Below are positions 1-64,000 of a DNA stretch of 64,000 nt, one piece after another (positions within the stretch are counted from its first letter, which is position 1; every line of letters starts with the position of its first letter). Source of the stretch: Methanomassiliicoccaceae archaeon (GTDB lineage Archaea; Thermoplasmatota; Thermoplasmata; Methanomassiliicoccales; Methanomassiliicoccaceae); assembly GCA_963728405.1 (NCBI GenBank), contig CAVSJV010000002.1:192001-256000 (forward strand). Direction: 5' to 3'. The position numbers and the translations under genes are program-made. The notes under the pieces were generated by a model. It ran no database searches and was not told where the DNA came from. It saw only the letters and a program-made list of their open reading frames with translations.

Positions 1-1
1 T

Positions 2-817
2 CTCTTCGATTGCGGGGAGGGTACTCAGCGCCAGTTCATGCGCTCCCCCGTGTCGTTCATGAAGGTATCTCACATCTTCATCTCCCATTTCCATGGAGAC
101 CACTTCCTGGGCCTCCCAGGCCTGATACAATCGATGAACTTCTCTGGTAGGGAGGCGGAGCTCCATGTGTTCGGACCGGAAGGTATGATCGAACTTACTA
201 AAACCATCCTCTCATTGGGCTACTTCCAGCCCTCCTTTAAGATCTTCGCTGGCGAGCTGAATGACGGGGACCAGGTGGACCTCGGTAGCTACACCGTAAC
301 CGCCCTGGCTGGCGAGCATTCGGTGCCTGCTCTCTCCTTCGTGGTGGAGGAAAAACCTCGCCAGGGCCGGTTCCTTGTCGAACGGGCCATAGGGCTAGGC
401 GTTCCGCCCGGTCCGTTGTTCAGCCAGCTACAGTCCGGTATGGAGGTACGGATCGGGGACCGGGTCATCGAGCCAGAAATGGTCATGGGTCCGTCTCGGC
501 CGGGCCGCAAGGTAGTGATATCGGGCGATACCCGCCCGACCGCCCGGCTGACCATGGCGGCCAGGGGGGCCGATGTTCTGGTGCACGAGGCCACCCTGGA
601 CTCATCCCTTCAGGAGGGTGCCCGGGACTATGGGCACTCCACCGCCAAAGAGGCCGCGGAAGTGGCCAAGGAGGCTGATGTCGACCTCCTGGTCCTCACT
701 CATATCTCCAACCGCTACGAGGATACTTCCGTCCTGGAGAACGAGGCCAAGGCGATATTCCCCCCGACGATGACCGCGGTCGATATGATGGTCGTCCCGG
801 TCAAGCTGAAGAACTAA
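2..817 (+). CDS. rnz: Ribonuclease Z (5' end outside window)
   Basis: Frame is open from base 2 (LFDCGEGTQRQ); HFHGDH metallo-beta-lactamase motif, GVPPGP exosite, SGDT, HEAT and THIS motifs. Confidence 0.95.
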   Translation, partial: LFDCGEGTQRQFMRSPVSFMKVSHIFISHFHGDHFLGLPGLIQSMNFSGREAELHVFGPEGMIELTKTILSLGYFQPSFKIFAGELNDGDQVDLGSYTVTALAGEHSVPALSFVVEEKPRQGRFLVERAIGLGVPPGPLFSQLQSGMEVRIGDRVIEPEMVMGPSRPGRKVVISGDTRPTARLTMAARGADVLVHEATLDSSLQEGARDYGHSTAKEAAEVAKEADVDLLVLTHISNRYEDTSVLENEAKAIFPPTMTAVDMMVVPVKLKN

Positions 818-864
818 CAGGGGTCGCAAGGGTTTATGGCCCCCCTCTACCAATTTTCATATGA

Positions 865-2160
865 GTGAAGATGGACGGAAGGAACATCGTTGTAGATCGT
901 CTCTCATCGGAACCCGTATCAAAAGGACGGACCGAGCTGGTGGAGAGAAAAGGGATCGGTCACCCCGATAGCATCGCCGATGGAGTGGCCGAGGCAGTGT
1001 CCAGGGAGCTTTCCAAGAGGTACATGGCCGAATGCGGCGGGGAGATCCTTCATCACAATGTGGACCAGGACGAAGTTTCTGGTGGTCAGTCCCGACCACG
1101 ATTCGGAGGCGGTGAGCTGCTAGAGCCTCCCTACATCTTACTTTTGGGAAGGGCTGTGGACGAGGCCACATTCCTGGACGGCCACCGGGTCAAGTTCCCG
1201 GTCCGGCAGACGGCGGTCCAGGCGGCCAAAGATTACCTATATCGCCAATTCCACGACCCCGAGCTCGTCAGGGATAGCGGCGTGGACATTGCCAACAGCA
1301 TCATCGTGGATTGCCGGATAGGCCGGGGTAGTCAGGACCTGCTGCGTAATTACCTAAAGGCCGAGGCGTCCTGTCAAGGGGGCGGGGAGCGCTCCTGCCG
1401 ACCGGCCAATGACACCTCGTTCGGAGTGGGGTTCGCACCCTTGACCGAAACTGAGCGTCTGGTTCTGAATATCGAGAGGTACATGAACGATGAGATGAGG
1501 ACGCGGGACGGCATCACGGCTGCTGGGAGGGACATCAAGGTGATGGCCGCCCGGCACGGTAACAAAGTGTCGCTGACCATCGCCTGCGCCATGATCGCAT
1601 CCCGGCTGTCCAGTGCGGCCGAATACCGCAACACCATAGCTCAGGTCCGATCGCTGGTGGTGGAGAAAGCGAAGGAGTATACCGAGCACGACGTGGAAGT
1701 GACAGTCAATCATGCCGACGACAATGGCAGTGAGGAGGCCAGTGATTACTATTTGACGGTGACCGGGCTGTCCGCAGAGAACGGCGACGACGGTTCGGTA
1801 GGCCGGGGAAATCGAGTCAACGGGCTTATTACGCCTCATCGGCCCATGAGCATGGAAGCGGCGGCCGGTAAAAATCCGGTCACTCATGTCGGGAAGCTCT
1901 ATAATGTCCTGGCCAATCGGATCGCGGAGAAGATAGCTCAGGAGGGAGGCGAGGAGATCAGTGAGGTTCGGGTGCGGTTGCTTTCCCAGATCGGAAGCCC
2001 GATCGATCATCCGGCGCTGGCCAGCGTGGAGATCTGTGCTGAAAGCGATTCGACGTACCGGCGATGGGAGGTCAAGGCCAGGGAAATAACGAATTTCGAA
2101 CTGGAGAAAATAGAGGACCTTACACAACAAATTGTTTATGGGCAAATCGCAGTATTCTGA
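865..2160 (+). CDS. mat: Archaeal-type methionine adenosyltransferase
   Basis: ERKGIGHPDSIADG, ANDTSFGVGFAP, GSVGRGNRVNGLITP and MEAAAGKNPVTHVGK motifs. Confidence 0.95.
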   Translation: MKMDGRNIVVDRLSSEPVSKGRTELVERKGIGHPDSIADGVAEAVSRELSKRYMAECGGEILHHNVDQDEVSGGQSRPRFGGGELLEPPYILLLGRAVDEATFLDGHRVKFPVRQTAVQAAKDYLYRQFHDPELVRDSGVDIANSIIVDCRIGRGSQDLLRNYLKAEASCQGGGERSCRPANDTSFGVGFAPLTETERLVLNIERYMNDEMRTRDGITAAGRDIKVMAARHGNKVSLTIACAMIASRLSSAAEYRNTIAQVRSLVVEKAKEYTEHDVEVTVNHADDNGSEEASDYYLTVTGLSAENGDDGSVGRGNRVNGLITPHRPMSMEAAAGKNPVTHVGKLYNVLANRIAEKIAQEGGEEISEVRVRLLSQIGSPIDHPALASVEICAESDSTYRRWEVKAREITNFELEKIEDLTQQIVYGQIAVF

Positions 2161-2162
2161 GC

Positions 2163-2747
2163 GTGAAGCTCATTGTTCGGCCTAAGTACGGGCCCTTGTT
2201 CCGCTTCAGTGATTACCACGTTTACAAGACACTGTCATTGCTATCGGATGGCCGTAGAAAGGGCCGCAAGCTGATGGCCGACCGTATCGGTGTGGGCGAG
2301 GGGAGCATGCGAACGATCATAGACCATCTTAGGGATGAGGGGCTGATCGATGTCAAGCAGACCGGCATCAAGATCAGTAAGAAGGGCCAGGACTTCATCA
2401 ACCGGCTCCCCCTCCAGGTCTATAAGCTGGAGATATCGGACATCACCTTGGGTCAGGAATCGGTAGCCGTGCAGATCAAAGGCGTCGCCTCCAAGATTAA
2501 GTCGGGAATGGAGCAGCGCGACCAGGCCATAAAGGCTGGCGCGGACGGAGCTACTACGATCATCGTCAAGGGTGATAGGCTGACCGTTCCGGTGGACTTT
2601 GATCTTGACAAAGATCGTCCCGAGATCGCCGATGCCATACGGCGTCTGTTCGACCTTTCCGACGGGGACATGGTCATCGTCGGTACTTCGGAGGACCTCC
2701 AGCGGGCCGAAGAAGGTGCTCTGGCGGCGGCCTTCGAACTTCTCTAG
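2163..2747 (+). CDS. Winged-HTH protein, DUF4443/DUF2111-like putative regulator
   Basis: GTG start 2 nt after the mat stop; GRKLMADRIGVGEGSMRTII HTH; GMEQRDQAIKAGADGATT motif. Confidence 0.75.
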   Translation: MKLIVRPKYGPLFRFSDYHVYKTLSLLSDGRRKGRKLMADRIGVGEGSMRTIIDHLRDEGLIDVKQTGIKISKKGQDFINRLPLQVYKLEISDITLGQESVAVQIKGVASKIKSGMEQRDQAIKAGADGATTIIVKGDRLTVPVDFDLDKDRPEIADAIRRLFDLSDGDMVIVGTSEDLQRAEEGALAAAFELL

Positions 2748-4832
2748 TCGGGCTGAAGGAGCCGGGCAAAGGTCTCCGGATCGGCCGTTTCCGGCAGACA
2801 GGCCCGGTCGGAACAGACATGGGCCATGGCCTTTCCATCCTTCATCGCCTGCCCCTGCACCAAGGGGGATAGCTCCTTTATCCCCTCCCCCTTCTCGCCC
2901 GGCTCCACCAGCAGGGTGACCTTGTTGGGCACGAAGCGCGGACCAAGCTCCTTGAAGAAGCGGTGGGTATCCTCCCCGTCCCTCATCCCGGCGATTACGA
3001 TGGAATAGGAAGGCCCTACCTTGAGGTCCACCGCATTGAGGAACTGGGCGTAGTTGTCAGGGGAACGGAAGATGGTGCCCGAGAAGGCGGTGACCATGGT
3101 CTCGGCCCGTTCGATCAGATCGGGGTCTTCGATGATGCGGAATAGCAGAAGGAGATCCAATAGGGCTATGGAATTGCCCGATGGCAGGGCCCCGTCGTAG
3201 ATGTCCTTTCGCCGGCGGACCACGTCCATAGCATTTTCCTCGGTCTGGAAATAACCTCCATTCTGGGAGTCCCAGAACCGTTCGTTCATCGAACGGACCA
3301 GACCTCTGGTCTCCCTCAACCATCGGATGTCATGATCTGCCTGGAACAGCTCGAGAAGCCCCCACGCCATGAACGCCTGATCGTCCAGGAAACCCGGCAC
3401 TGCCGATGGACCGTCTTTATAGACGTGAAGCAGGGGGCCGTTCGTTGAGCGCATGTTGCCCAGGATGAAAGATGCCGCTTTCTTCGCTGCATCAACATAC
3501 CTTGGCTCGAGAAGGGCCCCTCCCGCTCGGGACAGTGCGGCGATCATGAGGCCGTTCCAATCGGTCATGATCTTATCATCGAGAGCAGGGGGTGTTCTTC
3601 CTTCCCGCGCCGAGAGCATCTTCTTCATGGCCCCCTCCAGCAGCTCATCGGGCCTCGTGTTCTGCCCCGTCAGGTGCAGCACATTCTTGCCCACGAGGTG
3701 GCCGTGCTCACCTTCGCGGACGTTCCCTTCCTCGCTGAGCCCCAGCTCCCGCTGCACGACAGCGAGCTCCTCCGGTTCCAGGACCTTCCGGGCCTCTTCC
3801 TCGGTCCAGAAATAATACATGCCCTCTTCGTCTTCGCTATCAGCGTCCAGGGCGGAGTAGAACCCTCCCTGGGGCGAGGTCATGTTCTCCAGCACGTAAT
3901 CCAGCACCTCCCGGACGGTCCGGGCATGCTCTTGGTTCCCGGTGGCCTGCCAGCCTTCGACGTAGGCGATGACCAGCAGTGCCTGGTCGTACAGCATCTT
4001 CTCGAAGTGGGGGACCAACCACCTTTGATCAGTGGAATAGCGATGGAATCCCTTTCCCAGCTGATCGAATAGCCCTCCCCGCCTCATGGCCTGAAGGGTC
4101 TGGTCGGCCATCCACAATGCCTTACTGTCGCCGACCCGATTCCAAAAGCGTAGCAATAATGTTAGACGGTGGGGGGTGGGGAACTTCGGAGCGGTCCCGA
4201 ATCCCCCATACTCCTCGTCGAAGCTTTCCATCATATGCTGGAACGCGTCCATTAGAGTTTCTTCTCCCAGCCCTCCGCCCGCGGACGATGCCTCCAGCTC
4301 GTTCAACGCCGATTGTACCTTCTCTGAGGTGGCCTCGATCTCACCTCTTCTGTTCTTCCAGAAGTCCGCCACCACATGTAGGAAATTGGTTAGCCCGATC
4401 ATCCCGAACTTAGGCTCCTTAGGGATGTACAGTTGCAGCAAAGAATGGTTTCTTGTCCGGAGTGAGGACCAGGGTCAACGGCCACCCTCCACTCCCGGAG
4501 AGCACCTGGGCTGCGCTCATGTATGTGGCGTCAATGTCAGGCCGCTCCTCCCGGTCGACCTTGACCGGCACGAAATGCTCGTTAAGAAGGCGGGCCACCT
4601 CCTCATCCTCGAACGATTCCCGCTCCATTACATGGCACCAGTGGCAGGAGGAATAGCCTATCGACAGGAAGATGGGTTTGTCCTCGTCCTTGGAACGTTG
4701 GAAGGCTTCCTCTCCCCAAGGGTACCAATCAACGGGGTTATGGGCGTGCTGGCGCAGGTATGGGCTCTTCTCGTTGAGTAATCTATTCGCCTTCCTCTCG
4801 TCCTTATCCATGGCCTGTTCTTTCATGGGCAC
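2744..4832 (-). CDS. Thioredoxin-domain protein, YyaL/SPATA20 family; 1-bp frameshift near 4435
   Basis: N-part: [43 protein letters not shown]-part: [32 protein letters not shown]. The two ORFs abut in different frames. Confidence 0.9.
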
Positions 4833-4889
4833 CCCTCCGATTATCGAAGCGAGGGTATATCAACAAAGGCCGATGAAGCAGCGGAAACC

Positions 4890-5006
4890 CAAAAACGTAA
4901 GTAGGGGCTCCGAGCGCCAGATATCCACGCTCGGCCCCAGTTGGTTTCTCCTCCTGTGGTGATCGAGAGGGTAAGCCTCTCGTTCCCCTATACCTCGTTC
5001 GGTACG
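4890..5006 (-). ncRNA. Candidate structured small RNA
   Basis: Two perfect 7-bp hairpins and an enclosing 6-bp stem; TATA-like element upstream and U-tract downstream on the minus strand; no convincing ORF. Confidence 0.35.
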
Positions 5007-5059
5007 CTTGATGATATTTCAGACCAGAATATATAACGGTATCCATCAATTGTTAATCG

Positions 5060-5081
5060 AAAAAGAAAAGGAAAGGGGTTT
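5060..5081 (-). terminator. Pyrimidine/U-tract terminator after the glutamate synthase gene
   Basis: Minus strand reads AAACCCCTTTCCTTTTCTTTTT about 20 nt after the stop. Confidence 0.6.
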
Positions 5082-5100
5082 ATAACTGGCGGGGGAGCGT

Positions 5101-6717
5101 CTACTCCCAGCACTCAAGGATGCCGGGGATGGTGCGGTTGGCCATCTGGTCGAAGGTTTCGATACCAGTGACCTTGTTGGCGTATTCCGATAGAGAGGCG
5201 ATATCATCTCTCTCTAGCATCTCCAGTTTGAACTTGCGGGAGCCGGCCATCAGCTGCTTCAGGCCCTCACCGATGCGCTCTTCCATGTAAGTGTTCAGAC
5301 CTACTGCGCCCCACGGAATGTCCTTGCCCAGCTTCTTTTTGGGAAACTTCTTCTGGATCTCCGAAGCCTTCACAAAGAAGTTGGACGGGTCCGAAGAATA
5401 CTCGTCGGAGAAGGACTTGGGCAGCTTGCCATTCTCAGCCAGGCGGGCGAAGTACTGGGACTTCATGACTGCCAAGATGGGGGCCCTGGCCATTGCCACG
5501 GCTTTTATCAGGGGGCCGTCGCCAAGGTTGCTCATAGCGATGGACTTGTAGATCTGCGTCTCATTGGTGAACCCGCCGGCGAACACCAGATCAGGGATGA
5601 AGCGACCCTGGGCCTTGAGGATCTTGGCGCACATCAGCACCTCCGCCTCCAGGTGGACGGTCGGGGTGGACATCTCGTTCATCATGGGTACCGGGGACAT
5701 ACCCGTACCGCCGCCTGCGCCATCGAAGGTGAGCATATCGATCTTGGCCTCGGAAGCGGCCTTCATGGTGAATGCTACTACCTCCGGGCGGTATGCACCG
5801 GTCTTGAGGAACACGTACTTGGCACCGGCCTTCCTGAGATTCTCTACATCCTCAACGAAGGACTTGCGCTCCGGGAATCCTACCCGGCTGTGCCTCTCGA
5901 ATGTCTTGAACGCTCCAACCTTGAAAGCCGCCTTGACCGCAGGGTCCTCAGGATCAGGGAGGACCAGATAGCCACGCTTCTTAAGTTCGATGGCCCGTTC
6001 GAGGGTCTTGAGCCTGACCTCGCCGCCGATGGCCTTGGCTCCCTGGCCCCACTTGCGCTCGATGATATTGACCTCTAGCTTGGACAGCACGTACTGATCA
6101 ACGCCGCCCCGCTGGTCCTCCACGTTGGTCTGGACCGCGATGTCGCCGTACTTACCGTCCCACAGCTCGCGGAAGAGAGCGATCCTCCTTTCCATGTCCG
6201 GGGACCTGGTAACCTTTCCCTTACTGTACGTCGAATCGGGGTCCATGCCGCAGACATTCTCACCGATGGTCTCGATGATGCCCGAGAGGGCGGCGCCCTT
6301 GGCCAATCCGTCCCAGTTCCTCTTCGCCACATCAGTAGAGCCCAGGCCAGCGATGACCAGGGGAACCTTCAGGCGGATGGGCTTCTTGGAACGGGTGGCC
6401 ACAGTGGTGGTCACATCAGCGTTCTCGAAGAAGGCCGTGTCAGGGTTGGCCTCAATGCCATAGGCACCAATGAGCTCGGCCAGGATCTGGAAATGGGACC
6501 AGTCCAGCTTAAAATCCTTGTTGGAAGCTGCTGTGCTTTGCCCGAAGTACTCGTTGCTGGGGTACAGCACTTCTCTCCCACGGAATGCGGACTTACCGAC
6601 CTCGCATACCACGGGGCATTCCTCTATGCATAGGGGACACATTCCGGAGACCGGACTGATGTCCTCTACTCTCGTTCTAGTTCCAGTAGTAGACCTTGCG
6701 TTCTCTATCGAAATCAT
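5101..6717 (-). CDS. Stand-alone FMN-binding glutamate synthase family protein
   Basis: KWGQGAKAIGGEV, KTGAYRP, DGAGGGTGMSP, AGGF and AMARAP motifs; N-terminal CxxCxxxCxxxCEVG. Confidence 0.85.
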   Translation of the reverse strand: MISIENARSTTGTRTRVEDISPVSGMCPLCIEECPVVCEVGKSAFRGREVLYPSNEYFGQSTAASNKDFKLDWSHFQILAELIGAYGIEANPDTAFFENADVTTTVATRSKKPIRLKVPLVIAGLGSTDVAKRNWDGLAKGAALSGIIETIGENVCGMDPDSTYSKGKVTRSPDMERRIALFRELWDGKYGDIAVQTNVEDQRGGVDQYVLSKLEVNIIERKWGQGAKAIGGEVRLKTLERAIELKKRGYLVLPDPEDPAVKAAFKVGAFKTFERHSRVGFPERKSFVEDVENLRKAGAKYVFLKTGAYRPEVVAFTMKAASEAKIDMLTFDGAGGGTGMSPVPMMNEMSTPTVHLEAEVLMCAKILKAQGRFIPDLVFAGGFTNETQIYKSIAMSNLGDGPLIKAVAMARAPILAVMKSQYFARLAENGKLPKSFSDEYSSDPSNFFVKASEIQKKFPKKKLGKDIPWGAVGLNTYMEERIGEGLKQLMAGSRKFKLEMLERDDIASLSEYANKVTGIETFDQMANRTIPGILECWE

Positions 6718-7098
6718 AGCATCATCCTCGAATCCATAAAATCCGTGATTGCTGCTGCTAAAAGGGGGTAACGCAGACGACTTTATAATTTTATATCTCG
6801 GCGGATTACTTATATATTGTATTAATATATTGTAAAATCAGGCACTTATGATCGGATTACTTTGCTTTTACTTAGACATTATAAGGCATTTAACCAATAT
6901 GCCTAGTCTAATCGCTATATTTTTCGCTTAGACGAACCGAGGGTAATTCTTTCACAATCTGACCCAAGTGTCCAAGAAAATCAATATTTTCCAACGAATG
7001 TCAAAAACACTCTAGAATTACTTTCGAACAAATCATCCAAAATCGTATTAATGCGATACCTCATCGACCGATCCTATCGCGGTAGGTGAGTTGGAAAG

Positions 7099-8029
7099 AT
7101 GCGGGTCATCGAGATCAATAATCTCAGCAGGTCGTTCGACGGTCGTTTGGTCCTCAACAATGTCTCCTTTAACGTGGAGGAAGGCGAGGTGTTCGGCTAT
7201 CTTGGACCCAATGGGGCCGGTAAGACCACCACCATGCGGATTCTTCTCGGCCTTATCCGCCCGACCACTGGCACCGCCCTGGTTCGAGGGGCGGACCTGG
7301 CCACGAACGACGAGGCCCGCGGCTCGGTCGGGGTGCTCATGGAGAATGATGGCCTATATGACCGGATCTCGGCTTGGGAGAACTTAGACTATTACGGAAA
7401 ATTGTACCAGGTCAAAGATAGGGAGAGGAGAATAGCAGAGCTTCTCGATACCTTTGGACTGGTCGATAGAAGGAACGATAGGGTCTTCACGTTTCTCAAA
7501 AGGGATGAGACGGAAGTTGGGTATCGCCCGGGCCATTATCCACGACCCTGAGATCCTGTTTCTCGACGAACCGACCTCCGGTCTCGACCCAGAGGCCCAG
7601 AAGATGGTGAGGGACATCTTGACCGACTTATCTCGCCGAGAACGAATGACCGTGCTCTTGAGCTCGCACAACCTAGATGAAGTCCAGAAGATCTGCTCGA
7701 GGGTGGCCGTCATAAAGGCCGGAGAATTGAGGGCCTGCGACACGGTGGAGAACCTTCGGGGAGGCCCTGGGACCCACACTCTGACCATCACCACGTCCAC
7801 CGATGACGAGGCCGCAAAGGCCCTCGATGCGAGCCGGAAGATCCCTCTCATCATCAGCGCGCGGGCCGATGGAACGACGATCACGATAAATCATATCGAG
7901 GAGAGCGCCTCAGCCATCATCAGCGAGCTAGTGCACGCGGGAGTGAGGGTGGAAGAGGTCAGAAAGGCGGCGCGCTCCCTTGAGGATGTATATATCGACC
8001 TGGTCAAGGAGCAGGAGGTCGGAGCATGA
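7099..8029 (+). CDS. ABC transporter ATP-binding protein; 1-bp frameshift near 7497
   Basis: Walker A GPNGAGKTT in the first ORF; FSKGM signature, LFLDEPTSGLDP and SSH in the second. Confidence 0.9.
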
Positions 8030-8739
8030 ACATTGACCACATCATGATCGTTGCCCGGAAGGAGCTAAAGGAGATTAGGATCAACAAAGGAACATGGATA
8101 TCGGCCCTCTTCTTCGCTCTCTTCTTTGCCGTTACCAATATCGGCTCGGTCACGGCGGGAGCCCAACCAGGGAAGGCCGTCTCCATCGACTGGTATGTCA
8201 TGTACCTGTCCCTTTTCATCGGCGTGTTCTCGGGATTCATGCTATGTGGGGCGGTGTTCTTCCGAGAGAAGCAGAGCGGCGTGGTAGAGACGCTCCTGTG
8301 CACTCCGCTCAGCCTCAGGTCGATCTGGTTGGGAAAGGTGCTGGGTGTGGCATTGCCATCCTACCTCTTCGCCCTATTCTCCGCGGGAGTCCTTGTCGTT
8401 CTCACAACCATGTCCGTAGGGGCGGTCGCCACGCCCTCCCTGCTGGTCATAGTCCATCTCATCGTCGTGACCCCCTTATTCATAGCCGCCTCGGTCGGGA
8501 TCATAGGTTATATCCAGTTGGCCATGGGGATGAGGGAGAATCGGATCGTGAGCATGGGCATATTCATACTGCTGATCGCCGGTCTGTCCATATCGACAGG
8601 CGTGGTCCAAGGGGATGCTTCCCTGGTTAACACGGTCGTCGTGTCCTTGTTAGCGGCCGCGGTCCTATTGTTCTCTCTGTCCTTCCTGTTGTCGAAGAGA
8701 TTGAACAAGGAGAAGATCGTGACATCCATCCCAGATTGA
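8026..8739 (+). CDS. ABC-2 type permease
   Basis: ARKELKE, REKQSGVVETLLCTPLS, about 6 TM segments; ATGA overlap with the ATPase gene. Confidence 0.88.
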   Translation: MNIDHIMIVARKELKEIRINKGTWISALFFALFFAVTNIGSVTAGAQPGKAVSIDWYVMYLSLFIGVFSGFMLCGAVFFREKQSGVVETLLCTPLSLRSIWLGKVLGVALPSYLFALFSAGVLVVLTTMSVGAVATPSLLVIVHLIVVTPLFIAASVGIIGYIQLAMGMRENRIVSMGIFILLIAGLSISTGVVQGDASLVNTVVVSLLAAAVLLFSLSFLLSKRLNKEKIVTSIPD

Positions 8740-8800
8740 TCTGTTCATGGAAAAATATTTTATTCTAACATTACATATAAACCTCAAAGGGAGGAAAACG

Positions 8801-9070
8801 ATGGTTGATATTAAAGAGGAAAATGGGAAGAGTACTACGACGCTGGTGATAGAGACGATCGCAGCGCTCATGACCGCAGCGTTCGCTTTCGTGGCCGCTT
8901 TAGCCTGGAACACGGCAATCCAAGCTGCGATAGCGCAGGTGTTCCCTAATCCGAACGATCTGACCGGACAGTTCGTTTACGCCATTATCGTCACGATAAT
9001 AGCTGTGGTGGCGATCATCTACATCGGTAGGGTCTTGGCAAAACACAAGGCCAGAGATGCCAAGAAATAA
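8801..9070 (+). CDS. Small 2-TM membrane protein, DUF5654-like
   Basis: LMTAAFAFVAALAWNTAIQ...YAIIVTIIAV pattern; GGAGG RBS before the ATG. Confidence 0.75.
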   Translation: MVDIKEENGKSTTTLVIETIAALMTAAFAFVAALAWNTAIQAAIAQVFPNPNDLTGQFVYAIIVTIIAVVAIIYIGRVLAKHKARDAKK

Positions 9071-9179
9071 TCCGGTCCTAGACCTGAAAACTCTCCTTCC
9101 ATCAACTTTTTTTCATATCGTTAGACTTCAGAAGAGTTTATATCATTTTTCAGGATTTGACCGCCACACGGGTGAGACG

Positions 9180-10139
9180 ATGGGAGACAACAGGGACCTT
9201 TCTGGTTGGAATAAGACGAAGGAAGTTCTCAGGATCGCCTATACGTTGCCGTTCGTGATGGCATCCGTAGTGGGGGTCGTCTTCGCCCTGACTGTGAAAC
9301 AAGAGTGGCTCATATCTCTGCTCATTCCTCTGGACGTCTTCTTCCTAGCGCTCTTCGTCAACTTCTCCAATGATTATTTCGATCACAAGAGCGGCGTTGA
9401 CAAGCTCAGGTTTGCCGAGCACAGCGACCCGGAATTCCAGGCCGAAGTTAGTCAACTTTTCAACCAGAAGGTCTTCTGGTCGGGCAATTCGCTCGACCGG
9501 GGGATAATCACGGAGAAGCAGGGCAAGACACTAATGGCTCTCCTGGCCATTGGCGCAGTTCTGGTTTCTATACCGATCGTCCTCTATGCTGGTTGGGTCG
9601 CCATAATCCTCGGCCTGATCGGCCTGGCCCTGGCCTTCTTCTACACCGCCCCGCCGATAAATCTAGGAGCCCGGGGGCTCGGCGAGGTGGATGTTTTCAT
9701 ATCGTTCTCCATGATGGCCTTCTTCTCTTACTTTGTCATCGTTCAGCAGTTCAGCTGGACGATGCTGTTTCTTGCCCTGGCCATAGGATGCGCGGTCATG
9801 CTAATGCGTCTCTCGGACGAGACTCCCGGTTATGCGTCACATAAGAAGATGGGGGAGAGGGACCTCGTTGTCCGGTTCGGTCTGGAAAAGATATCGACCA
9901 TCGAGATGGCCATCATCATACTGCTTTACGTGTTCGTCGCCCTGGCAGCATTGACCGAACCCTTCATGGTCATCCTCTTCCTGACCCTACCTATGCCGAT
10001 CAAGGCGTTGAGGATGCTGAAGACCAACGATCGGCTCCGATTTTGGAGGCCCATACCTCAATTCCTGAAGCTTGCCGTTGCCATCGAGCTGCTGGCCATC
10101 ATCGCTTTGATAGCGCGAACCGTCTGGACATCTTTGTGA
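9180..10139 (+). CDS. UbiA-superfamily prenyltransferase, MenA-like
   Basis: NFSNDYFDHKSGVD Asp-rich motif, FYTAPP...GLGE, about 9 TM segments. Confidence 0.8.
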   Translation: MGDNRDLSGWNKTKEVLRIAYTLPFVMASVVGVVFALTVKQEWLISLLIPLDVFFLALFVNFSNDYFDHKSGVDKLRFAEHSDPEFQAEVSQLFNQKVFWSGNSLDRGIITEKQGKTLMALLAIGAVLVSIPIVLYAGWVAIILGLIGLALAFFYTAPPINLGARGLGEVDVFISFSMMAFFSYFVIVQQFSWTMLFLALAIGCAVMLMRLSDETPGYASHKKMGERDLVVRFGLEKISTIEMAIIILLYVFVALAALTEPFMVILFLTLPMPIKALRMLKTNDRLRFWRPIPQFLKLAVAIELLAIIALIARTVWTSL

Positions 10140-11043
10140 TGGTCTCGATGTTCCCGGCGACGATGAGCCGGTACTCCCGCACCGCATCGAAGCCGCACTG
10201 CTTGCAGGATTCGGTACCCTTCATGGGGCACCCATTGACCTGAGTGCCATCGGGCAAGGTGAACGAAGAAACCCAATATGGGCATTTCTGCGAGTAGTCC
10301 TCGATGAGCAGCTCCTTCAGCGCCCTTTCGGTGTTGAGGATCGGCAACTTCTCCTTCCGCCACTTCAAGGCGTCGCTCACCACTTGGACCTTCTCCTCGT
10401 GGCTGAGGGCGATCTCGTACGGTGGAGGGGTCAAGAAGTTGAGCATGAGGCCCCGGATATGCTTGTTGCCCTTGGCGACCTCGGCAGTCTCCTTGATAAC
10501 ATCGAGGTTGGGCTTCATCACCACCATGTTGGCAAAGATGTTGGGGTGGGTGGTATTTTCAAGGTTCTGCATCAGCAGATCATAGGTGCCCGGTCCACGG
10601 ATGCTGTCATGTACCCGCTTTGGTCCGTCCAGGCTTATCGACAGAACATCGCTCTCCTCGAATATCCTACCCGTACCATTGGTGGTGTATCCTATCACAT
10701 AGTAACCGATCCGGCGGCCTTCGGCGATCAGGTCTAGAAGGCCCTTGTCACCGTCCTTCCAGATAGTTGGCTCACCTCCTTCGAAGAACAATATCTTCGC
10801 TCCTTTGCGGTATTCCTCGGCCATATGCTCGGAAGCGTCCTTGAAGCTCATTGAATGGGCCCCGGGCAGTTTGTCATAATTGGCTGCAATCGAACAGTGC
10901 TGGCACTTGAGATTGCATGCATAATGGATGATCATGGTATTGACCAGCGGCCTCTTTATGCCGAACTTGGCACGCAGGAACCAGCTGGCGTAGTACGAGT
11001 ACTGGCGTAGAGAGCTTGCTGGGGACATGAGCCGAATGAACAT
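10099..11043 (-). CDS. Radical SAM protein with Cys-rich C-terminus
   Basis: CNLKCQHC, EGGEP, TTNG, SLDG...HDSIRG; C-terminal CP...CP...CKQC. Confidence 0.88.
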   Translation of the reverse strand: MFIRLMSPASSLRQYSYYASWFLRAKFGIKRPLVNTMIIHYACNLKCQHCSIAANYDKLPGAHSMSFKDASEHMAEEYRKGAKILFFEGGEPTIWKDGDKGLLDLIAEGRRIGYYVIGYTTNGTGRIFEESDVLSISLDGPKRVHDSIRGPGTYDLLMQNLENTTHPNIFANMVVMKPNLDVIKETAEVAKGNKHIRGLMLNFLTPPPYEIALSHEEKVQVVSDALKWRKEKLPILNTERALKELLIEDYSQKCPYWVSSFTLPDGTQVNGCPMKGTESCKQCGFDAVREYRLIVAGNIETITKMSRRFALSKR

Positions 11044-11060
11044 CCGGGCCGTATTTATGT

Positions 11061-12113
11061 TTAGCTAACCGATCTCCCTCTACCCATTCTCTGTAATAAC
11101 CAACGAGCTGGCAGAACTGCGGTTAAGATGATCAGTACTGGTCCGAGGATCCATCCCGCCCATAGTAGGAGGCCTAGGGCTCCGATGGTTAGCAGGGACA
11201 GCCTAGTACCGGTTCGCACCCCTTTCAGAGGTCGCTCCCTCTGCGCTATTCTCAAGACCGCCAACCCTAGCGCGAGGGGCAGGATGGCGAAAACGAGCGT
11301 CACTACCACGGCCGGCTCGGTCCCTGTCTGCGACAGTGCCCACAACATCTGATACAGGAGCGATATCCCAGAGGCGACCATCACTAGGCCAGATGCCGTG
11401 GCCAGCACCCATAGTGCATCAAGGGGTTGCATCCGCCTCCGGGATGCTGCCACCATTATCGCCAGGCCGACGATGAATGTGATGATGGCCGGCGCGAGCA
11501 CGACCATTAGGTTCTGCCCCTCCCACTGATAGATGGACAGCGCGCTGAATGGCACTAGCAGCCACTCCTCGATAGTAAAGCTCTCTCTGAGACCTACTGC
11601 TAGACCATAGTTGCCTCCAGTATCGTTCTCATAGATCGCCAGGTAATAATCGCCATCCTGAGGGGCGGAGACAGAAATCTCGCCCAGTTCATAGAACGCA
11701 CTGGGGGAGAAGGGTTCATATGATGGTCGGGGCGGGATCGCTCCCTGCACGGCCTTCACTCCTGCTCCCTCTGGGACCTGCAAATACGAGGGCACCGTAT
11801 CATTCCCTTCGATGCCGGGCCCCATCAACGCCATTGATGGTAGAAATCCAGAATCGGTCGCGGAGCGAGGGGCGGTCAGGGAGACAGTGATGTCCTCTCC
11901 CCCCTTCATGCTAAGAAGGTAGTACTGGGCTTCTCCTCCCTCGTGTAGCTGTGAATAGATGGCCCATGATTTGGTCGGATCATGTATGTCCTTGGCCTGC
12001 TCGAGGCTCTCGTTTCCCCCCGGGAACTCCGGAGCATGGGCAGAGACGGAGAGCGCCATCATTGTCACGATGAACATCGTGATGAGAGGGATAGCATATC
12101 TCCTTAGCATCAC
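11061..12113 (-). CDS. Membrane protein with signal peptide, extracellular domain and about 4 C-terminal TM segments
   Basis: Hydrophobic N-terminus ending SAHAP; YEPFS motif; hydrophobic C-terminus. Confidence 0.7.
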   Translation of the reverse strand: MMLRRYAIPLITMFIVTMMALSVSAHAPEFPGGNESLEQAKDIHDPTKSWAIYSQLHEGGEAQYYLLSMKGGEDITVSLTAPRSATDSGFLPSMALMGPGIEGNDTVPSYLQVPEGAGVKAVQGAIPPRPSYEPFSPSAFYELGEISVSAPQDGDYYLAIYENDTGGNYGLAVGLRESFTIEEWLLVPFSALSIYQWEGQNLMVVLAPAIITFIVGLAIMVAASRRRMQPLDALWVLATASGLVMVASGISLLYQMLWALSQTGTEPAVVVTLVFAILPLALGLAVLRIAQRERPLKGVRTGTRLSLLTIGALGLLLWAGWILGPVLIILTAVLPARWLLQRMGRGRSVS

Positions 12114-12244
12114 CTACAGATTCACTTATCTCGGCCAATAATCCTTTGCTCAATTTTCTGTGGTCGGTCTAGGGTCGGAGCGTCGAAGGCATCTTGAAAA
12201 TGTCATTGGGCTATCGAATTTCAAAGTTACTGGTAGAGGTGGAT

Positions 12245-13325
12245 TCAGACCCAGTCACTGTCGCCGAGCACCAAGTGATACCTGAGGTCACTGGCCAATC
12301 GCTCCTTTAACGTCGCATCGGAGGTCAGCTGGCGACAGATCAGGCGCATCTCTCCTTTCGCCATGGACCGGCTGTCTTAATAGGAAACCGAGGCGGCCCA
12401 GCTCAGGCAGGAAGGGGTGATCGGTGGGCAGCCACATCTGGAGCATGTTAGCATCTTCCTGATGGCATAGCTTCACGCATCTTTTGATCAATGCGTTCAG
12501 TGAATCCTGGTCATCGGTCAAGGTGATCAGGTCCACTATGTCCATATATCTCTGGCCGGAGACCAGATAAGGCCTTAGCACCGCATATCCAGATATCTTT
12601 CCGCTCTTCCGGGATATGATGATCTTGAATATGCCGCTCTCGGGCCGCTCGTACCTCCATCGCAGGTATTTCTCGTCCCTTTGGACAATGAAATCGAAAC
12701 TATGTTCGAACTCTTTGGTCAATGTTGTAATGTCATCAGGAAAGGTGGCGACCTCTTGAACATCGACCTCTTCCATGTCTATACTCCCACGCCCCCGGAC
12801 CAATTTCATCCCTCCGTAGGCCATCTTCTTCAATGTGCCGAACTTTACACTACTGAAGAACCTGTCGGGATTGGTTATCAGCTCATATTGCCCCATCCTG
12901 ACCGACATCTCTACGAAATTGGCCTTCAAGCAGAGCTCGTAACCTGCTGGGGAGGGGATGGCGAATTCCATCTCTATTCCGCTCTCGAGGTCACGGGTGT
13001 AGAGGGCGGACATTACGCTTTCCATCAGTCCTTGGCCCCGGTTCCCGGGGTCGGTGAACAGGTCCGAGAACTGTGCGCATAGGTGAACCCTCTGGCCCAT
13101 TATCAGCTCAGTAGGCAAGCTGGCTGCATGGCTCAGGACCTTACCGTCGGTTATGGCTACGATCTCGTTGGTGAAACCGATCGGATTTTGGATGTATCGC
13201 CATTCCCAGAAATCGATGGCCGTCCCCCGATGATCATAACCCGGCCACTCGGCCGTTCGGCCTAACAATCCTACTATGCTCCCCGAGTCGCCTTTTTCGG
13301 CCGTTCTTAATTGGACAGTAACCAT
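12245..13325 (-). CDS. Tandem GNAT acetyltransferase; frameshift near 12352
   Basis: FWEWRY, TDPGNRGQGL acetyl-CoA motif, RDEKYLRWRY; the alternate frame gives a family-typical ...LGDSDWV* end at 12245. Confidence 0.8.
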
Positions 13326-13474
13326 GCCAGGGCTTCCCGTTAGGTTCACTTACCGGTGAACTATGTTTCTCATACCATTATAATGTTACTGGGGTAGCCC
13401 GGACATCAATTAGCCGCTGGCCATCTGGCCGGCAGTGTATACCACACGATGGACCTGTCAAGGGAGTGGCTACA

Positions 13475-13912
13475 ATGGCCGATGAGGCCGGTTACCACTC
13501 TTTCGCCGTTCCCGCCGGCGATTATGACCTGATCATCTCCAAGGCCGGGTGCCCGACCGCACATGCGTCGGTGACCATGTTGGCGGGGGAGACCAGTTAG
13601 ATCGAGGCGATCGAACTGGCCTTGGAAAATGATACCATTGCAGGTATCGACAGCACCCAGTTGTTCATTGTCCTGCTGGATACGATCATCTCCCTGGGGC
13701 TGGTCTTTGCGGTGGCCCGTCGCCGGTGGAAGGAAAACCCTCTCGCATTTTCTCTCTTTCACTCCATTTTAGATATATGGGGTTTCAAGTATTGGGCATG
13801 GTCCGCTTCTTCATCGGCTGCAGCGGGTGGAGCTATCCTGATTGGCACCGAAGATTTTATCCTGCCAGCATCCCGCCCAGGGAGTTCCTCCAGTATTATT
13901 CGAAAAGAATGA
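13475..13912 (+). pseudogene. Remnant of a surface protein (carboxypeptidase-regulatory-like beta domain plus TM anchor) with in-frame TAG at 13598
   Basis: ADEAGYHSFAVPAGDYDLIISKAG...*IEAIELAL...LFIVLLDTIISLGLVFAVARRR read in one frame. Confidence 0.5.
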
Positions 13913-14553
13913 GCACCGTGGAGGTGAATATGACCTTTTACCACTTTCCCACGCCTAGCGTGGTCAATGATTGGTACTCGAACACCCCAGATGATTTCAT
14001 CTTCTCCGTCAAGATGAACAGGACCATAACTCATTATCGTAAGCTCAGGGACGTAGACCGATACGTCGAATCTTTTGTTAATATAATGTCGGGGTTTGAA
14101 GGAAAGCTTGGCCCCATATTGGTTCAGTTACCACCCAATCTCCCTCCCGATAACGTACTGCTTGAAAAATTTCTTATGGCCTTGCCTCGATCGGCCTCCT
14201 ACGCCATCGAGTTCAGGGACAGGAGCTGGCTAACCTCCAGGACCTATGACCTTTTGGAGAGGAATGGTGTGGCACTTGTCCTAACCGATCTCCCGGCTCC
14301 GAGGTCCGATGCGGTGGTGACCGCCGATTTGTGCTATATCCGGTGGCATGGACGTTCCGGACCGGGCTATGCGTATTCCATGGAGGAACTGAAAGTGTGG
14401 GCCGGTATCTTATTGGACCTTCCGGTCGATAGTGTCTTTGGATACTTCAATAATGATGTGGGGGCCGCGGCTCCTCGAAATGCCCTGGCCCTGCAACACA
14501 TCTTAGGTCCAAAGGGGGCGAACGGAAATGAGGTCAGCAAGGCAAGGCGATGA
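13798..14553 (+). CDS. DUF72 family protein
   Basis: IGCSGWSY, VEVNMTFY, LVQLPP, AIEFR, YIRWHG and YFNND motifs. Confidence 0.9.
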   Translation: MVRFFIGCSGWSYPDWHRRFYPASIPPREFLQYYSKRMSTVEVNMTFYHFPTPSVVNDWYSNTPDDFIFSVKMNRTITHYRKLRDVDRYVESFVNIMSGFEGKLGPILVQLPPNLPPDNVLLEKFLMALPRSASYAIEFRDRSWLTSRTYDLLERNGVALVLTDLPAPRSDAVVTADLCYIRWHGRSGPGYAYSMEELKVWAGILLDLPVDSVFGYFNNDVGAAAPRNALALQHILGPKGANGNEVSKARR

Positions 14554-14704
14554 CCTCGCTATTGGAGCATATCTGTAACTTTGGGCCTCATATAACTCGG
14601 TCAGGAACACTAGCAATTGTCCGACTAATACATTTTTTTGACCTTCGGCTACGATACTTTTATAGCACACTCCATTAATTTTCCGCGAGAAAAGGGGATC
14701 CATA

Positions 14705-15235
14705 ATGCCAGACATACGTCAGAGGGTCCAAGAGGACCAGGGAATCCTGAAGAAGATCCAGATGTTCGTCCCCGGCTTCCGGGGATATCGGCAACGGGAA
14801 GACCTCAGGGACGCCGATCGGATGCTACGGGACCAGCTGGCGAAGAAACTGGGCACCCAGCGTAAGCAGGTCGAGGATGCTCGCTCCCTCGTGTTGAACG
14901 CCTACAACTCCAAGGAGCTGGAGCTCATGGGCGGGGTCATCAACGAGTACAAGAAGGTCGAAGGACTAGTATCTCATTCCTCTCCCGGCTACTCGGGAAT
15001 ATCGGCTGATATCCAGTTCAAGCAGGATGAGATCTACCGCCTTTATGACTACGACGCGGCCATGATCGACGGCCTGGCGGCCCTGCAGCAAGGCATCGAG
15101 GCCATGAAGGCCGCTTTGGTCGCACAGGACAGCACTCGGGCCCAGCAGGATGTACTGCAGGTCAAGATGCTCATTACCAATTTTGAGGACCAGTTCAAAC
15201 GTCGCCTCGACATCATCCAGGGCACGGAGGTCTGA
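14705..15235 (+). CDS. Alpha-helical/coiled-coil hypothetical protein, first gene of the SPFH operon
   Basis: 176-aa ORF with TATA-like TTTTATA upstream; PGFRGYRQRE...R.AD motif; next gene starts 2 nt later. Confidence 0.8.
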   Translation: MPDIRQRVQEDQGILKKIQMFVPGFRGYRQREDLRDADRMLRDQLAKKLGTQRKQVEDARSLVLNAYNSKELELMGGVINEYKKVEGLVSHSSPGYSGISADIQFKQDEIYRLYDYDAAMIDGLAALQQGIEAMKAALVAQDSTRAQQDVLQVKMLITNFEDQFKRRLDIIQGTEV

Positions 15236-15237
15236 AC

Positions 15238-16368
15238 ATGAGCGTAATGGGATCGACCACCATCTCGTGGAACGATGCGGACAAGCGGACCAACATCATG
15301 TTCCGCAATCCCCGGCTGATCAGGTATAACGACAATGTAGTGGTTCGAGAGGACGAGATCGCCGTTTTCTACCGTGATGGTAAGGCCCTCACCTATTTCG
15401 ACCGCCCTGATCGTTACGCTCTTACTGACATCAACGCCCCTATCGTGGGAAAGCTGGTCAAGTTCCTCAGCGGGGTTCAGCAACAGGCTGAGGTCGTCTA
15501 CCTTCAGAAGCGGGTATTCGACGGCAAGTTTGGCTCCAAGCAGCCCTATCAGTTCCGGGACAAGGAGTTCGGGGTCGTCAATCTCCGGGTGTTCGGTGAG
15601 TTCCGTTACAAGATCTCACAGCCCGAGAACTTCGTCAACCAGTTCGTCGGTACCTTGAACTACGCCACCTCTGCGGAGGTGGAAGAACGCATCAAGGAAC
15701 AGATGGTAATCCTCATCTACAATGTGGTCGGCGAGATGAAGAACCAAGGAATGGGCGTGGCCGATTTAGCCTCTAGCCTCATGAACATCGAGCAGGGCGT
15801 GCTCACCAAGGCCAAGGACCACTACGACCTCTATGGTATCGGTGTGGATAAGGTCTCTGGTCTATACATCTCCCTGCCTGACGAGGTCCAGAAGGCCGTT
15901 GATACCAGGGCCTCCATGCAGGTTCTTGGTACCAACTACATCGGCTATCAGAGTGGTCAGGCCATGCGTGAAGCGGCCTCCAATCCCTCGGGCGGTGCGG
16001 CCGGGGTCGGCGTCGGCGTAGGGGCCGGGGTCGGTCTGGGATACACAATGGTCGATCAGATGAGGCAACAGCCCCCCTCTGGTCAACAGCAGAGTGGGGG
16101 AGGAGCAGTGCCGTTCGGTAACGCCAATACCATCAAGTGCCCGAAGTGTGGCGCGATGAACCCGCCCACCAACAAGTTCTGCTCTGAGTGCGGGACGAAG
16201 TTCGAGGCCGACAAGAAGTGCCCGAAGTGCGGGGCCAATGTACCGGCAGGCTCTAAGTTCTGTCCCGAGTGCGGGAACCCCATGAGCAACAAGAATTGCC
16301 CTAATTGCGGAGCGGAAGTGCCCGCGGGTACCAAGTTCTGTCCTGAGTGCGGCAAGCCTATACAATGA
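15238..16368 (+). CDS. SPFH (YdjI-like) protein with three double zinc ribbons
   Basis: VVVREDEIAVFYRDG, LRVFGEFRYKI, SLPDEVQKAVD, a Gly-rich GVGVG segment, six CxxCG motifs. Confidence 0.9.
   Translation: MSVMGSTTISWNDADKRTNIMFRNPRLIRYNDNVVVREDEIAVFYRDGKALTYFDRPDRYALTDINAPIVGKLVKFLSGVQQQAEVVYLQKRVFDGKFGSKQPYQFRDKEFGVVNLRVFGEFRYKISQPENFVNQFVGTLNYATSAEVEERIKEQMVILIYNVVGEMKNQGMGVADLASSLMNIEQGVLTKAKDHYDLYGIGVDKVSGLYISLPDEVQKAVDTRASMQVLGTNYIGYQSGQAMREAASNPSGGAAGVGVGVGAGVGLGYTMVDQMRQQPPSGQQQSGGGAVPFGNANTIKCPKCGAMNPPTNKFCSECGTKFEADKKCPKCGANVPAGSKFCPECGNPMSNKNCPNCGAEVPAGTKFCPECGKPIQ
16138..16360 (+). repeat. Three tandem double-zinc-ribbon coding repeats
   Basis: TGCCC(G/T)AA(G/T)TG...AAGTTCTG...GAGTGCGG unit occurs three times. 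Confidence 0.8.
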
Positions 16369-16377
16369 GGTCCCACA

Positions 16378-17122
16378 ATGGCCCAGATCAAATGTCCGAA
16401 GTGTGCGGCACCAGTGGAGTTCGACGCTGGCACCAAGTTCACAAAATGCAGCTATTGTGGCTCGCTGATATACCTCGACCGCACTGGAGCGGGGTTCTAT
16501 TATGCCATCCCGTTCAGACTGAGCCAGAACGATGCCGTAGGTACGTTCCGGCGGTGGGCCGGCGGGTCCACCAAGGCCAAGGACCTGGACCGATTGGCCC
16601 AGGTCACGACGGTCAAGAAGCAGTATTTCCCAGTGTACCTGTTCCGCAGAGATGTGGGAGGCAAAGAGGAAGTGATCATCGAGCCGGCCGGATCTACCAT
16701 CCTGCCGGGGCTCCATCGTCTCAAGGTGCCCGGCGGGGACCTCAAGGATCTTCGACGCTACTTTCGATACCTCCGGGGCGGAGCTCATCAAGCCAGATAT
16801 CGAGATGCTCCACTATATGGATTCCTTACCGGGCAACGGGAAGGAGCAAGCGCTGGTTTTCTTCCCCATCTGGACCATCGAGTATACTTTCAACGGGGGG
16901 AAATATCAGGTAGTGGTGGACGCCTCTTCATCAGAAGTTTTCGCCGCGACCTTTCCCACCAGGAGCTCGGCCGCCTATATCATGGTGGCCTTGATCGGTT
17001 TTGTCGCCTTCCTGGCCGAAGGATTCCTGGCAACCCAGTTCCTGGTCCTCGCGCTCCTGTTGATGGCCTTGACGGTGGTAGCGGTGTTCTTCATTTCGCT
17101 CACCGTGGCAAGGAGGATGTAA
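16378..17122 (+). CDS. Zinc-ribbon protein with 2 C-terminal TM segments; frameshift near 16746
   Basis: CPKC...CSYC, YFPVYLF; second frame VFFPIWTIEYTFNGGKYQVVVDA plus TM segments. Confidence 0.8.
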
Positions 17123-17123
17123 G

Positions 17124-18125
17124 ATGAGCGATCTGTCGGTCGGCCTAAGCTGCCCCTCCTGCGGGGGTGCCATATCTATCAAGGAAGGCGACAATGTCGT
17201 TAATTGCCAGTACTGCGGATCGACCCTTTTCATCGAAGGGGACCAGGGAGTGCAGACCATCGCATTCAAGAATAAGATGGGCCGTGAGGCAGCCGTCAAC
17301 GCCGCCCAGTTCTGGTGGAAGAAAGGCTTCAAGGCCCGGGACCTGCGCAAGACCGGCGTGGTCATCGAGTGTTACCCCATCTACCTACCGTTCTGGAGCA
17401 TAGGGACGAGGGTGGCAGGATGGGTATGCGGTTATGAAGAGAGGACCCATACAGATTCTAAAGGCCGCTCCCATACTGAGAAGGTCTACAAAGAGGAAAT
17501 GGTCCTCCATGACATGGTGTTCTCGGAGATCGCCTGCGACCCCGGGGACCTGGGCCTCCGCACCATGCGCAACTTCTCTGGTGAATCGTCATTTGAGGAC
17601 TTCGATATGATCCCCACCTTCGAGTCGACCACCAGCCATGACGATGCCAACGCGCATGCCAAGGCCGACTCCATCGAACGAGGGCGGGCGTCTGCTCATG
17701 TCCCCCATGTAACTTTTGAGAAACTACATGTCCTTATCAGAAATACATCCATGATATACTACCCCGTCTGGGTGGTCCGCTACAATTACAAAGAAAGGAT
17801 GTACATCCTCACCGTCGATGGGGTGACCGGACAGGTGCTCTCGGGTCGTGCTCCAGGCGATCCCCTGTTCCAGAGCCTGGCGGTGACCGCAGGGACGTCC
17901 ATCGGTGGGCTGGCCGCGGCCGGCGGCATACTGTTCACGGTGGAGTCCGGATCGGAGTTCGGCATCGCCGGAGTGATCTTTGGGCTCATCGTTCTGGGGG
18001 CCACCTATTTCTTCTTCAGGCACGGGTCTGAGATCATCGAGGGTGACTTTGCCGATAAGAAGAGGATGATGAACCTCAAGCAGATGGCCGACATCGGTAA
18101 AACCATAGGGGGGGCATACAGATGA
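17124..18125 (+). CDS. Zinc-ribbon membrane protein, YdjG-like
   Basis: CPSC...CQYC, YLPFW, YYPVWVVRY...TVDGVTGQV, 2 TM segments. Confidence 0.82.
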   Translation: MSDLSVGLSCPSCGGAISIKEGDNVVNCQYCGSTLFIEGDQGVQTIAFKNKMGREAAVNAAQFWWKKGFKARDLRKTGVVIECYPIYLPFWSIGTRVAGWVCGYEERTHTDSKGRSHTEKVYKEEMVLHDMVFSEIACDPGDLGLRTMRNFSGESSFEDFDMIPTFESTTSHDDANAHAKADSIERGRASAHVPHVTFEKLHVLIRNTSMIYYPVWVVRYNYKERMYILTVDGVTGQVLSGRAPGDPLFQSLAVTAGTSIGGLAAAGGILFTVESGSEFGIAGVIFGLIVLGATYFFFRHGSEIIEGDFADKKRMMNLKQMADIGKTIGGAYR

Positions 18126-18712
18126 AAGTGAGCCAGGTCAAATGCCCACAATGTGGCCAGGCCATCTATGAGAAGCAGAAGGACGAGATGTTCCACTGCC
18201 AAAACTGCGGCACCATCCACTATCGGGACCTGCACGGCGTGCACAGGGTGGCCTATGAGATCGCCGTAGCGACGAGCAATGCGGCCGGGCAGAGGTACTA
18301 TATGCCCTTCTGGCGACTGTACTGCAACTTCAATATAAGATCCCGGAACGTAGAGGGGGGGTTCCTGCACAAGCTCTCCAACATGGTCAACGGGGGCGAT
18401 AACGGCGGCGCGTTGTACATCTTCGTGCCTGCCTCGGATGTCGATACCGCCACCTTTCGACACTGGGCGGTGGCTCTGACGAACTCCAACCCCCGGTATG
18501 GGGTCCGGTCGGACTTCAACAACACCGAGCGGCTGTCCACAACGATCAATCAAGAGGAGGCCATCGAGATGGCCGATTTCGTGGCCGTGACCCTTGAGGC
18601 GGAGAAGCCAGGGACCCTGCAATACCTTGACTATGATCTCAAGGTGCAGGAGGCCAAGCTCGTCTATCTACCTTTCGTGCAAGGGCCCAATGGTCTCCAG
18701 CTGGCCTTGTGA
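18122..18712 (+). CDS. Soluble zinc-ribbon protein
   Basis: CPQC...CQNC, YMPFW, VYLPF; ATGA overlap with the previous gene. Confidence 0.8.
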   Translation: MKVSQVKCPQCGQAIYEKQKDEMFHCQNCGTIHYRDLHGVHRVAYEIAVATSNAAGQRYYMPFWRLYCNFNIRSRNVEGGFLHKLSNMVNGGDNGGALYIFVPASDVDTATFRHWAVALTNSNPRYGVRSDFNNTERLSTTINQEEAIEMADFVAVTLEAEKPGTLQYLDYDLKVQEAKLVYLPFVQGPNGLQLAL

Positions 18713-18724
18713 AGCGTTCGTCTA

Positions 18725-18772
18725 GCGAGGCAGGGGCTCGCACAAAAAGGTAAACCCCCTTTCCCTTTTCCC
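18725..18772 (+). terminator. Hairpin plus pyrimidine tract after the zinc-ribbon operon
   Basis: GCGAG-N7-CTCGC followed by AAACCCCCTTTCCCTTTTCC. Confidence 0.5.
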
Positions 18773-18829
18773 TCGGGAGGCTTCTCTTCCAGGCATATCC
18801 TTTTGAACTAGCTCGCTATTTTTTACTGC

Positions 18830-19300
18830 ATGACCGGAGCGGATCTAGGGCTCATTTTTATCATCATTGGAGTGCTCATGTTGCTGGCCGAGGCGGTGAC
18901 CCCAGGCGCGTTCCTGGTCGTTCCGGCCACGGTCCTGCTTGTGTTGGGAGCGCTGGGCCTGGTCGCGCCAGACCTTTTGTTGAGCATCTGGTCTCCGATC
19001 CTCGCCGTCGTGATCGGTGTACCGGTGTTCATCCTCACAGTCAAGATGTACCAGAAATTGTCGCCCCTCAGGCCTCCCACCACCACAGTGGCCACGTCTC
19101 TTATCGGGATGGAGGGCTTGGTCATCACCGATACCTGCCCAAACACTCTTAAGGGCAAAGTGAAGATAGAGAACGATATATGGAGCGCCACTTCAACACG
19201 CCCGGTTCCGGCCGGATATAGGGTGAAGGTTGTAGAAAGTGAAGGTGTTCATGTTAAGGTCGAGCCTATCGGGGACGTCCCCGAGGCCGAATGCAAGTAA
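18830..19300 (+). CDS. Short NfeD family protein
   Basis: N-terminal TM segments, LIGMEGLV, GKVKIENDIWSA, VKVVESEG OB-fold pattern; directly precedes a stomatin gene. Confidence 0.88.
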   Translation: MTGADLGLIFIIIGVLMLLAEAVTPGAFLVVPATVLLVLGALGLVAPDLLLSIWSPILAVVIGVPVFILTVKMYQKLSPLRPPTTTVATSLIGMEGLVITDTCPNTLKGKVKIENDIWSATSTRPVPAGYRVKVVESEGVHVKVEPIGDVPEAECK

Positions 19301-19312
19301 GGGGGAGAAGAC

Positions 19313-20423
19313 ATGGTTGATGTTGTAACAGTAGCATTGTTGGTACTGGCCATTGTGGCCGCAGTATTGATCCTGATAACCGGAATACATATGCGTCAAG
19401 CCGTACGAGCAGGCAATCTATATCCTGCTAGGGACGTATAAAAGAATCTTGAATCCAGGGTTCAACTATGTGGTCCCATTGATCAGCCAAGTGGTGACAT
19501 TGGACCTTCGTACCCAGGTCTTGGACGTGCCGAGGCAGGAGGTCATCACCAAGGATAATTCGCCAACCAATGTGGACGCCATCATCTACTCTAAGGTCAT
19601 CGATCCGAAGAAAGCTTTCTTCCAGGTTACGAACTACCGCTCTGCCACCGTCTATCTGGCCCAGACCACCCTCCGGTCGGTCGTGGGCGATATGGAACTT
19701 GATGAGATCCTTTCCAGTAGGGAAAAGATCAACCTGCGTCTCAGAGACATTCTGGATGAGGCCACCGACAAGTGGGGTGTCAAGGTAGAGGCCGTGGAGA
19801 TAAGGGAGGTCGATCCCGCCCCCAAGGTCAAGCAGGCCATGGAGGAGCAGACCTCCGCGGAGAGGATGAGGCGGGCCACGATCCTGAAGGCCGATGGTGA
19901 GAAGAGAGGTGCGATCCTAAGCGCCGAGGGTAAGAAGCGGTCCCGTATCTTGGAGGCAGAAGGTGTCCGCCAGTCCAAGATATTGGAGGCAGAAGGTGAG
20001 AGGCTTGCCATCATATTGCAGAGCCAGGGTGATGCCCAGAAGTTGCGGATTCTTTCCTTGGGGGCGAGCCCCCTGGACTCCAAGGCATTGGCGGTCCTCT
20101 CGATGCAGACCATGCAGGCCCTCGGTGCCTCACCGTCGACCAAGTGGATAATACCCTTTGAGGTTACCAAGATCATGGAGGGGATGTCCGAGTTCCTGGG
20201 TGTTTCCAGGCAGACCCCGGCCAGAGAGGTGTCCAATCGTGAAGAGGTTGAAAAGGCTGTCGGGAAGGTCGATGATATCCTCGGCCCCATCCCTTCGGCC
20301 GAGGAGCTGCGCGCCGAGCTCAAATCCCTCGAGGCCAGCATGGCCGTGGAGAAGGCTGAGGCCGAGGCCATCGGGGCTCTTGGCAAGGGCAAACCCGACA
20401 AGGACATGCTGAACCCGGTGTAA
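19313..20423 (+). CDS. Stomatin/SPFH (band 7) protein; frameshift near 19393
   Basis: N-terminal TM segment from ATG 19313; DLRTQVLDVPRQEVITKDN, AQTTLRSVVG, WGVKVEAVEI, AEG repeats. Confidence 0.9.
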
Positions 20424-20602
20424 GTTATCTCGACCGCACGGCGGTCCCCTTCCTTTTTTTTCCATTTTTGACGCCACTTTGCATTATATTGGACATTTAG
20501 GAAAAATGGACGACAATACAATCAAAATGTCCGATTCTTAACATTTAAATAGTATTCGGGAGTACCCAGGCTGAGCCGTCTATCGGTTTGGAGAGCAATC
20601 TC

Positions 20603-21321
20603 ATGTCCATCATTCGCTGCGATAATGTAACAAAAACCTATGTTACTGGGGATATCGTCGTCCAGGCCCTCAAGGGCATTTCCATGGAGATCGGGCAGGG
20701 GGAGATGGTTGCTGTAATGGGTCCGTCTGGCTGCGGCAAGACCACACTGCTTAATTGTCTGTCGGGCATCGACGAGGTGACCTCAGGTAAGATATTCATC
20801 GAGGACCAGGAGATCACATCGATGAACGACAATGGTAAGACCAACTTCCGTGCCAAGAGGATGGGGTTTGTCTTCCAGTTCTATAATCTACTTCCAGTGC
20901 TGACCGCCACCGAGAACGTTGAGCTTCCCTGCTAATCGCGGGAACGACCCCCCAAGAGGCGAGGAAGAAAGCGTTGGAACTGTTGAACGCGGTGGGCCTC
21001 ACTCCGAGAGCGGCCCTGCGGCCCAATGCCCTGTCTGGCGGGGAGCGCCAGAGAGTTACCAGTGCACGCGCTTTATCGAACACTCCTGCCATCGTCTGGG
21101 CCGATGAGCCCACCGGGGACCTGGATGTCAAGACCTCCGATGAGGTCGTCGCTCTCATGCGCCGCCTGAACAAGGAGAACGGTCAGACATTTGTGATCGT
21201 CACCCACGACCCGGAGGTCGGAGCGAAGTGCGATCGTATCATTCACATGAGGGATGGACAGATCGTCACAACCAATGGCAACATCAAGCACATATCCGAA
21301 GAGATCAAGCAGATGGGGTGA
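20603..21321 (+). CDS. LolD/MacB-type ABC ATPase; frameshift near 20930
   Basis: [18 protein letters not shown]; second frame [22 protein letters not shown]. Confidence 0.9.
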
Positions 21322-21346
21322 GCGTCTGTCGATCCGCTCGGCAATA

Positions 21347-24298
21347 ATGGCCGCGGCCCTCGTGGCCCTCATATTCCTCTCCCTGGTCTTCCTGCCGGTC
21401 ACCTTTGCGGTCATGGCGGTCATAGGCCTAATAATCCTATACATCCTGGCCGACGCTCTTGGCAACCGAATGTTGTTCAAGATGTCCATCCGCAACGTCA
21501 TCCGGCGGCCGTCCACCACAGCACTGGTCCTCGGCGGTCTGATGGTCGGAACGGCCATCATCTCCGCCTCGCTCATCGTAGGGGACACCCTGGACAATAT
21601 GATCGTCGGCGAGGTCGCCAAAGGGTATGGCGACCTAGATTTCTCGATAGGGGGTACCGGCGAAGGTAACAACACCACAGGATTCTATTCCTTCGCGCTT
21701 GTCTCTCCGGTTCAGGACCAGGTCCGCAACCTCAGTCATGTGGATGGAGCGGAATGGACCCTATGGACGTCATCGGGCATCAAAAGTGTCCGGTCCAATC
21801 TATCCCAGCCCTCGGTCGAAATCATGGGTATGACTAGTGGTGTGGTGAGGGACTTCGGAGGGTTCAGCGCCGCCAATGGCTCGACCATCGCCAATCTCCC
21901 TCCGGCCGGCAGCGCCTATGTCAACCAGAAGCTGGCTGACAAGCTAGAAATCGTTGATGGTGACACCATCAACCTGGTGAGGGACCAATCCCACCAGGCA
22001 AGCTACACCGTGATCCTGGTCCAGGACAACAAGATGGCCGCCTTGAGCGCCAGCATCTATGTGGACCTGATCTCCGCCCAGGAGTTGAGCGGCCAATCTG
22101 GGATGGTCAACTCCCTGTTCGTATCCCTTGATTCTCAAGGCCGGCAAGACATCAACGCCAGCCGCACCGAGGTCAACACCACCGTAGCTGGGTTCCAGGG
22201 GCTTCATCTCAAGATCAACAACGACCGGGCCCAGGCCATCGCCGATGGCAAGTCCAATGTGGCCATGTTCACCTCCTTGTTCTTCGTGTTCGGTTCGTTC
22301 TCCATCATCGCGGGCATCGCACTGATCATCAACATCTTCACCATGCTTGGCGAGGAACGAAAGGGTGAGATGGGCGTGGCCCGCGCGGTCGGAATGCAGA
22401 GGAACCACCTGAGAAAATTGTTCACCTACGAAGGCCTAATCTATGCTGCCTCCGCCGCTGCGATCGGCACTATGGTCGGGCTTCTCCTGGCCTATGTCCT
22501 CATCAACGCCGCCGGTGCTCTAATCGACATGGGGAGCGTTTCCATCAGTCAATACTTCACCTTCACGCCGTTCTCGCTGGCGATCGCCTACCTGGGAGGT
22601 TTCGCCCTTACCCTGGTAACGGTCTACTTCGTGACCCGGCGCATATCGAACATGAACATCGTCCGGGCCGTCCGCAACATTCCCGAGCCTGGTAAGTCCA
22701 GAGAGGACAAGGGGCTGTTCCGGATGGGTCTGTTGCTCCTTGGCGTCGGCGTAATAATCATGCTGCTGGGTATGCAGGGCAAGAGCCAGGCCCTCTCCAT
22801 GAGCGGCCTCTCCTGCATCACCCTCTCCGCCGGTCTGCTGGCCCGTAAGTATGTCAGTGACCGCATCGCATGGAACATTGCCGGTATCGCGACCTTGTTC
22901 ATTTGGTTGCCCAAGGGTTTTGAGATATTCCCTTATAGCGGGGATATCGAGATGTTCGTCATCGCCGGGGTGTTCATGGTCTCGTCCCTGCTGATCGTGG
23001 TCATGTTCAACTCTGACTCTATCGTATACCTGATAACCAAGGTGTTACGGGTCAGGGGCGGTTATAAGGCCGTGATCAAGACGGCCATATCTTATCCTTT
23101 GCGGGCCAAGGTCCGCACGGCCTTGAGCATCTTCATTTTCGGTCTGGTTATCTTTACGGTCACCACTCTGTCAATGATGTCGGGCATGCTGGGAGCGGGC
23201 ATTCCCAAGATCATCAGCGAGACCTCTGGTGGTTTCGATGTGATAGCGAACTCCGGTACGCCGGTGGACATGTGGAATGAGATCAATTCTACCTCTGGCC
23301 TAGTGGACCGAGCTAACATCTCGTCCATGGTGCAGCTGAGCGCGGGCTTCCTCCAGGTCACCATGAACCGGACCGATTCGGTCACCGAATTAACGAAAGA
23401 GACGAAGTTCTACTATAGTGCCATAGGCATAAACGACGACCTTTACACGATAGGCAACTATCCATTGAAGGAATGGAACACTACGCTGTATCCGAACGAG
23501 GCGGACGTCTGGCATGCCTCCGAGGCCAACAGCTCGCTGGTCATCATGGATGGCACCGCCGGCAGTAGCAGTGGTGGCTTCGGCATGAGCTTCGGCAGCG
23601 GCCAGTTCGTCGGGACCAATGTCGGCGACAGCTTCGTGCTCACTGACCATCAGGGCGTGAATAGGACGGTCACGGTCATTGGTATCATGAAGCAGAGCGC
23701 TTTCAATGGCGTTTTCATGAATGCTGACTATGTCCGCAACAATCTGGAGGTCAACGGCACCAACCTCTTCCTGATCAAGCTCGCCGGGGACGCGGATGCT
23801 GACAAGCAGGCCACCCTGATCCAGAACCAGTTCTGGGAATACAGTGTAAGCACAATTCCCATGAAGACCCTGGCCAAGCAGGTGGTCAGCCAGATCGATG
23901 GTATCTTCAACCTCATCAAGGCTTTCCTAGCTCTCGGCCTCATCATAGGCATCACCGGGCTGGGGATAATCACCATCCGGTCCATCCACGAGCGGCGGAT
24001 CGAGATCGGTATGATGAGGGCGATCGGCTACACCAAGCGCATGGTGGTGGCGAACTTCGCGCTGGAATCTGCTTTCGTATCCGTGCTAGGCATCCTGATC
24101 GGGACCGTCTTGGGAATGATCGTCGGATATCAGCTATGGGACACCAGTTTCCAGACCATGGGGATGGACTTCATCATCGCCTGGGAGCCGATCCTCCTGG
24201 TCGGAATCTTGTCCTTCCTGGCCACCCTCCTGAGCGTCTATCCTGCCGCGAGGGGCGCCAGCAAGGTGTCTCCGGCCGAGGTCCTGCGGTTCGAGTGA
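21347..24298 (+). CDS. Duplicated FtsX/MacB-like ABC permease (start uncertain)
   Basis: Two FtsX motifs (ERKGEMGVARAVG and ERRIEIGMMRAIG), large extracellular domains rich in N-x-S/T sequons, PARGASKVSPAEVLR end. Confidence 0.9.
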   Translation: MAAALVALIFLSLVFLPVTFAVMAVIGLIILYILADALGNRMLFKMSIRNVIRRPSTTALVLGGLMVGTAIISASLIVGDTLDNMIVGEVAKGYGDLDFSIGGTGEGNNTTGFYSFALVSPVQDQVRNLSHVDGAEWTLWTSSGIKSVRSNLSQPSVEIMGMTSGVVRDFGGFSAANGSTIANLPPAGSAYVNQKLADKLEIVDGDTINLVRDQSHQASYTVILVQDNKMAALSASIYVDLISAQELSGQSGMVNSLFVSLDSQGRQDINASRTEVNTTVAGFQGLHLKINNDRAQAIADGKSNVAMFTSLFFVFGSFSIIAGIALIINIFTMLGEERKGEMGVARAVGMQRNHLRKLFTYEGLIYAASAAAIGTMVGLLLAYVLINAAGALIDMGSVSISQYFTFTPFSLAIAYLGGFALTLVTVYFVTRRISNMNIVRAVRNIPEPGKSREDKGLFRMGLLLLGVGVIIMLLGMQGKSQALSMSGLSCITLSAGLLARKYVSDRIAWNIAGIATLFIWLPKGFEIFPYSGDIEMFVIAGVFMVSSLLIVVMFNSDSIVYLITKVLRVRGGYKAVIKTAISYPLRAKVRTALSIFIFGLVIFTVTTLSMMSGMLGAGIPKIISETSGGFDVIANSGTPVDMWNEINSTSGLVDRANISSMVQLSAGFLQVTMNRTDSVTELTKETKFYYSAIGINDDLYTIGNYPLKEWNTTLYPNEADVWHASEANSSLVIMDGTAGSSSGGFGMSFGSGQFVGTNVGDSFVLTDHQGVNRTVTVIGIMKQSAFNGVFMNADYVRNNLEVNGTNLFLIKLAGDADADKQATLIQNQFWEYSVSTIPMKTLAKQVVSQIDGIFNLIKAFLALGLIIGITGLGIITIRSIHERRIEIGMMRAIGYTKRMVVANFALESAFVSVLGILIGTVLGMIVGYQLWDTSFQTMGMDFIIAWEPILLVGILSFLATLLSVYPAARGASKVSPAEVLRFE

Positions 24299-24374
24299 GC
24301 CTACCAAACCCCTTCCATTCTCATATTTTTGAACAGCAGGATTCAAAGCCGGGTAAGTTGATTCCCTTGGGCAC

Positions 24375-24905
24375 ATGACCGATCACTGGGCCCTTCGGAG
24401 GTTGTCCTATGGGATGTATATCGTCACCGCCAAGGATGGCGATCGCATTAATGGGCAGATGTCCAACAGCGTCTTCCAGGTGGCCTCGGACCCTCCCATC
24501 ATTTCTATCAGCATAAACAAGCAGAACGATACTCACGATATGATCGCCCGCGCTGGCGCCTTTGCCGTATCGGTTCTCGATATCACTGCCCCACTGACCC
24601 TGATCAGCATCTTCGGTTTCAAGCATGGAAGGGATATCGATAAGTTCAATGGGAGGGCCTACCGCCTTGGTAAGAATGGGGCTCCGATACTCACCATGAG
24701 CACCACCGCCTTCCTAGAAGCGTCGGTCCGTTCGTCGATCGATGCCGGGACCCATACTGTATTCCTGGGCGATATCACCGAGATGGGTTGCCTGGGGGAG
24801 GGCGAACCGATGACCTATGCATATTACTATCGCGAGCTCAAGGGCGTCACGCCGAGGTCCGCCCCGACCTATCGGGTCCCTGAACGGAAGGAAGCTAGGG
24901 TATGA
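24375..24905 (+). CDS. Flavin reductase family protein
   Basis: LSYGMYIVT, FGFKHGRDIDKF, GTHTVFLG, PMTYAYY. Confidence 0.9.
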   Translation: MTDHWALRRLSYGMYIVTAKDGDRINGQMSNSVFQVASDPPIISISINKQNDTHDMIARAGAFAVSVLDITAPLTLISIFGFKHGRDIDKFNGRAYRLGKNGAPILTMSTTAFLEASVRSSIDAGTHTVFLGDITEMGCLGEGEPMTYAYYYRELKGVTPRSAPTYRVPERKEARV

Positions 24906-25060
24906 GATGCCGTCTTCGTGATCTGAAGGAGATCTTCGAACAGGCCGGATCGAGCTGAGGCAGGAGGGCCGCAAGAAGGTCGAACGTACTTTCATGGGGT
25001 GGTCCGGTCCTTCGATCAAGGAGCACCTCGCCATGGGCCTGGAAGGCTTCATGGCCTAGC
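24902..25060 (+). pseudogene. Possible remnant of a small conserved archaeal protein
   Basis: ATGA overlap; MRCRLRDLKEIFEQAG then, after a frameshift, IELRQEGRKKVER. Confidence 0.3.
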
Positions 25061-25127
25061 TCAGACATCGTTAGAGCACGGGCAATGGAAAAGGATAAAG
25101 CCCCGGTTATGCAAATACTCCCGGGGA

Positions 25128-25607
25128 GTGGATAGGCTGGCCCTCCAAGATGTTCCCGGAACGATCGATAAGCTCAGAGCAAGTGTCCTGGAGGGGATCA
25201 GGGAGCAGGCGGGTGAGGGCGCGGATGCTCAAGCTCGTGCCCTCCTCGATTATGTGCAGGCTGTTATGTCGCCCGATCAGGCCACCGACCTGGCGATCTT
25301 CAAGGATCAGCTGGTCAGCCGCTCGATACCGTTCGTGCAGCAGTCGCTCAACCTGCCTGAGAAGCACCTCCGGCTGCTGGGGGTATCCCACCTATTGGCC
25401 AATATGTTACGCCCTGCGGTAGAGACCACTGAGGACGAGTACATTACCACCCGGTTCGAGGAATTGGCCGAGAGGCTCTCTTGCCTGGAACGGGTCGAGG
25501 TGGCAAATCCCTCCCTCGACAACCGCCTGATGAGCATATATGGGGGCTTCGTGGAGCTGGCCAGCGCCCTTGGCCTTACCGCCTGCGACGCTCTATGTCT
25601 TCTATGA
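25128..25607 (+). CDS. Hypothetical helical protein
   Basis: Coding-like codon pattern from GTG 25128; no family recognised. Confidence 0.6.
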   Translation: MDRLALQDVPGTIDKLRASVLEGIREQAGEGADAQARALLDYVQAVMSPDQATDLAIFKDQLVSRSIPFVQQSLNLPEKHLRLLGVSHLLANMLRPAVETTEDEYITTRFEELAERLSCLERVEVANPSLDNRLMSIYGGFVELASALGLTACDALCLL

Positions 25608-25645
25608 GGGAAAATAGTTAGCCATCAAACTCCCAATCCTTAGTC

Positions 25646-26872
25646 ATGGACCATTCGTTCGTTGGCATCGGCACATCATTCAAGGACCGGGTCAGGATCC
25701 TGGTCGAAAAACTCAAACAGGGCGATAAAGAATTGCTGGATGAAGGTTTTAGGGATGTTCTGGAGGATACGGACCCATTCCAGCTCGAGGAGGCAGAGGT
25801 AGAGCTCATCGAGGAGGGATTGAGCAGGGATGATCTCCTGCTGCTGTGTGATGCCCGGATCGGGCTTTTCGACGAGGTCAGCGAGGACGAGGAGACCTAT
25901 CTGGAGAGGCCTGGGCATCCTATTCACACGCTAATGGAGGAGCATCGTCACATCCTGAAGTTCATGAAGGACGTCAGGGACCTGGCTGGAGCGCTTCGGA
26001 CCGGGGGTCCGCCGGACATCGGGGATCGCATGACCCTCATCGAGGTGGAACCCTTCATCAAAGAGGCCCAGAAACATTTCCAGCGGGAGGAGAACGTTTT
26101 GTTCCCATACATGGAGAAACATGGCATCGAGGGGCCGCCGGCGGCAATGTGGTCCGAGCATGAGGTCCTGAGGGCGAACGAGAAGGAACTCCTCTCCCTC
26201 ATTGGCCGGCAGCGCTACATGGACCAGGGGGAGTTCGCCGCCAACCTAGAATGCCAGGCCGCCATGCTGCTGTCCCTGCTGAACGCCCACTTTCACAAGG
26301 AGAATCATGTCCTGTTCCCCATGTCAATAAGGATACTCGACGTGCATGAATGGAACGATGCCCGCAAACAGTTCGACGAGATAGGGTGTTGCAATTTCGT
26401 CCCTCATCACGCTGCCATTGACCTCGTCCCCCTGACGGTGGCCGAGGTTCCCCCGTCCAAGGGCCAGGAGATCGTCCTTCCCACTGGTCGATTCACCATC
26501 GATGAGCTCGAGATGGTCCTGAACAAGTTGCCGGTGGACTTCACATTCGTGGACGATCAGGACCGGGTCCGTTATTACTCCCGTTCGCCGGAACGCATCT
26601 TCGTTCGCACCCCGGCGGTGATCGGAAGGGCGGTGCAGAACTGCCATCCGCAGGCCAGTGTCCACATCGTACAGCGGATAATGGATGAGTTCAAGGCCGG
26701 CACGCGGGACCTGGCGGAGTTCTGGATAGAGGTGCAGGGCAGGTTCATACACATCCGATACTTCCCGCTGCGAGACAAGCAGGGCAAGTACCAGGGAGTC
26801 ATGGAGATGACCCAGGACATCACCGCGATAAGAAAGCTGGAAGGCGAGAAGAGGCTATTGGACGAAAAGTAG
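25646..26872 (+). CDS. DUF438 / hemerythrin / PAS-domain protein
   Basis: GHPIHTLMEEH, HFQREENVLFP, MWSEHE, HFHKENHVLFP; PAS part LPVDFTFVD...RTPAVIGRAVQNCHP. Confidence 0.9.
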   Translation: MDHSFVGIGTSFKDRVRILVEKLKQGDKELLDEGFRDVLEDTDPFQLEEAEVELIEEGLSRDDLLLLCDARIGLFDEVSEDEETYLERPGHPIHTLMEEHRHILKFMKDVRDLAGALRTGGPPDIGDRMTLIEVEPFIKEAQKHFQREENVLFPYMEKHGIEGPPAAMWSEHEVLRANEKELLSLIGRQRYMDQGEFAANLECQAAMLLSLLNAHFHKENHVLFPMSIRILDVHEWNDARKQFDEIGCCNFVPHHAAIDLVPLTVAEVPPSKGQEIVLPTGRFTIDELEMVLNKLPVDFTFVDDQDRVRYYSRSPERIFVRTPAVIGRAVQNCHPQASVHIVQRIMDEFKAGTRDLAEFWIEVQGRFIHIRYFPLRDKQGKYQGVMEMTQDITAIRKLEGEKRLLDEK

Positions 26873-27274
26873 TTCGGGCGGGGGGCAGGGCCCCCCGCTA
26901 GCGCATCCCAACGCTTCTGATGATACTACTTCGGCGGCCGGGGTATTTCAATCGACCGAACTGATTATCCTTTCTGATTGTCATTGCAAGGTCGATGTTT
27001 GCAGTACCCATCATCCGTGAGGCGGAGATGCTTGATCTCTTTCCTTCCGATGTTGGTCGGTGCCTTCGTTCTCCCGCCATCCATCCTGCTTCAGGTCTTG
27101 CGGAGAACGATGCCCTCCGCCCCATTCTGTGGGGGCCATCAGAGAGGGAGCGAAAGCTTGAGACGACGAGTACTTCCTTGGTCATCCAGAACCATTGAGA
27201 ATGCACAGCGGCTCCCCCAGGGGCCGTCATGGATCATGCTCGTGCAACTGCGTACAACGGTTGTTCTTTGCTCA

Positions 27275-27619
27275 TCAAGGAATGGTAGCTTTCTCAAGAG
27301 AATACAATCTGATGTTCGATCTACCGCCCTTCTCTTTCAACATCATGCTGATATCGTTCTTGACGTTGCTAGGGGCTAGGATCACTACACAATGCCCCTC
27401 CTCTATCAGATTGTTAAACTCTTCTATGGCTTCCGGTCGCTTCCAGCTCGTCTCCGATTCGATGAACTCGAACCCTATGACACTGAAGTCGTATTCAGTG
27501 TAAAGAACGACACCCCACTGCCCATACTCGCCCTCCTGGATGATGTAGTCGATAGACATATCCGGATGTCGCTTCCGAATGTTCTTGACCCGTTCTTCGA
27601 CCAGGGCTTCGATGTTCAT
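27275..27619 (-). CDS. Hypothetical protein, paralog of 28065..28442
   Basis: 114 aa; GFEFIESETSWKRPEAIEEF motif shared with its neighbour. Confidence 0.7.
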   Translation of the reverse strand: MNIEALVEERVKNIRKRHPDMSIDYIIQEGEYGQWGVVLYTEYDFSVIGFEFIESETSWKRPEAIEEFNNLIEEGHCVVILAPSNVKNDISMMLKEKGGRSNIRLYSLEKATIP

Positions 27620-28064
27620 TAGCTTTCTCTTGGTGTTTGTAATATTAATTGGTTGCTATAGAACAATGGCGACCCCACAGTTAAGAAAGAGACAGCGCAT
27701 TCGGACGAACGAGTTGCCATAGACGGTACGAAGATCGAAGCGGAGGGTCGAGCGCGGCGCGCCCCGATATCGACCTAACGATCGAAGCACATATTCATGC
27801 AGCATAATCTGCCTGTGCTCGTCGTATTGCGAGTTTGTCGGCATGGTCGAGACGATGACCGCGCTGCCGGACGAGCTGTACATTGACGGGTTGCTGCCCT
27901 TTACCACGCTTCACAAGTTCTCGCTGCTGCTCGAATCACATATGCTGGACGGCTTACTGGCCACGATCGCTTCGCCCGTCGTCGGGAACAACGTGCACAC
28001 TAGCATCGCTCGACCGGCATCGGTCAGAAAATTTTCGTCCATTAAAGGCAACGATTATTAACTT

Positions 28065-28442
28065 ATGATCGACGATGGGGTGATCATGACCGTCGAGGAC
28101 GTGACCAGGGCTAGGAAGAAGCTCCTTGAGGCCAGCGCCCCCCATATGGCCTTTGAGGACGACTACATGGACACCGAAGAGGGGACCAGGGGGCTGGTCC
28201 GGATCATGGGTCCGGGAGGGAATGTTGCAGGCCTCGAGTTCATCGAACCGGAGGAGTTCTGGGCCGATCCCGACGCGGTGGAAGAATATGCTGAGACCTT
28301 AGGGGATGGTGTGCATGTGACGGTCATCGTGCCCGAAGGAGAGAAGGGCGACGCAGAAGAGCTATTGCATCAAGAGGTCGGAAAGGCAGTGGAGGTTCTG
28401 ACCTATGGTGACATCGGCTCGCCCCTCTCCTTCCGACCTTGA
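28065..28442 (+). CDS. Hypothetical acidic protein, paralog of 27275..27619
   Basis: GLEFIEPEEFWADPDAVEEY motif. Confidence 0.75.
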   Translation: MIDDGVIMTVEDVTRARKKLLEASAPHMAFEDDYMDTEEGTRGLVRIMGPGGNVAGLEFIEPEEFWADPDAVEEYAETLGDGVHVTVIVPEGEKGDAEELLHQEVGKAVEVLTYGDIGSPLSFRP

Positions 28443-28542
28443 ACGGTCCGGGGTCCCGGGACACCGGAACCCCCGATAGGCGAACCATTTTCGGGCAACC
28501 TGGGAACAGGTATTTATCACACATTGGGGTTTTTCAACCGAC

Positions 28543-29970
28543 ATGAGCGAGGATTGGACGGAGAAGTACCGGCCCTATGGGCTCGAGGACGTCGTGGGCA
28601 ATCCCAAGGCGGTCGAGGAGCTGAAGGCTTGGGCCGATGCCTGGGAGAACGGCCGGCCGTCCAAGCGGGCCGCAGTGCTCATCGGCACCCCCGGGACGGG
28701 GAAAACGAGCGCGGCCCTGGCCCTAGCCCGCGATTACAAATGGGACGTTCTGGAGATGAATGCCTCCGACCAGCGTAATGCTGACTCGATCAAGAACATC
28801 GCCCTCCGCGGCGCGCTGGGGGAAACGTTCTCGCCCACTGGCGAGTTCCTGTCCACCAAGGAAGGAAAGCTTAAACTGATCATATTGGACGAGGCGGACA
28901 ACATCAGCGGGCAGGAGGACCGGGGAGGCGTTCCGGCGATCGTCGAGCTGGTACGAACCACCAAGCAGCCGGTCATCCTCATCGTCAATGATTGGTACGG
29001 CCTCACGAAGAAAAGCTCGGTGTTGAAGTCGCAGACCGAGCAGATCAAGTTCGCTCGCATCAAGACGGTCACCGTGCGCGGTGTGCTCCGAAAGATCGCC
29101 AAGGACCAGGAGGTCAAAGTATCTGACCGGGCGCTCGAGCTACTGGCAGAGAGCTCCGGCGGGGACCTGCGCTCGGCCGTGAGGGACCTGCAGGCGGTGG
29201 CTACCGGCCGGCATGAGGTCAATGAGCTCGACACTACGGTGGTGGCGGCCCGTGAGGTCGAGAAGACCATGTACGGGGTCATGGATGACGTGTTCAAGTC
29301 CACCGATGCGAAAAAGGCCAGGAGCCAGATGTGGGACGTCGACGAACCTCCAGAGACCAAGTTGCTGTGGATCGAGGAAAACCTCCCCATCGCTTACCGC
29401 GAGCACCTGGACCTGTACCGCGGGATGATGGAGCTGGCCCGCGCGGCCACCTTCCTGGGCCGGGTCCAACGACGACAGCACTATGCGTTCTGGAGCTACG
29501 CTAGCGACTTTGTTTCCTTCGGGGTTTGTGCCGCCAAGCGCAAGGAGGTCCACGGTTACATCCGCTACAGCTTCCCCATGTACCTGATGAAGATGTCTCG
29601 GAGCAAGAGCAACAGGAACATTCAGAGTGCCATCTCGCTCAAGCTCGGAGGGGTCTGCCACCTCTCTTCGAAACAGGTCCGTCAGGACCTGCTGCCGTAC
29701 TTCAGATGGCTCTTCCAGAAGGACAAGGAGTTCCAGCTCAAGATGGCTATCGATCTGGAGTTGGAAGATGAAGAAGTAGCATTCCTACTGGGTGAGAAGA
29801 TCGACTCCAATGCAGTGAAGCATGTGATATCTGATGTCAAGCGGGTGCTCGAAGCGAAGGAGCAGCATATGGAAAGGGCCATCGAGCGTAAGCCCCCCAA
29901 GGTTGATGAGGGGCCTTCTTCGGCGGAAATGAAGCCCCAGCCCGCAGCTTCGCAGCGCACGTTGTTCTAG
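28543..29970 (+). CDS. rfcL: Replication factor C large subunit
   Basis: WTEKYRP, GTPGTGKTS, EMNASDQR, ILDEAD, GDLRSA, C-terminal PIP-like QRTLF. Confidence 0.95.
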   Translation: MSEDWTEKYRPYGLEDVVGNPKAVEELKAWADAWENGRPSKRAAVLIGTPGTGKTSAALALARDYKWDVLEMNASDQRNADSIKNIALRGALGETFSPTGEFLSTKEGKLKLIILDEADNISGQEDRGGVPAIVELVRTTKQPVILIVNDWYGLTKKSSVLKSQTEQIKFARIKTVTVRGVLRKIAKDQEVKVSDRALELLAESSGGDLRSAVRDLQAVATGRHEVNELDTTVVAAREVEKTMYGVMDDVFKSTDAKKARSQMWDVDEPPETKLLWIEENLPIAYREHLDLYRGMMELARAATFLGRVQRRQHYAFWSYASDFVSFGVCAAKRKEVHGYIRYSFPMYLMKMSRSKSNRNIQSAISLKLGGVCHLSSKQVRQDLLPYFRWLFQKDKEFQLKMAIDLELEDEEVAFLLGEKIDSNAVKHVISDVKRVLEAKEQHMERAIERKPPKVDEGPSSAEMKPQPAASQRTLF

Positions 29971-29978
29971 GAGCTTCC

Positions 29979-30908
29979 ATGACCACCGATCTTAACCGGA
30001 CGAGGGAGAAGCAACAGTACAAGATGCATGGCGGCCACGCCGCGGTTAAGCTCTGCCACTGGATGCAGCAGAGCCTGCTCAAGGGGCGGCCGTGCTACAA
30101 GCAGGAGTTCTACGGCATCAGATCGCATCGATGCCTTCAGATGACCCCCGTGGTGGACCAATGCACTCACAACTGCCTGTTCTGCTGGCGGGTGCAGGGC
30201 TTCGATCGCAAAGAGGAGCAGTGGCGCGAACCGGAGGAGGTGCTGGACGCCTGCATCGCCGAACAGAAAAAGCTAGTATCTGGGTTCGGTGGCGACGCCC
30301 GTTGCAGTAAGGAGATGTGGAATGAGTCCAGGGAACCGAGGCAGGTGGCAATATCACTGTCCGGCGAGCCGACCATGTATCCTTACCTGGGAGAGTTCAT
30401 CCGGACCTGCCACCGCCGTGGGATGACCACCTTCCTGGTGACCAATGGGACCTTCCCGGAGGTACTGGAAAAGCTCGATCCTCTGCCTACCCAGCTCTAT
30501 GTGACGGTCGCTGCTCCCAATGAGGAGGTGTATAAGCGCCTATGCGTTCCGCGCATCCCCGACGGCTGGGAACGATTGATGAAGACCCTTGAGCTATTCC
30601 CTTCGTTAGGCACCAGAACGGTCATCCGGCATACTCTGGTCAAGGACTGGAACATCGGCTGGGAGGATGATTATGCCAAGCTGGACGAGATGGCCGCCCC
30701 CATGTTCATCGAACCCAAGGGTTACGTATTCGTTGGCGATTCCCGTCGGCGCATGAGCATCGATAACATGCCGTCCCACGCTCAGATCGCTGAATTCTCT
30801 AAAAGACTAGGGGACCGCCTGGGAATGGAGGTCCTGAAAGAAAGAAAGGACAGCCGGGTGCTGCTGCTGGGCCGGCCAGGAGCGCAGGTCCAGATACCTG
30901 GCCTCTGA
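29979..30908 (+). CDS. taw1: 4-demethylwyosine synthase (TYW1/Taw1 radical SAM)
   Basis: KLCHW, CYKQEFYGIRSHRCLQMTP, CTHNCLFCWR, SLSGEP, FIEPKGYVFVG. Confidence 0.95.
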   Translation: MTTDLNRTREKQQYKMHGGHAAVKLCHWMQQSLLKGRPCYKQEFYGIRSHRCLQMTPVVDQCTHNCLFCWRVQGFDRKEEQWREPEEVLDACIAEQKKLVSGFGGDARCSKEMWNESREPRQVAISLSGEPTMYPYLGEFIRTCHRRGMTTFLVTNGTFPEVLEKLDPLPTQLYVTVAAPNEEVYKRLCVPRIPDGWERLMKTLELFPSLGTRTVIRHTLVKDWNIGWEDDYAKLDEMAAPMFIEPKGYVFVGDSRRRMSIDNMPSHAQIAEFSKRLGDRLGMEVLKERKDSRVLLLGRPGAQVQIPGL

Positions 30909-31385
30909 TCAGAGCTTCTTGCTCAGGTGCAAGGTCTCGACGTGATAACCACGGGACCCGTAGAGACCGAGCGCCTTACTATTCCCGCCGCCGGCGTTCA
31001 GCCAGATCTCTTCGGTCTCTTGGGTTTTAGCCCATTCCTCGGCCTGGCCGTCAACCTCTTGGTTAATCCCTGGCCCCGGAGTTCGGGGGACCATATACAT
31101 TTCCATCAACCAGGCTTTGTGCTCCTCGTCGCGGAAGGGCATGCTCATGGTGATCCAAACGAGCCCCACCCGCTTGCCGTCCCTCAAGGTCGGGGTGACC
31201 TTCTCGGGCTTTTTGGCCTGACAGTGGAAACGGTCGAAATCGGCCTTTGCCCTTTCCTTCAAGGTCTCAAGATCGGAGGCGGCCGCCCACTCTGAGGTCA
31301 GGGTCGTCGTCATGCTCTCGACCAAGGCGCTCAGCACTCAGTCAAGATCGCTGTTCTCAAGGTCTCGATAGGTCGCCCCTACCAT
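30909..31385 (-). pseudogene. Disrupted GNAT acetyltransferase
   Basis: ATG at 31385, in-frame TGA at 31338-31340; the acetyl-CoA motif PELRGQGL lies in a shifted frame between two compensating indels; IWLN...LYGSRGY. Confidence 0.6.
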
Positions 31386-31398
31386 GACCTTCGCGCCC

Positions 31399-33309
31399 TC
31401 ACTTCATCCTGATGGTCTCGAGGTTCATCGGGGCCCTTGTTTCCACGTTGAACTTCTTGTAGATCGAGGAGGCCAGGTCGGCGCACTTGTGCTCTTCACC
31501 ATGGCCGATGATTATCCTTTCCGGCTTGGGGTCCAGGGAGGCGACGTACGCCATCAGCTGCCGTCGATCGCTGTGACCCGAGAACCCGTCGGCGTTCTCG
31601 ATGTTCAGTTTGATCTTAACTGTAATGGGTCTGCCCCTCTCACTGAGCTGTAGTTCGCTCCAGCCCCTCTGGATCTTGCTGCCCAGGGTACCTTCGGCCT
31701 GGTATCCAACGAACACTAGGGAATTCTTGGGGTCGTCCGCCCAGTTCTTGAGGTACTCCAAGACCGGTCCGCCGTTCATCATCCCGCCCGTGGCGAGGAC
31801 AATGCAGGATTCGGTATCATGGCAGATGCGCTCTCTCATCTCCTGGGTCTCTACCCTCTTGAAGTTCGAGGCCAGGAAGGGGTTCTGTCCCATCTGGAAG
31901 ATCTGGGTCCTTAACTGCGAGTTCAGGTACTCGGGATAGGCCGTATGGATGGCAGTAGCCTCCCAGATCATGCCGTCCAGATAGATGGGCACGGTGGGCA
32001 GCTTGCCGGTGCGCATCATTTCCTCGAGGACCAGCATTACTTCCTGCGACCTTCCGACGGCGAACACCGGTATGAGCGTCTTGCCGCCGTGGCTAAGGGT
32101 CCGTTCGATGATGGTCTTCAGCGCGTTGGCCGCCTCTATCCTGGACGGTTGGATGTCGCGGTAGCCGCCATAGGTGGCTTCCATTACCAACGTCTCTAGC
32201 CGTGGGAACTTGTTGACCGTGGCATTGAACAGCCAGGTCCTTTCGAACTTCATGTCCCCGGTGAATGCGATATTGTACAGTCCATCCCCGATGTGGAAAT
32301 GGCAGACCGCCGAACCAAGGATATGGCCAGCGTTCTGGAACGTGAGCCGGATGTCTGGGGCAATGTCCGTCGTCTCACCATATTTGAGCGGGATGCAGTG
32401 GGCGACGACCTCTCGGACATGGGACGATTCGTAAGGGGCCTTCTTGCCTTCGCCGAATGACACCTTGATGTAATCCAGCTGCATCAGCGACATCAGGTCC
32501 CGGGTGGGTGGGGTACAGTAGACGGGGCCGTCGTAACCGTACTTGTATAATGCTGGCAGAAGCGCGCAGTGGTCCAAGTGGGAATGGGTGATGACGACAG
32601 CGTCCAGGTTGTCCAGCGGTTGGATCTCTGGGGCGTTGAAATAGGGAGTAGCTCCCTCTCTGTCCGAAGGGTCGACACCGCAGTCGATGAGCACCTTGCT
32701 CTCTCTCGTGCTGAGGAGGGTAGCGCTGCGGCCGACCTCCCGGTAGCCGCCCAGAGCGGTCATGCGGACCCACGACTCGCCTTCGATGCGAGGCCTGGCC
32801 AGCTTCCTCCCGACCTTCTTCAGGAAGGCTTTCCTCTCGTCGGAGATCTGCCGGAGGTAGTTCCTAATGTCGGATACGGTCTTGGAAGGCAGAGGCGGAG
32901 CGCGCACGACCTTGGGCGCCCATCCGACCTCCTTCTTGATCTCATTGAGGATGCTTCCATGCTTACCGATGACCAGCCCGGGGGCGATCGCTTCAATGGT
33001 CACTTCCCCCGTGTCGTCCTCGAAATAGATATCAGTGATCTGCGCTTCCGCAGGAATGATCTCCCGTATGCGCTTCTCGACCTCTTCGGGGTTCGCGAGC
33101 ATGGAGGGGTCCGGCCTGATGGCCACCCTCCGCCGGAGACCTTGGGCCAGCTGCCTCACGATATCATTATTGGAGGCGAACTTCTCCATATCCCTGGTGT
33201 AGATTACCACTACTGGCCCTTCGAACTCGATGGCCGTGATGTTCACATCGGAAGGAGCGATCTTCCGTATCTGTTCCTTTGCATCCTCTAAAATTCTCTC
33301 CGCGCTCAT
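31399..33309 (-). CDS. fttA: beta-CASP ribonuclease aCPSF1 / transcription termination factor FttA
   Basis: Two N-terminal KH domains, LGGYREVGRS, HSHLDH, AGHILGS, FAVGRSQE, FSGHSD; adjacent to psmB. Confidence 0.95.
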   Translation of the reverse strand: MSAERILEDAKEQIRKIAPSDVNITAIEFEGPVVVIYTRDMEKFASNNDIVRQLAQGLRRRVAIRPDPSMLANPEEVEKRIREIIPAEAQITDIYFEDDTGEVTIEAIAPGLVIGKHGSILNEIKKEVGWAPKVVRAPPLPSKTVSDIRNYLRQISDERKAFLKKVGRKLARPRIEGESWVRMTALGGYREVGRSATLLSTRESKVLIDCGVDPSDREGATPYFNAPEIQPLDNLDAVVITHSHLDHCALLPALYKYGYDGPVYCTPPTRDLMSLMQLDYIKVSFGEGKKAPYESSHVREVVAHCIPLKYGETTDIAPDIRLTFQNAGHILGSAVCHFHIGDGLYNIAFTGDMKFERTWLFNATVNKFPRLETLVMEATYGGYRDIQPSRIEAANALKTIIERTLSHGGKTLIPVFAVGRSQEVMLVLEEMMRTGKLPTVPIYLDGMIWEATAIHTAYPEYLNSQLRTQIFQMGQNPFLASNFKRVETQEMRERICHDTESCIVLATGGMMNGGPVLEYLKNWADDPKNSLVFVGYQAEGTLGSKIQRGWSELQLSERGRPITVKIKLNIENADGFSGHSDRRQLMAYVASLDPKPERIIIGHGEEHKCADLASSIYKKFNVETRAPMNLETIRMK

Positions 33310-33378
33310 GAATAATTCCAGCTTAAATCTTTCAACTTGTCAGTTAGCGTTTAATAATAATGAAATTAGAAAAAAGGT

Positions 33379-34041
33379 TTAGATGTGTTTGGCGAAGCCG
33401 ATCATCAGCTTCATCTTATTGGCCCGGTCCAGGGTCTCTTCGGCGGACAGCTCCGTGAAGCCCTCCTTGTTGATAATTGCGACCGCGTAACCGTCGCCGC
33501 TGGCGGAATCCCGCCTCATAGCGGCGTTAAGCGCCCTGATGGCCAGTCCGACGGCGTCATCCTCGGACATGCCCTTCTTGTAATGGTCCTCAAGGACACC
33601 ATAGGCGAACAATGACCCGGAACCGATGGAAACATACTCATCCCTGATGGACCCGCCTGCCGCATCAAGGGCGAAAACATGGCCGCCGGATGAGTCGTTG
33701 CCTCCCATGATAAGTCCAACATAGTAGTATCCGTACGAGCCGCCTCCGCCCCTCATGATGTTCGAGAGTAAGGTCGCCGCGGAGTTAACTGTCATGGGGA
33801 CACCTTTCTTGAGCTTGTACAACTCGACCTCCGCCTTGATATATCGGGCGAGGAGCTGGGCGTCTCCAACCAGGCCTGCTACGGTAAGGCCCAGATTGTC
33901 ATCTATCTTGAACAGCTTGCGGACGTCCTTGTGGGCGATGATATTCCCCATGGTGGCCCGGTGTTCTGTTGCCATTACGACACCATCTTTGTATACGATG
34001 CCGATGGTGGTAGTTCCCGTCTTTAGTTCATCGTTAGCCAT
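33379..34041 (-). CDS. psmB: Proteasome beta subunit
   Basis: Propeptide ending KTG|[21 protein letters not shown]. Confidence 0.96.
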
Positions 34042-34492
34042 AGCCCATCAACCCTTAAAATTGGTTAAAAGATGGATTTTGATTTTTCTATTCTCTCGAA
34101 TGAAGGCTGCCATATATATAACTTGTCGTATTGTGGGATGCCTAAATCGTGGAAGACGGAACAGCCAGTTGTCCGAAAACATTTGGAAGAGGGGCAGCTA
34201 AGGAGGCATGTTCAGGGCCGGGTAGGGAATACTCCTATGATTTCGCAAATCGAAATAGATTGATCGTTATCGCAGAGTACTTAACAGCCCTATCCAGTTA
34301 CTCTACCAAAAGTGAAATTTTTGGCAATAGTTTTAAATCAGTCAATGACAGTCCCAATTCTGGGACAGGTAGCGATTAAGACCACTCCTGTACACGCACT
34401 ACACTACTCGTGTGCTCCAAAACGGAAATTAGGATGGCTTCGCGCCAGGACTTCCCGTGCCTGCCTGTCTCACTTTATTTCCTTTTTTATTC

Positions 34493-35020
34493 TTATCCAG
34501 TGGGCTTGATGGTCAGCGATCGATCGACCGTGAAGCCCAGGAAGTAGGATGTTGCTATGCCGCCCAGAATGCCGGTAAGCAGCCGTAGAACATTGTTTGA
34601 CTCATAGCCACCGGCATACTGGATCCCGCCATCGATGAGGATCGGCAAAGCAAGAAGGACCAAAGCGATCCAGGAGAACCGAGGGACTAGGAGGAGCACG
34701 ATGAGCATTCCGGCGACCAGCCCAAGGAATATGCCCACATCCCTGGCGCAGAATGGCATCTGGTTACCGTTCAAGTAAAGGGACCGCTCGCTCAACTGAT
34801 GGCAGTAAGTATCGCCGATGAGGTAAACGGCCGCGGAGAACGGGTTCATCTGATCGATAGCGGCAGAATTATCGATGCTCCCAGCCCGACCGCTCAGGTC
34901 GGTGACACTTCCGGAAGGGAGGGCATAGGGCGCGGCCAGTACAATCGCTAACCAGGCGATGAAGAATATCAGAATAGCTCGCTTGGCCTTGAATGGCTGA
35001 TCCCGCGGCATCCAGTCCAA
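34493..35020 (-). CDS. DUF2085 membrane protein
   Basis: CHQLSERS...QMPFCARDVGI, IDGGIQ, ESNNVLRLLTG. Confidence 0.88.
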   Translation of the reverse strand: MDWMPRDQPFKAKRAILIFFIAWLAIVLAAPYALPSGSVTDLSGRAGSIDNSAAIDQMNPFSAAVYLIGDTYCHQLSERSLYLNGNQMPFCARDVGIFLGLVAGMLIVLLLVPRFSWIALVLLALPILIDGGIQYAGGYESNNVLRLLTGILGGIATSYFLGFTVDRSLTIKPTG

Positions 35021-35105
35021 TCAAACGCCTCGGTTACATAATCGTTTGCAATCTTCGTCCGGGGACAGGGAAAGGAACATTAACTAAAATCGTCTCACCT
35101 ATTGT

Positions 35106-35528
35106 ATGTCCCCCCTTCCCGATGAGATGCTGGCCCTGAAGAAATTCCATGGTCACCTGGGACCATATGCCGTCCTTGGATATCGGATGGGCCTGATGGC
35201 CCGTCGGCGCTTTCCCGAGAGGATATATGCCATCGTCCACAGCGGAACCAAGCGGCCGCTTTCTTGTCTGGCCGACGGCGTCCAAATGGCCTCCTGTTGC
35301 ACCCTTGGCAAGAACAATATCACGGTGTTGGAGAATGGGGAGGCTAGAGTGGAGTTCTCGGACGGCCGATCTCATTTGGAGGTCTCCGCTCTTCCCGAGG
35401 TCCGGGTCGAGGTGGATGGGAGATGTACCCATGCCAACGAGGAGGAGATGGCCCTGCGCCTCTATCATGCCAGTGAGGACGAGCTCTTCACCATCATAGA
35501 AGGGCGGTCAGTCCCGTTCGGCAAATGA
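35106..35528 (+). CDS. FmdE family protein
   Basis: FHGHLGPYAVLGYRMG, CLADGVQ...CTLGK. Confidence 0.88.
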   Translation: MSPLPDEMLALKKFHGHLGPYAVLGYRMGLMARRRFPERIYAIVHSGTKRPLSCLADGVQMASCCTLGKNNITVLENGEARVEFSDGRSHLEVSALPEVRVEVDGRCTHANEEEMALRLYHASEDELFTIIEGRSVPFGK

Positions 35529-37267
35529 ATGACACGATCACGAACACCAGGAATGCCACTGGGGTCCTGGTCGCGTAACAGTACGCAACTCCCTTCCAGC
35601 TCCTCTCGCCCATAATCAGCACAGTGAAGAAGGACACCAGGAATGAAAGCTCGCCAATGTAGATTCCTGTCACCAGGCTAATGTCAGAGGCCATGCTCCC
35701 AGCCATGGCGGCCTTGGTGCCGATGAGGGCGAACAACGCCCCGGTCACTCCGAGGACGATGGGGGCGAACACCGTTCCCGTGGAGCGCATCATCTCAACT
35801 ACGCCCCGCAGGCGGTCCTCGACCTTTCCCTGACAGGCCCGTAGGTCCGCCAGCATCTGAGCGAGATTAAGGGCGATCTGTCCGGCATAGCGGGGATCGC
35901 GCTTGGCACACTGCACCACAGTGACATAGGCGTTCTCAAGATCAGGTGACGCAGCCCTCAGGCTGCCCTCCGTGACGATGATCTCGTCGAGGCCCTTGCC
36001 CGATAGCCGAGCACGATAGTGGAGGTTCCTGGCCACTCCGGAGAACGAGCTCTCATGGAGGCCGCTGGACACATCCTCCAATGCCTTCTCGAAGGTTGCG
36101 CCCGATATCATCCGGTTCCCGATCTGGAACAAGGCGATTGGTAGCTTCCCGATCCAACGCTGCTCTCTTATTTCGAATTGTTACCTGGTCACGGAGCTTC
36201 CAGGCCAGGTATGCGCAGGGAGTGAGGATGATCGAGCCTGAGAAGGCGAAAGCCTTCAATTCACCAAGGTTCATGAGACCAACGATCGATACGGTCGCGA
36301 TCCAGGCCAGGAAAAAGGTGGGGGAGAATAGCTTGCCCAGGTCATCATTGCCCCGCACCATGCCAAGGGGGTTACGGGAGAGGATGTTCCAAGCATACAC
36401 CAATGCCGCGGCGGGCAGAATTGCTAACAATAGAAATGCCAGATAGGGGAACGGAATGGCTGGTGCCTCCTCCGCGCCCAGGGATGTCCCCAGCGACAGC
36501 AATGGAAGGATGGAGAAAAGCATGATCGGTAGCAAGGTGCCCAGGGAGAAGAGCACCATGGTCGGTAGGGAGAGGGATGCGACATAGGATTCCACCGCGT
36601 CCCGTACTCCTGACAAGGTAACCGAGTTCGCCTTGTCGAGCAAGCGGTCCATGCCTTCCTTGGTTCGTTCGCAGGTCGCCGAGACCACGAGATGGAAGGC
36701 CTGCCGGAGGGAGGCATTGGAACCATCAAAGGAGGACGACAGGTCATCGATGGCCTCGCTGAGAGAGCCTCTGGTCCTGGTGATATTCGACCAAAGCGCT
36801 TCCTTCAGTCTCTGGGATAGGATCCCCTGCCCCCTTTCTGATGCGAAGGCAACCGCCTGTTCCAAGGACGGCCGGACCTGCATGCTCATGGTCATACAGC
36901 CGATGGTCGAAGGCCCCTCTCCAAGCATCCGTCGCTCCTCGGCTAGGGCGAAGGTCTCCGGGGCGTTGAGGTACAGCGACGAGCATATTATGGGGGCAAG
37001 CAGAGAGGGGATCAGGCCATAAATGAAGACCCCTGGACCGAAGACCAGGGCAAGCAGGGCCATCGTGATCAGTGCGCCGATGGCGGTGAAGAGGAACAGG
37101 TTCCAAGCCCCTTTATGGACCGATACCTCCTCGACCTCGTTCCTGACCATCCACCTAGAACCGATCTCGGTCCGCTTGGGTCTCAGGACCCTTTCGAGGC
37201 CGTCAGGGGTCGCAAGTCCGGGCAGTTTCCCGAGAAGGCCTCGGAACAGGCGCTCACTCCAGGACAT
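35494..37267 (-). CDS. TadC/T2SS-F-like membrane platform protein; frameshift near 36135
   Basis: Multi-TM protein, PSLEQAVAFA, LFSLGTLLP, C-terminal MRSTGTVFAPIVLGV; follows a secretion ATPase. Confidence 0.75.
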
Positions 37268-39008
37268 GGCCTCCTCTCCCCTGGACATACTGGCGGAAAT
37301 CATCGACCATGGCCGAATAGTCCCTTTCCCCGCTGTCCATCCGATTCCAGAAGAACTCGTTGCATCGGAATACCCAGGGTGGCTCCAGGAACTGGGGGCC
37401 GGAGGCCTTGGCTGCCTTTAGTAGTATCTCCCTCATGTCGGTGCGTGCTTCGATGTTATCCAATGCCTTCCCGATAGGCATGTCCCAGGAGGCAGCGATG
37501 CGGGCCACGATGCTGGAGCCCCCGCTCAGGTCGACGACATGCTCGCCGGTGGCGGGGTCCTGCTTCATCAAATGGTTGAAGGAGACCTCATCCCCGCAGC
37601 GGCCACATTCCGCTGCTTCGATGAGCTTGCGAACCGACCGTGTCGATCCGCCCGGTCGGGACAGCCCCATGGTCAAGACCAGATCGGTGGCCAGGAACGC
37701 CTCTTTGGGTATGCCCATGTCGTGTACCACCCTTTCATAGACGGATCGGGCCGAATCGCCGTGGATGGTACCCATCACCGAAGACCCGGCCCGTCCCGTC
37801 CGCATGCTCTGATAAAGCGTCTGGGCTTCCTTACCGCGCACTTCGCCCAGCACAATGGCCGACTCCCCGAGCCTCAAAGATACTCTCAGGGCCTGGTCGG
37901 CCACCTCTTCGTTGCTCTGGTCCAGTCTGGTCTCCACGAACAACGATTGGACCTTGTAGCCGAGCGCCTGCATCTGGCGGGCCGGCAGCTCCAGAGTGTC
38001 TTCGATAGTCAAGATTCGCTGGGATAGGGGGAACTCGAACATCATGGCCGATAACAAAGAGGATTTCCCCGCTCCGCGGGGGCCGCAGATCAACATGGTG
38101 CTCCGGCCGTCTATCAGGAATGACAACAGGCCGGCGGTTCGGGCGTCGATGGAACCATTGAATGCCAGCTTTAGTAGCGTCCAGGGGGTTCGGGAATGCC
38201 GTCGCAACGCCACCGCCGTGCCTTCTGGCGATAGGGGCGGCCCGATGACTGTGGCTCTTGAATCATAGCCATCCACGTCGGTCTCCATTACTGGGAATGC
38301 CTCGGAGAAAGGCCGTCCGCTGCTCTGCCTCAGACGAGAGGTCAACTTAGAGATCTCCACCTCGGACACAGTGATGTTGGTGATGCACCGGCATACGGCG
38401 TTGGTACCGGCGATGCCGTTGACTGTGACATGGACCGGGTTCTCCGAGGAGGGAGCATCGACATATACGTCCTCGATCCGATCGTCCGATAACAGCACCT
38501 CGAAGAGACCGAGGCCCACGGTGTACCGAGCGACCATCTCGGACAGGCGAGCTATGGTGGCCTCTCGCTCTTCGATCCCCTTCCCCATATCAAGATCGCC
38601 CTCCGAGGTCTTCGACCGTAAAATGCGGGAGGAGCATTCCCGGACATGGGTCCGGAGATCGTCCGAGGACTTCGAGAGCACCGGTGGGGGGAGGAAAGGG
38701 ATCCTTTGGATCACATCCGTCAGGGCAGAGATCCAGGCGTTCGGAAGCCCATACTCCCAGGGTGTGACATGATACTGGAGACCGCCACCGTTCTCATTAG
38801 TAACGATGCTGACCTTGGCGCCGGCAACCTCATAGTCCTCCAGGACCCGGCGGTTAGAGGGCATTGAAAGAGTTGTCCAGCAGCCCGAGAAGGCCGGTCT
38901 CCTCATGACTCTCTCACGAAGCATTTTGGAGATTGCTCGGGAGGTTCCACTTTCTTCTTGAATCGGACGGGCCCGCCCGGCCGGTCGGACCACGACCCTA
39001 GTGCTCAT
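37254..39008 (-). CDS. Type IV pilus/secretion ATPase (VirB11/CpaF family)
   Basis: GPRGAGKSS, TIEDTLEL, LGEVRGKEA, GTIHG. Confidence 0.92.
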   Translation of the reverse strand: MSTRVVVRPAGRARPIQEESGTSRAISKMLRERVMRRPAFSGCWTTLSMPSNRRVLEDYEVAGAKVSIVTNENGGGLQYHVTPWEYGLPNAWISALTDVIQRIPFLPPPVLSKSSDDLRTHVRECSSRILRSKTSEGDLDMGKGIEEREATIARLSEMVARYTVGLGLFEVLLSDDRIEDVYVDAPSSENPVHVTVNGIAGTNAVCRCITNITVSEVEISKLTSRLRQSSGRPFSEAFPVMETDVDGYDSRATVIGPPLSPEGTAVALRRHSRTPWTLLKLAFNGSIDARTAGLLSFLIDGRSTMLICGPRGAGKSSLLSAMMFEFPLSQRILTIEDTLELPARQMQALGYKVQSLFVETRLDQSNEEVADQALRVSLRLGESAIVLGEVRGKEAQTLYQSMRTGRAGSSVMGTIHGDSARSVYERVVHDMGIPKEAFLATDLVLTMGLSRPGGSTRSVRKLIEAAECGRCGDEVSFNHLMKQDPATGEHVVDLSGGSSIVARIAASWDMPIGKALDNIEARTDMREILLKAAKASGPQFLEPPWVFRCNEFFWNRMDSGERDYSAMVDDFRQYVQGRGGHVLE

Positions 39009-39564
39009 GGTCGGGCACCACCCGGTAGGCGGTCTTGTTGACCAGTTCATCGGCCTGATCTAGGAGGGTTCGGGCATGGTCCAAGTTAGAGCGTAATGCC
39101 CGTACGCATTGCTCGCACGCTCGCCCATGGCTTCCCAGGGGGCTGGGACGGTCGGTGGCGAGCTCGGATGACGCCAGGGGCAGCGCCTCAATGACCCTGC
39201 TGACCGTCGAACGGAGGTTGGATGGGCAGGCGTCGCAGTCGTCGAAGAGTTGTTCGAAGCTCAGCCCGTTGCAGAAACGGATGACCTCGGTCAACCGCTC
39301 CATCACCATTGCGCACTCTCGATCGTAGACGATCTCCCAGTCCCTTGACAGCATGATCTCTCGGACCCCCGACGGGTCCGATGCCATCAGCCGCAGAACC
39401 CCCTTCAGGCAGGTCTGGTCGGCCAGGTCAGGGGTGTTCCGACAGTCCCGGCAATCCACAGTAAGCATACCTCGGTTCTTACGTCCGGCGCAGGCCAACC
39501 TCCCTGGAGCGTTCTTTTCTGCCCTTGCGTCTCTTCCTATGGTCCTGAAAAGGGTGATTCTCAT
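38998..39564 (-). CDS. Cys-rich hypothetical protein coupled to the pilus ATPase
   Basis: CRDC, CDAC and CEQC motifs; stop overlaps the ATPase start. Confidence 0.7.
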   Translation of the reverse strand: MRITLFRTIGRDARAEKNAPGRLACAGRKNRGMLTVDCRDCRNTPDLADQTCLKGVLRLMASDPSGVREIMLSRDWEIVYDRECAMVMERLTEVIRFCNGLSFEQLFDDCDACPSNLRSTVSRVIEALPLASSELATDRPSPLGSHGRACEQCVRALRSNLDHARTLLDQADELVNKTAYRVVPDHEH

Positions 39565-39675
39565 GGTCCCGGAGCAAGTAGGGAACGAGGGGTCATTCGC
39601 ATTCTCGCTACAGTCAGGCTACAGCCCCGGTGGCAACTGCCTAATTTTATATCGGGAATGTACCATTGCACGAGC

Positions 39676-41601
39676 ATGGAGGTCCTAGCCCCAGCAGGTT
39701 CCAAGGAGGCGTTCAAGGCTGCCCTAGCAGGAGGGGCCGATGCCATCTACTTGGGCGGAAAGCTTTTCGGGGCCAGAAGGTTCGCCCAGAACTTCTCCGA
39801 TCAGGAGCTCAAGTGCGCCGTCCAGCTGGCTCATGACCGGGGGACCAAGGTCTATGTCACGGTCAACACTCTGATAAGGGACCAAGAGCTGCCCTCGGCC
39901 TACGGGTATCTGGACCTTCTCGACCATATCGGTGTGGACGCGGTCATCGTCCAAGACCGGGGGCTTGCCCGTATGATCAAGGAGAACTTCGGCCTCAAGG
40001 TCCACGCCTCGACCCAGATGGGCATCCATTCTCCGGAAGATGCCCGATGGGCCGAGAACATGGGCATGGAGCGGGTCATACTCTCCCGGGAGCTTAACCT
40101 GGACGAGGTTAAGAGCATCGCAGATTCCACCACGATCGGCATTGAGGTGTTCATACACGGAGCGCTGTGCTATTGCTTTTCTGGCCAGTGCCTGTTCTCA
40201 TCCATACTGGGCGGGCGGTCCGGAAATAGGGGCATGTGCGCGCAGCCCTGCCGAAAACGCTATTCGCTCGGCAAAAAGACCGGTTTCATGCTGTCGACCG
40301 CCGACCTGTTCTCGGTCGATGCTCTCCCCCGCTTGATCGATATCGGAGTCGATGCGGTGAAGATCGAGGGGCGGTTGCGCTCCCCCGTGTATGTTTACCT
40401 GGCATCCAAGATATACAAGAGCGCGGTGGAGCGGGCGGAACGAGGGGATGAGGAGCTGATCACCGATCGGGAGAGGGAACTGCTCTCGGTGGCATTCAAC
40501 CGAGGCTTTTCTCCAGGTTACCTGATGACCAACGATGTAATGCAGATGGCCTACCCAGATTCAAGAGGTCTGCCCTTGGGAAAGGCGGTTTCCCAGGGTC
40601 GTTCGGTGAGGGTAACGGGACTCAATCTCGAAGAGGGCGATGGGATCAAGTTCTATCGAAATGAGGAAAAGATAGGTGGTTTCGAAGTGAAGGGGCCCCG
40701 GAGGGAGGGGGGTGCAACGATCCTCGCTTCTCCGTTCAGGCTGGAGGCGGGCGATTATGCTGCCTATAAGACCAAGGACCGAGAGTTTCCGATGATCGAG
40801 AAGATGGTGTCCTCCTTGCCCTTCCCGAGCTGCAACGTCCACAGGCGTCAGGTCAAGTTCGATCTGCCAGAAGTAAAGAGGTCCTCGGGAAAGGGTGAGC
40901 TCTCTTTCTACGTCTCTTCGGTCCCCGCTTTCAAGGCCGTCCTGCCCTACGCCCATAGGGTCTATATTGATGCCGGGCAGCATGTTGAGGCGGTCAGGGA
41001 CGAGTGTAGGAGCTCCAGTGTGGAGTGCGTCGTCGTCCTTCCCCGGGTCACTCCACTGATACCTCCGGTCCCCGATGGCCCGGTCATGATCAATTCCCCT
41101 GGCCAGGGACTGAAGTGTCATGGACATAGATTGTATGGTTCTTACTTCATGAACTTCTTTAACGCGCTCAATGTCCCTGAACTCCACCAATATACCATGT
41201 CGGTAGAGCTGTCTAGAGAGGACATCGCCGAACTGACCAGGCACTACCTGGGCCGGCTTGAGGTCATGGTGTTCGGGCGCATTGAGCTAATGGTCACCAG
41301 AGACCCCTCTCTTCCAGATGGAACGTTGATCGATGAGAGGGGAAAAAGATTCCCGATCGCACGGGACCAGGGCGGATATGCTCATATCCTGAATTCCTCC
41401 GACCTCTTCCTGCTCGACTTCATGGATGAGATGGATGGGTGGGGCATTGACTCGTATGGCATCGATCTACGGAATCGGCCCCCAGACCTTTGCTTGATCG
41501 TAGCCCAGGCCTTTTCTAACCGAGACCTGCGGGCCAAGGATAGGATCAAGCGTCGGGTAGGCTCGATCACCGCCGGCCACTATCTCCGAGGTGTGCTCTA
41601 G
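39676..41601 (+). CDS. U32 family protein (RlhA/TrhP-like)
   Basis: EVLAPAGS, GADAIYLGG, HASTQ, FIHGALCYCFSGQCLFSS...NRGMCAQPCR, KIEGR. Confidence 0.9.
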   Translation: MEVLAPAGSKEAFKAALAGGADAIYLGGKLFGARRFAQNFSDQELKCAVQLAHDRGTKVYVTVNTLIRDQELPSAYGYLDLLDHIGVDAVIVQDRGLARMIKENFGLKVHASTQMGIHSPEDARWAENMGMERVILSRELNLDEVKSIADSTTIGIEVFIHGALCYCFSGQCLFSSILGGRSGNRGMCAQPCRKRYSLGKKTGFMLSTADLFSVDALPRLIDIGVDAVKIEGRLRSPVYVYLASKIYKSAVERAERGDEELITDRERELLSVAFNRGFSPGYLMTNDVMQMAYPDSRGLPLGKAVSQGRSVRVTGLNLEEGDGIKFYRNEEKIGGFEVKGPRREGGATILASPFRLEAGDYAAYKTKDREFPMIEKMVSSLPFPSCNVHRRQVKFDLPEVKRSSGKGELSFYVSSVPAFKAVLPYAHRVYIDAGQHVEAVRDECRSSSVECVVVLPRVTPLIPPVPDGPVMINSPGQGLKCHGHRLYGSYFMNFFNALNVPELHQYTMSVELSREDIAELTRHYLGRLEVMVFGRIELMVTRDPSLPDGTLIDERGKRFPIARDQGGYAHILNSSDLFLLDFMDEMDGWGIDSYGIDLRNRPPDLCLIVAQAFSNRDLRAKDRIKRRVGSITAGHYLRGVL

Positions 41602-41652
41602 TGTGCTACTTGTAGTCCCATCTCAGATGAGGGGGGGCCCCTATCGAGCGGC

Positions 41653-42159
41653 ATGGAAAGGCAGACGGTCGTTTCCCGGTCAATTGGTGTATCGAGCTCA
41701 AAGGTGACCAACAGGCCGCGAACGGCCTTACTTAGGGGGGGCAGAGGCATTGGGGGCTTCTATGAGGCCATCATGGCCATGATGGTCGTGACAGCCGGGG
41801 TCGTCCTTCTGACCGCTTCCTTCGCCGTTCTGACCATGGATCGCGGTCAGGACGATCAGGGAACGGAAAGAAAGTGCGAGGAGGTCATGGGCAAGATGCT
41901 GAACGATCCAACGCTCATGATATCGGACCGACTGATGGACGATCGCTCCCTCTACCGCCTTGACCACGGATCGATGATGTCGAACTGGACCGGGGGTGGG
42001 AAGGTCATGTTGACCTTCCCGGACGGCAATTGTACAGTTCTTTACGACAGCAGTGGGGAGGTTGGCCAAGAGCGCGCCTGCCGCAGCGAACCGGTTAACA
42101 TATATCACAATCAAGGGGAGATTCGGGCCGCCCTTCTTACAGTGTGGGTGTGGCCATGA
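41653..42159 (+). CDS. Pilin-like protein (possible class III signal peptide; start uncertain)
   Basis: RG|IGGFYEAIMAMMVVTAGVVLL followed by a soluble domain. Confidence 0.55.
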   Translation: MERQTVVSRSIGVSSSKVTNRPRTALLRGGRGIGGFYEAIMAMMVVTAGVVLLTASFAVLTMDRGQDDQGTERKCEEVMGKMLNDPTLMISDRLMDDRSLYRLDHGSMMSNWTGGGKVMLTFPDGNCTVLYDSSGEVGQERACRSEPVNIYHNQGEIRAALLTVWVWP

Positions 42160-42602
42160 TGGGGAAGAGAGATGGTATTGCCGCGTTGTTCGACGCCCTT
42201 ATATTCCTGGCCATTGCTTCTCTCGTCTCGGTCGCCCTGTTCTCAGCCTTCAATGCCGAGGATCGGGAGCCGTGCGGGGACGAGCGGTCGAGGGTTGAGG
42301 CCGCGCATCAGGTCCTCCTCCGCTCCACTATAGAGGATAATGAGGGCAATGCCCTTTCCTTGGAAGAGCTTTTCAAACTATCTGGTCCGGAGGGATGGGT
42401 GAATAAAGAAAGGATCGAAAAGATACTGGACCTCCTGCTCCCAGGCCTGGGATGGAAGTGGACGGTGCTGTCTGGAGAGAACATGATCGATTACGGTTCA
42501 GCCCCTGTCCCCGGACCGGGGGAGCCGTTGTTCTGCTCGCTGGTGCGCGCCCCTATTAATGGTGAGGAAATGGTGTTCCGTCTAGAGGCCTGGAGCACCT
42601 AG
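42156..42602 (+). CDS. Pilin-like protein (possible class III signal peptide)
   Basis: KRDG|IAALFDALIFLAIASLVSVALF; ATGA overlap with the previous gene. Confidence 0.6.
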   Translation: MMGKRDGIAALFDALIFLAIASLVSVALFSAFNAEDREPCGDERSRVEAAHQVLLRSTIEDNEGNALSLEELFKLSGPEGWVNKERIEKILDLLLPGLGWKWTVLSGENMIDYGSAPVPGPGEPLFCSLVRAPINGEEMVFRLEAWST

Positions 42603-42958
42603 TCCTTGAGATGTATCTTTCTTTCCTCGATGATCCGCCGTGCCTCTTTGTTGGTGCGCCCCAGGTCGATGAACGCAAGGACAAAGGAGGCGATGATCAC
42701 TCCAAAAAGCAGGACCAGGAACAGCTCGTCATTGATTCCCGACATGAAACTGGCAAAAACGGCGCTGAAGTCTCGATGGGCGATATAGAGCACCAGCATG
42801 ATGCCGGCCACGATGTCCAAGGCATACATGGCCATGCCGAAGGGGGACCGGGGGACGACGATGGTGATGGCCTCGTCCTGGCAACCCTCGCAACGATCAT
42901 TCATCATAAACGTACGAGGGCTAAGCCGGTCGCATTTCGGGCAGTACTTATACCTCAT
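42599..42958 (-). CDS. Small zinc-finger plus 2-TM protein
   Basis: MRYKYCPKC...CEGC followed by two TM helices; starts 4 nt after apgM. Confidence 0.7.
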   Translation of the reverse strand: MRYKYCPKCDRLSPRTFMMNDRCEGCQDEAITIVVPRSPFGMAMYALDIVAGIMLVLYIAHRDFSAVFASFMSGINDELFLVLLFGVIIASFVLAFIDLGRTNKEARRIIEERKIHLKD

Positions 42959-42962
42959 GGCC

Positions 42963-44195
42963 TTAGGCCCCGAACTTCTCCGAGCGATCCGCTTTGTCGA
43001 CCAGGATAGGCAGCAGGTCCTTGCCTCTGATCCTTCCAATGGCTCCGAGACCGCAGGAAACCTCATCGTAGGACCTGGTTCCGTCCTTGATAGTACTTTC
43101 CGAGCAGATGCATAACGGGACAGGGTCACCGGAATGGTCCATCCTCTCCACCGGGGTGCAGTGATCGGCGGCGAAGGCTACTACACTGCCCTCCGGCAGC
43201 CCCTCCCGCAACACTTTGGCCATGCCATCTAGGCGTTCGATGACCTCTATCTTCTTCTGAGGGTCGCCGTCATGCGAGGCGATGTCCGAGGCTTTGATGT
43301 TCATCAGGACGAAGTCCCTCCGCTCCAGCTCCCTCAGGGCAGTATGGGCCTTCGACACCATGTCGGTGTCCATGCCTCCTGTGGCTCCCGGCACATCAAC
43401 TATTTCCAGCCCGCACACTCGGCAGATGCCCTTGATGAGCGAAACGCCGGCCACGCACGAGGCGGACATGCCATAGCGCTTCTCGAAAGGTTCGATGCTG
43501 GGGAAAAGACCCGCCCCCCGCGGCAACAGAATGTTTGCCGGTAGCTTTCCCTCGTTCTTCCTGCGTACGTTGACCGGATGAGGGTTCAGGATCTCATACG
43601 ACCGCTTGACGAACGCGTTCACCACTTCGGCCGTCTTTTTGGCCTGGGGCACCATAGCTTCTGACATGTGCACCCGGGCGGCTTCGTGAGGGTCAGCATC
43701 GGTCACATGGGGGTCCAATCCCTCGCCCCGCAGCAGAAGGACAGCCCGGTGCTCGGTAGCGTCCCTGACGATGGCTTCGATACCATTTATCTCCAGGCCG
43801 TCCAGCGCCTTGACCAGCTCGCCGGTGTCTGGCTCCTTGATGCGTCCGGCACGGCGGTCCAGGACGGCCATCTTGTCATCCACGGTGGCGAAGTTGCAAC
43901 GGAATGCGATGTCCCCGCTCCGACCTACCAGCCCGACTCCGGCAGCCTCGAAGGGGCCCCTTCCGGTGTAGACGGAATAGGGATCATATCCCAATAGGGC
44001 CAAATGAGACGTGTCGGACCCCGGTCGGATCCCCGGTCCGATAACGTCCATGCTACCGGTCGATCCGTTCTGGGCGAACCAGTCCAGGTTGGGCTTCTTG
44101 GCCACTTGTAGGGGGGTCCTATATCCAAGCTGCTTGACCGCACGGTCGCCCAGACCATCCATGATAACGATCAGGATCTTCTTGCCGGAATCCAT
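42963..44195 (-). CDS. apgM: 2,3-bisphosphoglycerate-independent phosphoglycerate mutase
   Basis: MDGLGD, PGSDTSHL, YTGRGPFEA, AFRCNF, DIASHDG, ADHCTP...HSGDPVP. Confidence 0.95.
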   Translation of the reverse strand: MDSGKKILIVIMDGLGDRAVKQLGYRTPLQVAKKPNLDWFAQNGSTGSMDVIGPGIRPGSDTSHLALLGYDPYSVYTGRGPFEAAGVGLVGRSGDIAFRCNFATVDDKMAVLDRRAGRIKEPDTGELVKALDGLEINGIEAIVRDATEHRAVLLLRGEGLDPHVTDADPHEAARVHMSEAMVPQAKKTAEVVNAFVKRSYEILNPHPVNVRRKNEGKLPANILLPRGAGLFPSIEPFEKRYGMSASCVAGVSLIKGICRVCGLEIVDVPGATGGMDTDMVSKAHTALRELERRDFVLMNIKASDIASHDGDPQKKIEVIERLDGMAKVLREGLPEGSVVAFAADHCTPVERMDHSGDPVPLCICSESTIKDGTRSYDEVSCGLGAIGRIRGKDLLPILVDKADRSEKFGA

Positions 44196-44251
44196 CTTAT
44201 CGATCGTGCGTTATGGCTGAACGGTATTAAAAAGTAGTATTGCCGGGGAGT

Positions 44252-44629
44252 TTAGGCCATTGACCGGGACCAGACACCCTCGGGAAGGGAATCATAGAGC
44301 CCCAGCTCGATGTTCACTTCTTCCTGTTTCGGCGCAGCATACTTCACAATGCGGTCGGTGTTCAAGGCCCAGTAGAATACCCGCCAGGTCCTTCCAGAGG
44401 GCAAAATGGCCTCTTCCCAATGGGTTGACAATATCTGCACATCCTGGAGGAAGTAGAACATCCTACGATCATCCTGGTCCAAAGCATTGTCAATTATCTC
44501 GTTCTCAAAACCGAAATAGTTCAGCACACGGAATGAGATGTCAGCAGCGACATCTTCAGTTACCTCCAACTTGTGCTTGATCGCGCGGTCTAATATCTCG
44601 TAAGTAATAATCGGTCTAATACGGCTCAT
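44252..44629 (-). CDS. Conserved Thermoplasmata protein, DUF6015-like
   Basis: VLNYFGFENEIIDNALDQDDRRMFYFLQD...GRTWRVFYW...YDSLP..VW. Confidence 0.7.
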   Translation of the reverse strand: MSRIRPIITYEILDRAIKHKLEVTEDVAADISFRVLNYFGFENEIIDNALDQDDRRMFYFLQDVQILSTHWEEAILPSGRTWRVFYWALNTDRIVKYAAPKQEEVNIELGLYDSLPEGVWSRSMA

Positions 44630-44748
44630 CTATGTTCCCGATTAATATCTGTTTGCACTACTATATGAAGATAGGTATGTGACCCTTCCGAAAGCGCGTC
44701 CTATCTCCGTATCTGGCCAGGCGGCGGAAGGGTGTCGAAGGTAAGTTC

Positions 44749-45802
44749 TCAGATGACGATGTTCCCGTCCTTCAAGATCTGTTTCTCGTCAACCCAGATG
44801 GAAGGATTCTTTACCAGGCAATCCTGATGGATGAGGGCTGGGCCGTCGTTATCATAGTTGAACCCGATGGCAAAATGGCAGGTCTTTCCTACTTTCTCAT
44901 CCTCCAGCATATTGTTGACCATCTTGGCCTTATAGTTAAGGCCGATCCCGAGCTCTCCAATATTGCGAGCGTTGCGCTCCTCATCCTTTAAACCGTTGTC
45001 CCTAGCTCTCTTTTCGCCGCTCTTGATCACGTTCAACAAAGCATCGGCATCAGGGCTGTCAGTGATATCGGAGATGTAGCCGTCCTTGAACTTCACATGG
45101 ACCGGTTCGCGGGGCTGGACGCAGCTGGGAATGAGGTCCAGAGTGCCGTCGTAGACTATGGTTCCCTTGGTCGAGCCGACCACCGGGGAGATATATACCT
45201 CGCCGCAGGGCACATTCCCGCCGGTCCCAGGAGCGCGGAAATCGCCATCATCGGAATGGGCCCGCCGCCCTTCGATGGAAATGGTAACATCAGTACCAGC
45301 CGGGGCGGTGACCCGTACCTCTTTTCCGACGTCAAGGATACTCTTCAGTTTGGCAGCATTGGCCCTCATCTCGGCATAGTCGATAACCACGCAGCGCTCG
45401 AAAGTATCCCTTGTAAGCGACGGTGACCAGAACGATCGCAGCTTCCTTTCCCCCATCAGATAATACTGGATATGATCGTATTTCTTTCCATCATGACCAA
45501 TATAGCCGTTCTTCTGTCCGAATGGGTCCTTGCCGGTCTTGTAGAAAGGAACGGAGATGAAGATGTCAGGGTTCTCTCGGATGGCCGCTAGAACGGTGTG
45601 CTCGGCGAACTGGAGGATGGTCTTCGGTTCCTGGATGAGCATCACCGGTTTACCGCCCAGGGCTTTGGTCTGATCGAAAAGTGCCTTGGAGATATCGAAG
45701 GCATCGCCCTCGAAATTGGTCGCTATCACCACTTCCTCGCCGGGCCTTAACCCCAGCACGCTCCCTCATGGCCACCAAGGCCGCCTCTTCAAGCTTGGAC
45801 AT
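44749..45802 (-). CDS. M29/leucyl aminopeptidase family; frameshift near 45760
   Basis: GTDV, NVPCGEVYISP, IGELGIGLN, EDEK, HFAIG, HQD. Confidence 0.88.
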
Positions 45803-45962
45803 GATAAGCCCCTAAAACCTATGGTCTGGCACCGGCATAAGGCTATAATAGGCTTGCGTAAAAATCGTAAGTGAGATGCCTAGAACAACGATGTGATTCT
45901 AATGGGGCGTATATGATCACGAAGTGAAAAAGAGGGAAGTAGTTTAGAGATAGAAGTTCTGC

Positions 45963-46139
45963 TTAGAACCTTCTCTCGCTGCGTGCCGGCTTGTGCTTCT
46001 GGTAGCATTCCCTGCAGTAGACCGGCCTTCCCTCAGTCGGCTTGAATGGTACCTGGGTCTCGGCTCCACAGTCGGAGCACTTGGCATTATGCATCTCACG
46101 GGGCTCATCGCGTCTATATCCGCCTCTTCTGTCATTCAT
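45963..46139 (-). CDS. CxxC-x17-CxxC domain protein, 58 aa (missed by the ORF track)
   Basis: MNDRRGGYRRDEPREMHNAKCSDCGAETQVPFKPTEGRPVYCRECYQKHKPARSERRF*. Confidence 0.9.
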   Translation of the reverse strand: MNDRRGGYRRDEPREMHNAKCSDCGAETQVPFKPTEGRPVYCRECYQKHKPARSERRF

Positions 46140-46514
46140 ACAGATTACCTATTCTATGTTCCACAAACCTTACGGCTTGTGTATGCCACTCCAATTCATT
46201 TTCGGGTATAAAATATCACCTATCGGACCAATAATAAATGGAAATTATCGTACAATTAAAGGCCGTTCCTGTCGTTTTCAAACCTATATGTGACCACATC
46301 CTTTGTCAGGATATTTGCGTATAATTGCTCACGATCTTCGCCAGAGAGAAAAGATACAGAGTCATTGGAATGGACCTCTCCACCCGTGCACCCTTGTGTC
46401 TCACCACGGTGCGCTCGGCACGTCAAAAAATGAGGATTGAACTTAACATTCTGTCGGGTAAGCAGATGGCATATGGCCAAGGTTTATATGCCATTTTAAG
46501 CATCCATCCTCCCC

Positions 46515-46754
46515 ATGAACAAGAACGTCCTGACCGTCATCGTTGTCATACTTACACCCATCATTATCCTCGGGATCCTGGCAGTGGCCGGGGCTGAGAA
46601 CTTCGAGAAGGCCAAGGAAGCCGCCGGGGACGAGCACAGTGGGGAGAACACAACCGAGACCGCAGCTATGCTAGTCCCAATTCAGACCATCAAGCTCATC
46701 AACGCTCAGACCAATGACCTGTTTGGCTCCATTTGGATGCGGGCCCTGGTCTGA
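46515..46754 (+). CDS. Small protein with N-terminal signal/TM segment
   Basis: MNKNVLTVIVVILTPIIILGILAVAG; TTTATA upstream and pyrimidine tract downstream. Confidence 0.6.
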   Translation: MNKNVLTVIVVILTPIIILGILAVAGAENFEKAKEAAGDEHSGENTTETAAMLVPIQTIKLINAQTNDLFGSIWMRALV

Positions 46755-46846
46755 AACTCTTTATCATTTTCATTCATCTTTATAAGGAAAGGTCGGAGGA
46801 CTGTCGATCACGACGCCAACAATATTGGAAAAAAGTTTGGTCGTGA

Positions 46847-47083
46847 TCAGGCTTTAGGCCGCGAGGCTTTGGGCTCGCTGGTCATGACAATTCTGACCCT
46901 CTTGCCCGGCGGCACATCGATGACGACCTCCTCCTTCATGCTCCGATCTGATACTTCTTTCTCCTTTCGGACGTTCTTGTTCATCTTGAGCATCTTCTCG
47001 CTCGGCTCGTCGAGTAGGACAATGTTAAGCCTTCTCGCCTCTTCCGATGCCGCCAATATTAGTTCTCCCAAGTTAATCACCAA
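46847..47083 (-). CDS. Small hypothetical protein
   Basis: 78-aa ORF with protein-like composition (EEVVIDVPPGKRVRIVM); U-tract after the stop. Confidence 0.55.
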   Translation of the reverse strand: MVINLGELILAASEEARRLNIVLLDEPSEKMLKMNKNVRKEKEVSDRSMKEEVVIDVPPGKRVRIVMTSEPKASRPKA

Positions 47084-47669
47084 CTAGATCTACGGACAGG
47101 ACGCCTGACAATTCTATGTCGGCTTTTCCTAGATCGAACTTGTCCCCCGCCGCCGTAGGTTCGGAGGTACTATCGCAATGCACCCTAACGCGCTCCTAAC
47201 CAAATTGTTTTCTATGCTCCGCTCGATTCCGGGTTGCTTCGTTTTTCGGTTACAGACCTCTAGTTTTGGCCCATTTCATTGTGCATAAGATGGGGTATCG
47301 AAGAATATGTCCGCTTCTGAAATATATTTAACTTTTTGCGAATGGACGATCCATTCGATAGTGAGATTAGTGTTCAAGGGCGCGTTTGCGGCCTAAAAGA
47401 GGCTCATCTTGGCTTCGGAACATCCGATGATACTGTCGACATATCGAGACCGCTCATCTAACGGCCAATAAGACAGCACCAATGCAGCGACGGGTTGTAC
47501 AATTTACAAAGGCCACGGAGCCTTAGTATCCAGTTGTCGGTATCATCGAGACCAACATTGCCAGGAAAACTGCGTCCTCGAGCCCTTCCTGAAGAGATGA
47601 AATCAGAGACAGATATATCGGCAGTAGAAATCTCAAATAATTTAACAGAGTTCAGAGTTATGTGCCCAC

Positions 47670-48407
47670 ATGGCCATGGGACAGGTGGGCAGCTGGGAGG
47701 GTCTGAGATCGAGAGTGCAAGCTCCCTGCCCAGGTTGCCCCAGGAACTCGTCTAAGGTGCCTTTGATTTTCAGCCGTCGAGGTCCATCGACCCTAGTAGA
47801 TTTCATCGTGGTCTCTCAAGAACCTGGATATTGGCTTAGGGACCTGACCACCAGCGATGCCGCCGAGCAAAAACTGCAGAAGTTATGCACGGAGCAGAAA
47901 CCGATCGATGATCTGAAGAAGGCTAACCCCCTAACGAAGGTGGTCCAGATATTCGGCAGTTTCGATCCCACGGGAAGCAGAACATACTGGACGCACGCCC
48001 TGAAATGTATTCCGGAAAAGAGCGATCGTGACATCAACAAGGAATGGAGGAAGGCGGCCACTCGGTGCGAGGAACACTTCCTGGACGAGTTGAGATCTTT
48101 GGGTAAGGGGGAACTGAATGTCTTAGCTTTCGGCAAGTTTCCCCTCGAGATGTGTCTTCACATCTTTGAAGGCCAGGACATTGACCAGGACCTCAGTATA
48201 AGTGAGTTCATGCAATCCTCAAAATTACCGATCACCTACAAGTACAAGTTTAGGGACGGGACGACCAAATTTGTAAATCTCTTCGTGTTCACCAATCCGT
48301 CCAGTGAGGTGGTGAAGATCATGAAGAGCGGGGGGAAGTTAACGGTAGAAGAGATCCAAGAGCTGGAGATCAAACGCATTAAGGAGATCTTCGATAAGCG
48401 AAAGTGA
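47670..48407 (+). CDS. Divergent uracil-DNA glycosylase superfamily protein
   Basis: CPGC, FIVVSQEPG, YWTHALKC..., CEEHFLDEL, VLAFGK, FTNPS. Confidence 0.65.
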   Translation: MAMGQVGSWEGLRSRVQAPCPGCPRNSSKVPLIFSRRGPSTLVDFIVVSQEPGYWLRDLTTSDAAEQKLQKLCTEQKPIDDLKKANPLTKVVQIFGSFDPTGSRTYWTHALKCIPEKSDRDINKEWRKAATRCEEHFLDELRSLGKGELNVLAFGKFPLEMCLHIFEGQDIDQDLSISEFMQSSKLPITYKYKFRDGTTKFVNLFVFTNPSSEVVKIMKSGGKLTVEEIQELEIKRIKEIFDKRK

Positions 48408-48628
48408 GGTCGGTATGCAGCCGTTGCGAAACAGGGTGGTTTGCGGCTCCGAGGTTCTGATCCAGAAAGAACTGATCGGATTTCCCCGAGAGGTCCTACC
48501 GACGACCATTAGCGGTATGGGGGATATCTGATGTTACCACCACAAGATATGGCATCAATATCAAATTCACATCAGGTGATGACGCAATGAACTGCACGGC
48601 CCACTGCAATCATGCCTCTACGTTGGGC

Positions 48629-48997
48629 ATGAGCGGCATGGGTACAGATTTTGACAAAGGTGTCAGGATTGGGATGAAAACGATGTCGACACCCTATGGT
48701 ATCAAGCAGGTTGAGCATTGACGGGTCACTAATGCCATAGGTGGCATCACCACAGTAATAGGTCCCTACATCGGGGCGAAGAGCCCGGCGTTGTACAAGA
48801 TGGTCACGACTACGGCCGGTGTGGTGGATCTAATCTGCGCTGGCATCTCGACCATGGTTCTGAGTGATACGAACTCGCTGATGCAAAAACGGCAATACCT
48901 GAGCTCCAAAACTCTATTGTCCCTTTCCTACCGAATAGTGATACCATTATGCAGTATAGGGCTGAATAAGGGCCGAATCCGTAGCAGGGATCGATAG
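48629..48997 (+). pseudogene. Decayed gene fragment with in-frame TGA at 48719
   Basis: KTMSTPYGIKQVEH*RVT...LYKMVTTT...MVLSDTN, a beta-rich pattern; 5' part scrambled. Confidence 0.45.
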
Positions 48998-49147
48998 TTC
49001 AAGCAATGGGATCGGGCCGCAACGGCATCAATGAATGTGATTCGGCCTGGTCATCTCTGTCCGAATTACTTTCTGCTCTCCTTTCGGCCGTCAACAATTG
49101 TCCATTGTTGTGATATTTTATTAATGAGCCGATGCAACAATATTGAT

Positions 49148-50176
49148 ATGACCTCCAAAGGGCGGTTCCTAGCGGCACTGGAACTTGAGATGCCTGATAG
49201 AGTTCCGACCATGCACATCCAGTTGGGTGGGGCCAATCATCTCCAGGACAGCACCGGAATGGCGATCCGCGAGGCATATTACGACGCAAATAAATTCGCT
49301 CGTTTATGTTTAGCGTCAATGGAATTTGGTTTTGACAATGTCATGGTCGCCTGGGGGGACCTCCTCAACGAAGCGCAGGCCTTCGGGGTCGAGCTCACTT
49401 TTCCTAACGAGAAGGATTATCCGCGGGGGACGCCGATCTCCCCCGACAAGATCGAGGGGCTCGAGGTCATCGACCCTATGGGCGATGACGTATGGGCCAC
49501 ATCATTGAGAGCAGCTAAGATCGTCAATGATAAGGTGGGGAACGAAATGGCGGTGATCGGGCAGGTCAGCGACCCCTTTACCTTGGCCGCCGCGATCCGA
49601 GGGTTCGATGGCCTGCTTATGGACGAGATCATGGAACCTGACCGTACTCATCATCTACTCAGCGTGGTCACCGATTCACTGAAAGAATACGGTAGGCTGC
49701 TCAAGGAATATGCTGGGGTTGAGATCATCTTCATAGAAGATGGAAGCGCCGACGCAGAGCAGAACATGTTCGACCTGGCCAAGGCGTTCGACATTGATTA
49801 TACCAAGCAAATGGCTGAGCTCTATCATCCCATGGGGCTGCGCTCGATCCTGAGCAATTGTGCCAAAGAGCCCTATCTGGATGCTCAGTTTGAAGCTGTC
49901 AAGCCAACCGCGGTCCACACATCGGTCGAATGGAGCGGATATGGTGATGAATTAAGTAAGCTGAGGGGCCGAGCATGCATTGCAGCTGGCCTATTGCCTC
50001 ATTTCATAGCTCGTTCCGATCCCGGAATGATACGCCAAAAAGTAAGCGAGGTGGTCCGTTCGTCGGGAGATGGCAGCGGGCTCATCATCACATCGGCTGG
50101 GGAAATACCCTTCGACGCTCCCCTCAGCAACATCAAGGCGTTGAGCGGTTCAACCGCACTGATCACGCTCCCCTGA
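49148..50176 (+). CDS. URO-D / MtaA-CmuA methyltransferase family protein
   Basis: MTSKGRFLAAL...PDRVP, EAQAFG, DPFTLA...RG, EIPFDAPLSNIKA. Confidence 0.85.
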   Translation: MTSKGRFLAALELEMPDRVPTMHIQLGGANHLQDSTGMAIREAYYDANKFARLCLASMEFGFDNVMVAWGDLLNEAQAFGVELTFPNEKDYPRGTPISPDKIEGLEVIDPMGDDVWATSLRAAKIVNDKVGNEMAVIGQVSDPFTLAAAIRGFDGLLMDEIMEPDRTHHLLSVVTDSLKEYGRLLKEYAGVEIIFIEDGSADAEQNMFDLAKAFDIDYTKQMAELYHPMGLRSILSNCAKEPYLDAQFEAVKPTAVHTSVEWSGYGDELSKLRGRACIAAGLLPHFIARSDPGMIRQKVSEVVRSSGDGSGLIITSAGEIPFDAPLSNIKALSGSTALITLP

Positions 50177-50347
50177 TGGAAATGTAGTAAGTGGGAAATA
50201 TTGAACGCAGAGGCCGGGAGAGACCAGACCTTGGCAGTCCGGTTCTAAGATATTTGGGCGTGGCCTAATATATTCTTCCTGCGACGCGCTCTGTACGATA
50301 CTAGTGAAGTTGGAGTGCATCGGACCAATGGTCCCTGGGCCGATGGC

Positions 50348-50791
50348 TCACATCAGGCCTAGCTGTCTCATCATTCCCACAAGGTCATAGAACAGTTTCT
50401 CCTCCGTGATTTCTCCGTTCCTCCAGTGGGCCACGGTACAGAATTCAATTTTGAACTTCTTGTTCGTTGGTGGGATCATTTTCCGTCAGACCCCTTCAGC
50501 GACCCCTTCATGGTACCAGTGAACTCGGCAACGGAACAAGTGTGGTCGCCCTGGGCGAAAAATATCTTGTAGGGGGTCGTTCACGATGCGATTGTCCGGA
50601 AAGGTGTGGAAAAATTCTTTCGCCCCAGCCTCATGATTCTGGCGCATCCGGGTCGGCTCCGATTGTCCCGGCCACTATGCGGAGACATCATTAGCATGGC
50701 GTTCGTTGAAAGTTGGTCAGTCCTGAGCGTTCTAAGCATCGTCCAGCGTCTTCATCAGTCGCATGTTCTCCTCCACGTTTACCTGCGTCAT
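50348..50791 (-). pseudogene. SnoaL-like ester cyclase pseudogene
   Basis: VEENMRLMKTLDDA*NAQD*PTF...*WPGQ...FPDN...CSVAEFTGTMKG...IPPTNKKFKIEFCTVAHW...FYDLVGMMRQLGL; stops at 50732, 50717 and 50675 plus two frameshifts. Confidence 0.85.
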
Positions 50792-51031
50792 AATGGAAAA
50801 AGTGAAACGCGTAGTATTTAGCCTATACACGAAAACCTGGCGGCACTCGCCTCCAGTCACACCATGTGGAAAATGCAAGGTGCATGGCGCGGTCGGAACG
50901 CACGGACCACCAACGGGGGAGGGCTCAGTGAGCTATCATATCGGGATCGAGGACTCGTTGGAGCATAATTAGCACTGATCTTGAATGAAATAAAAAAATA
51001 AGAGCGATCTCATCAATCAATGATGCCGGAG

Positions 51032-51370
51032 CTAACGCATTCCTCCTCTTTCAGGTGAGGTGATCTGCTCTATATTCTTCTGTCGAGAATCAGTGTCGGC
51101 GGGGGTTTTATGAAGCGCCCTGTCGCGGTGTTCAAGAGCTTCAAGATCAATGTTTCCCCCGCTGGGAGGTTCGATTCGGACACTTTCCTCGTCCACGGTG
51201 CTTATCATGCCCCCCTGTCGAGGTGCCTTCACAGGATCAAAGCTTTTGCGTGCCTCATCGACATCCGGTGCGGTGCGGCTGAGTGTTTTGTCCCTGAGTC
51301 GTAGCTCTTCATCAGCAAACTTGTTGACATTTGCCGTTTTCTTTTGTCCCTCGTCCATCTTTGTTTTCAC
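51032..51370 (-). CDS. Small hydrophilic protein with an internal duplicated ~35-aa motif
   Basis: LRLRDKTLSRT..D...P..GGM versus LEHRDRALHKT..D...P..GGM; TATA-like TTTATAA upstream. Confidence 0.65.
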   Translation of the reverse strand: MKTKMDEGQKKTANVNKFADEELRLRDKTLSRTAPDVDEARKSFDPVKAPRQGGMISTVDEESVRIEPPSGGNIDLEALEHRDRALHKTPADTDSRQKNIEQITSPERGGMR

Positions 51371-51544
51371 CCCTGTTACCTAATATTGACGTCAGAGTTC
51401 CATATACTTATAAACGTGTGTAAGAAAAACAATGCTGGGCATAGTCTATTACACGTTCCAAAAATGGAGCCATGTCTCCGTTGTAACATCCAAACTTCTG
51501 AAAAAGACAGCGCTAGGGCCCGAAAGATTTGCCAAAGCCTGATA

Positions 51545-51601
51545 TGGCACAGGGGGAGGATCTTGAACCTAGGACCACTAAAGGTGGGATCCCCATGTCC
51601 T
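51545..51601 (-). repeat. Degenerate copy of the tRNA-Leu 3' half (att-like scar 2)
   Basis: tggcacagggggaggatcttgaacc-taggaccactaaaggtgggatccccatgtcct aligns to 54047-54103. Confidence 0.75.
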
Positions 51602-51767
51602 CGAAAGAGGAAATGGCCACCCATCGTACTCCTCTCCGGAGCCTTACGGCGGTCATCTCAAGTATTTGACGGACTCTCGGGCGGTGGTCCCCCCCTCGCT
51701 TGAGAGAGCATGGCCAGGAGAAACATGCTCCTTTACCTGCACCTTGCTTACTTCAATGCTCAGGGGG

Positions 51768-51941
51768 TCATTTGCTCGAGCGACGATTCTCTGCGGCCAA
51801 GCTGAGGGCCAACACTATCCCGATGAAGATCAAGAGAAGATAGATGGGCGAATCATAAAGATAGAACAAGAACCCGCCGACTATCATTACTACTGAAAGA
51901 ATGGTCAGACTAATCGTCCTGACCACGGAGGGATTCACCAC
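51768..51941 (-). CDS. Small 2-TM membrane protein, 57 aa (missed by the ORF track)
   Basis: MVNPSVVRTISLTILSVVMIVGGFLFYLYDSPIYLLLIFIGIVLALSLAAENRRSSK*. Confidence 0.6.
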   Translation of the reverse strand: MVNPSVVRTISLTILSVVMIVGGFLFYLYDSPIYLLLIFIGIVLALSLAAENRRSSK

Positions 51942-52189
51942 GGTCTTAAAAATTGAGCTATTGGAGTATATTTCATTCGCTCACCTTTATGTATACCAAA
52001 ACACGAATTTGTCTCTCAAAGTAGTGATTGCCCTATGGGTGAGGGACTGCGAAAATACGCTCACACAAGACTTAGGTCGAAAAATAATACTAAATGTTTA
52101 TGGGGTCGATCTGAGCAGGTGGATCGGTAAATCACTCGGAGGCTCAGTTTCCAGGTGGTTCTTCGATCATCTGTCGCAGTGTCATCATC

Positions 52190-52507
52190 TCAAGCGAAGA
52201 TCACTGCCATTACTGGACCATGGACTTCCTGGTTCATCAGTTGAGGCGGTTCGGTCGCAATGGACTGAAGCTTCTTGGAGACCTTCTGATAGATACCTTT
52301 CTGAGAAGCATTCATTGTATTTTCCGAGTCCCACAAGGCAATGAATGTCGCAGTGTTCGGGTCGTCCATGGACTGGAGAGTGAGCATTCCTCTGAAGCCC
52401 TCCGTCTTCCTAATCTCTTCCATGAAGCCCTCTACGGTCTCAACCGCTTCTGCTCTTTTCCCGGGCTTGAACTTCCATATGGTCATCCTTGCGTGTACCA
52501 TGGCCAT
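52190..52507 (-). CDS. Antibiotic biosynthesis monooxygenase (ABM) domain protein
   Basis: ARMTIWKFKPGK, EGFRG, ALWDSE. Confidence 0.8.
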   Translation of the reverse strand: MAMVHARMTIWKFKPGKRAEAVETVEGFMEEIRKTEGFRGMLTLQSMDDPNTATFIALWDSENTMNASQKGIYQKVSKKLQSIATEPPQLMNQEVHGPVMAVIFA

Positions 52508-52689
52508 CTCCAGTTGAAAAGATGTAGAATCGATGGATTAAATATCTTTCCTGATGTGACGGCGCCATCGATCCATCGCCTTAATGGCAAACCGGAGAAG
52601 GAAGCGCATCAAAGATAAGAATGATCGATGAGCATCCTCGAATGGAAGTGTCCAGAAAGCTCTGCGGTGTACTAATTTAAAGAACTAGT

Positions 52690-52738
52690 TGGCGCAGGGG
52701 AAGGGATTTGGACCACCAAGAATGGGATCCCATATTCT
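52690..52738 (-). repeat. Degenerate copy of the tRNA-Leu 3' half (att-like scar 1)
   Basis: tggcgcaggggaagggatttg[8-nt deletion]gaccaccaagaatgggatcc aligns to the 3' half of the tRNA. Confidence 0.85.
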
Positions 52739-52851
52739 CAAAAGAGATATCTGGCCCCATCATCTGTCTCTTCCGCCGCTCTTTCGCTGAGCTCAATCGT
52801 TTAACGCCGTTCTTGGTCCGGTGAACGCTCCATCCCCTGCCTGCTTCTAAC

Positions 52852-53919
52852 CTACTTGTACCGCAGTATGCCTCCCACCTTAATCGTCGACACGAACATC
52901 CCCCCCAGTTCACTCTCGTCGTTGACGACCAAGACCTCGGTGCGGTAGCTCTCGGCCGTCTCCGAGATTTCCTCGATGTCCTTCAGCTCTAGTGCGTCGC
53001 TGACGATAACCACGTCTACCTGACCCCGTCTCAACAGTTCCGCAGTCTTTTCGAGACCCCATACTGCCAGGCCGTCCCTTCCTAGCTCGGCCCAGAACCG
53101 GTCCAGCACCTCTTTCTCGTGGTGGTACTCACAATTCGCCAGCAAGCCTTTTGCCGCATTCATTGCCTCTCGAAGTCCGTTCTCATCGGTATAACCGACG
53201 TCGACAACCCCGATCACCTTTTTGCGTAGCTCGTGATGAAGGTAATTACCAGCCATGAAGTCATCCTTGGTCATGGCCGGGCCGCCGACGATGATACCCC
53301 TCAGACCCTGATCCAGAAAGGCCTCGGTGCACCGGTCCGATATTCTCTTGAAATACGCGTTAATGGCGTCGTCCCTTAGCCGCTCGAACCTTAGGCTAGA
53401 CATGCCTCCGTGGTGGTGCTTGTTGGGAACCCGCGACTCGATTTGGGTATACGCCTTGATGACGGTTCCGGTGACGTAACCGAGGGTGGCCTCGGCCAGG
53501 TCTAGGACCAGGATGCCGTAAGTATCACGGGTTTCGGTCATCAGATAGAGTGGATCGAGGAAAAACTCGCTGTCGCACCTGTAGACGAAATCGGAGAGCG
53601 GCATAGGCGGCTCTATCACCTGGCGGTGGAGGCGGTCATCGACCTCGCCGAACAGTAGCACTAGGCCGTTGCCCGGAGCGATCTTACCCAGGCTAGTCAA
53701 CTGGGATAGGAGCGATGAGATAGCTGTCTGAATGTTCTTGCCAAGGAGCTGGGACTCGCTCCCCTTGGCCTCCGAGTAGTGGTCCTGGAGATAGACACGG
53801 ACATCGCTGATGGGCTTGCCGGGCGGGATGTACAACGAGATCAGTTGGGCTCTGTCCGCCTTGATGCTCCGGGCATGGTCCAATCGCTTCTTGAACAAGG
53901 GTGCGTTCATCCAATACAC
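52852..53919 (-). CDS. Divergent peptide chain release factor aRF1 paralog (GGQ replaced by GGM)
   Basis: LISLYIPP, NGLV, IEPP...YRCDSEFFLDPL, YGILVLD, VPNKHHHGGMSSLRFERL, GGP...K, YLHHEL, GYTDENGLRE, GGILRY. Confidence 0.9.
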   Translation of the reverse strand: MYWMNAPLFKKRLDHARSIKADRAQLISLYIPPGKPISDVRVYLQDHYSEAKGSESQLLGKNIQTAISSLLSQLTSLGKIAPGNGLVLLFGEVDDRLHRQVIEPPMPLSDFVYRCDSEFFLDPLYLMTETRDTYGILVLDLAEATLGYVTGTVIKAYTQIESRVPNKHHHGGMSSLRFERLRDDAINAYFKRISDRCTEAFLDQGLRGIIVGGPAMTKDDFMAGNYLHHELRKKVIGVVDVGYTDENGLREAMNAAKGLLANCEYHHEKEVLDRFWAELGRDGLAVWGLEKTAELLRRGQVDVVIVSDALELKDIEEISETAESYRTEVLVVNDESELGGMFVSTIKVGGILRYK

Positions 53920-54046
53920 CTACAATCGATCAATGGGCATTGAATATGAAACAGTTAACAATATACTCAAGCGTTATTGTTATGCCCCCTAAGCTGGCAA
54001 TACGCCTCTGATAAAGAAATAATCCGTAACGAATGGATACGCATGA

Positions 54047-54133
54047 TGGTGCAGGGGAAGGGATTTGAACCCTTGGACCACTAAGGATAGGATCCTAAGT
54101 CCTACGCCGTTGGCCAAGCTTGGCTACCCCTGC
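54047..54133 (-). tRNA. tRNA-Leu (anticodon TAG) with encoded CCA
   Basis: GCAGGGG...TAGGA-CTTAGGA-TCCTA...long variable arm...GGTTCAAATCC...CCCCTGC-ACCA; 87 nt. Confidence 0.95.
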
Positions 54134-54160
54134 TTCTGGCCACCTAACGACTAATTATTC

Positions 54161-54614
54161 TTAATTCTTTTCCTCGATCCGGACGGCCCGTTCCAGCTCC
54201 GACTGCAGATATTTCCTCATCACTTCCATGGCGTTCTCCCTGGACTGGGGATAGGATTTCACCTTGCCGCGTATGGCGATGACGTCCTCACCGTCGGCCA
54301 TCTTGAACTGCCGGAGGAATGCTTCCTGCTTGCCCAACCTTAGGAAGAAGAACGATTCTTCGTCCAACCTACGGTCCAGGGAGTCCAGCAGCTGCGAAAG
54401 GTCCTCCCTGCTCAACGAACGGAACAATGCCTTGATACTCTTGGCATCGGTGACCTTCACCTCCATAACAATGATGGGGTTGCCATGGTAGCCGGTGCTG
54501 CTGCTCTGCTTTATCTCCTCGGCCCCAGAAACGAACTTCAGAGCCTGCTCGACCCGGTTGGGGTCCTCGGTGGCGTGAGCGAACTGTCCGGAAGGCCAGA
54601 TTGGCGATGTCCAT
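54161..54614 (-). CDS. Archaeal RNA-binding protein (DUF54 family); frameshift near 54585
   Basis: FAHATEDP.RV, GYHGNPI, FFLRLGKQEA. Confidence 0.85.
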
Positions 54615-54754
54615 GTTCGTTGATATGTCGCAGGGATAATTATGTTTTTCCGCAGGCTAAAATTAATTCCATTAGTTTAAATAATGCTGGCTCAACTTTT
54701 GAGGTTTCTTTGAGGACGGAGAGAAATGGGGAAGCAATACGAGGTCCGGGCAGT

Positions 54755-55306
54755 ATGATCGAGGTTCGATTCCATGGTAGGGGCGGACAGGGCGCTGTGA
54801 TCGCCTCAGAGATATTGGCAAGGGCTGCGGTAAAGGAAGGCATGTACGCTTCGGCCTTCCCGTTCTTCGGGGTCGAGCGCCGTGGAGCCCCGGTCATGGC
54901 GTTCTGTCGTATCGATGACCGACCGATCCGCATACATGCAGGGATCTACGACCCCGACCATGTGGTCATCCTGGACCAGGGGCTGATCAAACTGGTCGAT
55001 GTTCTCCAAGGGCATCGAAAGAACGGATCCATCGTGGTCAACACCGCAAAGACGCTCACCGAGCTTGGGCTGTCCCTCGACCGCCGCCAGGTTCTGGTCG
55101 ATGCCACATCGATCGCGTTGCGCCGAGGATTGGGCAGCGAGACCGCCCCGATCGTCAATACCGCCATTCTGGGGGCGTTCGCCCGGGCCTGCTCCAAGGT
55201 CTCGATCGATGCGATTCTAGAAAGCATCAAGGAGTCGGTGCCAGCAAAGCCCGAACAGAACGTGGCAGCAGCTCAGGACGCCTACCAACAATGGGAGTGG
55301 TTGTGA
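54755..55306 (+). CDS. porC: 2-oxoacid (pyruvate/ketoisovalerate):ferredoxin oxidoreductase gamma subunit
   Basis: EVRFHGRGGQGAV, FPFFGVERRGAPV, NTAILGA. Confidence 0.9.
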   Translation: MIEVRFHGRGGQGAVIASEILARAAVKEGMYASAFPFFGVERRGAPVMAFCRIDDRPIRIHAGIYDPDHVVILDQGLIKLVDVLQGHRKNGSIVVNTAKTLTELGLSLDRRQVLVDATSIALRRGLGSETAPIVNTAILGAFARACSKVSIDAILESIKESVPAKPEQNVAAAQDAYQQWEWL

Positions 55307-55582
55307 TGTTCAGGACAGTATCACGACCTGCCTTCCGTTCCGGTGACCTCTCAGAGCACCGAAGACGTTATTACCGGGACGTGGAGGACCATCCGGCCGG
55401 TACTGGATGGGGACAAGTGCATTCGTTGCTACATCTGCTGGAAGTACTGCCCCGACCTGAGCATCAAGGTCGAGGAGGAGGGCGCCTATCCAGAGATCGA
55501 TTACGATCATTGCAAGGGCTGCGGCATCTGTTCGAACGAATGCCCCAAGGGAGCGATCCGAATGGAAAGGGAGCAGCTATGA
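55306..55582 (+). CDS. porD: 2-oxoacid oxidoreductase delta subunit (2x[4Fe-4S]); probable indel just after the ATG
   Basis: TGTWRTIRPV, CIRCYICWKYCPD, DYDHCKGCGICSNECP. Confidence 0.88.
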
Positions 55583-56760
55583 TCGACATGATGACCGCGA
55601 ACTATGCCGCGGCCTACGCGGCCAAGCTCGCCAGGATTGACGTCGCCGCGGTATATCCCATCACCCCGCAGACATCTATATCAGAAAAACTGGCCGAGAT
55701 GGTGCAAAAAGGGGAACTGGATGCCAAGTACATGCTCATGGAGAGCGAGCATTCCGCGATGTCGGCGCTCATTGGCGCGTCGTACGTCGGCGCCAGGACC
55801 TTCACCGCCACCTCTTCGCAGGGTCTTGCGTTGATGCATGAAATGCTCATGTGGGCGGTGGGAGCGAGGACGCCGATCGTCATGCCGGTGGCCGCAAGGG
55901 CCATCGGGGGGCCTTGGAACATCTGGGGAGAGCATCAGGACGTCATCACCGAGCGGGACACCGGCTGGATGCAAATATTCTGTGAGAATAACCAGGAGGT
56001 CCTGGACACCGTGCTCATGGCCTATCGGGTGGCCGAGGACCGCCGGGTGATGCTGCCGGCGATGGTCATTGAGGATGGGTTCATACTGTCCCATACGGTC
56101 GATAGCGTCGATGTACCATCGCAGGAGGAAGTAGACCGGTACCTACCGCCATTCCGTCCCGAGTACCCCATCGATGTTGAACGACCGATCCGTCATGGAG
56201 GGCTGGTCATGCCAGATTGGTGGACGGAGTTCCGTTATCGTATCTACCTCGACCAGGAGAATGCCCGCACCAAGATATTGGAGGCTGAGAAGGAGTTCCA
56301 GAAGGCCTTCGGCAGGAGCTACGGCGGCATGATGGAATACTACCAGTGCGACGATGCTGCCGTCATCCTGATCGTGGCCGGGTCGGCCGCCGGGACGGCC
56401 AAGGAGGTCGTCGACACGCTGAGGTCCCAGGGCAAGAGGGTCGGAGTGGCCAAGCTACGGGTCTTCCGCCCCTTCCCGACAGAGGAATTGCGTCTGCTGG
56501 CATCGATGTCCCATACTATTGGAGTATTTGATCGGAGCTATACCTTCGGGGACGGCGGTGCCATGTTCAACGAGGTCCGTTCCGCACTGCAGGGGCATGA
56601 GGTGATCATCAAGGATTATGTCGGAGGCCTGGGCGGCAGGGATGTGACAGTGAAGAACATTGAATGGATCTTCGAGGACCTGCTCAAGATATCGAAGGGC
56701 GGTAGGGTTGACCGCCCCATAGAATGGGTCGGGTTGAAGGACGGGACCGGGAGGTGGTAG
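55579..56760 (+). CDS. porA: 2-oxoacid oxidoreductase alpha subunit
   Basis: YPITPQT, ESEHSAMS, TATSSQGL, LRVFRPFP, GLGGRD. Confidence 0.9.
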   Translation: MIDMMTANYAAAYAAKLARIDVAAVYPITPQTSISEKLAEMVQKGELDAKYMLMESEHSAMSALIGASYVGARTFTATSSQGLALMHEMLMWAVGARTPIVMPVAARAIGGPWNIWGEHQDVITERDTGWMQIFCENNQEVLDTVLMAYRVAEDRRVMLPAMVIEDGFILSHTVDSVDVPSQEEVDRYLPPFRPEYPIDVERPIRHGGLVMPDWWTEFRYRIYLDQENARTKILEAEKEFQKAFGRSYGGMMEYYQCDDAAVILIVAGSAAGTAKEVVDTLRSQGKRVGVAKLRVFRPFPTEELRLLASMSHTIGVFDRSYTFGDGGAMFNEVRSALQGHEVIIKDYVGGLGGRDVTVKNIEWIFEDLLKISKGGRVDRPIEWVGLKDGTGRW

Positions 56761-56761
56761 G

Positions 56762-57679
56762 ATGGACGATGATGCAGCACAGAGGAACTTTAAGTTCACT
56801 ATCCCGAAGGAAGAGCTGATGGCGCCAGGACACAGTGGATGCCCCGGTTGCGGTGAGCCTTTGGCCCTACGCTACCTCCTCAAGGCCCTGGGGCCAAGAA
56901 CGATCGTCAATGTGCCGGCAGGGTGTTGTGCGGTCATACCGGGCGTATGGCCACGCTACTCGCTCAAAGTGCCCTTGGTCGACCATGCCTTCGAGTGCAC
57001 CGCGGCCGTGTCGTCAGGAATCAAGGCCGCGCTGGAGCAGAAAGGCCTTGATGACATCACGGTGGTGGGATGGGCCGGGGACGGGGGGACTGTCGATATC
57101 GGTCTGCAATCCCTGTCCGGGGCGGTCGACCGCCAGACCGATTTTCTCTACGTCATGTACGACAACGAGGCGTACATGAACACTGGTATCCAGTGCAGCG
57201 GCTCAACGCCCTGCGGAGCGTGGACCACCACCACCCCGGGAGGAAAGGGCATCGACCAGCGTCAGGGAAAGAAGCGTATCATGGATATGCTGATCGCCAA
57301 TGGTATCGCCTACGGCGCGACAGTGAACGTGGCCTACCCGGAGAACTTCATCGAGACGGTCCGTCAGGCCAAGGCGATAAAGGGTCCGAAGTTCATTCAT
57401 GCATACTCTCCGTGCCCCTCGGGCTGGAGGATGGACCCCCGACGATCGATCGAGGTCTCTCGCCTGGCCACTCAGACCGGGGTCTTTCCATTATACGAAT
57501 ATCGTGATGGGGTCCACAGATTCACCAAAGAGATTAAGAAGAGGAAGCCGGTTGAAGAATATCTTCGCCTCCAGGGGCGGTTCAGGCATCTGACCCCCGC
57601 TGACGTGGCCGAGGTCCAAAAGCTCATCGACCTTGAGGGTGAGGAGCTGGAGGCCAAGGTGAGGGCGAGTAGAAGGTGA
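56762..57679 (+). CDS. porB: 2-oxoacid oxidoreductase beta subunit (TPP-binding)
   Basis: GCPGCG, GDGGTVDIG, DNEAYMNTGIQ, SPCPSGW, YLRLQGRF. Confidence 0.9.
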   Translation: MDDDAAQRNFKFTIPKEELMAPGHSGCPGCGEPLALRYLLKALGPRTIVNVPAGCCAVIPGVWPRYSLKVPLVDHAFECTAAVSSGIKAALEQKGLDDITVVGWAGDGGTVDIGLQSLSGAVDRQTDFLYVMYDNEAYMNTGIQCSGSTPCGAWTTTTPGGKGIDQRQGKKRIMDMLIANGIAYGATVNVAYPENFIETVRQAKAIKGPKFIHAYSPCPSGWRMDPRRSIEVSRLATQTGVFPLYEYRDGVHRFTKEIKKRKPVEEYLRLQGRFRHLTPADVAEVQKLIDLEGEELEAKVRASRR

Positions 57680-57683
57680 CCGG

Positions 57684-59499
57684 TTGGACAAGTTGTTGGC
57701 GGATAGCGGCAGGCTCCTATTACTGGGTAATGAGGCGATCGCAAGAGGTCTGATCGAGGCCGGAGTGGGCCTGGCGGCCACCTATCCGGGGACGCCGTCC
57801 TCGGAAGTGGGCGGTATCCTGGAGGACATAGCCTCTCAGGCCGGCATGTACTTCGAGTACTCCACCAACGAAAAGGTGGCCATGGAAGTGGCCGGTGCCG
57901 CGGCCGCATCGGGCGTTCGCTCCTTTGCCTTTATGAAGCATGTCGGATTGAACGTCGCCAGCGATGCGTTCATGACCTTATCCTACACCGGGGTTCGGGC
58001 CGGCATGGTGATCATGTCCGCCGACGATCCCTCCTGTCACTCGTCCCAGAACGAGCAGGACAATCGGTTCTACGCCAAGCTTGGCCTATTCCCCATGGTG
58101 GAGCCCTCCACCCCTACCGAAGCAAGGGACATGCTAGTGGAGGCCTTCCGGATCTCTGAGCTCCTGGGAACCCCTGTCCTATTCCGAACGACCACCCGTG
58201 TGAACCATGCCCGGGGGGTGGTGGACCTGAACAAGGCGCCCGCTCCGCTGCGAAAGGGCAAGTTCGAAAAGGACCCTCAGCGTTTTGTCACTGTACCCGC
58301 GCATGCCAGGCTGGGCCGTATCGAGCAGCTGAAGCGGATGGAGCGTGCACTGAAACTGTCTGAGGGCTCACCCCTGAACTTCATAGTGGGCAGCTCGCGG
58401 GTGGGGGTGATCACCAGTGGGGTCACCTATACCTATGCAAGGGAGTGGCTCGAGGACTGTGGAGATCCTCAAGCTGGGCTTCACCAATCCAGTGCCTGAA
58501 GAAAAGATCCGCAAGTTCCTCGAGGGCAAACAGCGCGTGGTCGTCCTGGAGGAACTGGAGCCCTACCTGGAGGACGAGGTACGGCGCATCGCCCAGCAGA
58601 GCAATATTGCGGTGGAGATCCTCGGCAAGAGGACCGGGCATCTGCCCCGGGCGTTCGAATACTCTCCGGACCTCATACTCGGCCTGGGCTCGATCCTGAA
58701 GGTAACGCCGGAGAAGGAGCCCTTGCCCGCGGCCACGCTCAAGTTACCGTCCCGACCGCCGGTGCTGTGCGCCGGGTGCCCCCACCGGGCCACATATTAT
58801 GCGGTAAAGAAGGCGGTCGGTAAGGAGGGGGCGATCTACTCCACCGATATCGGCTGCTATACTCTGGGCGTCCAGCAACCTATGCAGTGCGCCGACTTTG
58901 TCCTGTGCATGGGCTCATCGGTCGGAGCGGCCGGGGGATTCTCGGAGGCCACGGAGCAGAAGGTTGTCGCTTTCATCGGCGACTCGACCTTCTTCCATGG
59001 CGGCATTCCCGGGCTGATCAATGCGGCATACAACAAACACAACTATACCCTGGTCATCCTCGACAACCGCACCACCGCCATGACTGGCCATCAGCCCAAC
59101 CCTGGCATCGGCAGGGAGTATGGCGGCGTGGAGTCCCCCGGCCTAAAGATCGAGCCACTGGTCCGCGCCTGCGGCGTGGAGTTCGTCCGTACCGTCGATC
59201 CGTATGACATCAAAGCCGCTGTGCAGGTGATGAAGGAGGCGGTCGATCATGATGGGCTTTCGGTGGTCATCTCCGAGCATGCCTGCCCGCTTTTGAAGAA
59301 GAAGGAAGGAAAGCTGGCCCCCAGCATCTACAAGATCGATCAGAAGAAATGCGTTCGCTGCTATACCTGCGTTTCCAAGTTCTCCTGCCCCGCCCTGAGC
59401 AAGGACGAAGGGGTGGTGAGCATCGACCTATCGCTGTGCATCGGATGCGGAGGCTGTGCGCAGGTGTGTCCCAAGCAAGCTATAGAGGTGGTCCAGTGA
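57684..59499 (+). CDS. iorA: Indolepyruvate:ferredoxin oxidoreductase alpha subunit; frameshift near 58455
   Basis: LGNEAIARG, YPGTPSSE, MKHVGLNVA, SSQNEQD; RPPVLCAGCPHR, IGDSTFFH, DNRTTAMTGHQP, two ferredoxin motifs. Confidence 0.92.
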
Positions 59500-60101
59500 A
59501 GTATAACATTCAATTGGTGGGCGTGGGCGGTCAGGGTGTGCTCCTGGCGTCCACGGTGCTCGGCAATGCCGCGGTGGCGGAAGGTCTTGAGGTGGCGATG
59601 TCCGAGGTGCACGGTATGGCCCAGCGGGGTGGCAGCGTGCTGTGCTCGGTGCGGATGGGCCAGGGCATATTCAGCCCCCTGATACCCAAGGGCGGGGCGG
59701 ACCTTCTGCTCGGTTTCGAACCAGTGGAGACCTGCCGCGCACTGACCACGGTCAACAAGTCAAGCTGCATCGTCACCAATCTGACCCCGATCGTTCCTAT
59801 CACTGTATCGGCGGGACAGGAGACCTACCCGAAGGTCGAGGAGATCCTTGGGGCGTTGAGATCGGTCAGTGAAAATGTCATCGCCATCGACGCCACGGCC
59901 AAGGCGATCGAGGCCGGGCGGGCCATCACCGCCAACTCGGTGCTCATCGGCACTATCTCCGCGGTCAAGGGCTTCCCACTGTCCAAGGAGAGGATGCTCA
60001 ACACCTTGCTCGAGGTAGTGCCGGCTAAGGCCCGGGACATCAACATGAGGGCATTCGAACTGGGTTACCGGGCGGTCACGGGTTCCCCAGTTCCTGATTG
60101 A
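59496..60101 (+). CDS. iorB: Indolepyruvate:ferredoxin oxidoreductase beta subunit
   Basis: GVGGQG, SEVHGMAQRGGSV, NMRAFELG. Confidence 0.92.
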   Translation: MKYNIQLVGVGGQGVLLASTVLGNAAVAEGLEVAMSEVHGMAQRGGSVLCSVRMGQGIFSPLIPKGGADLLLGFEPVETCRALTTVNKSSCIVTNLTPIVPITVSAGQETYPKVEEILGALRSVSENVIAIDATAKAIEAGRAITANSVLIGTISAVKGFPLSKERMLNTLLEVVPAKARDINMRAFELGYRAVTGSPVPD

Positions 60102-60134
60102 TCGATCCTAAAACCTCTCGGATCGTACATGGGC

Positions 60135-61234
60135 CTAGGCGATCGGAGCTATCAGCTGCTTCCCGTAGCCGATCAGCACCTTACCGTAACCTCGAAGCTC
60201 TTCGTCCAGCTCACCGCTTCCGGTGTCGACGTGCAGCGTTTTGGTCTCCTGCATCTTGAACGGGGTGGCGAGGATGACGATATTGCGGATCCCGATTTTC
60301 TCAATGACCCGGGGCGATATCTGCTGATTCCCTCGCCCGAAGATGAATCCCTGGGCACCGATAGGCGAGACGACGATCCTTGCTTCCTGGTAGACGTTCA
60401 GCGCGAATAGGATGGCCTCCTCGTCCATGTCCTTGCCGATGAGGTGGCCGTCCACCACGAGGTCGACCCCCAGCAGTGTTTTGGCGATCCCGAGCTTCTT
60501 GCCTACCGCCTCGATGGTAGTTCCAGGGCCGAGGACATATAGCATCCCCGGATGCATGTGCTCGACGAAGTAGGTGGCGATCGCCTCCTTATGATCGTCC
60601 TCAGAACCGCCGCCCAGGGCCATCTTGAACGGCTGCATCAACTTCGGCTCCTCCGGAGTTAGCATATAGCCGTACAGGGACGCGCTTATCCTCCCTTGCC
60701 GGACCTCCTCCTCATCGATGTCCATGACCTCGGTGCGTTGCGACGGCAGATCCTCGACCCTACTCGTTTCAGAAGTATGCCAGCGTCGTGGGGCGTGTTA
60801 GCGAAGACCCCTGAATGCATCTTGACCCCGGATGGGATCCCGATGACCGGTACCTGCTCATCGACCGCGTCCATTACGTCGCGGGCAGTACCGTCCCCAC
60901 CGGTGAACAACAGAATATCGATCCCCGCCTCGAGCAGCGCAGCGCAGGCACCTCTAGTGTCCCGATCGGAGGTGTTCTCGGGGGTAGCGTAGACAACTGT
61001 AACCTTATCGGTCCTGGTCCGTAGGACGTCCTCCCCCATCACACCCCCAGCGGTGAAGAACTCGTAGCCCTCCAGGTCGCCGGCGGCTTGGAGGGCCATT
61101 AACGCTCGCCCCTGTGCGATAGGCCGGGCGCCCCGTTTGGCCGCTTCTTCCAGTATGGCGGGTGTGTCCGTCCCCTTCAACCCGACCGCTCCGCCCATGC
61201 CTGAGATGGGATTGATGATCAGCCCAACGCGCAC
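60135..61234 (-). CDS. ATP-NAD kinase family protein; frameshift near 60760
   Basis: INPISGMGGAVGLKGTD, GGDGTARD, GIPSGVKMHSGVF; GPGTT, TLLGVD, GFIFGRGNQQ. Confidence 0.88.
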
Positions 61235-61328
61235 GGCGATATAATGGATGGGCCGATAATAAAACAGTTGGAAAACTAGGGAAGTGGAGGGGGGCGGGGG
61301 GTCTTGCCTCCGCGCCCTTTCCCTCTTT

Positions 61329-62133
61329 TTATCTGGAAAGCAGTTCGGGGTTCACCGTGGCGGTGAATGACAGGTTTACAGCCTCTGGAACGGTGCTAGC
61401 TGTGATCAGCTCCGCGACCGGCTGGGCCATCTGCTGGGAAATGATCTCGACCGTCGGCCTTGTGCCTGAAGTAGGCCTCGACCTCCTCCCGGATCGGAGA
61501 AACAACCTCTTCAGTGATCTGGTGGGTCATGGAATCGATGATATGATTGATCGATCGTTCCATGATGGCGAAGCTCTCGTTGATTGGAGTATCCCCGGCC
61601 AGCTGGAGCAGGCGGTCGTTTTCGAGGACGATGGTGTTCTCGGCAACGTTCCTAAGTTTCTTGATCCCTTCCTTGGCGGTGTCCTGCCTTCCCCTTTCGT
61701 AGGAGAATGGGTTGATAGCGATAGCGAAGGTTACGGCGTTCATTCCCTTGGCGACCTCGGCCACCACGGGCGCAGCGCCGGTCCCGGTCCCGCCGCCCAT
61801 CCCGGCGACGACGATGACGATGTCACTTCCTCGGAGAACGCTCTCCAGAGCCGATCTGGCCATGTCTGCGCAGTGCTCTCCCACCTCAGGGAAGCCCCCA
61901 GCTCCCTGGCCGTGGGTAACATCCTTGCCGATGAGGATCTTCTTATGCGCATCAATCTTCTCCAGTTTGCTCTCGTCGGTGTTGACCGCTATGGTCTCCA
62001 CCCTCTTGTTGCTCCAGTAGATGCTGTTGACGACGTTGTTACCGGCGCCGCCGCATCCCACCACGGAGATCCTCGGCTCTATGAGACCCTTGCTCAGGGT
62101 GGCCACGATCTGTTCGCTCTTGGTTTGCATCAT
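61329..62133 (-). CDS. ftsZ: C-terminally truncated FtsZ homolog (GTPase domain only); probable indel near 61465
   Basis: VGCGGAGNN, AVNTD, GAGG.PEVG, AGMGGGTGTG, PF.YE, NDRL; no GxxNxDFAD and no room for the C-terminal domain. Confidence 0.8.
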
Positions 62134-62245
62134 CCCCACTTCCCTTACTGCCTGTCCAGCAGGTGAGCTGAACGGTCCTGTTGATACAAAACCGTGCATC
62201 CCATCCCTCTACAGATCATATCCCTTCTAGATCTGCCGAGCCGCC

Positions 62246-62629
62246 CTAATCTGGTAACACCTGCACCGTGGTCTTGATAGCCTCAAGTTTTGCCCGCTTG
62301 ATTGTATCAAGAGTTTCCTCAGTATGGATGTACCTCTTCCTTATGCACTCCACCACCGCGTCCTCGGGGGAATTATACATCCCTGCCCGAACCGAGTCCA
62401 TAATGGTCTCATGCGCCAGCCGGGGGATCTCTACCGTTATCATGTTCTTCTTGACCGGATGCTTCGTGGTCCCGGTCGTGCGATCCCCTTCCAGCTGTTC
62501 GATGAACGTTCGAATGGCCACCCTAGCAAAATTGGAACGGTTTGAGTATTCCGGATGCTTTTCGATAAAAGCATCGAGGAGCTCGAGGTCCTCAGGTTCC
62601 AACCGTAGTGATATCCTTTCTCCGTCCAT
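62246..62629 (-). CDS. Ribbon-helix-helix regulator, CdrS-like, with a second RHH-like domain
   Basis: ERISLRL...LDAFIE..PEYSNRSNFARVAIR; second unit MITVEIP...VRAGMYNSPEDAVVECIR; directly upstream of ftsZ. Confidence 0.8.
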   Translation of the reverse strand: MDGERISLRLEPEDLELLDAFIEKHPEYSNRSNFARVAIRTFIEQLEGDRTTGTTKHPVKKNMITVEIPRLAHETIMDSVRAGMYNSPEDAVVECIRKRYIHTEETLDTIKRAKLEAIKTTVQVLPD

Positions 62630-62666
62630 TCTCAGCTCTCCTGCGATTTCAGGACATATTTAGGAA

Positions 62667-62713
62667 TGTCATACAAAGTATATAAAAATATGTCATCTGT
62701 CATATATTGTCAT
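62667..62713 (-). promoter_or_regulatory. RHH-ftsZ promoter: TATA-like element flanked by four TGTCAT repeats
   Basis: TGTCAT at 62667, 62691, 62698 and 62708; minus-strand TTTTTATATA at about 62679-62688. Confidence 0.6.
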
Positions 62714-63251
62714 ATCTATTTTGATACTATGGAAAGGCGACTGGCCAGATATAACATTCTAAACTAATAATTGTTGGTCAGATATGGTCCATTTAATTTC
62801 ACTCGACGCGGGGTGTCATACCCGTGCGACGGGGGTGGGACGCCGTGGGCACGGGGTCAGGGATGCAGGATATTGAAGTTAAGGGGGCCTCATGTGGAGC
62901 AAGCGGCCAATCTTTTACCAAATCCCTTATACTCTTCATCAATCAACCAACAAAATCGTAAACCTATTCCTATCCATTTTTATCATTCACTTCGGGACGC
63001 TCAACCGAGGCCGCTCGAATATGACCTTCTGGCCGCAGCTCTCACACTTATTATCGATCTGTATCAGGTCCCGATCGAACCTAACCTTTTGTAGAAGATT
63101 GCAGGATGGGAAAGGAACGGTCTTGCGAACGGATCGGCCGTAATATTCCATGGATCATGGAAGCCTCCCTAGAACATAAGCGGCTGACGGGGAGAGGTGG
63201 CCGGATACCGATATTCAGAGTTAATGAAATGAAAAAAGGAAAAGTATTGGG

Positions 63252-64000
63252 TTAAGGAGTTTGCCGCATCACGGCTTCCTCGTCCTCAGGGCGACCAGCA
63301 GGACGGCCACGATGGCGGAGATCAAAGCGATCGCGCATTCCAGGACGGTGCCATTCATCCTTCACTATGACTGACAGCACCACGGCCAATATTGCAAAAG
63401 CCATACCTAACAGCATAACGCCATTATAGCCTTTCAAGAACACATAGGGATCCAAATCTGCAAAGGGCGTGTTACCAGAACCACTGAAAATCGTGAAGAA
63501 CGCTGCATAGGAGGCCGCGCCTACGGATGCTCCTAGATATGTCGCAACAGCGATGAGCGCGGCTCCGGTCCCTTTCTCCTTATCATCTATCTTCTCCACT
63601 ATGCGACTCGCAGCTGAACCGCAGGAGCCCCAGAGGACTCCCATTAGGACCAGGGCGATTATCAGAGGGATAGCTCCCATCGTCGGATCGATAAGGAACA
63701 GGATGCCACTGGAGATCGTCATTGCCATGCAGGAGATGGTACTGAACAATCTTCGCCCGGAGCGGTCGGACCATCTGCCGATCGGCACACTGATGATCAG
63801 GGTCATGACCGGCGGTATCAACATGTATATCCCGCTTGTGGCAGGATCGAACCCCATGGCCAGAGAAAGATAGAATGGTGTCAGATACCATATTCCTGTC
63901 CCCACAAGGTTGATGATCAGGTACACTAGGAACACCGAATCGAATATCCAAGAGCGAAATACTCTCAGGTTCAGGATGGGATCCTTGCATCTTTTCTCCC
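63252..64000 (-). CDS. MFS transporter, DHA2-like (5' end outside window; frameshift near 63940)
   Basis: DPILNLRVF, PFYL, GRWSDRSGRR motif, multiple TM segments. Confidence 0.8.
   Translation of the reverse strand, partial: EKRCKDPILNLRVFRSWIFDSVFLVYLIINLVGTGIWYLTPFYLSLAMGFDPATSGIYMLIPPVMTLIISVPIGRWSDRSGRRLFSTISCMAMTISSGILFLIDPTMGAIPLIIALVLMGVLWGSCGSAASRIVEKIDDKEKGTGAALIAVATYLGASVGAASYAAFFTIFSGSGNTPFADLDPYVFLKGYNGVMLLGMAFAILAVVLSVIVKDEWHRPGMRDRFDLRHRGRPAGRPEDEEAVMRQTP

What the first reader, a model, noticed from the sequence alone, without database searches (positions are those of the whole stretch)
52852..53919. Island-borne aRF1 paralog with GGQ changed to GGM and decoding motifs erased: possible translation-termination modulator
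Seen: an uninterrupted 355-aa three-domain aRF1 is the only gene between tRNA-Leu and its att scar. The catalytic loop is KHHHGGMSSLRFERL; the Met is ATG at 53401-03, at least two substitutions from a Gln codon, so it is unlikely to be a sequencing error. The NIKS region reads EAKGSES, the GT(S/E) loop reads DRAQ, YxCxxxF is kept (YRCDSEF), and the C-domain insertion is missing while GGILRY remains. Knowledge: GGQ drives peptidyl-tRNA hydrolysis; NIKS, GTS and YxCxxxF read stop codons. Inference: a mobile-element-derived factor that could still bind aEF1A, the A site or ABCE1 but not terminate normally. It could act in Pelota-like rescue or hibernation, as a dominant-negative, or in tuning UAG stop versus pyrrolysine decoding. 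This is the best candidate for an undescribed system here.
Basis: partly seen in the sequence, partly recalled or inferred. Interest (0 to 1): 0.8.

Follow-up and report, generated by a model that had tools for sequence, protein, structure and literature searches.

The report
Archaeal release-factor paralog with GGM
A second, divergent copy of the archaeal translation-termination factor, present in a few methane-producing archaea, has lost its stop-codon-reading motifs and replaced its catalytic glutamine with methionine, yet selection keeps it, so it probably does a different, still unknown job on the ribosome.

Summary
Window 52852-53919 (minus strand; likely ATG start at 53910, 352 aa) encodes an intact three-domain aRF1-like protein with GGM instead of GGQ, no NIKS and no GT(S/E) loop. 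YRCDSEF and the C-terminal GGILRY are kept, and the C-domain insertion is missing.

It is not a decaying copy. All 39 proteins with Met at this position share HHHGGMSS, and dN/dS is 0.12-0.24 among close relatives. A canonical aRF1 and a pelota lie elsewhere in the genome.

The family is rare: 10 of 261 genomes of the order (Methanomassiliicoccales by record titles), and 1 of 11 in the window's genus. It shows no shared synteny. Here it sits in a 3.5-kb lineage-specific segment beside tRNA-Leu, bounded by a degenerate copy of the tRNA's 3' part, with no integrase.

It is separate from the putative archaeal Balon lineage.

In the sister subclade, 12 of 15 genes carry an in-frame TAG at one codon (Tyr in the window). 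Purifying selection acts on both sides of it, and four of the five such genomes lack PylS, PylD and tRNA-Pyl.

The window's genome lacks Pyl genes, so a pyrrolysine role here is not supported. The function is inferred: a stop-codon-independent ribosome factor. No description was found in print.

The parts
52852..53910 (-). aRF1-like paralog CDS of the GGM family: 352 aa from the ATG at 53910, with its TAG stop at 52852-52854.
   Evidence: ORF. Pfam and NCBIfam hits. P0121 is identical from Met4. An SD-like AGGTG lies upstream of the ATG.
53401..53409 (-). GGA GGC ATG, the GGM that stands in place of the GGQ catalytic motif. It is invariant across the family.
   Evidence: Sequence, alignment A1. 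All 39 proteins with Met here share HHHGGMSS.
53791..53793 (-). TAT, Tyr43 of the 355-aa ORF. The homologous codon is an in-frame TAG in 12 of 15 genes of the sister subclade.
   Evidence: Codon alignment; TAG states.
53740..53775 (-). Degenerate NIKS-equivalent loop (…SEAKGSESQLLG…). This is the fastest-evolving part of the protein.
   Evidence: Alignment A1. dN/dS of codons 41-75 is 0.06-0.49 among relatives and 0.83 between G000 and G221.
54047..54133 (-). tRNA-Leu (anticodon TAG). Its 3' end faces the paralog.
   Evidence: ARAGORN.
52686..52730 (-). Degenerate direct copy of the 3' part of tRNA-Leu (an att-like scar) that bounds the 1.3-kb segment holding the paralog.
   Evidence: alignment A3.
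51545..51592 (-). Second, more diverged copy of the 3' part of tRNA-Leu.
50518..54046 (.). Lineage-specific variable segment between blocks that are syntenic with the nearest species. In G039 an unrelated 6.3 kb takes its place.
   Evidence: blastn of window against G039, G038 and G033 loci; ORFs of the G039 segment.
52190..52507 (-). ABM-domain ORF (105 aa), the only other family-assignable gene in the variable segment.
   Evidence: Pfam PF03992, 36.2 bits.

Best explanation
The gene encodes a member of a small, conserved family that split off from archaeal release factor aRF1. [quoted passage not shown] It has lost the stop-codon-reading elements (NIKS and the GT(S/E) loop) and the catalytic Gln, which is Met in every member.

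I think it most likely enters ribosomes without needing a stop codon and places its GGM loop in the peptidyl-transferase centre. In that reading it works as a rescue-type or back-up factor, a slow or altered peptidyl-tRNA hydrolase and ribosome-release factor for stalled ribosomes, and not as a normal terminator.

Shown:
- the anatomy;
- purifying selection;
- the family's rarity, its patchy distribution and its placement in variable regions;
- its separateness from canonical aRF1, Pelota and Balon-like proteins.

Inferred:
- ribosome, aEF1-alpha and ABCE1 binding;
- codon independence;
- any hydrolysis.

In the sister subclade a conserved in-frame UAG gates synthesis of the protein. That fits a factor which must be kept scarce, or be made only when termination at UAG is inefficient.
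For: Family and fold:
- aRF1 is the best match by profile (TIGR03676, 326.8 bits), by sequence to solved structures (4af1, E 8.5e-63), and by fold of the AF2 model (pLDDT 77; 4af1, E 5.9e-32; Balon 7.6e-17; Pelota about 1e-13).

Constraint on the loop:
- All 39 proteins with Met at the Gln position share HHHGGMSS, although family members are only 43-62% identical overall.
- RFERLRDDAINEYFKK is nearly invariant as well.

Selection:
- Whole-gene NG86 dN/dS is 0.12-0.24 for nine pairs with unsaturated dS. The M domain gives 0.04-0.20.

Loss of decoding:
- The NIKS and GT(S/E) regions differ between subclades and evolve fastest.

Not redundant with the housekeeping factors:
- The genome also has a canonical aRF1 with GGQ and NIKS, and a pelota.

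Gating:
- 5 of the 9 other genomes and 7 of 7 metagenome loci carry TAG at one codon, in the context GAA TAG CTC CAR G.
- In two independent pairs of TAG-bearers, codons before the TAG show Nd 14.3 against Sd 24.7 (binomial P = 3.6e-8), and codons 41-75 show P = 0.002.
- TAG ends neighbouring genes in those loci.

Recalled, from no call: in bacterial release factors the Gln side chain is not essential for hydrolysis, whereas the Gly-Gly backbone is.
Against: - There is no functional datum of any kind. No RNA-seq holder was listed, and no protein, binding or activity evidence exists.
- Eukaryotic eRF1 GGQ mutants are reported as inactive or dominant-negative (titles seen in the reference list read, plus recall), so GGM may be catalytically dead.
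- Pelota already covers ribosome rescue in archaea and is present here.
- Only 10 of 261 genomes of the order have the gene, and 1 of 11 in the genus, so whatever it does is dispensable.
- The window's own gene has no TAG, so the gating argument is borrowed from the sister subclade.
- Selection on TAG-bearing genes in Pyl-free genomes could partly date from Pyl-positive ancestors.
- The canonical aRF1 of this assembly is frameshifted. If that were real and not an assembly error, the division of labour assumed here would be wrong.
Confidence: 0.4

Rival explanations
1. It is a non-catalytic A-site occupant: a Balon-like or Pelota-like factor that parks or protects idle ribosomes (hibernation) or only promotes subunit splitting with ABCE1, without any peptide release.
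For: - Like the Balon and putative archaeal Balon proteins, it lacks both NIKS and the Gln of GGQ. This was the criterion used in PMC13324472 (passages read).
- There are weak matches to Balon-family profiles: Rv2629 family, 48.2 bits, and Balon chains among the fold hits.
- The gene is found in larger-genome, free-living lineages, by record titles from fen, peat and soil.
- Gating by a stop codon would suit a stress-induced factor.
Against: - It scores far below the Balon cut-offs (48 against 320 bits) and above the aRF1 cut-off.
- In the tree it lies on the aRF1 side. A long branch, supported 100 on both sides, separates it from the nine Thermoplasmatota Balon-like proteins, which are about 25% identical to it and carry GG[W/M/Q]SQ.
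- An inert plug gives no obvious reason for an invariant HHHGGMSS loop.
Confidence: 0.3
2. It modulates termination at UAG. It acts as a competitor of aRF1 (a dominant-negative anti-terminator) or as a sensor that tunes amber read-through, originally in connection with pyrrolysine decoding.
For: - The family is known only from the order that record titles name Methanomassiliicoccales, an order reported to encode pyrrolysine.
- 12 of the 15 genes of the sister subclade carry a conserved in-frame UAG with an invariant context. This links synthesis of the protein to the fate of UAG.
- Release-factor genes that sense their own stop codon are known, for example bacterial prfB (recalled).
Against: - The window's genome has no PylS or PylB (the genome is 93.75% complete), no tRNA with a CUA anticodon, and uses TAG for about 23% of its stops.
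- Of the 10 genomes with the gene, 6 lack PylS.
- Four of the five TAG-bearing genomes lack PylS, PylD and tRNA-Pyl.
- 251 of the 261 genomes of the order lack the gene.
- The loop that would have to read UAG is not conserved.
Confidence: 0.15
3. It is still a bona fide release factor, with a changed codon preference or with no need for Gln methylation, and serves as a spare terminator.
For: - It scores above the curated aRF1 cut-off.
- The Gly-Gly pair, YxCxxxF (in the window's protein) and GGILRY are kept.
- The nearest outgroup, the short aRF1-like proteins P0033, P0036 and P0037, keeps GGQ and an NIKS-like motif.
Against: - NIKS and GT(S/E) are gone, and the region is not conserved within the family.
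- YxCxxxF is lost in several members.
- The distribution is patchy and the gene is dispensable.
Confidence: 0.1
4. It is a decaying duplicate, or the GGM is an assembly or sequencing artefact with no function.
For: - The assembly is error-prone: 33 of 183 compared ORFs are split across frames.
- The gene sits in a variable region among short, unassignable ORFs.
Against: - The ORF is intact despite that error rate.
- GGM recurs in 39 of 39 family proteins from many assemblies.
- dN/dS is well below 1 in all three domains.
Confidence: 0.03

Closest known systems
Canonical archaeal release factor aRF1 (NCBIfam TIGR03676; PDB 4AF1, 3AGK)
   Same: It has the same three-domain fold, 38-46% identity to canonical aRF1, a score above the family cut-off, the Gly-Gly loop, RFERL, and the C-terminal GILRY.
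   Different: Gln is replaced by Met. NIKS and GT(S/E) are lost. The C-domain insertion found in Thermoplasmata aRF1 is absent. The gene is rare and not syntenic, and a canonical copy coexists with it.
Second aRF1 of Methanosarcina (aRF1-2), reported inactive in release assays and of unknown function
   Same: It is an extra aRF1-like gene beside a working aRF1 in a methanogen, with no assigned role (passages of PMC12626013 and of PMC2943090).
   Different: I could not obtain an aRF1-2 sequence. The two Methanosarcina proteins that turned up (P0320 and P0371, 415 aa) are canonical, with GGQ and NIKS. No member of the GGM clade is named Methanosarcina. Relatedness was therefore not tested.
Balon (a bacterial aeRF1-like hibernation factor) and the 'potential archaeal Balon' lineage of PMC13324472
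   Same: It is an aeRF1-superfamily protein without NIKS and without GGQ, coexisting with aRF1, with a restricted distribution.
   Different: It is a different lineage. Thermoplasmatota Balon-like proteins are about 25% identical to it, carry GG[W/M/Q]SQ and a C-domain zinc ribbon, score 124-142 bits on the aRF1 profile, and sit across a long, fully supported branch. The paper's supplements, which may list members, were closed.
Pelota / Dom34
   Same: It is an aRF1 paralogue that acts without a stop codon, is delivered by aEF1-alpha, and works with ABCE1 (family knowledge, and passages of PMC2613156). The C-domain insertion is likewise absent.
   Different: Pelota has lost the whole GGQ loop and has a different N domain. 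The window's protein scores 64 bits against a pelota cut-off of 177.65. The genome has its own pelota.
Stop-codon-gated release-factor genes (bacterial prfB in-frame UGA; recalled) and codon-independent GGQ hydrolases (ArfB, ICT1, Vms1/VLRF1; Burroughs and Aravind, PMC6514570, passages read)
   Same: In both, an in-frame stop codon early in a release-factor-family gene is conserved with its context, and both involve the idea of a release-factor scaffold used away from stop codons.
   Different: Here the stop is read in frame, with no frameshift. Four of the five genomes that carry it show no dedicated tRNA or Pyl system. The window's own gene has Tyr at the site. VLRF1-type proteins keep a Gln (GGxSQ), which the GGM family does not.

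Membership tests
aRF1/eRF1 (TIGR03676) | Profile score above the curated cut-off and the three eRF1 domains | tested here: met
   It scores 326.8 bits against a cut-off of 234.7. eRF1_2 and eRF1_3 are above their Pfam cut-offs, and eRF1_1 is just below (21.4 against 23.8). The best fold hits are aRF1 and eRF1.
aRF1/eRF1 (TIGR03676) | GGQ catalytic motif | tested here: not met
   It is GGM in the window and in 39 of 39 family proteins.
aRF1/eRF1 (TIGR03676) | Stop-codon reading motifs NIKS and GT(S/E) | tested here: not met
   SEAKGSES and ADRAQ stand in their place, and the region is not conserved within the family.
aRF1/eRF1 (TIGR03676) | YxCxxxF motif and C-terminal GILRY | tested here: met
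   YRCDSEF and GGILRYK are present. YxCxxxF is lost in some members, for example P0002, P0015, P0028 and P0032.
Pelota (TIGR00111) | Profile score above the cut-off | tested here: not met
   It scores 64.4 bits against 177.65. A separate pelota lies at C5:401690-402719.
Balon / ribosome hibernation factor families (NF052287-9) | Profile score above the cut-off | tested here: not met
   The Rv2629 family scores 48.2 bits against 320. There was no match at E <= 1e-15 in the genome search.
Putative archaeal Balon lineage (PMC13324472) | Lacks NIKS and GGQ AND belongs to the one monophyletic lineage apart from aeRF1 | tested here: not met
   The motif criterion is met. In the 61-row tree, however, the GGM clade is on the aRF1 side, apart from the nine Balon-like proteins (support 100 on both sides). 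The paper's own member list was not seen because supplements were closed.
Methanosarcina aRF1-2 | Orthology to the Methanosarcina second aRF1 | not tested
   No aRF1-2 sequence was obtained. Alkalaeva et al. 2009 is not in the searchable library.
tRNA-integrated genomic island | Abuts the 3' end of a tRNA gene and is bounded by a direct repeat of the tRNA's 3' part | tested here: met
   The tRNA-Leu 3' end is at 54047, and the copy at 52686-52730 is degenerate.
tRNA-integrated genomic island | Absent from the same locus in close relatives | tested here: met
   The flanks are syntenic with G039, G033 and G038, while the segment 50518-54046 is not. None of the 10 other genomes of the genus has the gene.
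tRNA-integrated genomic island | Integrase or other mobility genes, and atypical composition | tested here: not met
   No integrase-like ORF was found. GC is 0.57 against a genome mean of 0.574. There were no relatives in IMG/VR.

The most novel reading that the evidence does not exclude
The GGM family is a ribosome factor whose own synthesis is set by termination efficiency. In most members a conserved in-frame UAG (context GAA UAG CUC CAR G) must be read through, even in genomes that have no PylS, PylD or tRNA-Pyl and that use UAG as an ordinary stop. The factor would then be made only when aRF1 fails at UAG, or when amber suppression is high. That would be an archaeal, in-frame counterpart of the bacterial prfB autoregulatory stop, and evidence for programmed amber read-through without pyrrolysine in archaea. 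The window's gene would be the ungated (Tyr) form of the same factor.
Probability: 0.2. Interest if true: 0.85.

Novelty: new variant of a known kind. Interest (0 to 1): 0.62.

Why it matters
Extra aRF1-like genes in archaea have been noted but not explained. Examples are Methanosarcina aRF1-2 and the putative archaeal Balon.

This family is a separate and more recent offshoot of aRF1. It shows a clean, invariant Gln-to-Met change in the universally conserved GGQ motif, together with loss of the decoding motifs. That makes it a natural experiment on what the Gln does, and on how release factors are re-used for rescue or dormancy.

The family scores above the curated aRF1 cut-off, so annotation pipelines are likely to name it 'aRF-1' and counts of release-factor copies may include it.

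The conserved in-frame amber codon in relatives that lack pyrrolysine machinery raises a testable question: how is UAG read in those archaea?

Tried and rejected
1. prfB-like frameshift in the canonical aRF1. The genome's canonical aRF1 reads GTC TGA C GTG where 9 of 9 aligned genus relatives have GTC TAC/TAT GTG. That looked like a programmed +1 site. However, 33 of 183 ORFs orthologous to G039 are split over two frames in this assembly (some of the 183 are overlapping antisense ORFs), and pelota is split as well. I therefore treat it as a probable assembly indel.

2. Viral origin. No relative of the GGM profile or of P0037 was found in IMG/VR.

3. Shared neighbourhood. ORFs within ±6 kb of seven related genome loci share nothing with each other or with the window except the gene itself. 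Neighbours are ordinary genes: DUF116, a PNPOx-like gene and ABC ATPases.

4. TAG-recoded neighbours. In the five TAG-bearing loci examined, TAG ends neighbouring ORFs, and only the paralog gains substantial length when TAG is read through.

5. A suppressor tRNA in the complete genome G217. None of 41 Rfam tRNA hits has a genuine CUA anticodon. One 'Pyl' call is an alternative intron-mode reading over tRNA-Thr. Intron-bearing tRNAs may be mis-assigned.

6. A read-through-promoting RNA structure after the TAG. The consensus fold is -5.4 kcal/mol, the covariation term is +1.09, and there is 1 compensatory pair in 20.

7. Host of the GGQ-keeping short sister proteins (P0037 and kin). They were not found in 400 sampled genomes of the phylum and carry no source names.

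8. Origin of the family. The tree places the short clade outside the Thermoplasmatota canonical aRF1. The AU test does not reject holding them together (p = 0.137), so the origin stays open.

9. Expression. No RNA holder was listed. The one DNA run, a peat metagenome with a share of 0.05, gave contigs 90-94% alike over 53067-53691 only. The amber-site codon was not covered.

10. Literature.
- No paper holds GGM, GGQ and 'release factor' together.
- The searches for Methanomassiliicoccales or Methanomassiliicoccus with aRF1 or release factor gave nothing on a second aRF1.
- Alkalaeva 2009 is not searchable.
- Supplements were closed. Table S9 of PMC12626013 (genomes with two aRF1) and the Balon lists of PMC13324472 may mention these genes.

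Full report
**What is in the window.**

The ORF at 52852-53919 lies on the minus strand and is open for 355 codons from a GTG. The plus strand of the same span is closed. The probable start is the ATG at 53910, which has an AGGTG 7 nt upstream. The public protein P0121 (352 aa) equals the ORF from that Met.

Family assignment:
- Pfam finds eRF1 domains 2 and 3 and a weak domain 1.
- NCBIfam's aRF1 model scores 326.8 bits against a cut-off of 234.7. Pelota scores 64 and the Balon families at most 48, all far under their cut-offs.
- The best solved relative is aRF1 4AF1 (E 8.5e-63).
- An AlphaFold model built on 12 family sequences (pLDDT 77) matches aRF1 and eRF1 best, then Balon, then Pelota.

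- KHHHGGMSSLRFERL, with the Met codon ATG at 53401-53403 on the minus strand;
- SEAKGSES where NIKS should be;
- ADRAQ where GRGTE should be;
- YRCDSEF kept;
- the Cys-rich C-domain insertion missing;
- GGILRYK at the end.

**It is a family, not an accident.**

A search of 5.8 billion proteins returned 722 hits at E <= 1e-10. Of the 120 listed, 37 carry GGM. With two cluster mates added, all 39 proteins that have Met at this position share HHHGGMSS. They are 43-92% identical to the window's protein. After them identity drops to about 40%, which is canonical aRF1.

A profile search of 1.84 billion representatives ranks as follows:
- one GGM representative first (512 bits);
- then short aRF1-like proteins that still have GGQ (P0037 at 366 bits, then P0128 and P0129);
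- then ordinary aRF1 at about 270 bits.

In two trees the GGM clade is well supported (SH-aLRT 99). It nests in a clade (99-100) with those short GGQ proteins, which share RFERLRDDAINEY and the missing C-domain insertion.

NG86 dN/dS between genes with unsaturated dS is 0.12-0.24 overall, and is below 1 in the N, M and C domains. Decay and sequencing error are therefore excluded.

**The genome has the housekeeping factors.**

The aRF1 model finds a second locus on contig 7 (514.5 bits), with GGQ, NIKS and the zinc-ribbon insertion. The pelota model finds a pelota on contig 5.

In this assembly both are split over two frames. The canonical aRF1 has TGAC where 9 of 9 aligned relatives of the genus have TAC or TAT. 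I checked whether that could be biology. Of 183 ORFs orthologous to the nearest species, 33 are split in the same way. The assembly is rich in indels, and these two breaks are most simply errors. Given that error rate, the intact paralog ORF is noteworthy.

**Distribution and context.**

Record titles name the order Methanomassiliicoccales. Of its 261 species genomes, only 10 hold the gene:
- the window's genome, and none of the 10 other genomes of its genus;
- one other genome of its family (G018, 62% identity);
- eight genomes of a second family, f7 (52-57% identity).

ORFs within ±6 kb share nothing across eight loci except the gene itself, and the neighbours are ordinary genes.

In the window, synteny with the nearest species (86% nucleotide identity) holds for 41233-50517 and for 54047-56868. 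It breaks between them. The window's 3.5 kb there is replaced in that species by an unrelated 6.3 kb without mobility genes.

The tRNA-Leu 3' end faces this segment. Two degenerate copies of the tRNA's 3' part lie at 52686-52730 and 51545-51592. The paralog is the only gene between the tRNA and the first copy.

There is no integrase. GC equals the genome mean. IMG/VR holds no relative.

So 'in a tRNA-linked variable region, probably acquired' is supported. 'Derived from a mobile element' is not shown.

**An unexpected feature of the relatives.**

In five of the nine other genomes, and in seven of seven JGI metagenome loci, the gene has an in-frame TAG at one codon. That codon is TAT (Tyr43, 53791-53793) in the window. 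The context GAA TAG CTC CAR G is the same in all twelve. This explains why 27 of the 37 database proteins are N-terminally short gene calls.

Rooted on the GGQ-keeping sisters, the window's gene and G018 branch first and have sense codons. In the f7 clade, 12 of 15 genes have TAG. The three exceptions are TAT, TAC and GAG, each one step from TAG. Canonical aRF1 has Tyr at this position.

Both sides of the TAG are under purifying selection in two independent pairs of TAG-bearers:
- before the TAG, Nd 14.3 against Sd 24.7, P = 3.6e-8;
- codons 41-75, P = 0.002.

Four of the five TAG-bearing genomes, one of them a complete chromosome, lack all of the following:
- PylS;
- PylD;
- tRNA-Pyl.

In addition, the complete genome shows no tRNA with a CUA anticodon among 41 tRNA hits. 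TAG ends neighbouring genes in those loci, and no conserved RNA structure follows the TAG.

How that UAG is read is unexplained. A caveat is that Pyl loss could be recent.

**Pyrrolysine in this genome.**

PylS and PylB were not found (the genome is 93.75% complete). No tRNA with a CUA anticodon was found. TAG ends 486 of 2083 long ORFs, including the paralog itself. A role in Pyl decoding is therefore not supported for this organism.

**Comparison with known families.**

A 2026 paper (PMC13324472; passages read) reports 'potential archaeal Balon'. These are aeRF1 homologues without NIKS and GGQ that form one lineage, found in Methanosarcinia, Syntropharchaeia and several Thermoplasmatota.

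I found that lineage in 11 of 121 sampled genomes of the phylum. Its proteins carry GG[W/M/Q]SQ and a zinc ribbon, and are about 25% identical to the window's protein. They score 124-142 bits on the aRF1 model. A long, fully supported branch separates them from all aRF1, including the GGM clade. The GGM family is thus a separate and later loss of the motifs.

Methanosarcina's second aRF1 is reported as inactive in release assays (passages). I could not obtain its sequence.

The AU test does not reject an origin of the short clade within Thermoplasmatota aRF1 (p = 0.137).

**Mechanism.**

Shown:
- scaffold conservation;
- the invariant Gly-Gly-Met loop;
- loss and fast evolution of the decoding loops;
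- selection, rarity and lack of synteny;
- amber gating in the relatives.

Inferred: the protein still enters the A site, probably with aEF1-alpha, but without reading a stop codon, and it docks its loop in the peptidyl-transferase centre.

I favour a rescue-type, possibly slow, hydrolase or release factor (0.4). Two points support this. The Gly-Gly loop is held invariant, which an inert plug would not need. And a codon-independent releaser would have to be kept scarce, which an early UAG achieves.

The rivals are:
- a non-catalytic, Balon-like role (0.3);
- a UAG or anti-termination role (0.15);
- a true release factor (0.1);
- no function (0.03).

No experiment or expression datum bears on any of these.

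**Verdict.**

This is an undescribed variant of a known kind of protein, an aRF1-derived paralogue. It is of fairly high interest, mainly for the natural GGQ-to-GGM change and for the conserved amber codon in Pyl-free relatives.

Noticed in passing
Related loci L010:6118, L012:6118, L013:6118, L014:6115, L026:2439 (minus strand), and L152-L158; the homologous codon in the window is 53791-53793: In 12 of 15 genes of the sister subclade the paralog has a conserved in-frame TAG, in the context GAA TAG CTC CAR G. Purifying selection acts on both sides of it. Four of the five genomes concerned lack PylS, PylD and tRNA-Pyl.
   Followed up: yes
G000:C7:90606-91907 (locus L001, about 1480-1495): The genome's canonical aRF1 is split by a 1-nt insertion (GTC TGA C GTG where relatives have GTC TAC GTG). 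This is probably an assembly indel, but it sits in the one gene whose integrity matters for this finding.
   Followed up: yes
G000 as a whole; pelota at C5:401690-402719: About one in six compared ORFs (33 of 183 against G039) is split over two frames, pelota among them. The assembly looks indel-rich, so broken genes in it should not be read as pseudogenes.
   Followed up: partly
Loci L142-L150 (other Thermoplasmatota genomes): A separate aeRF1-like family has GG[W/M/Q]SQ in place of GGQ, no NIKS, and a C-domain zinc ribbon. It is probably the 'potential archaeal Balon' of PMC13324472. Its motif resembles the GGxSQ of the VLRF1 families.
   Followed up: partly
Proteins P0109, P0134, P0156 (GGWSQ); P0189, P0233 (GGFSQ); P0240 (GGESA): These are otherwise canonical-looking aRF1 proteins. 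Five of the six keep NIKS, yet Trp, Phe or Glu stands at the Gln position and most have a Gln two residues later. They are scattered among canonical aRF1 in the tree.
   Followed up: no
Proteins P0157 and P0176, and some 40 others of 500-970 aa: aRF1 genes interrupted by an intein (Intein_splicing, LAGLIDADG and HTH domains), inserted in the M domain two residues after the GGQ position. Matches to the profile break at positions 172/173.
   Followed up: partly
Window 45760-47670: There is no ORF of 100 aa or more here, although the stretch is syntenic with G039 at 78-80% identity. It may hold genes broken by assembly indels or genes with in-frame stops.
   Followed up: no
Window 54161-54466 (minus strand): A 101-aa ORF with the Pfam RNA_binding domain (PF01877, 53 bits) lies just upstream of tRNA-Leu. 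It is outside the variable segment and conserved in relatives.
   Followed up: no
G039:C14 (L061) and G033:C13 (L063): The same tRNA-Leu locus in two sister species also carries partial tRNA-Leu copies and unrelated cargo (an ABM-like gene, a cupin, a CDF transporter and Lrp regulators in G039). The site is a recurrent insertion hotspot in the genus.
   Followed up: partly
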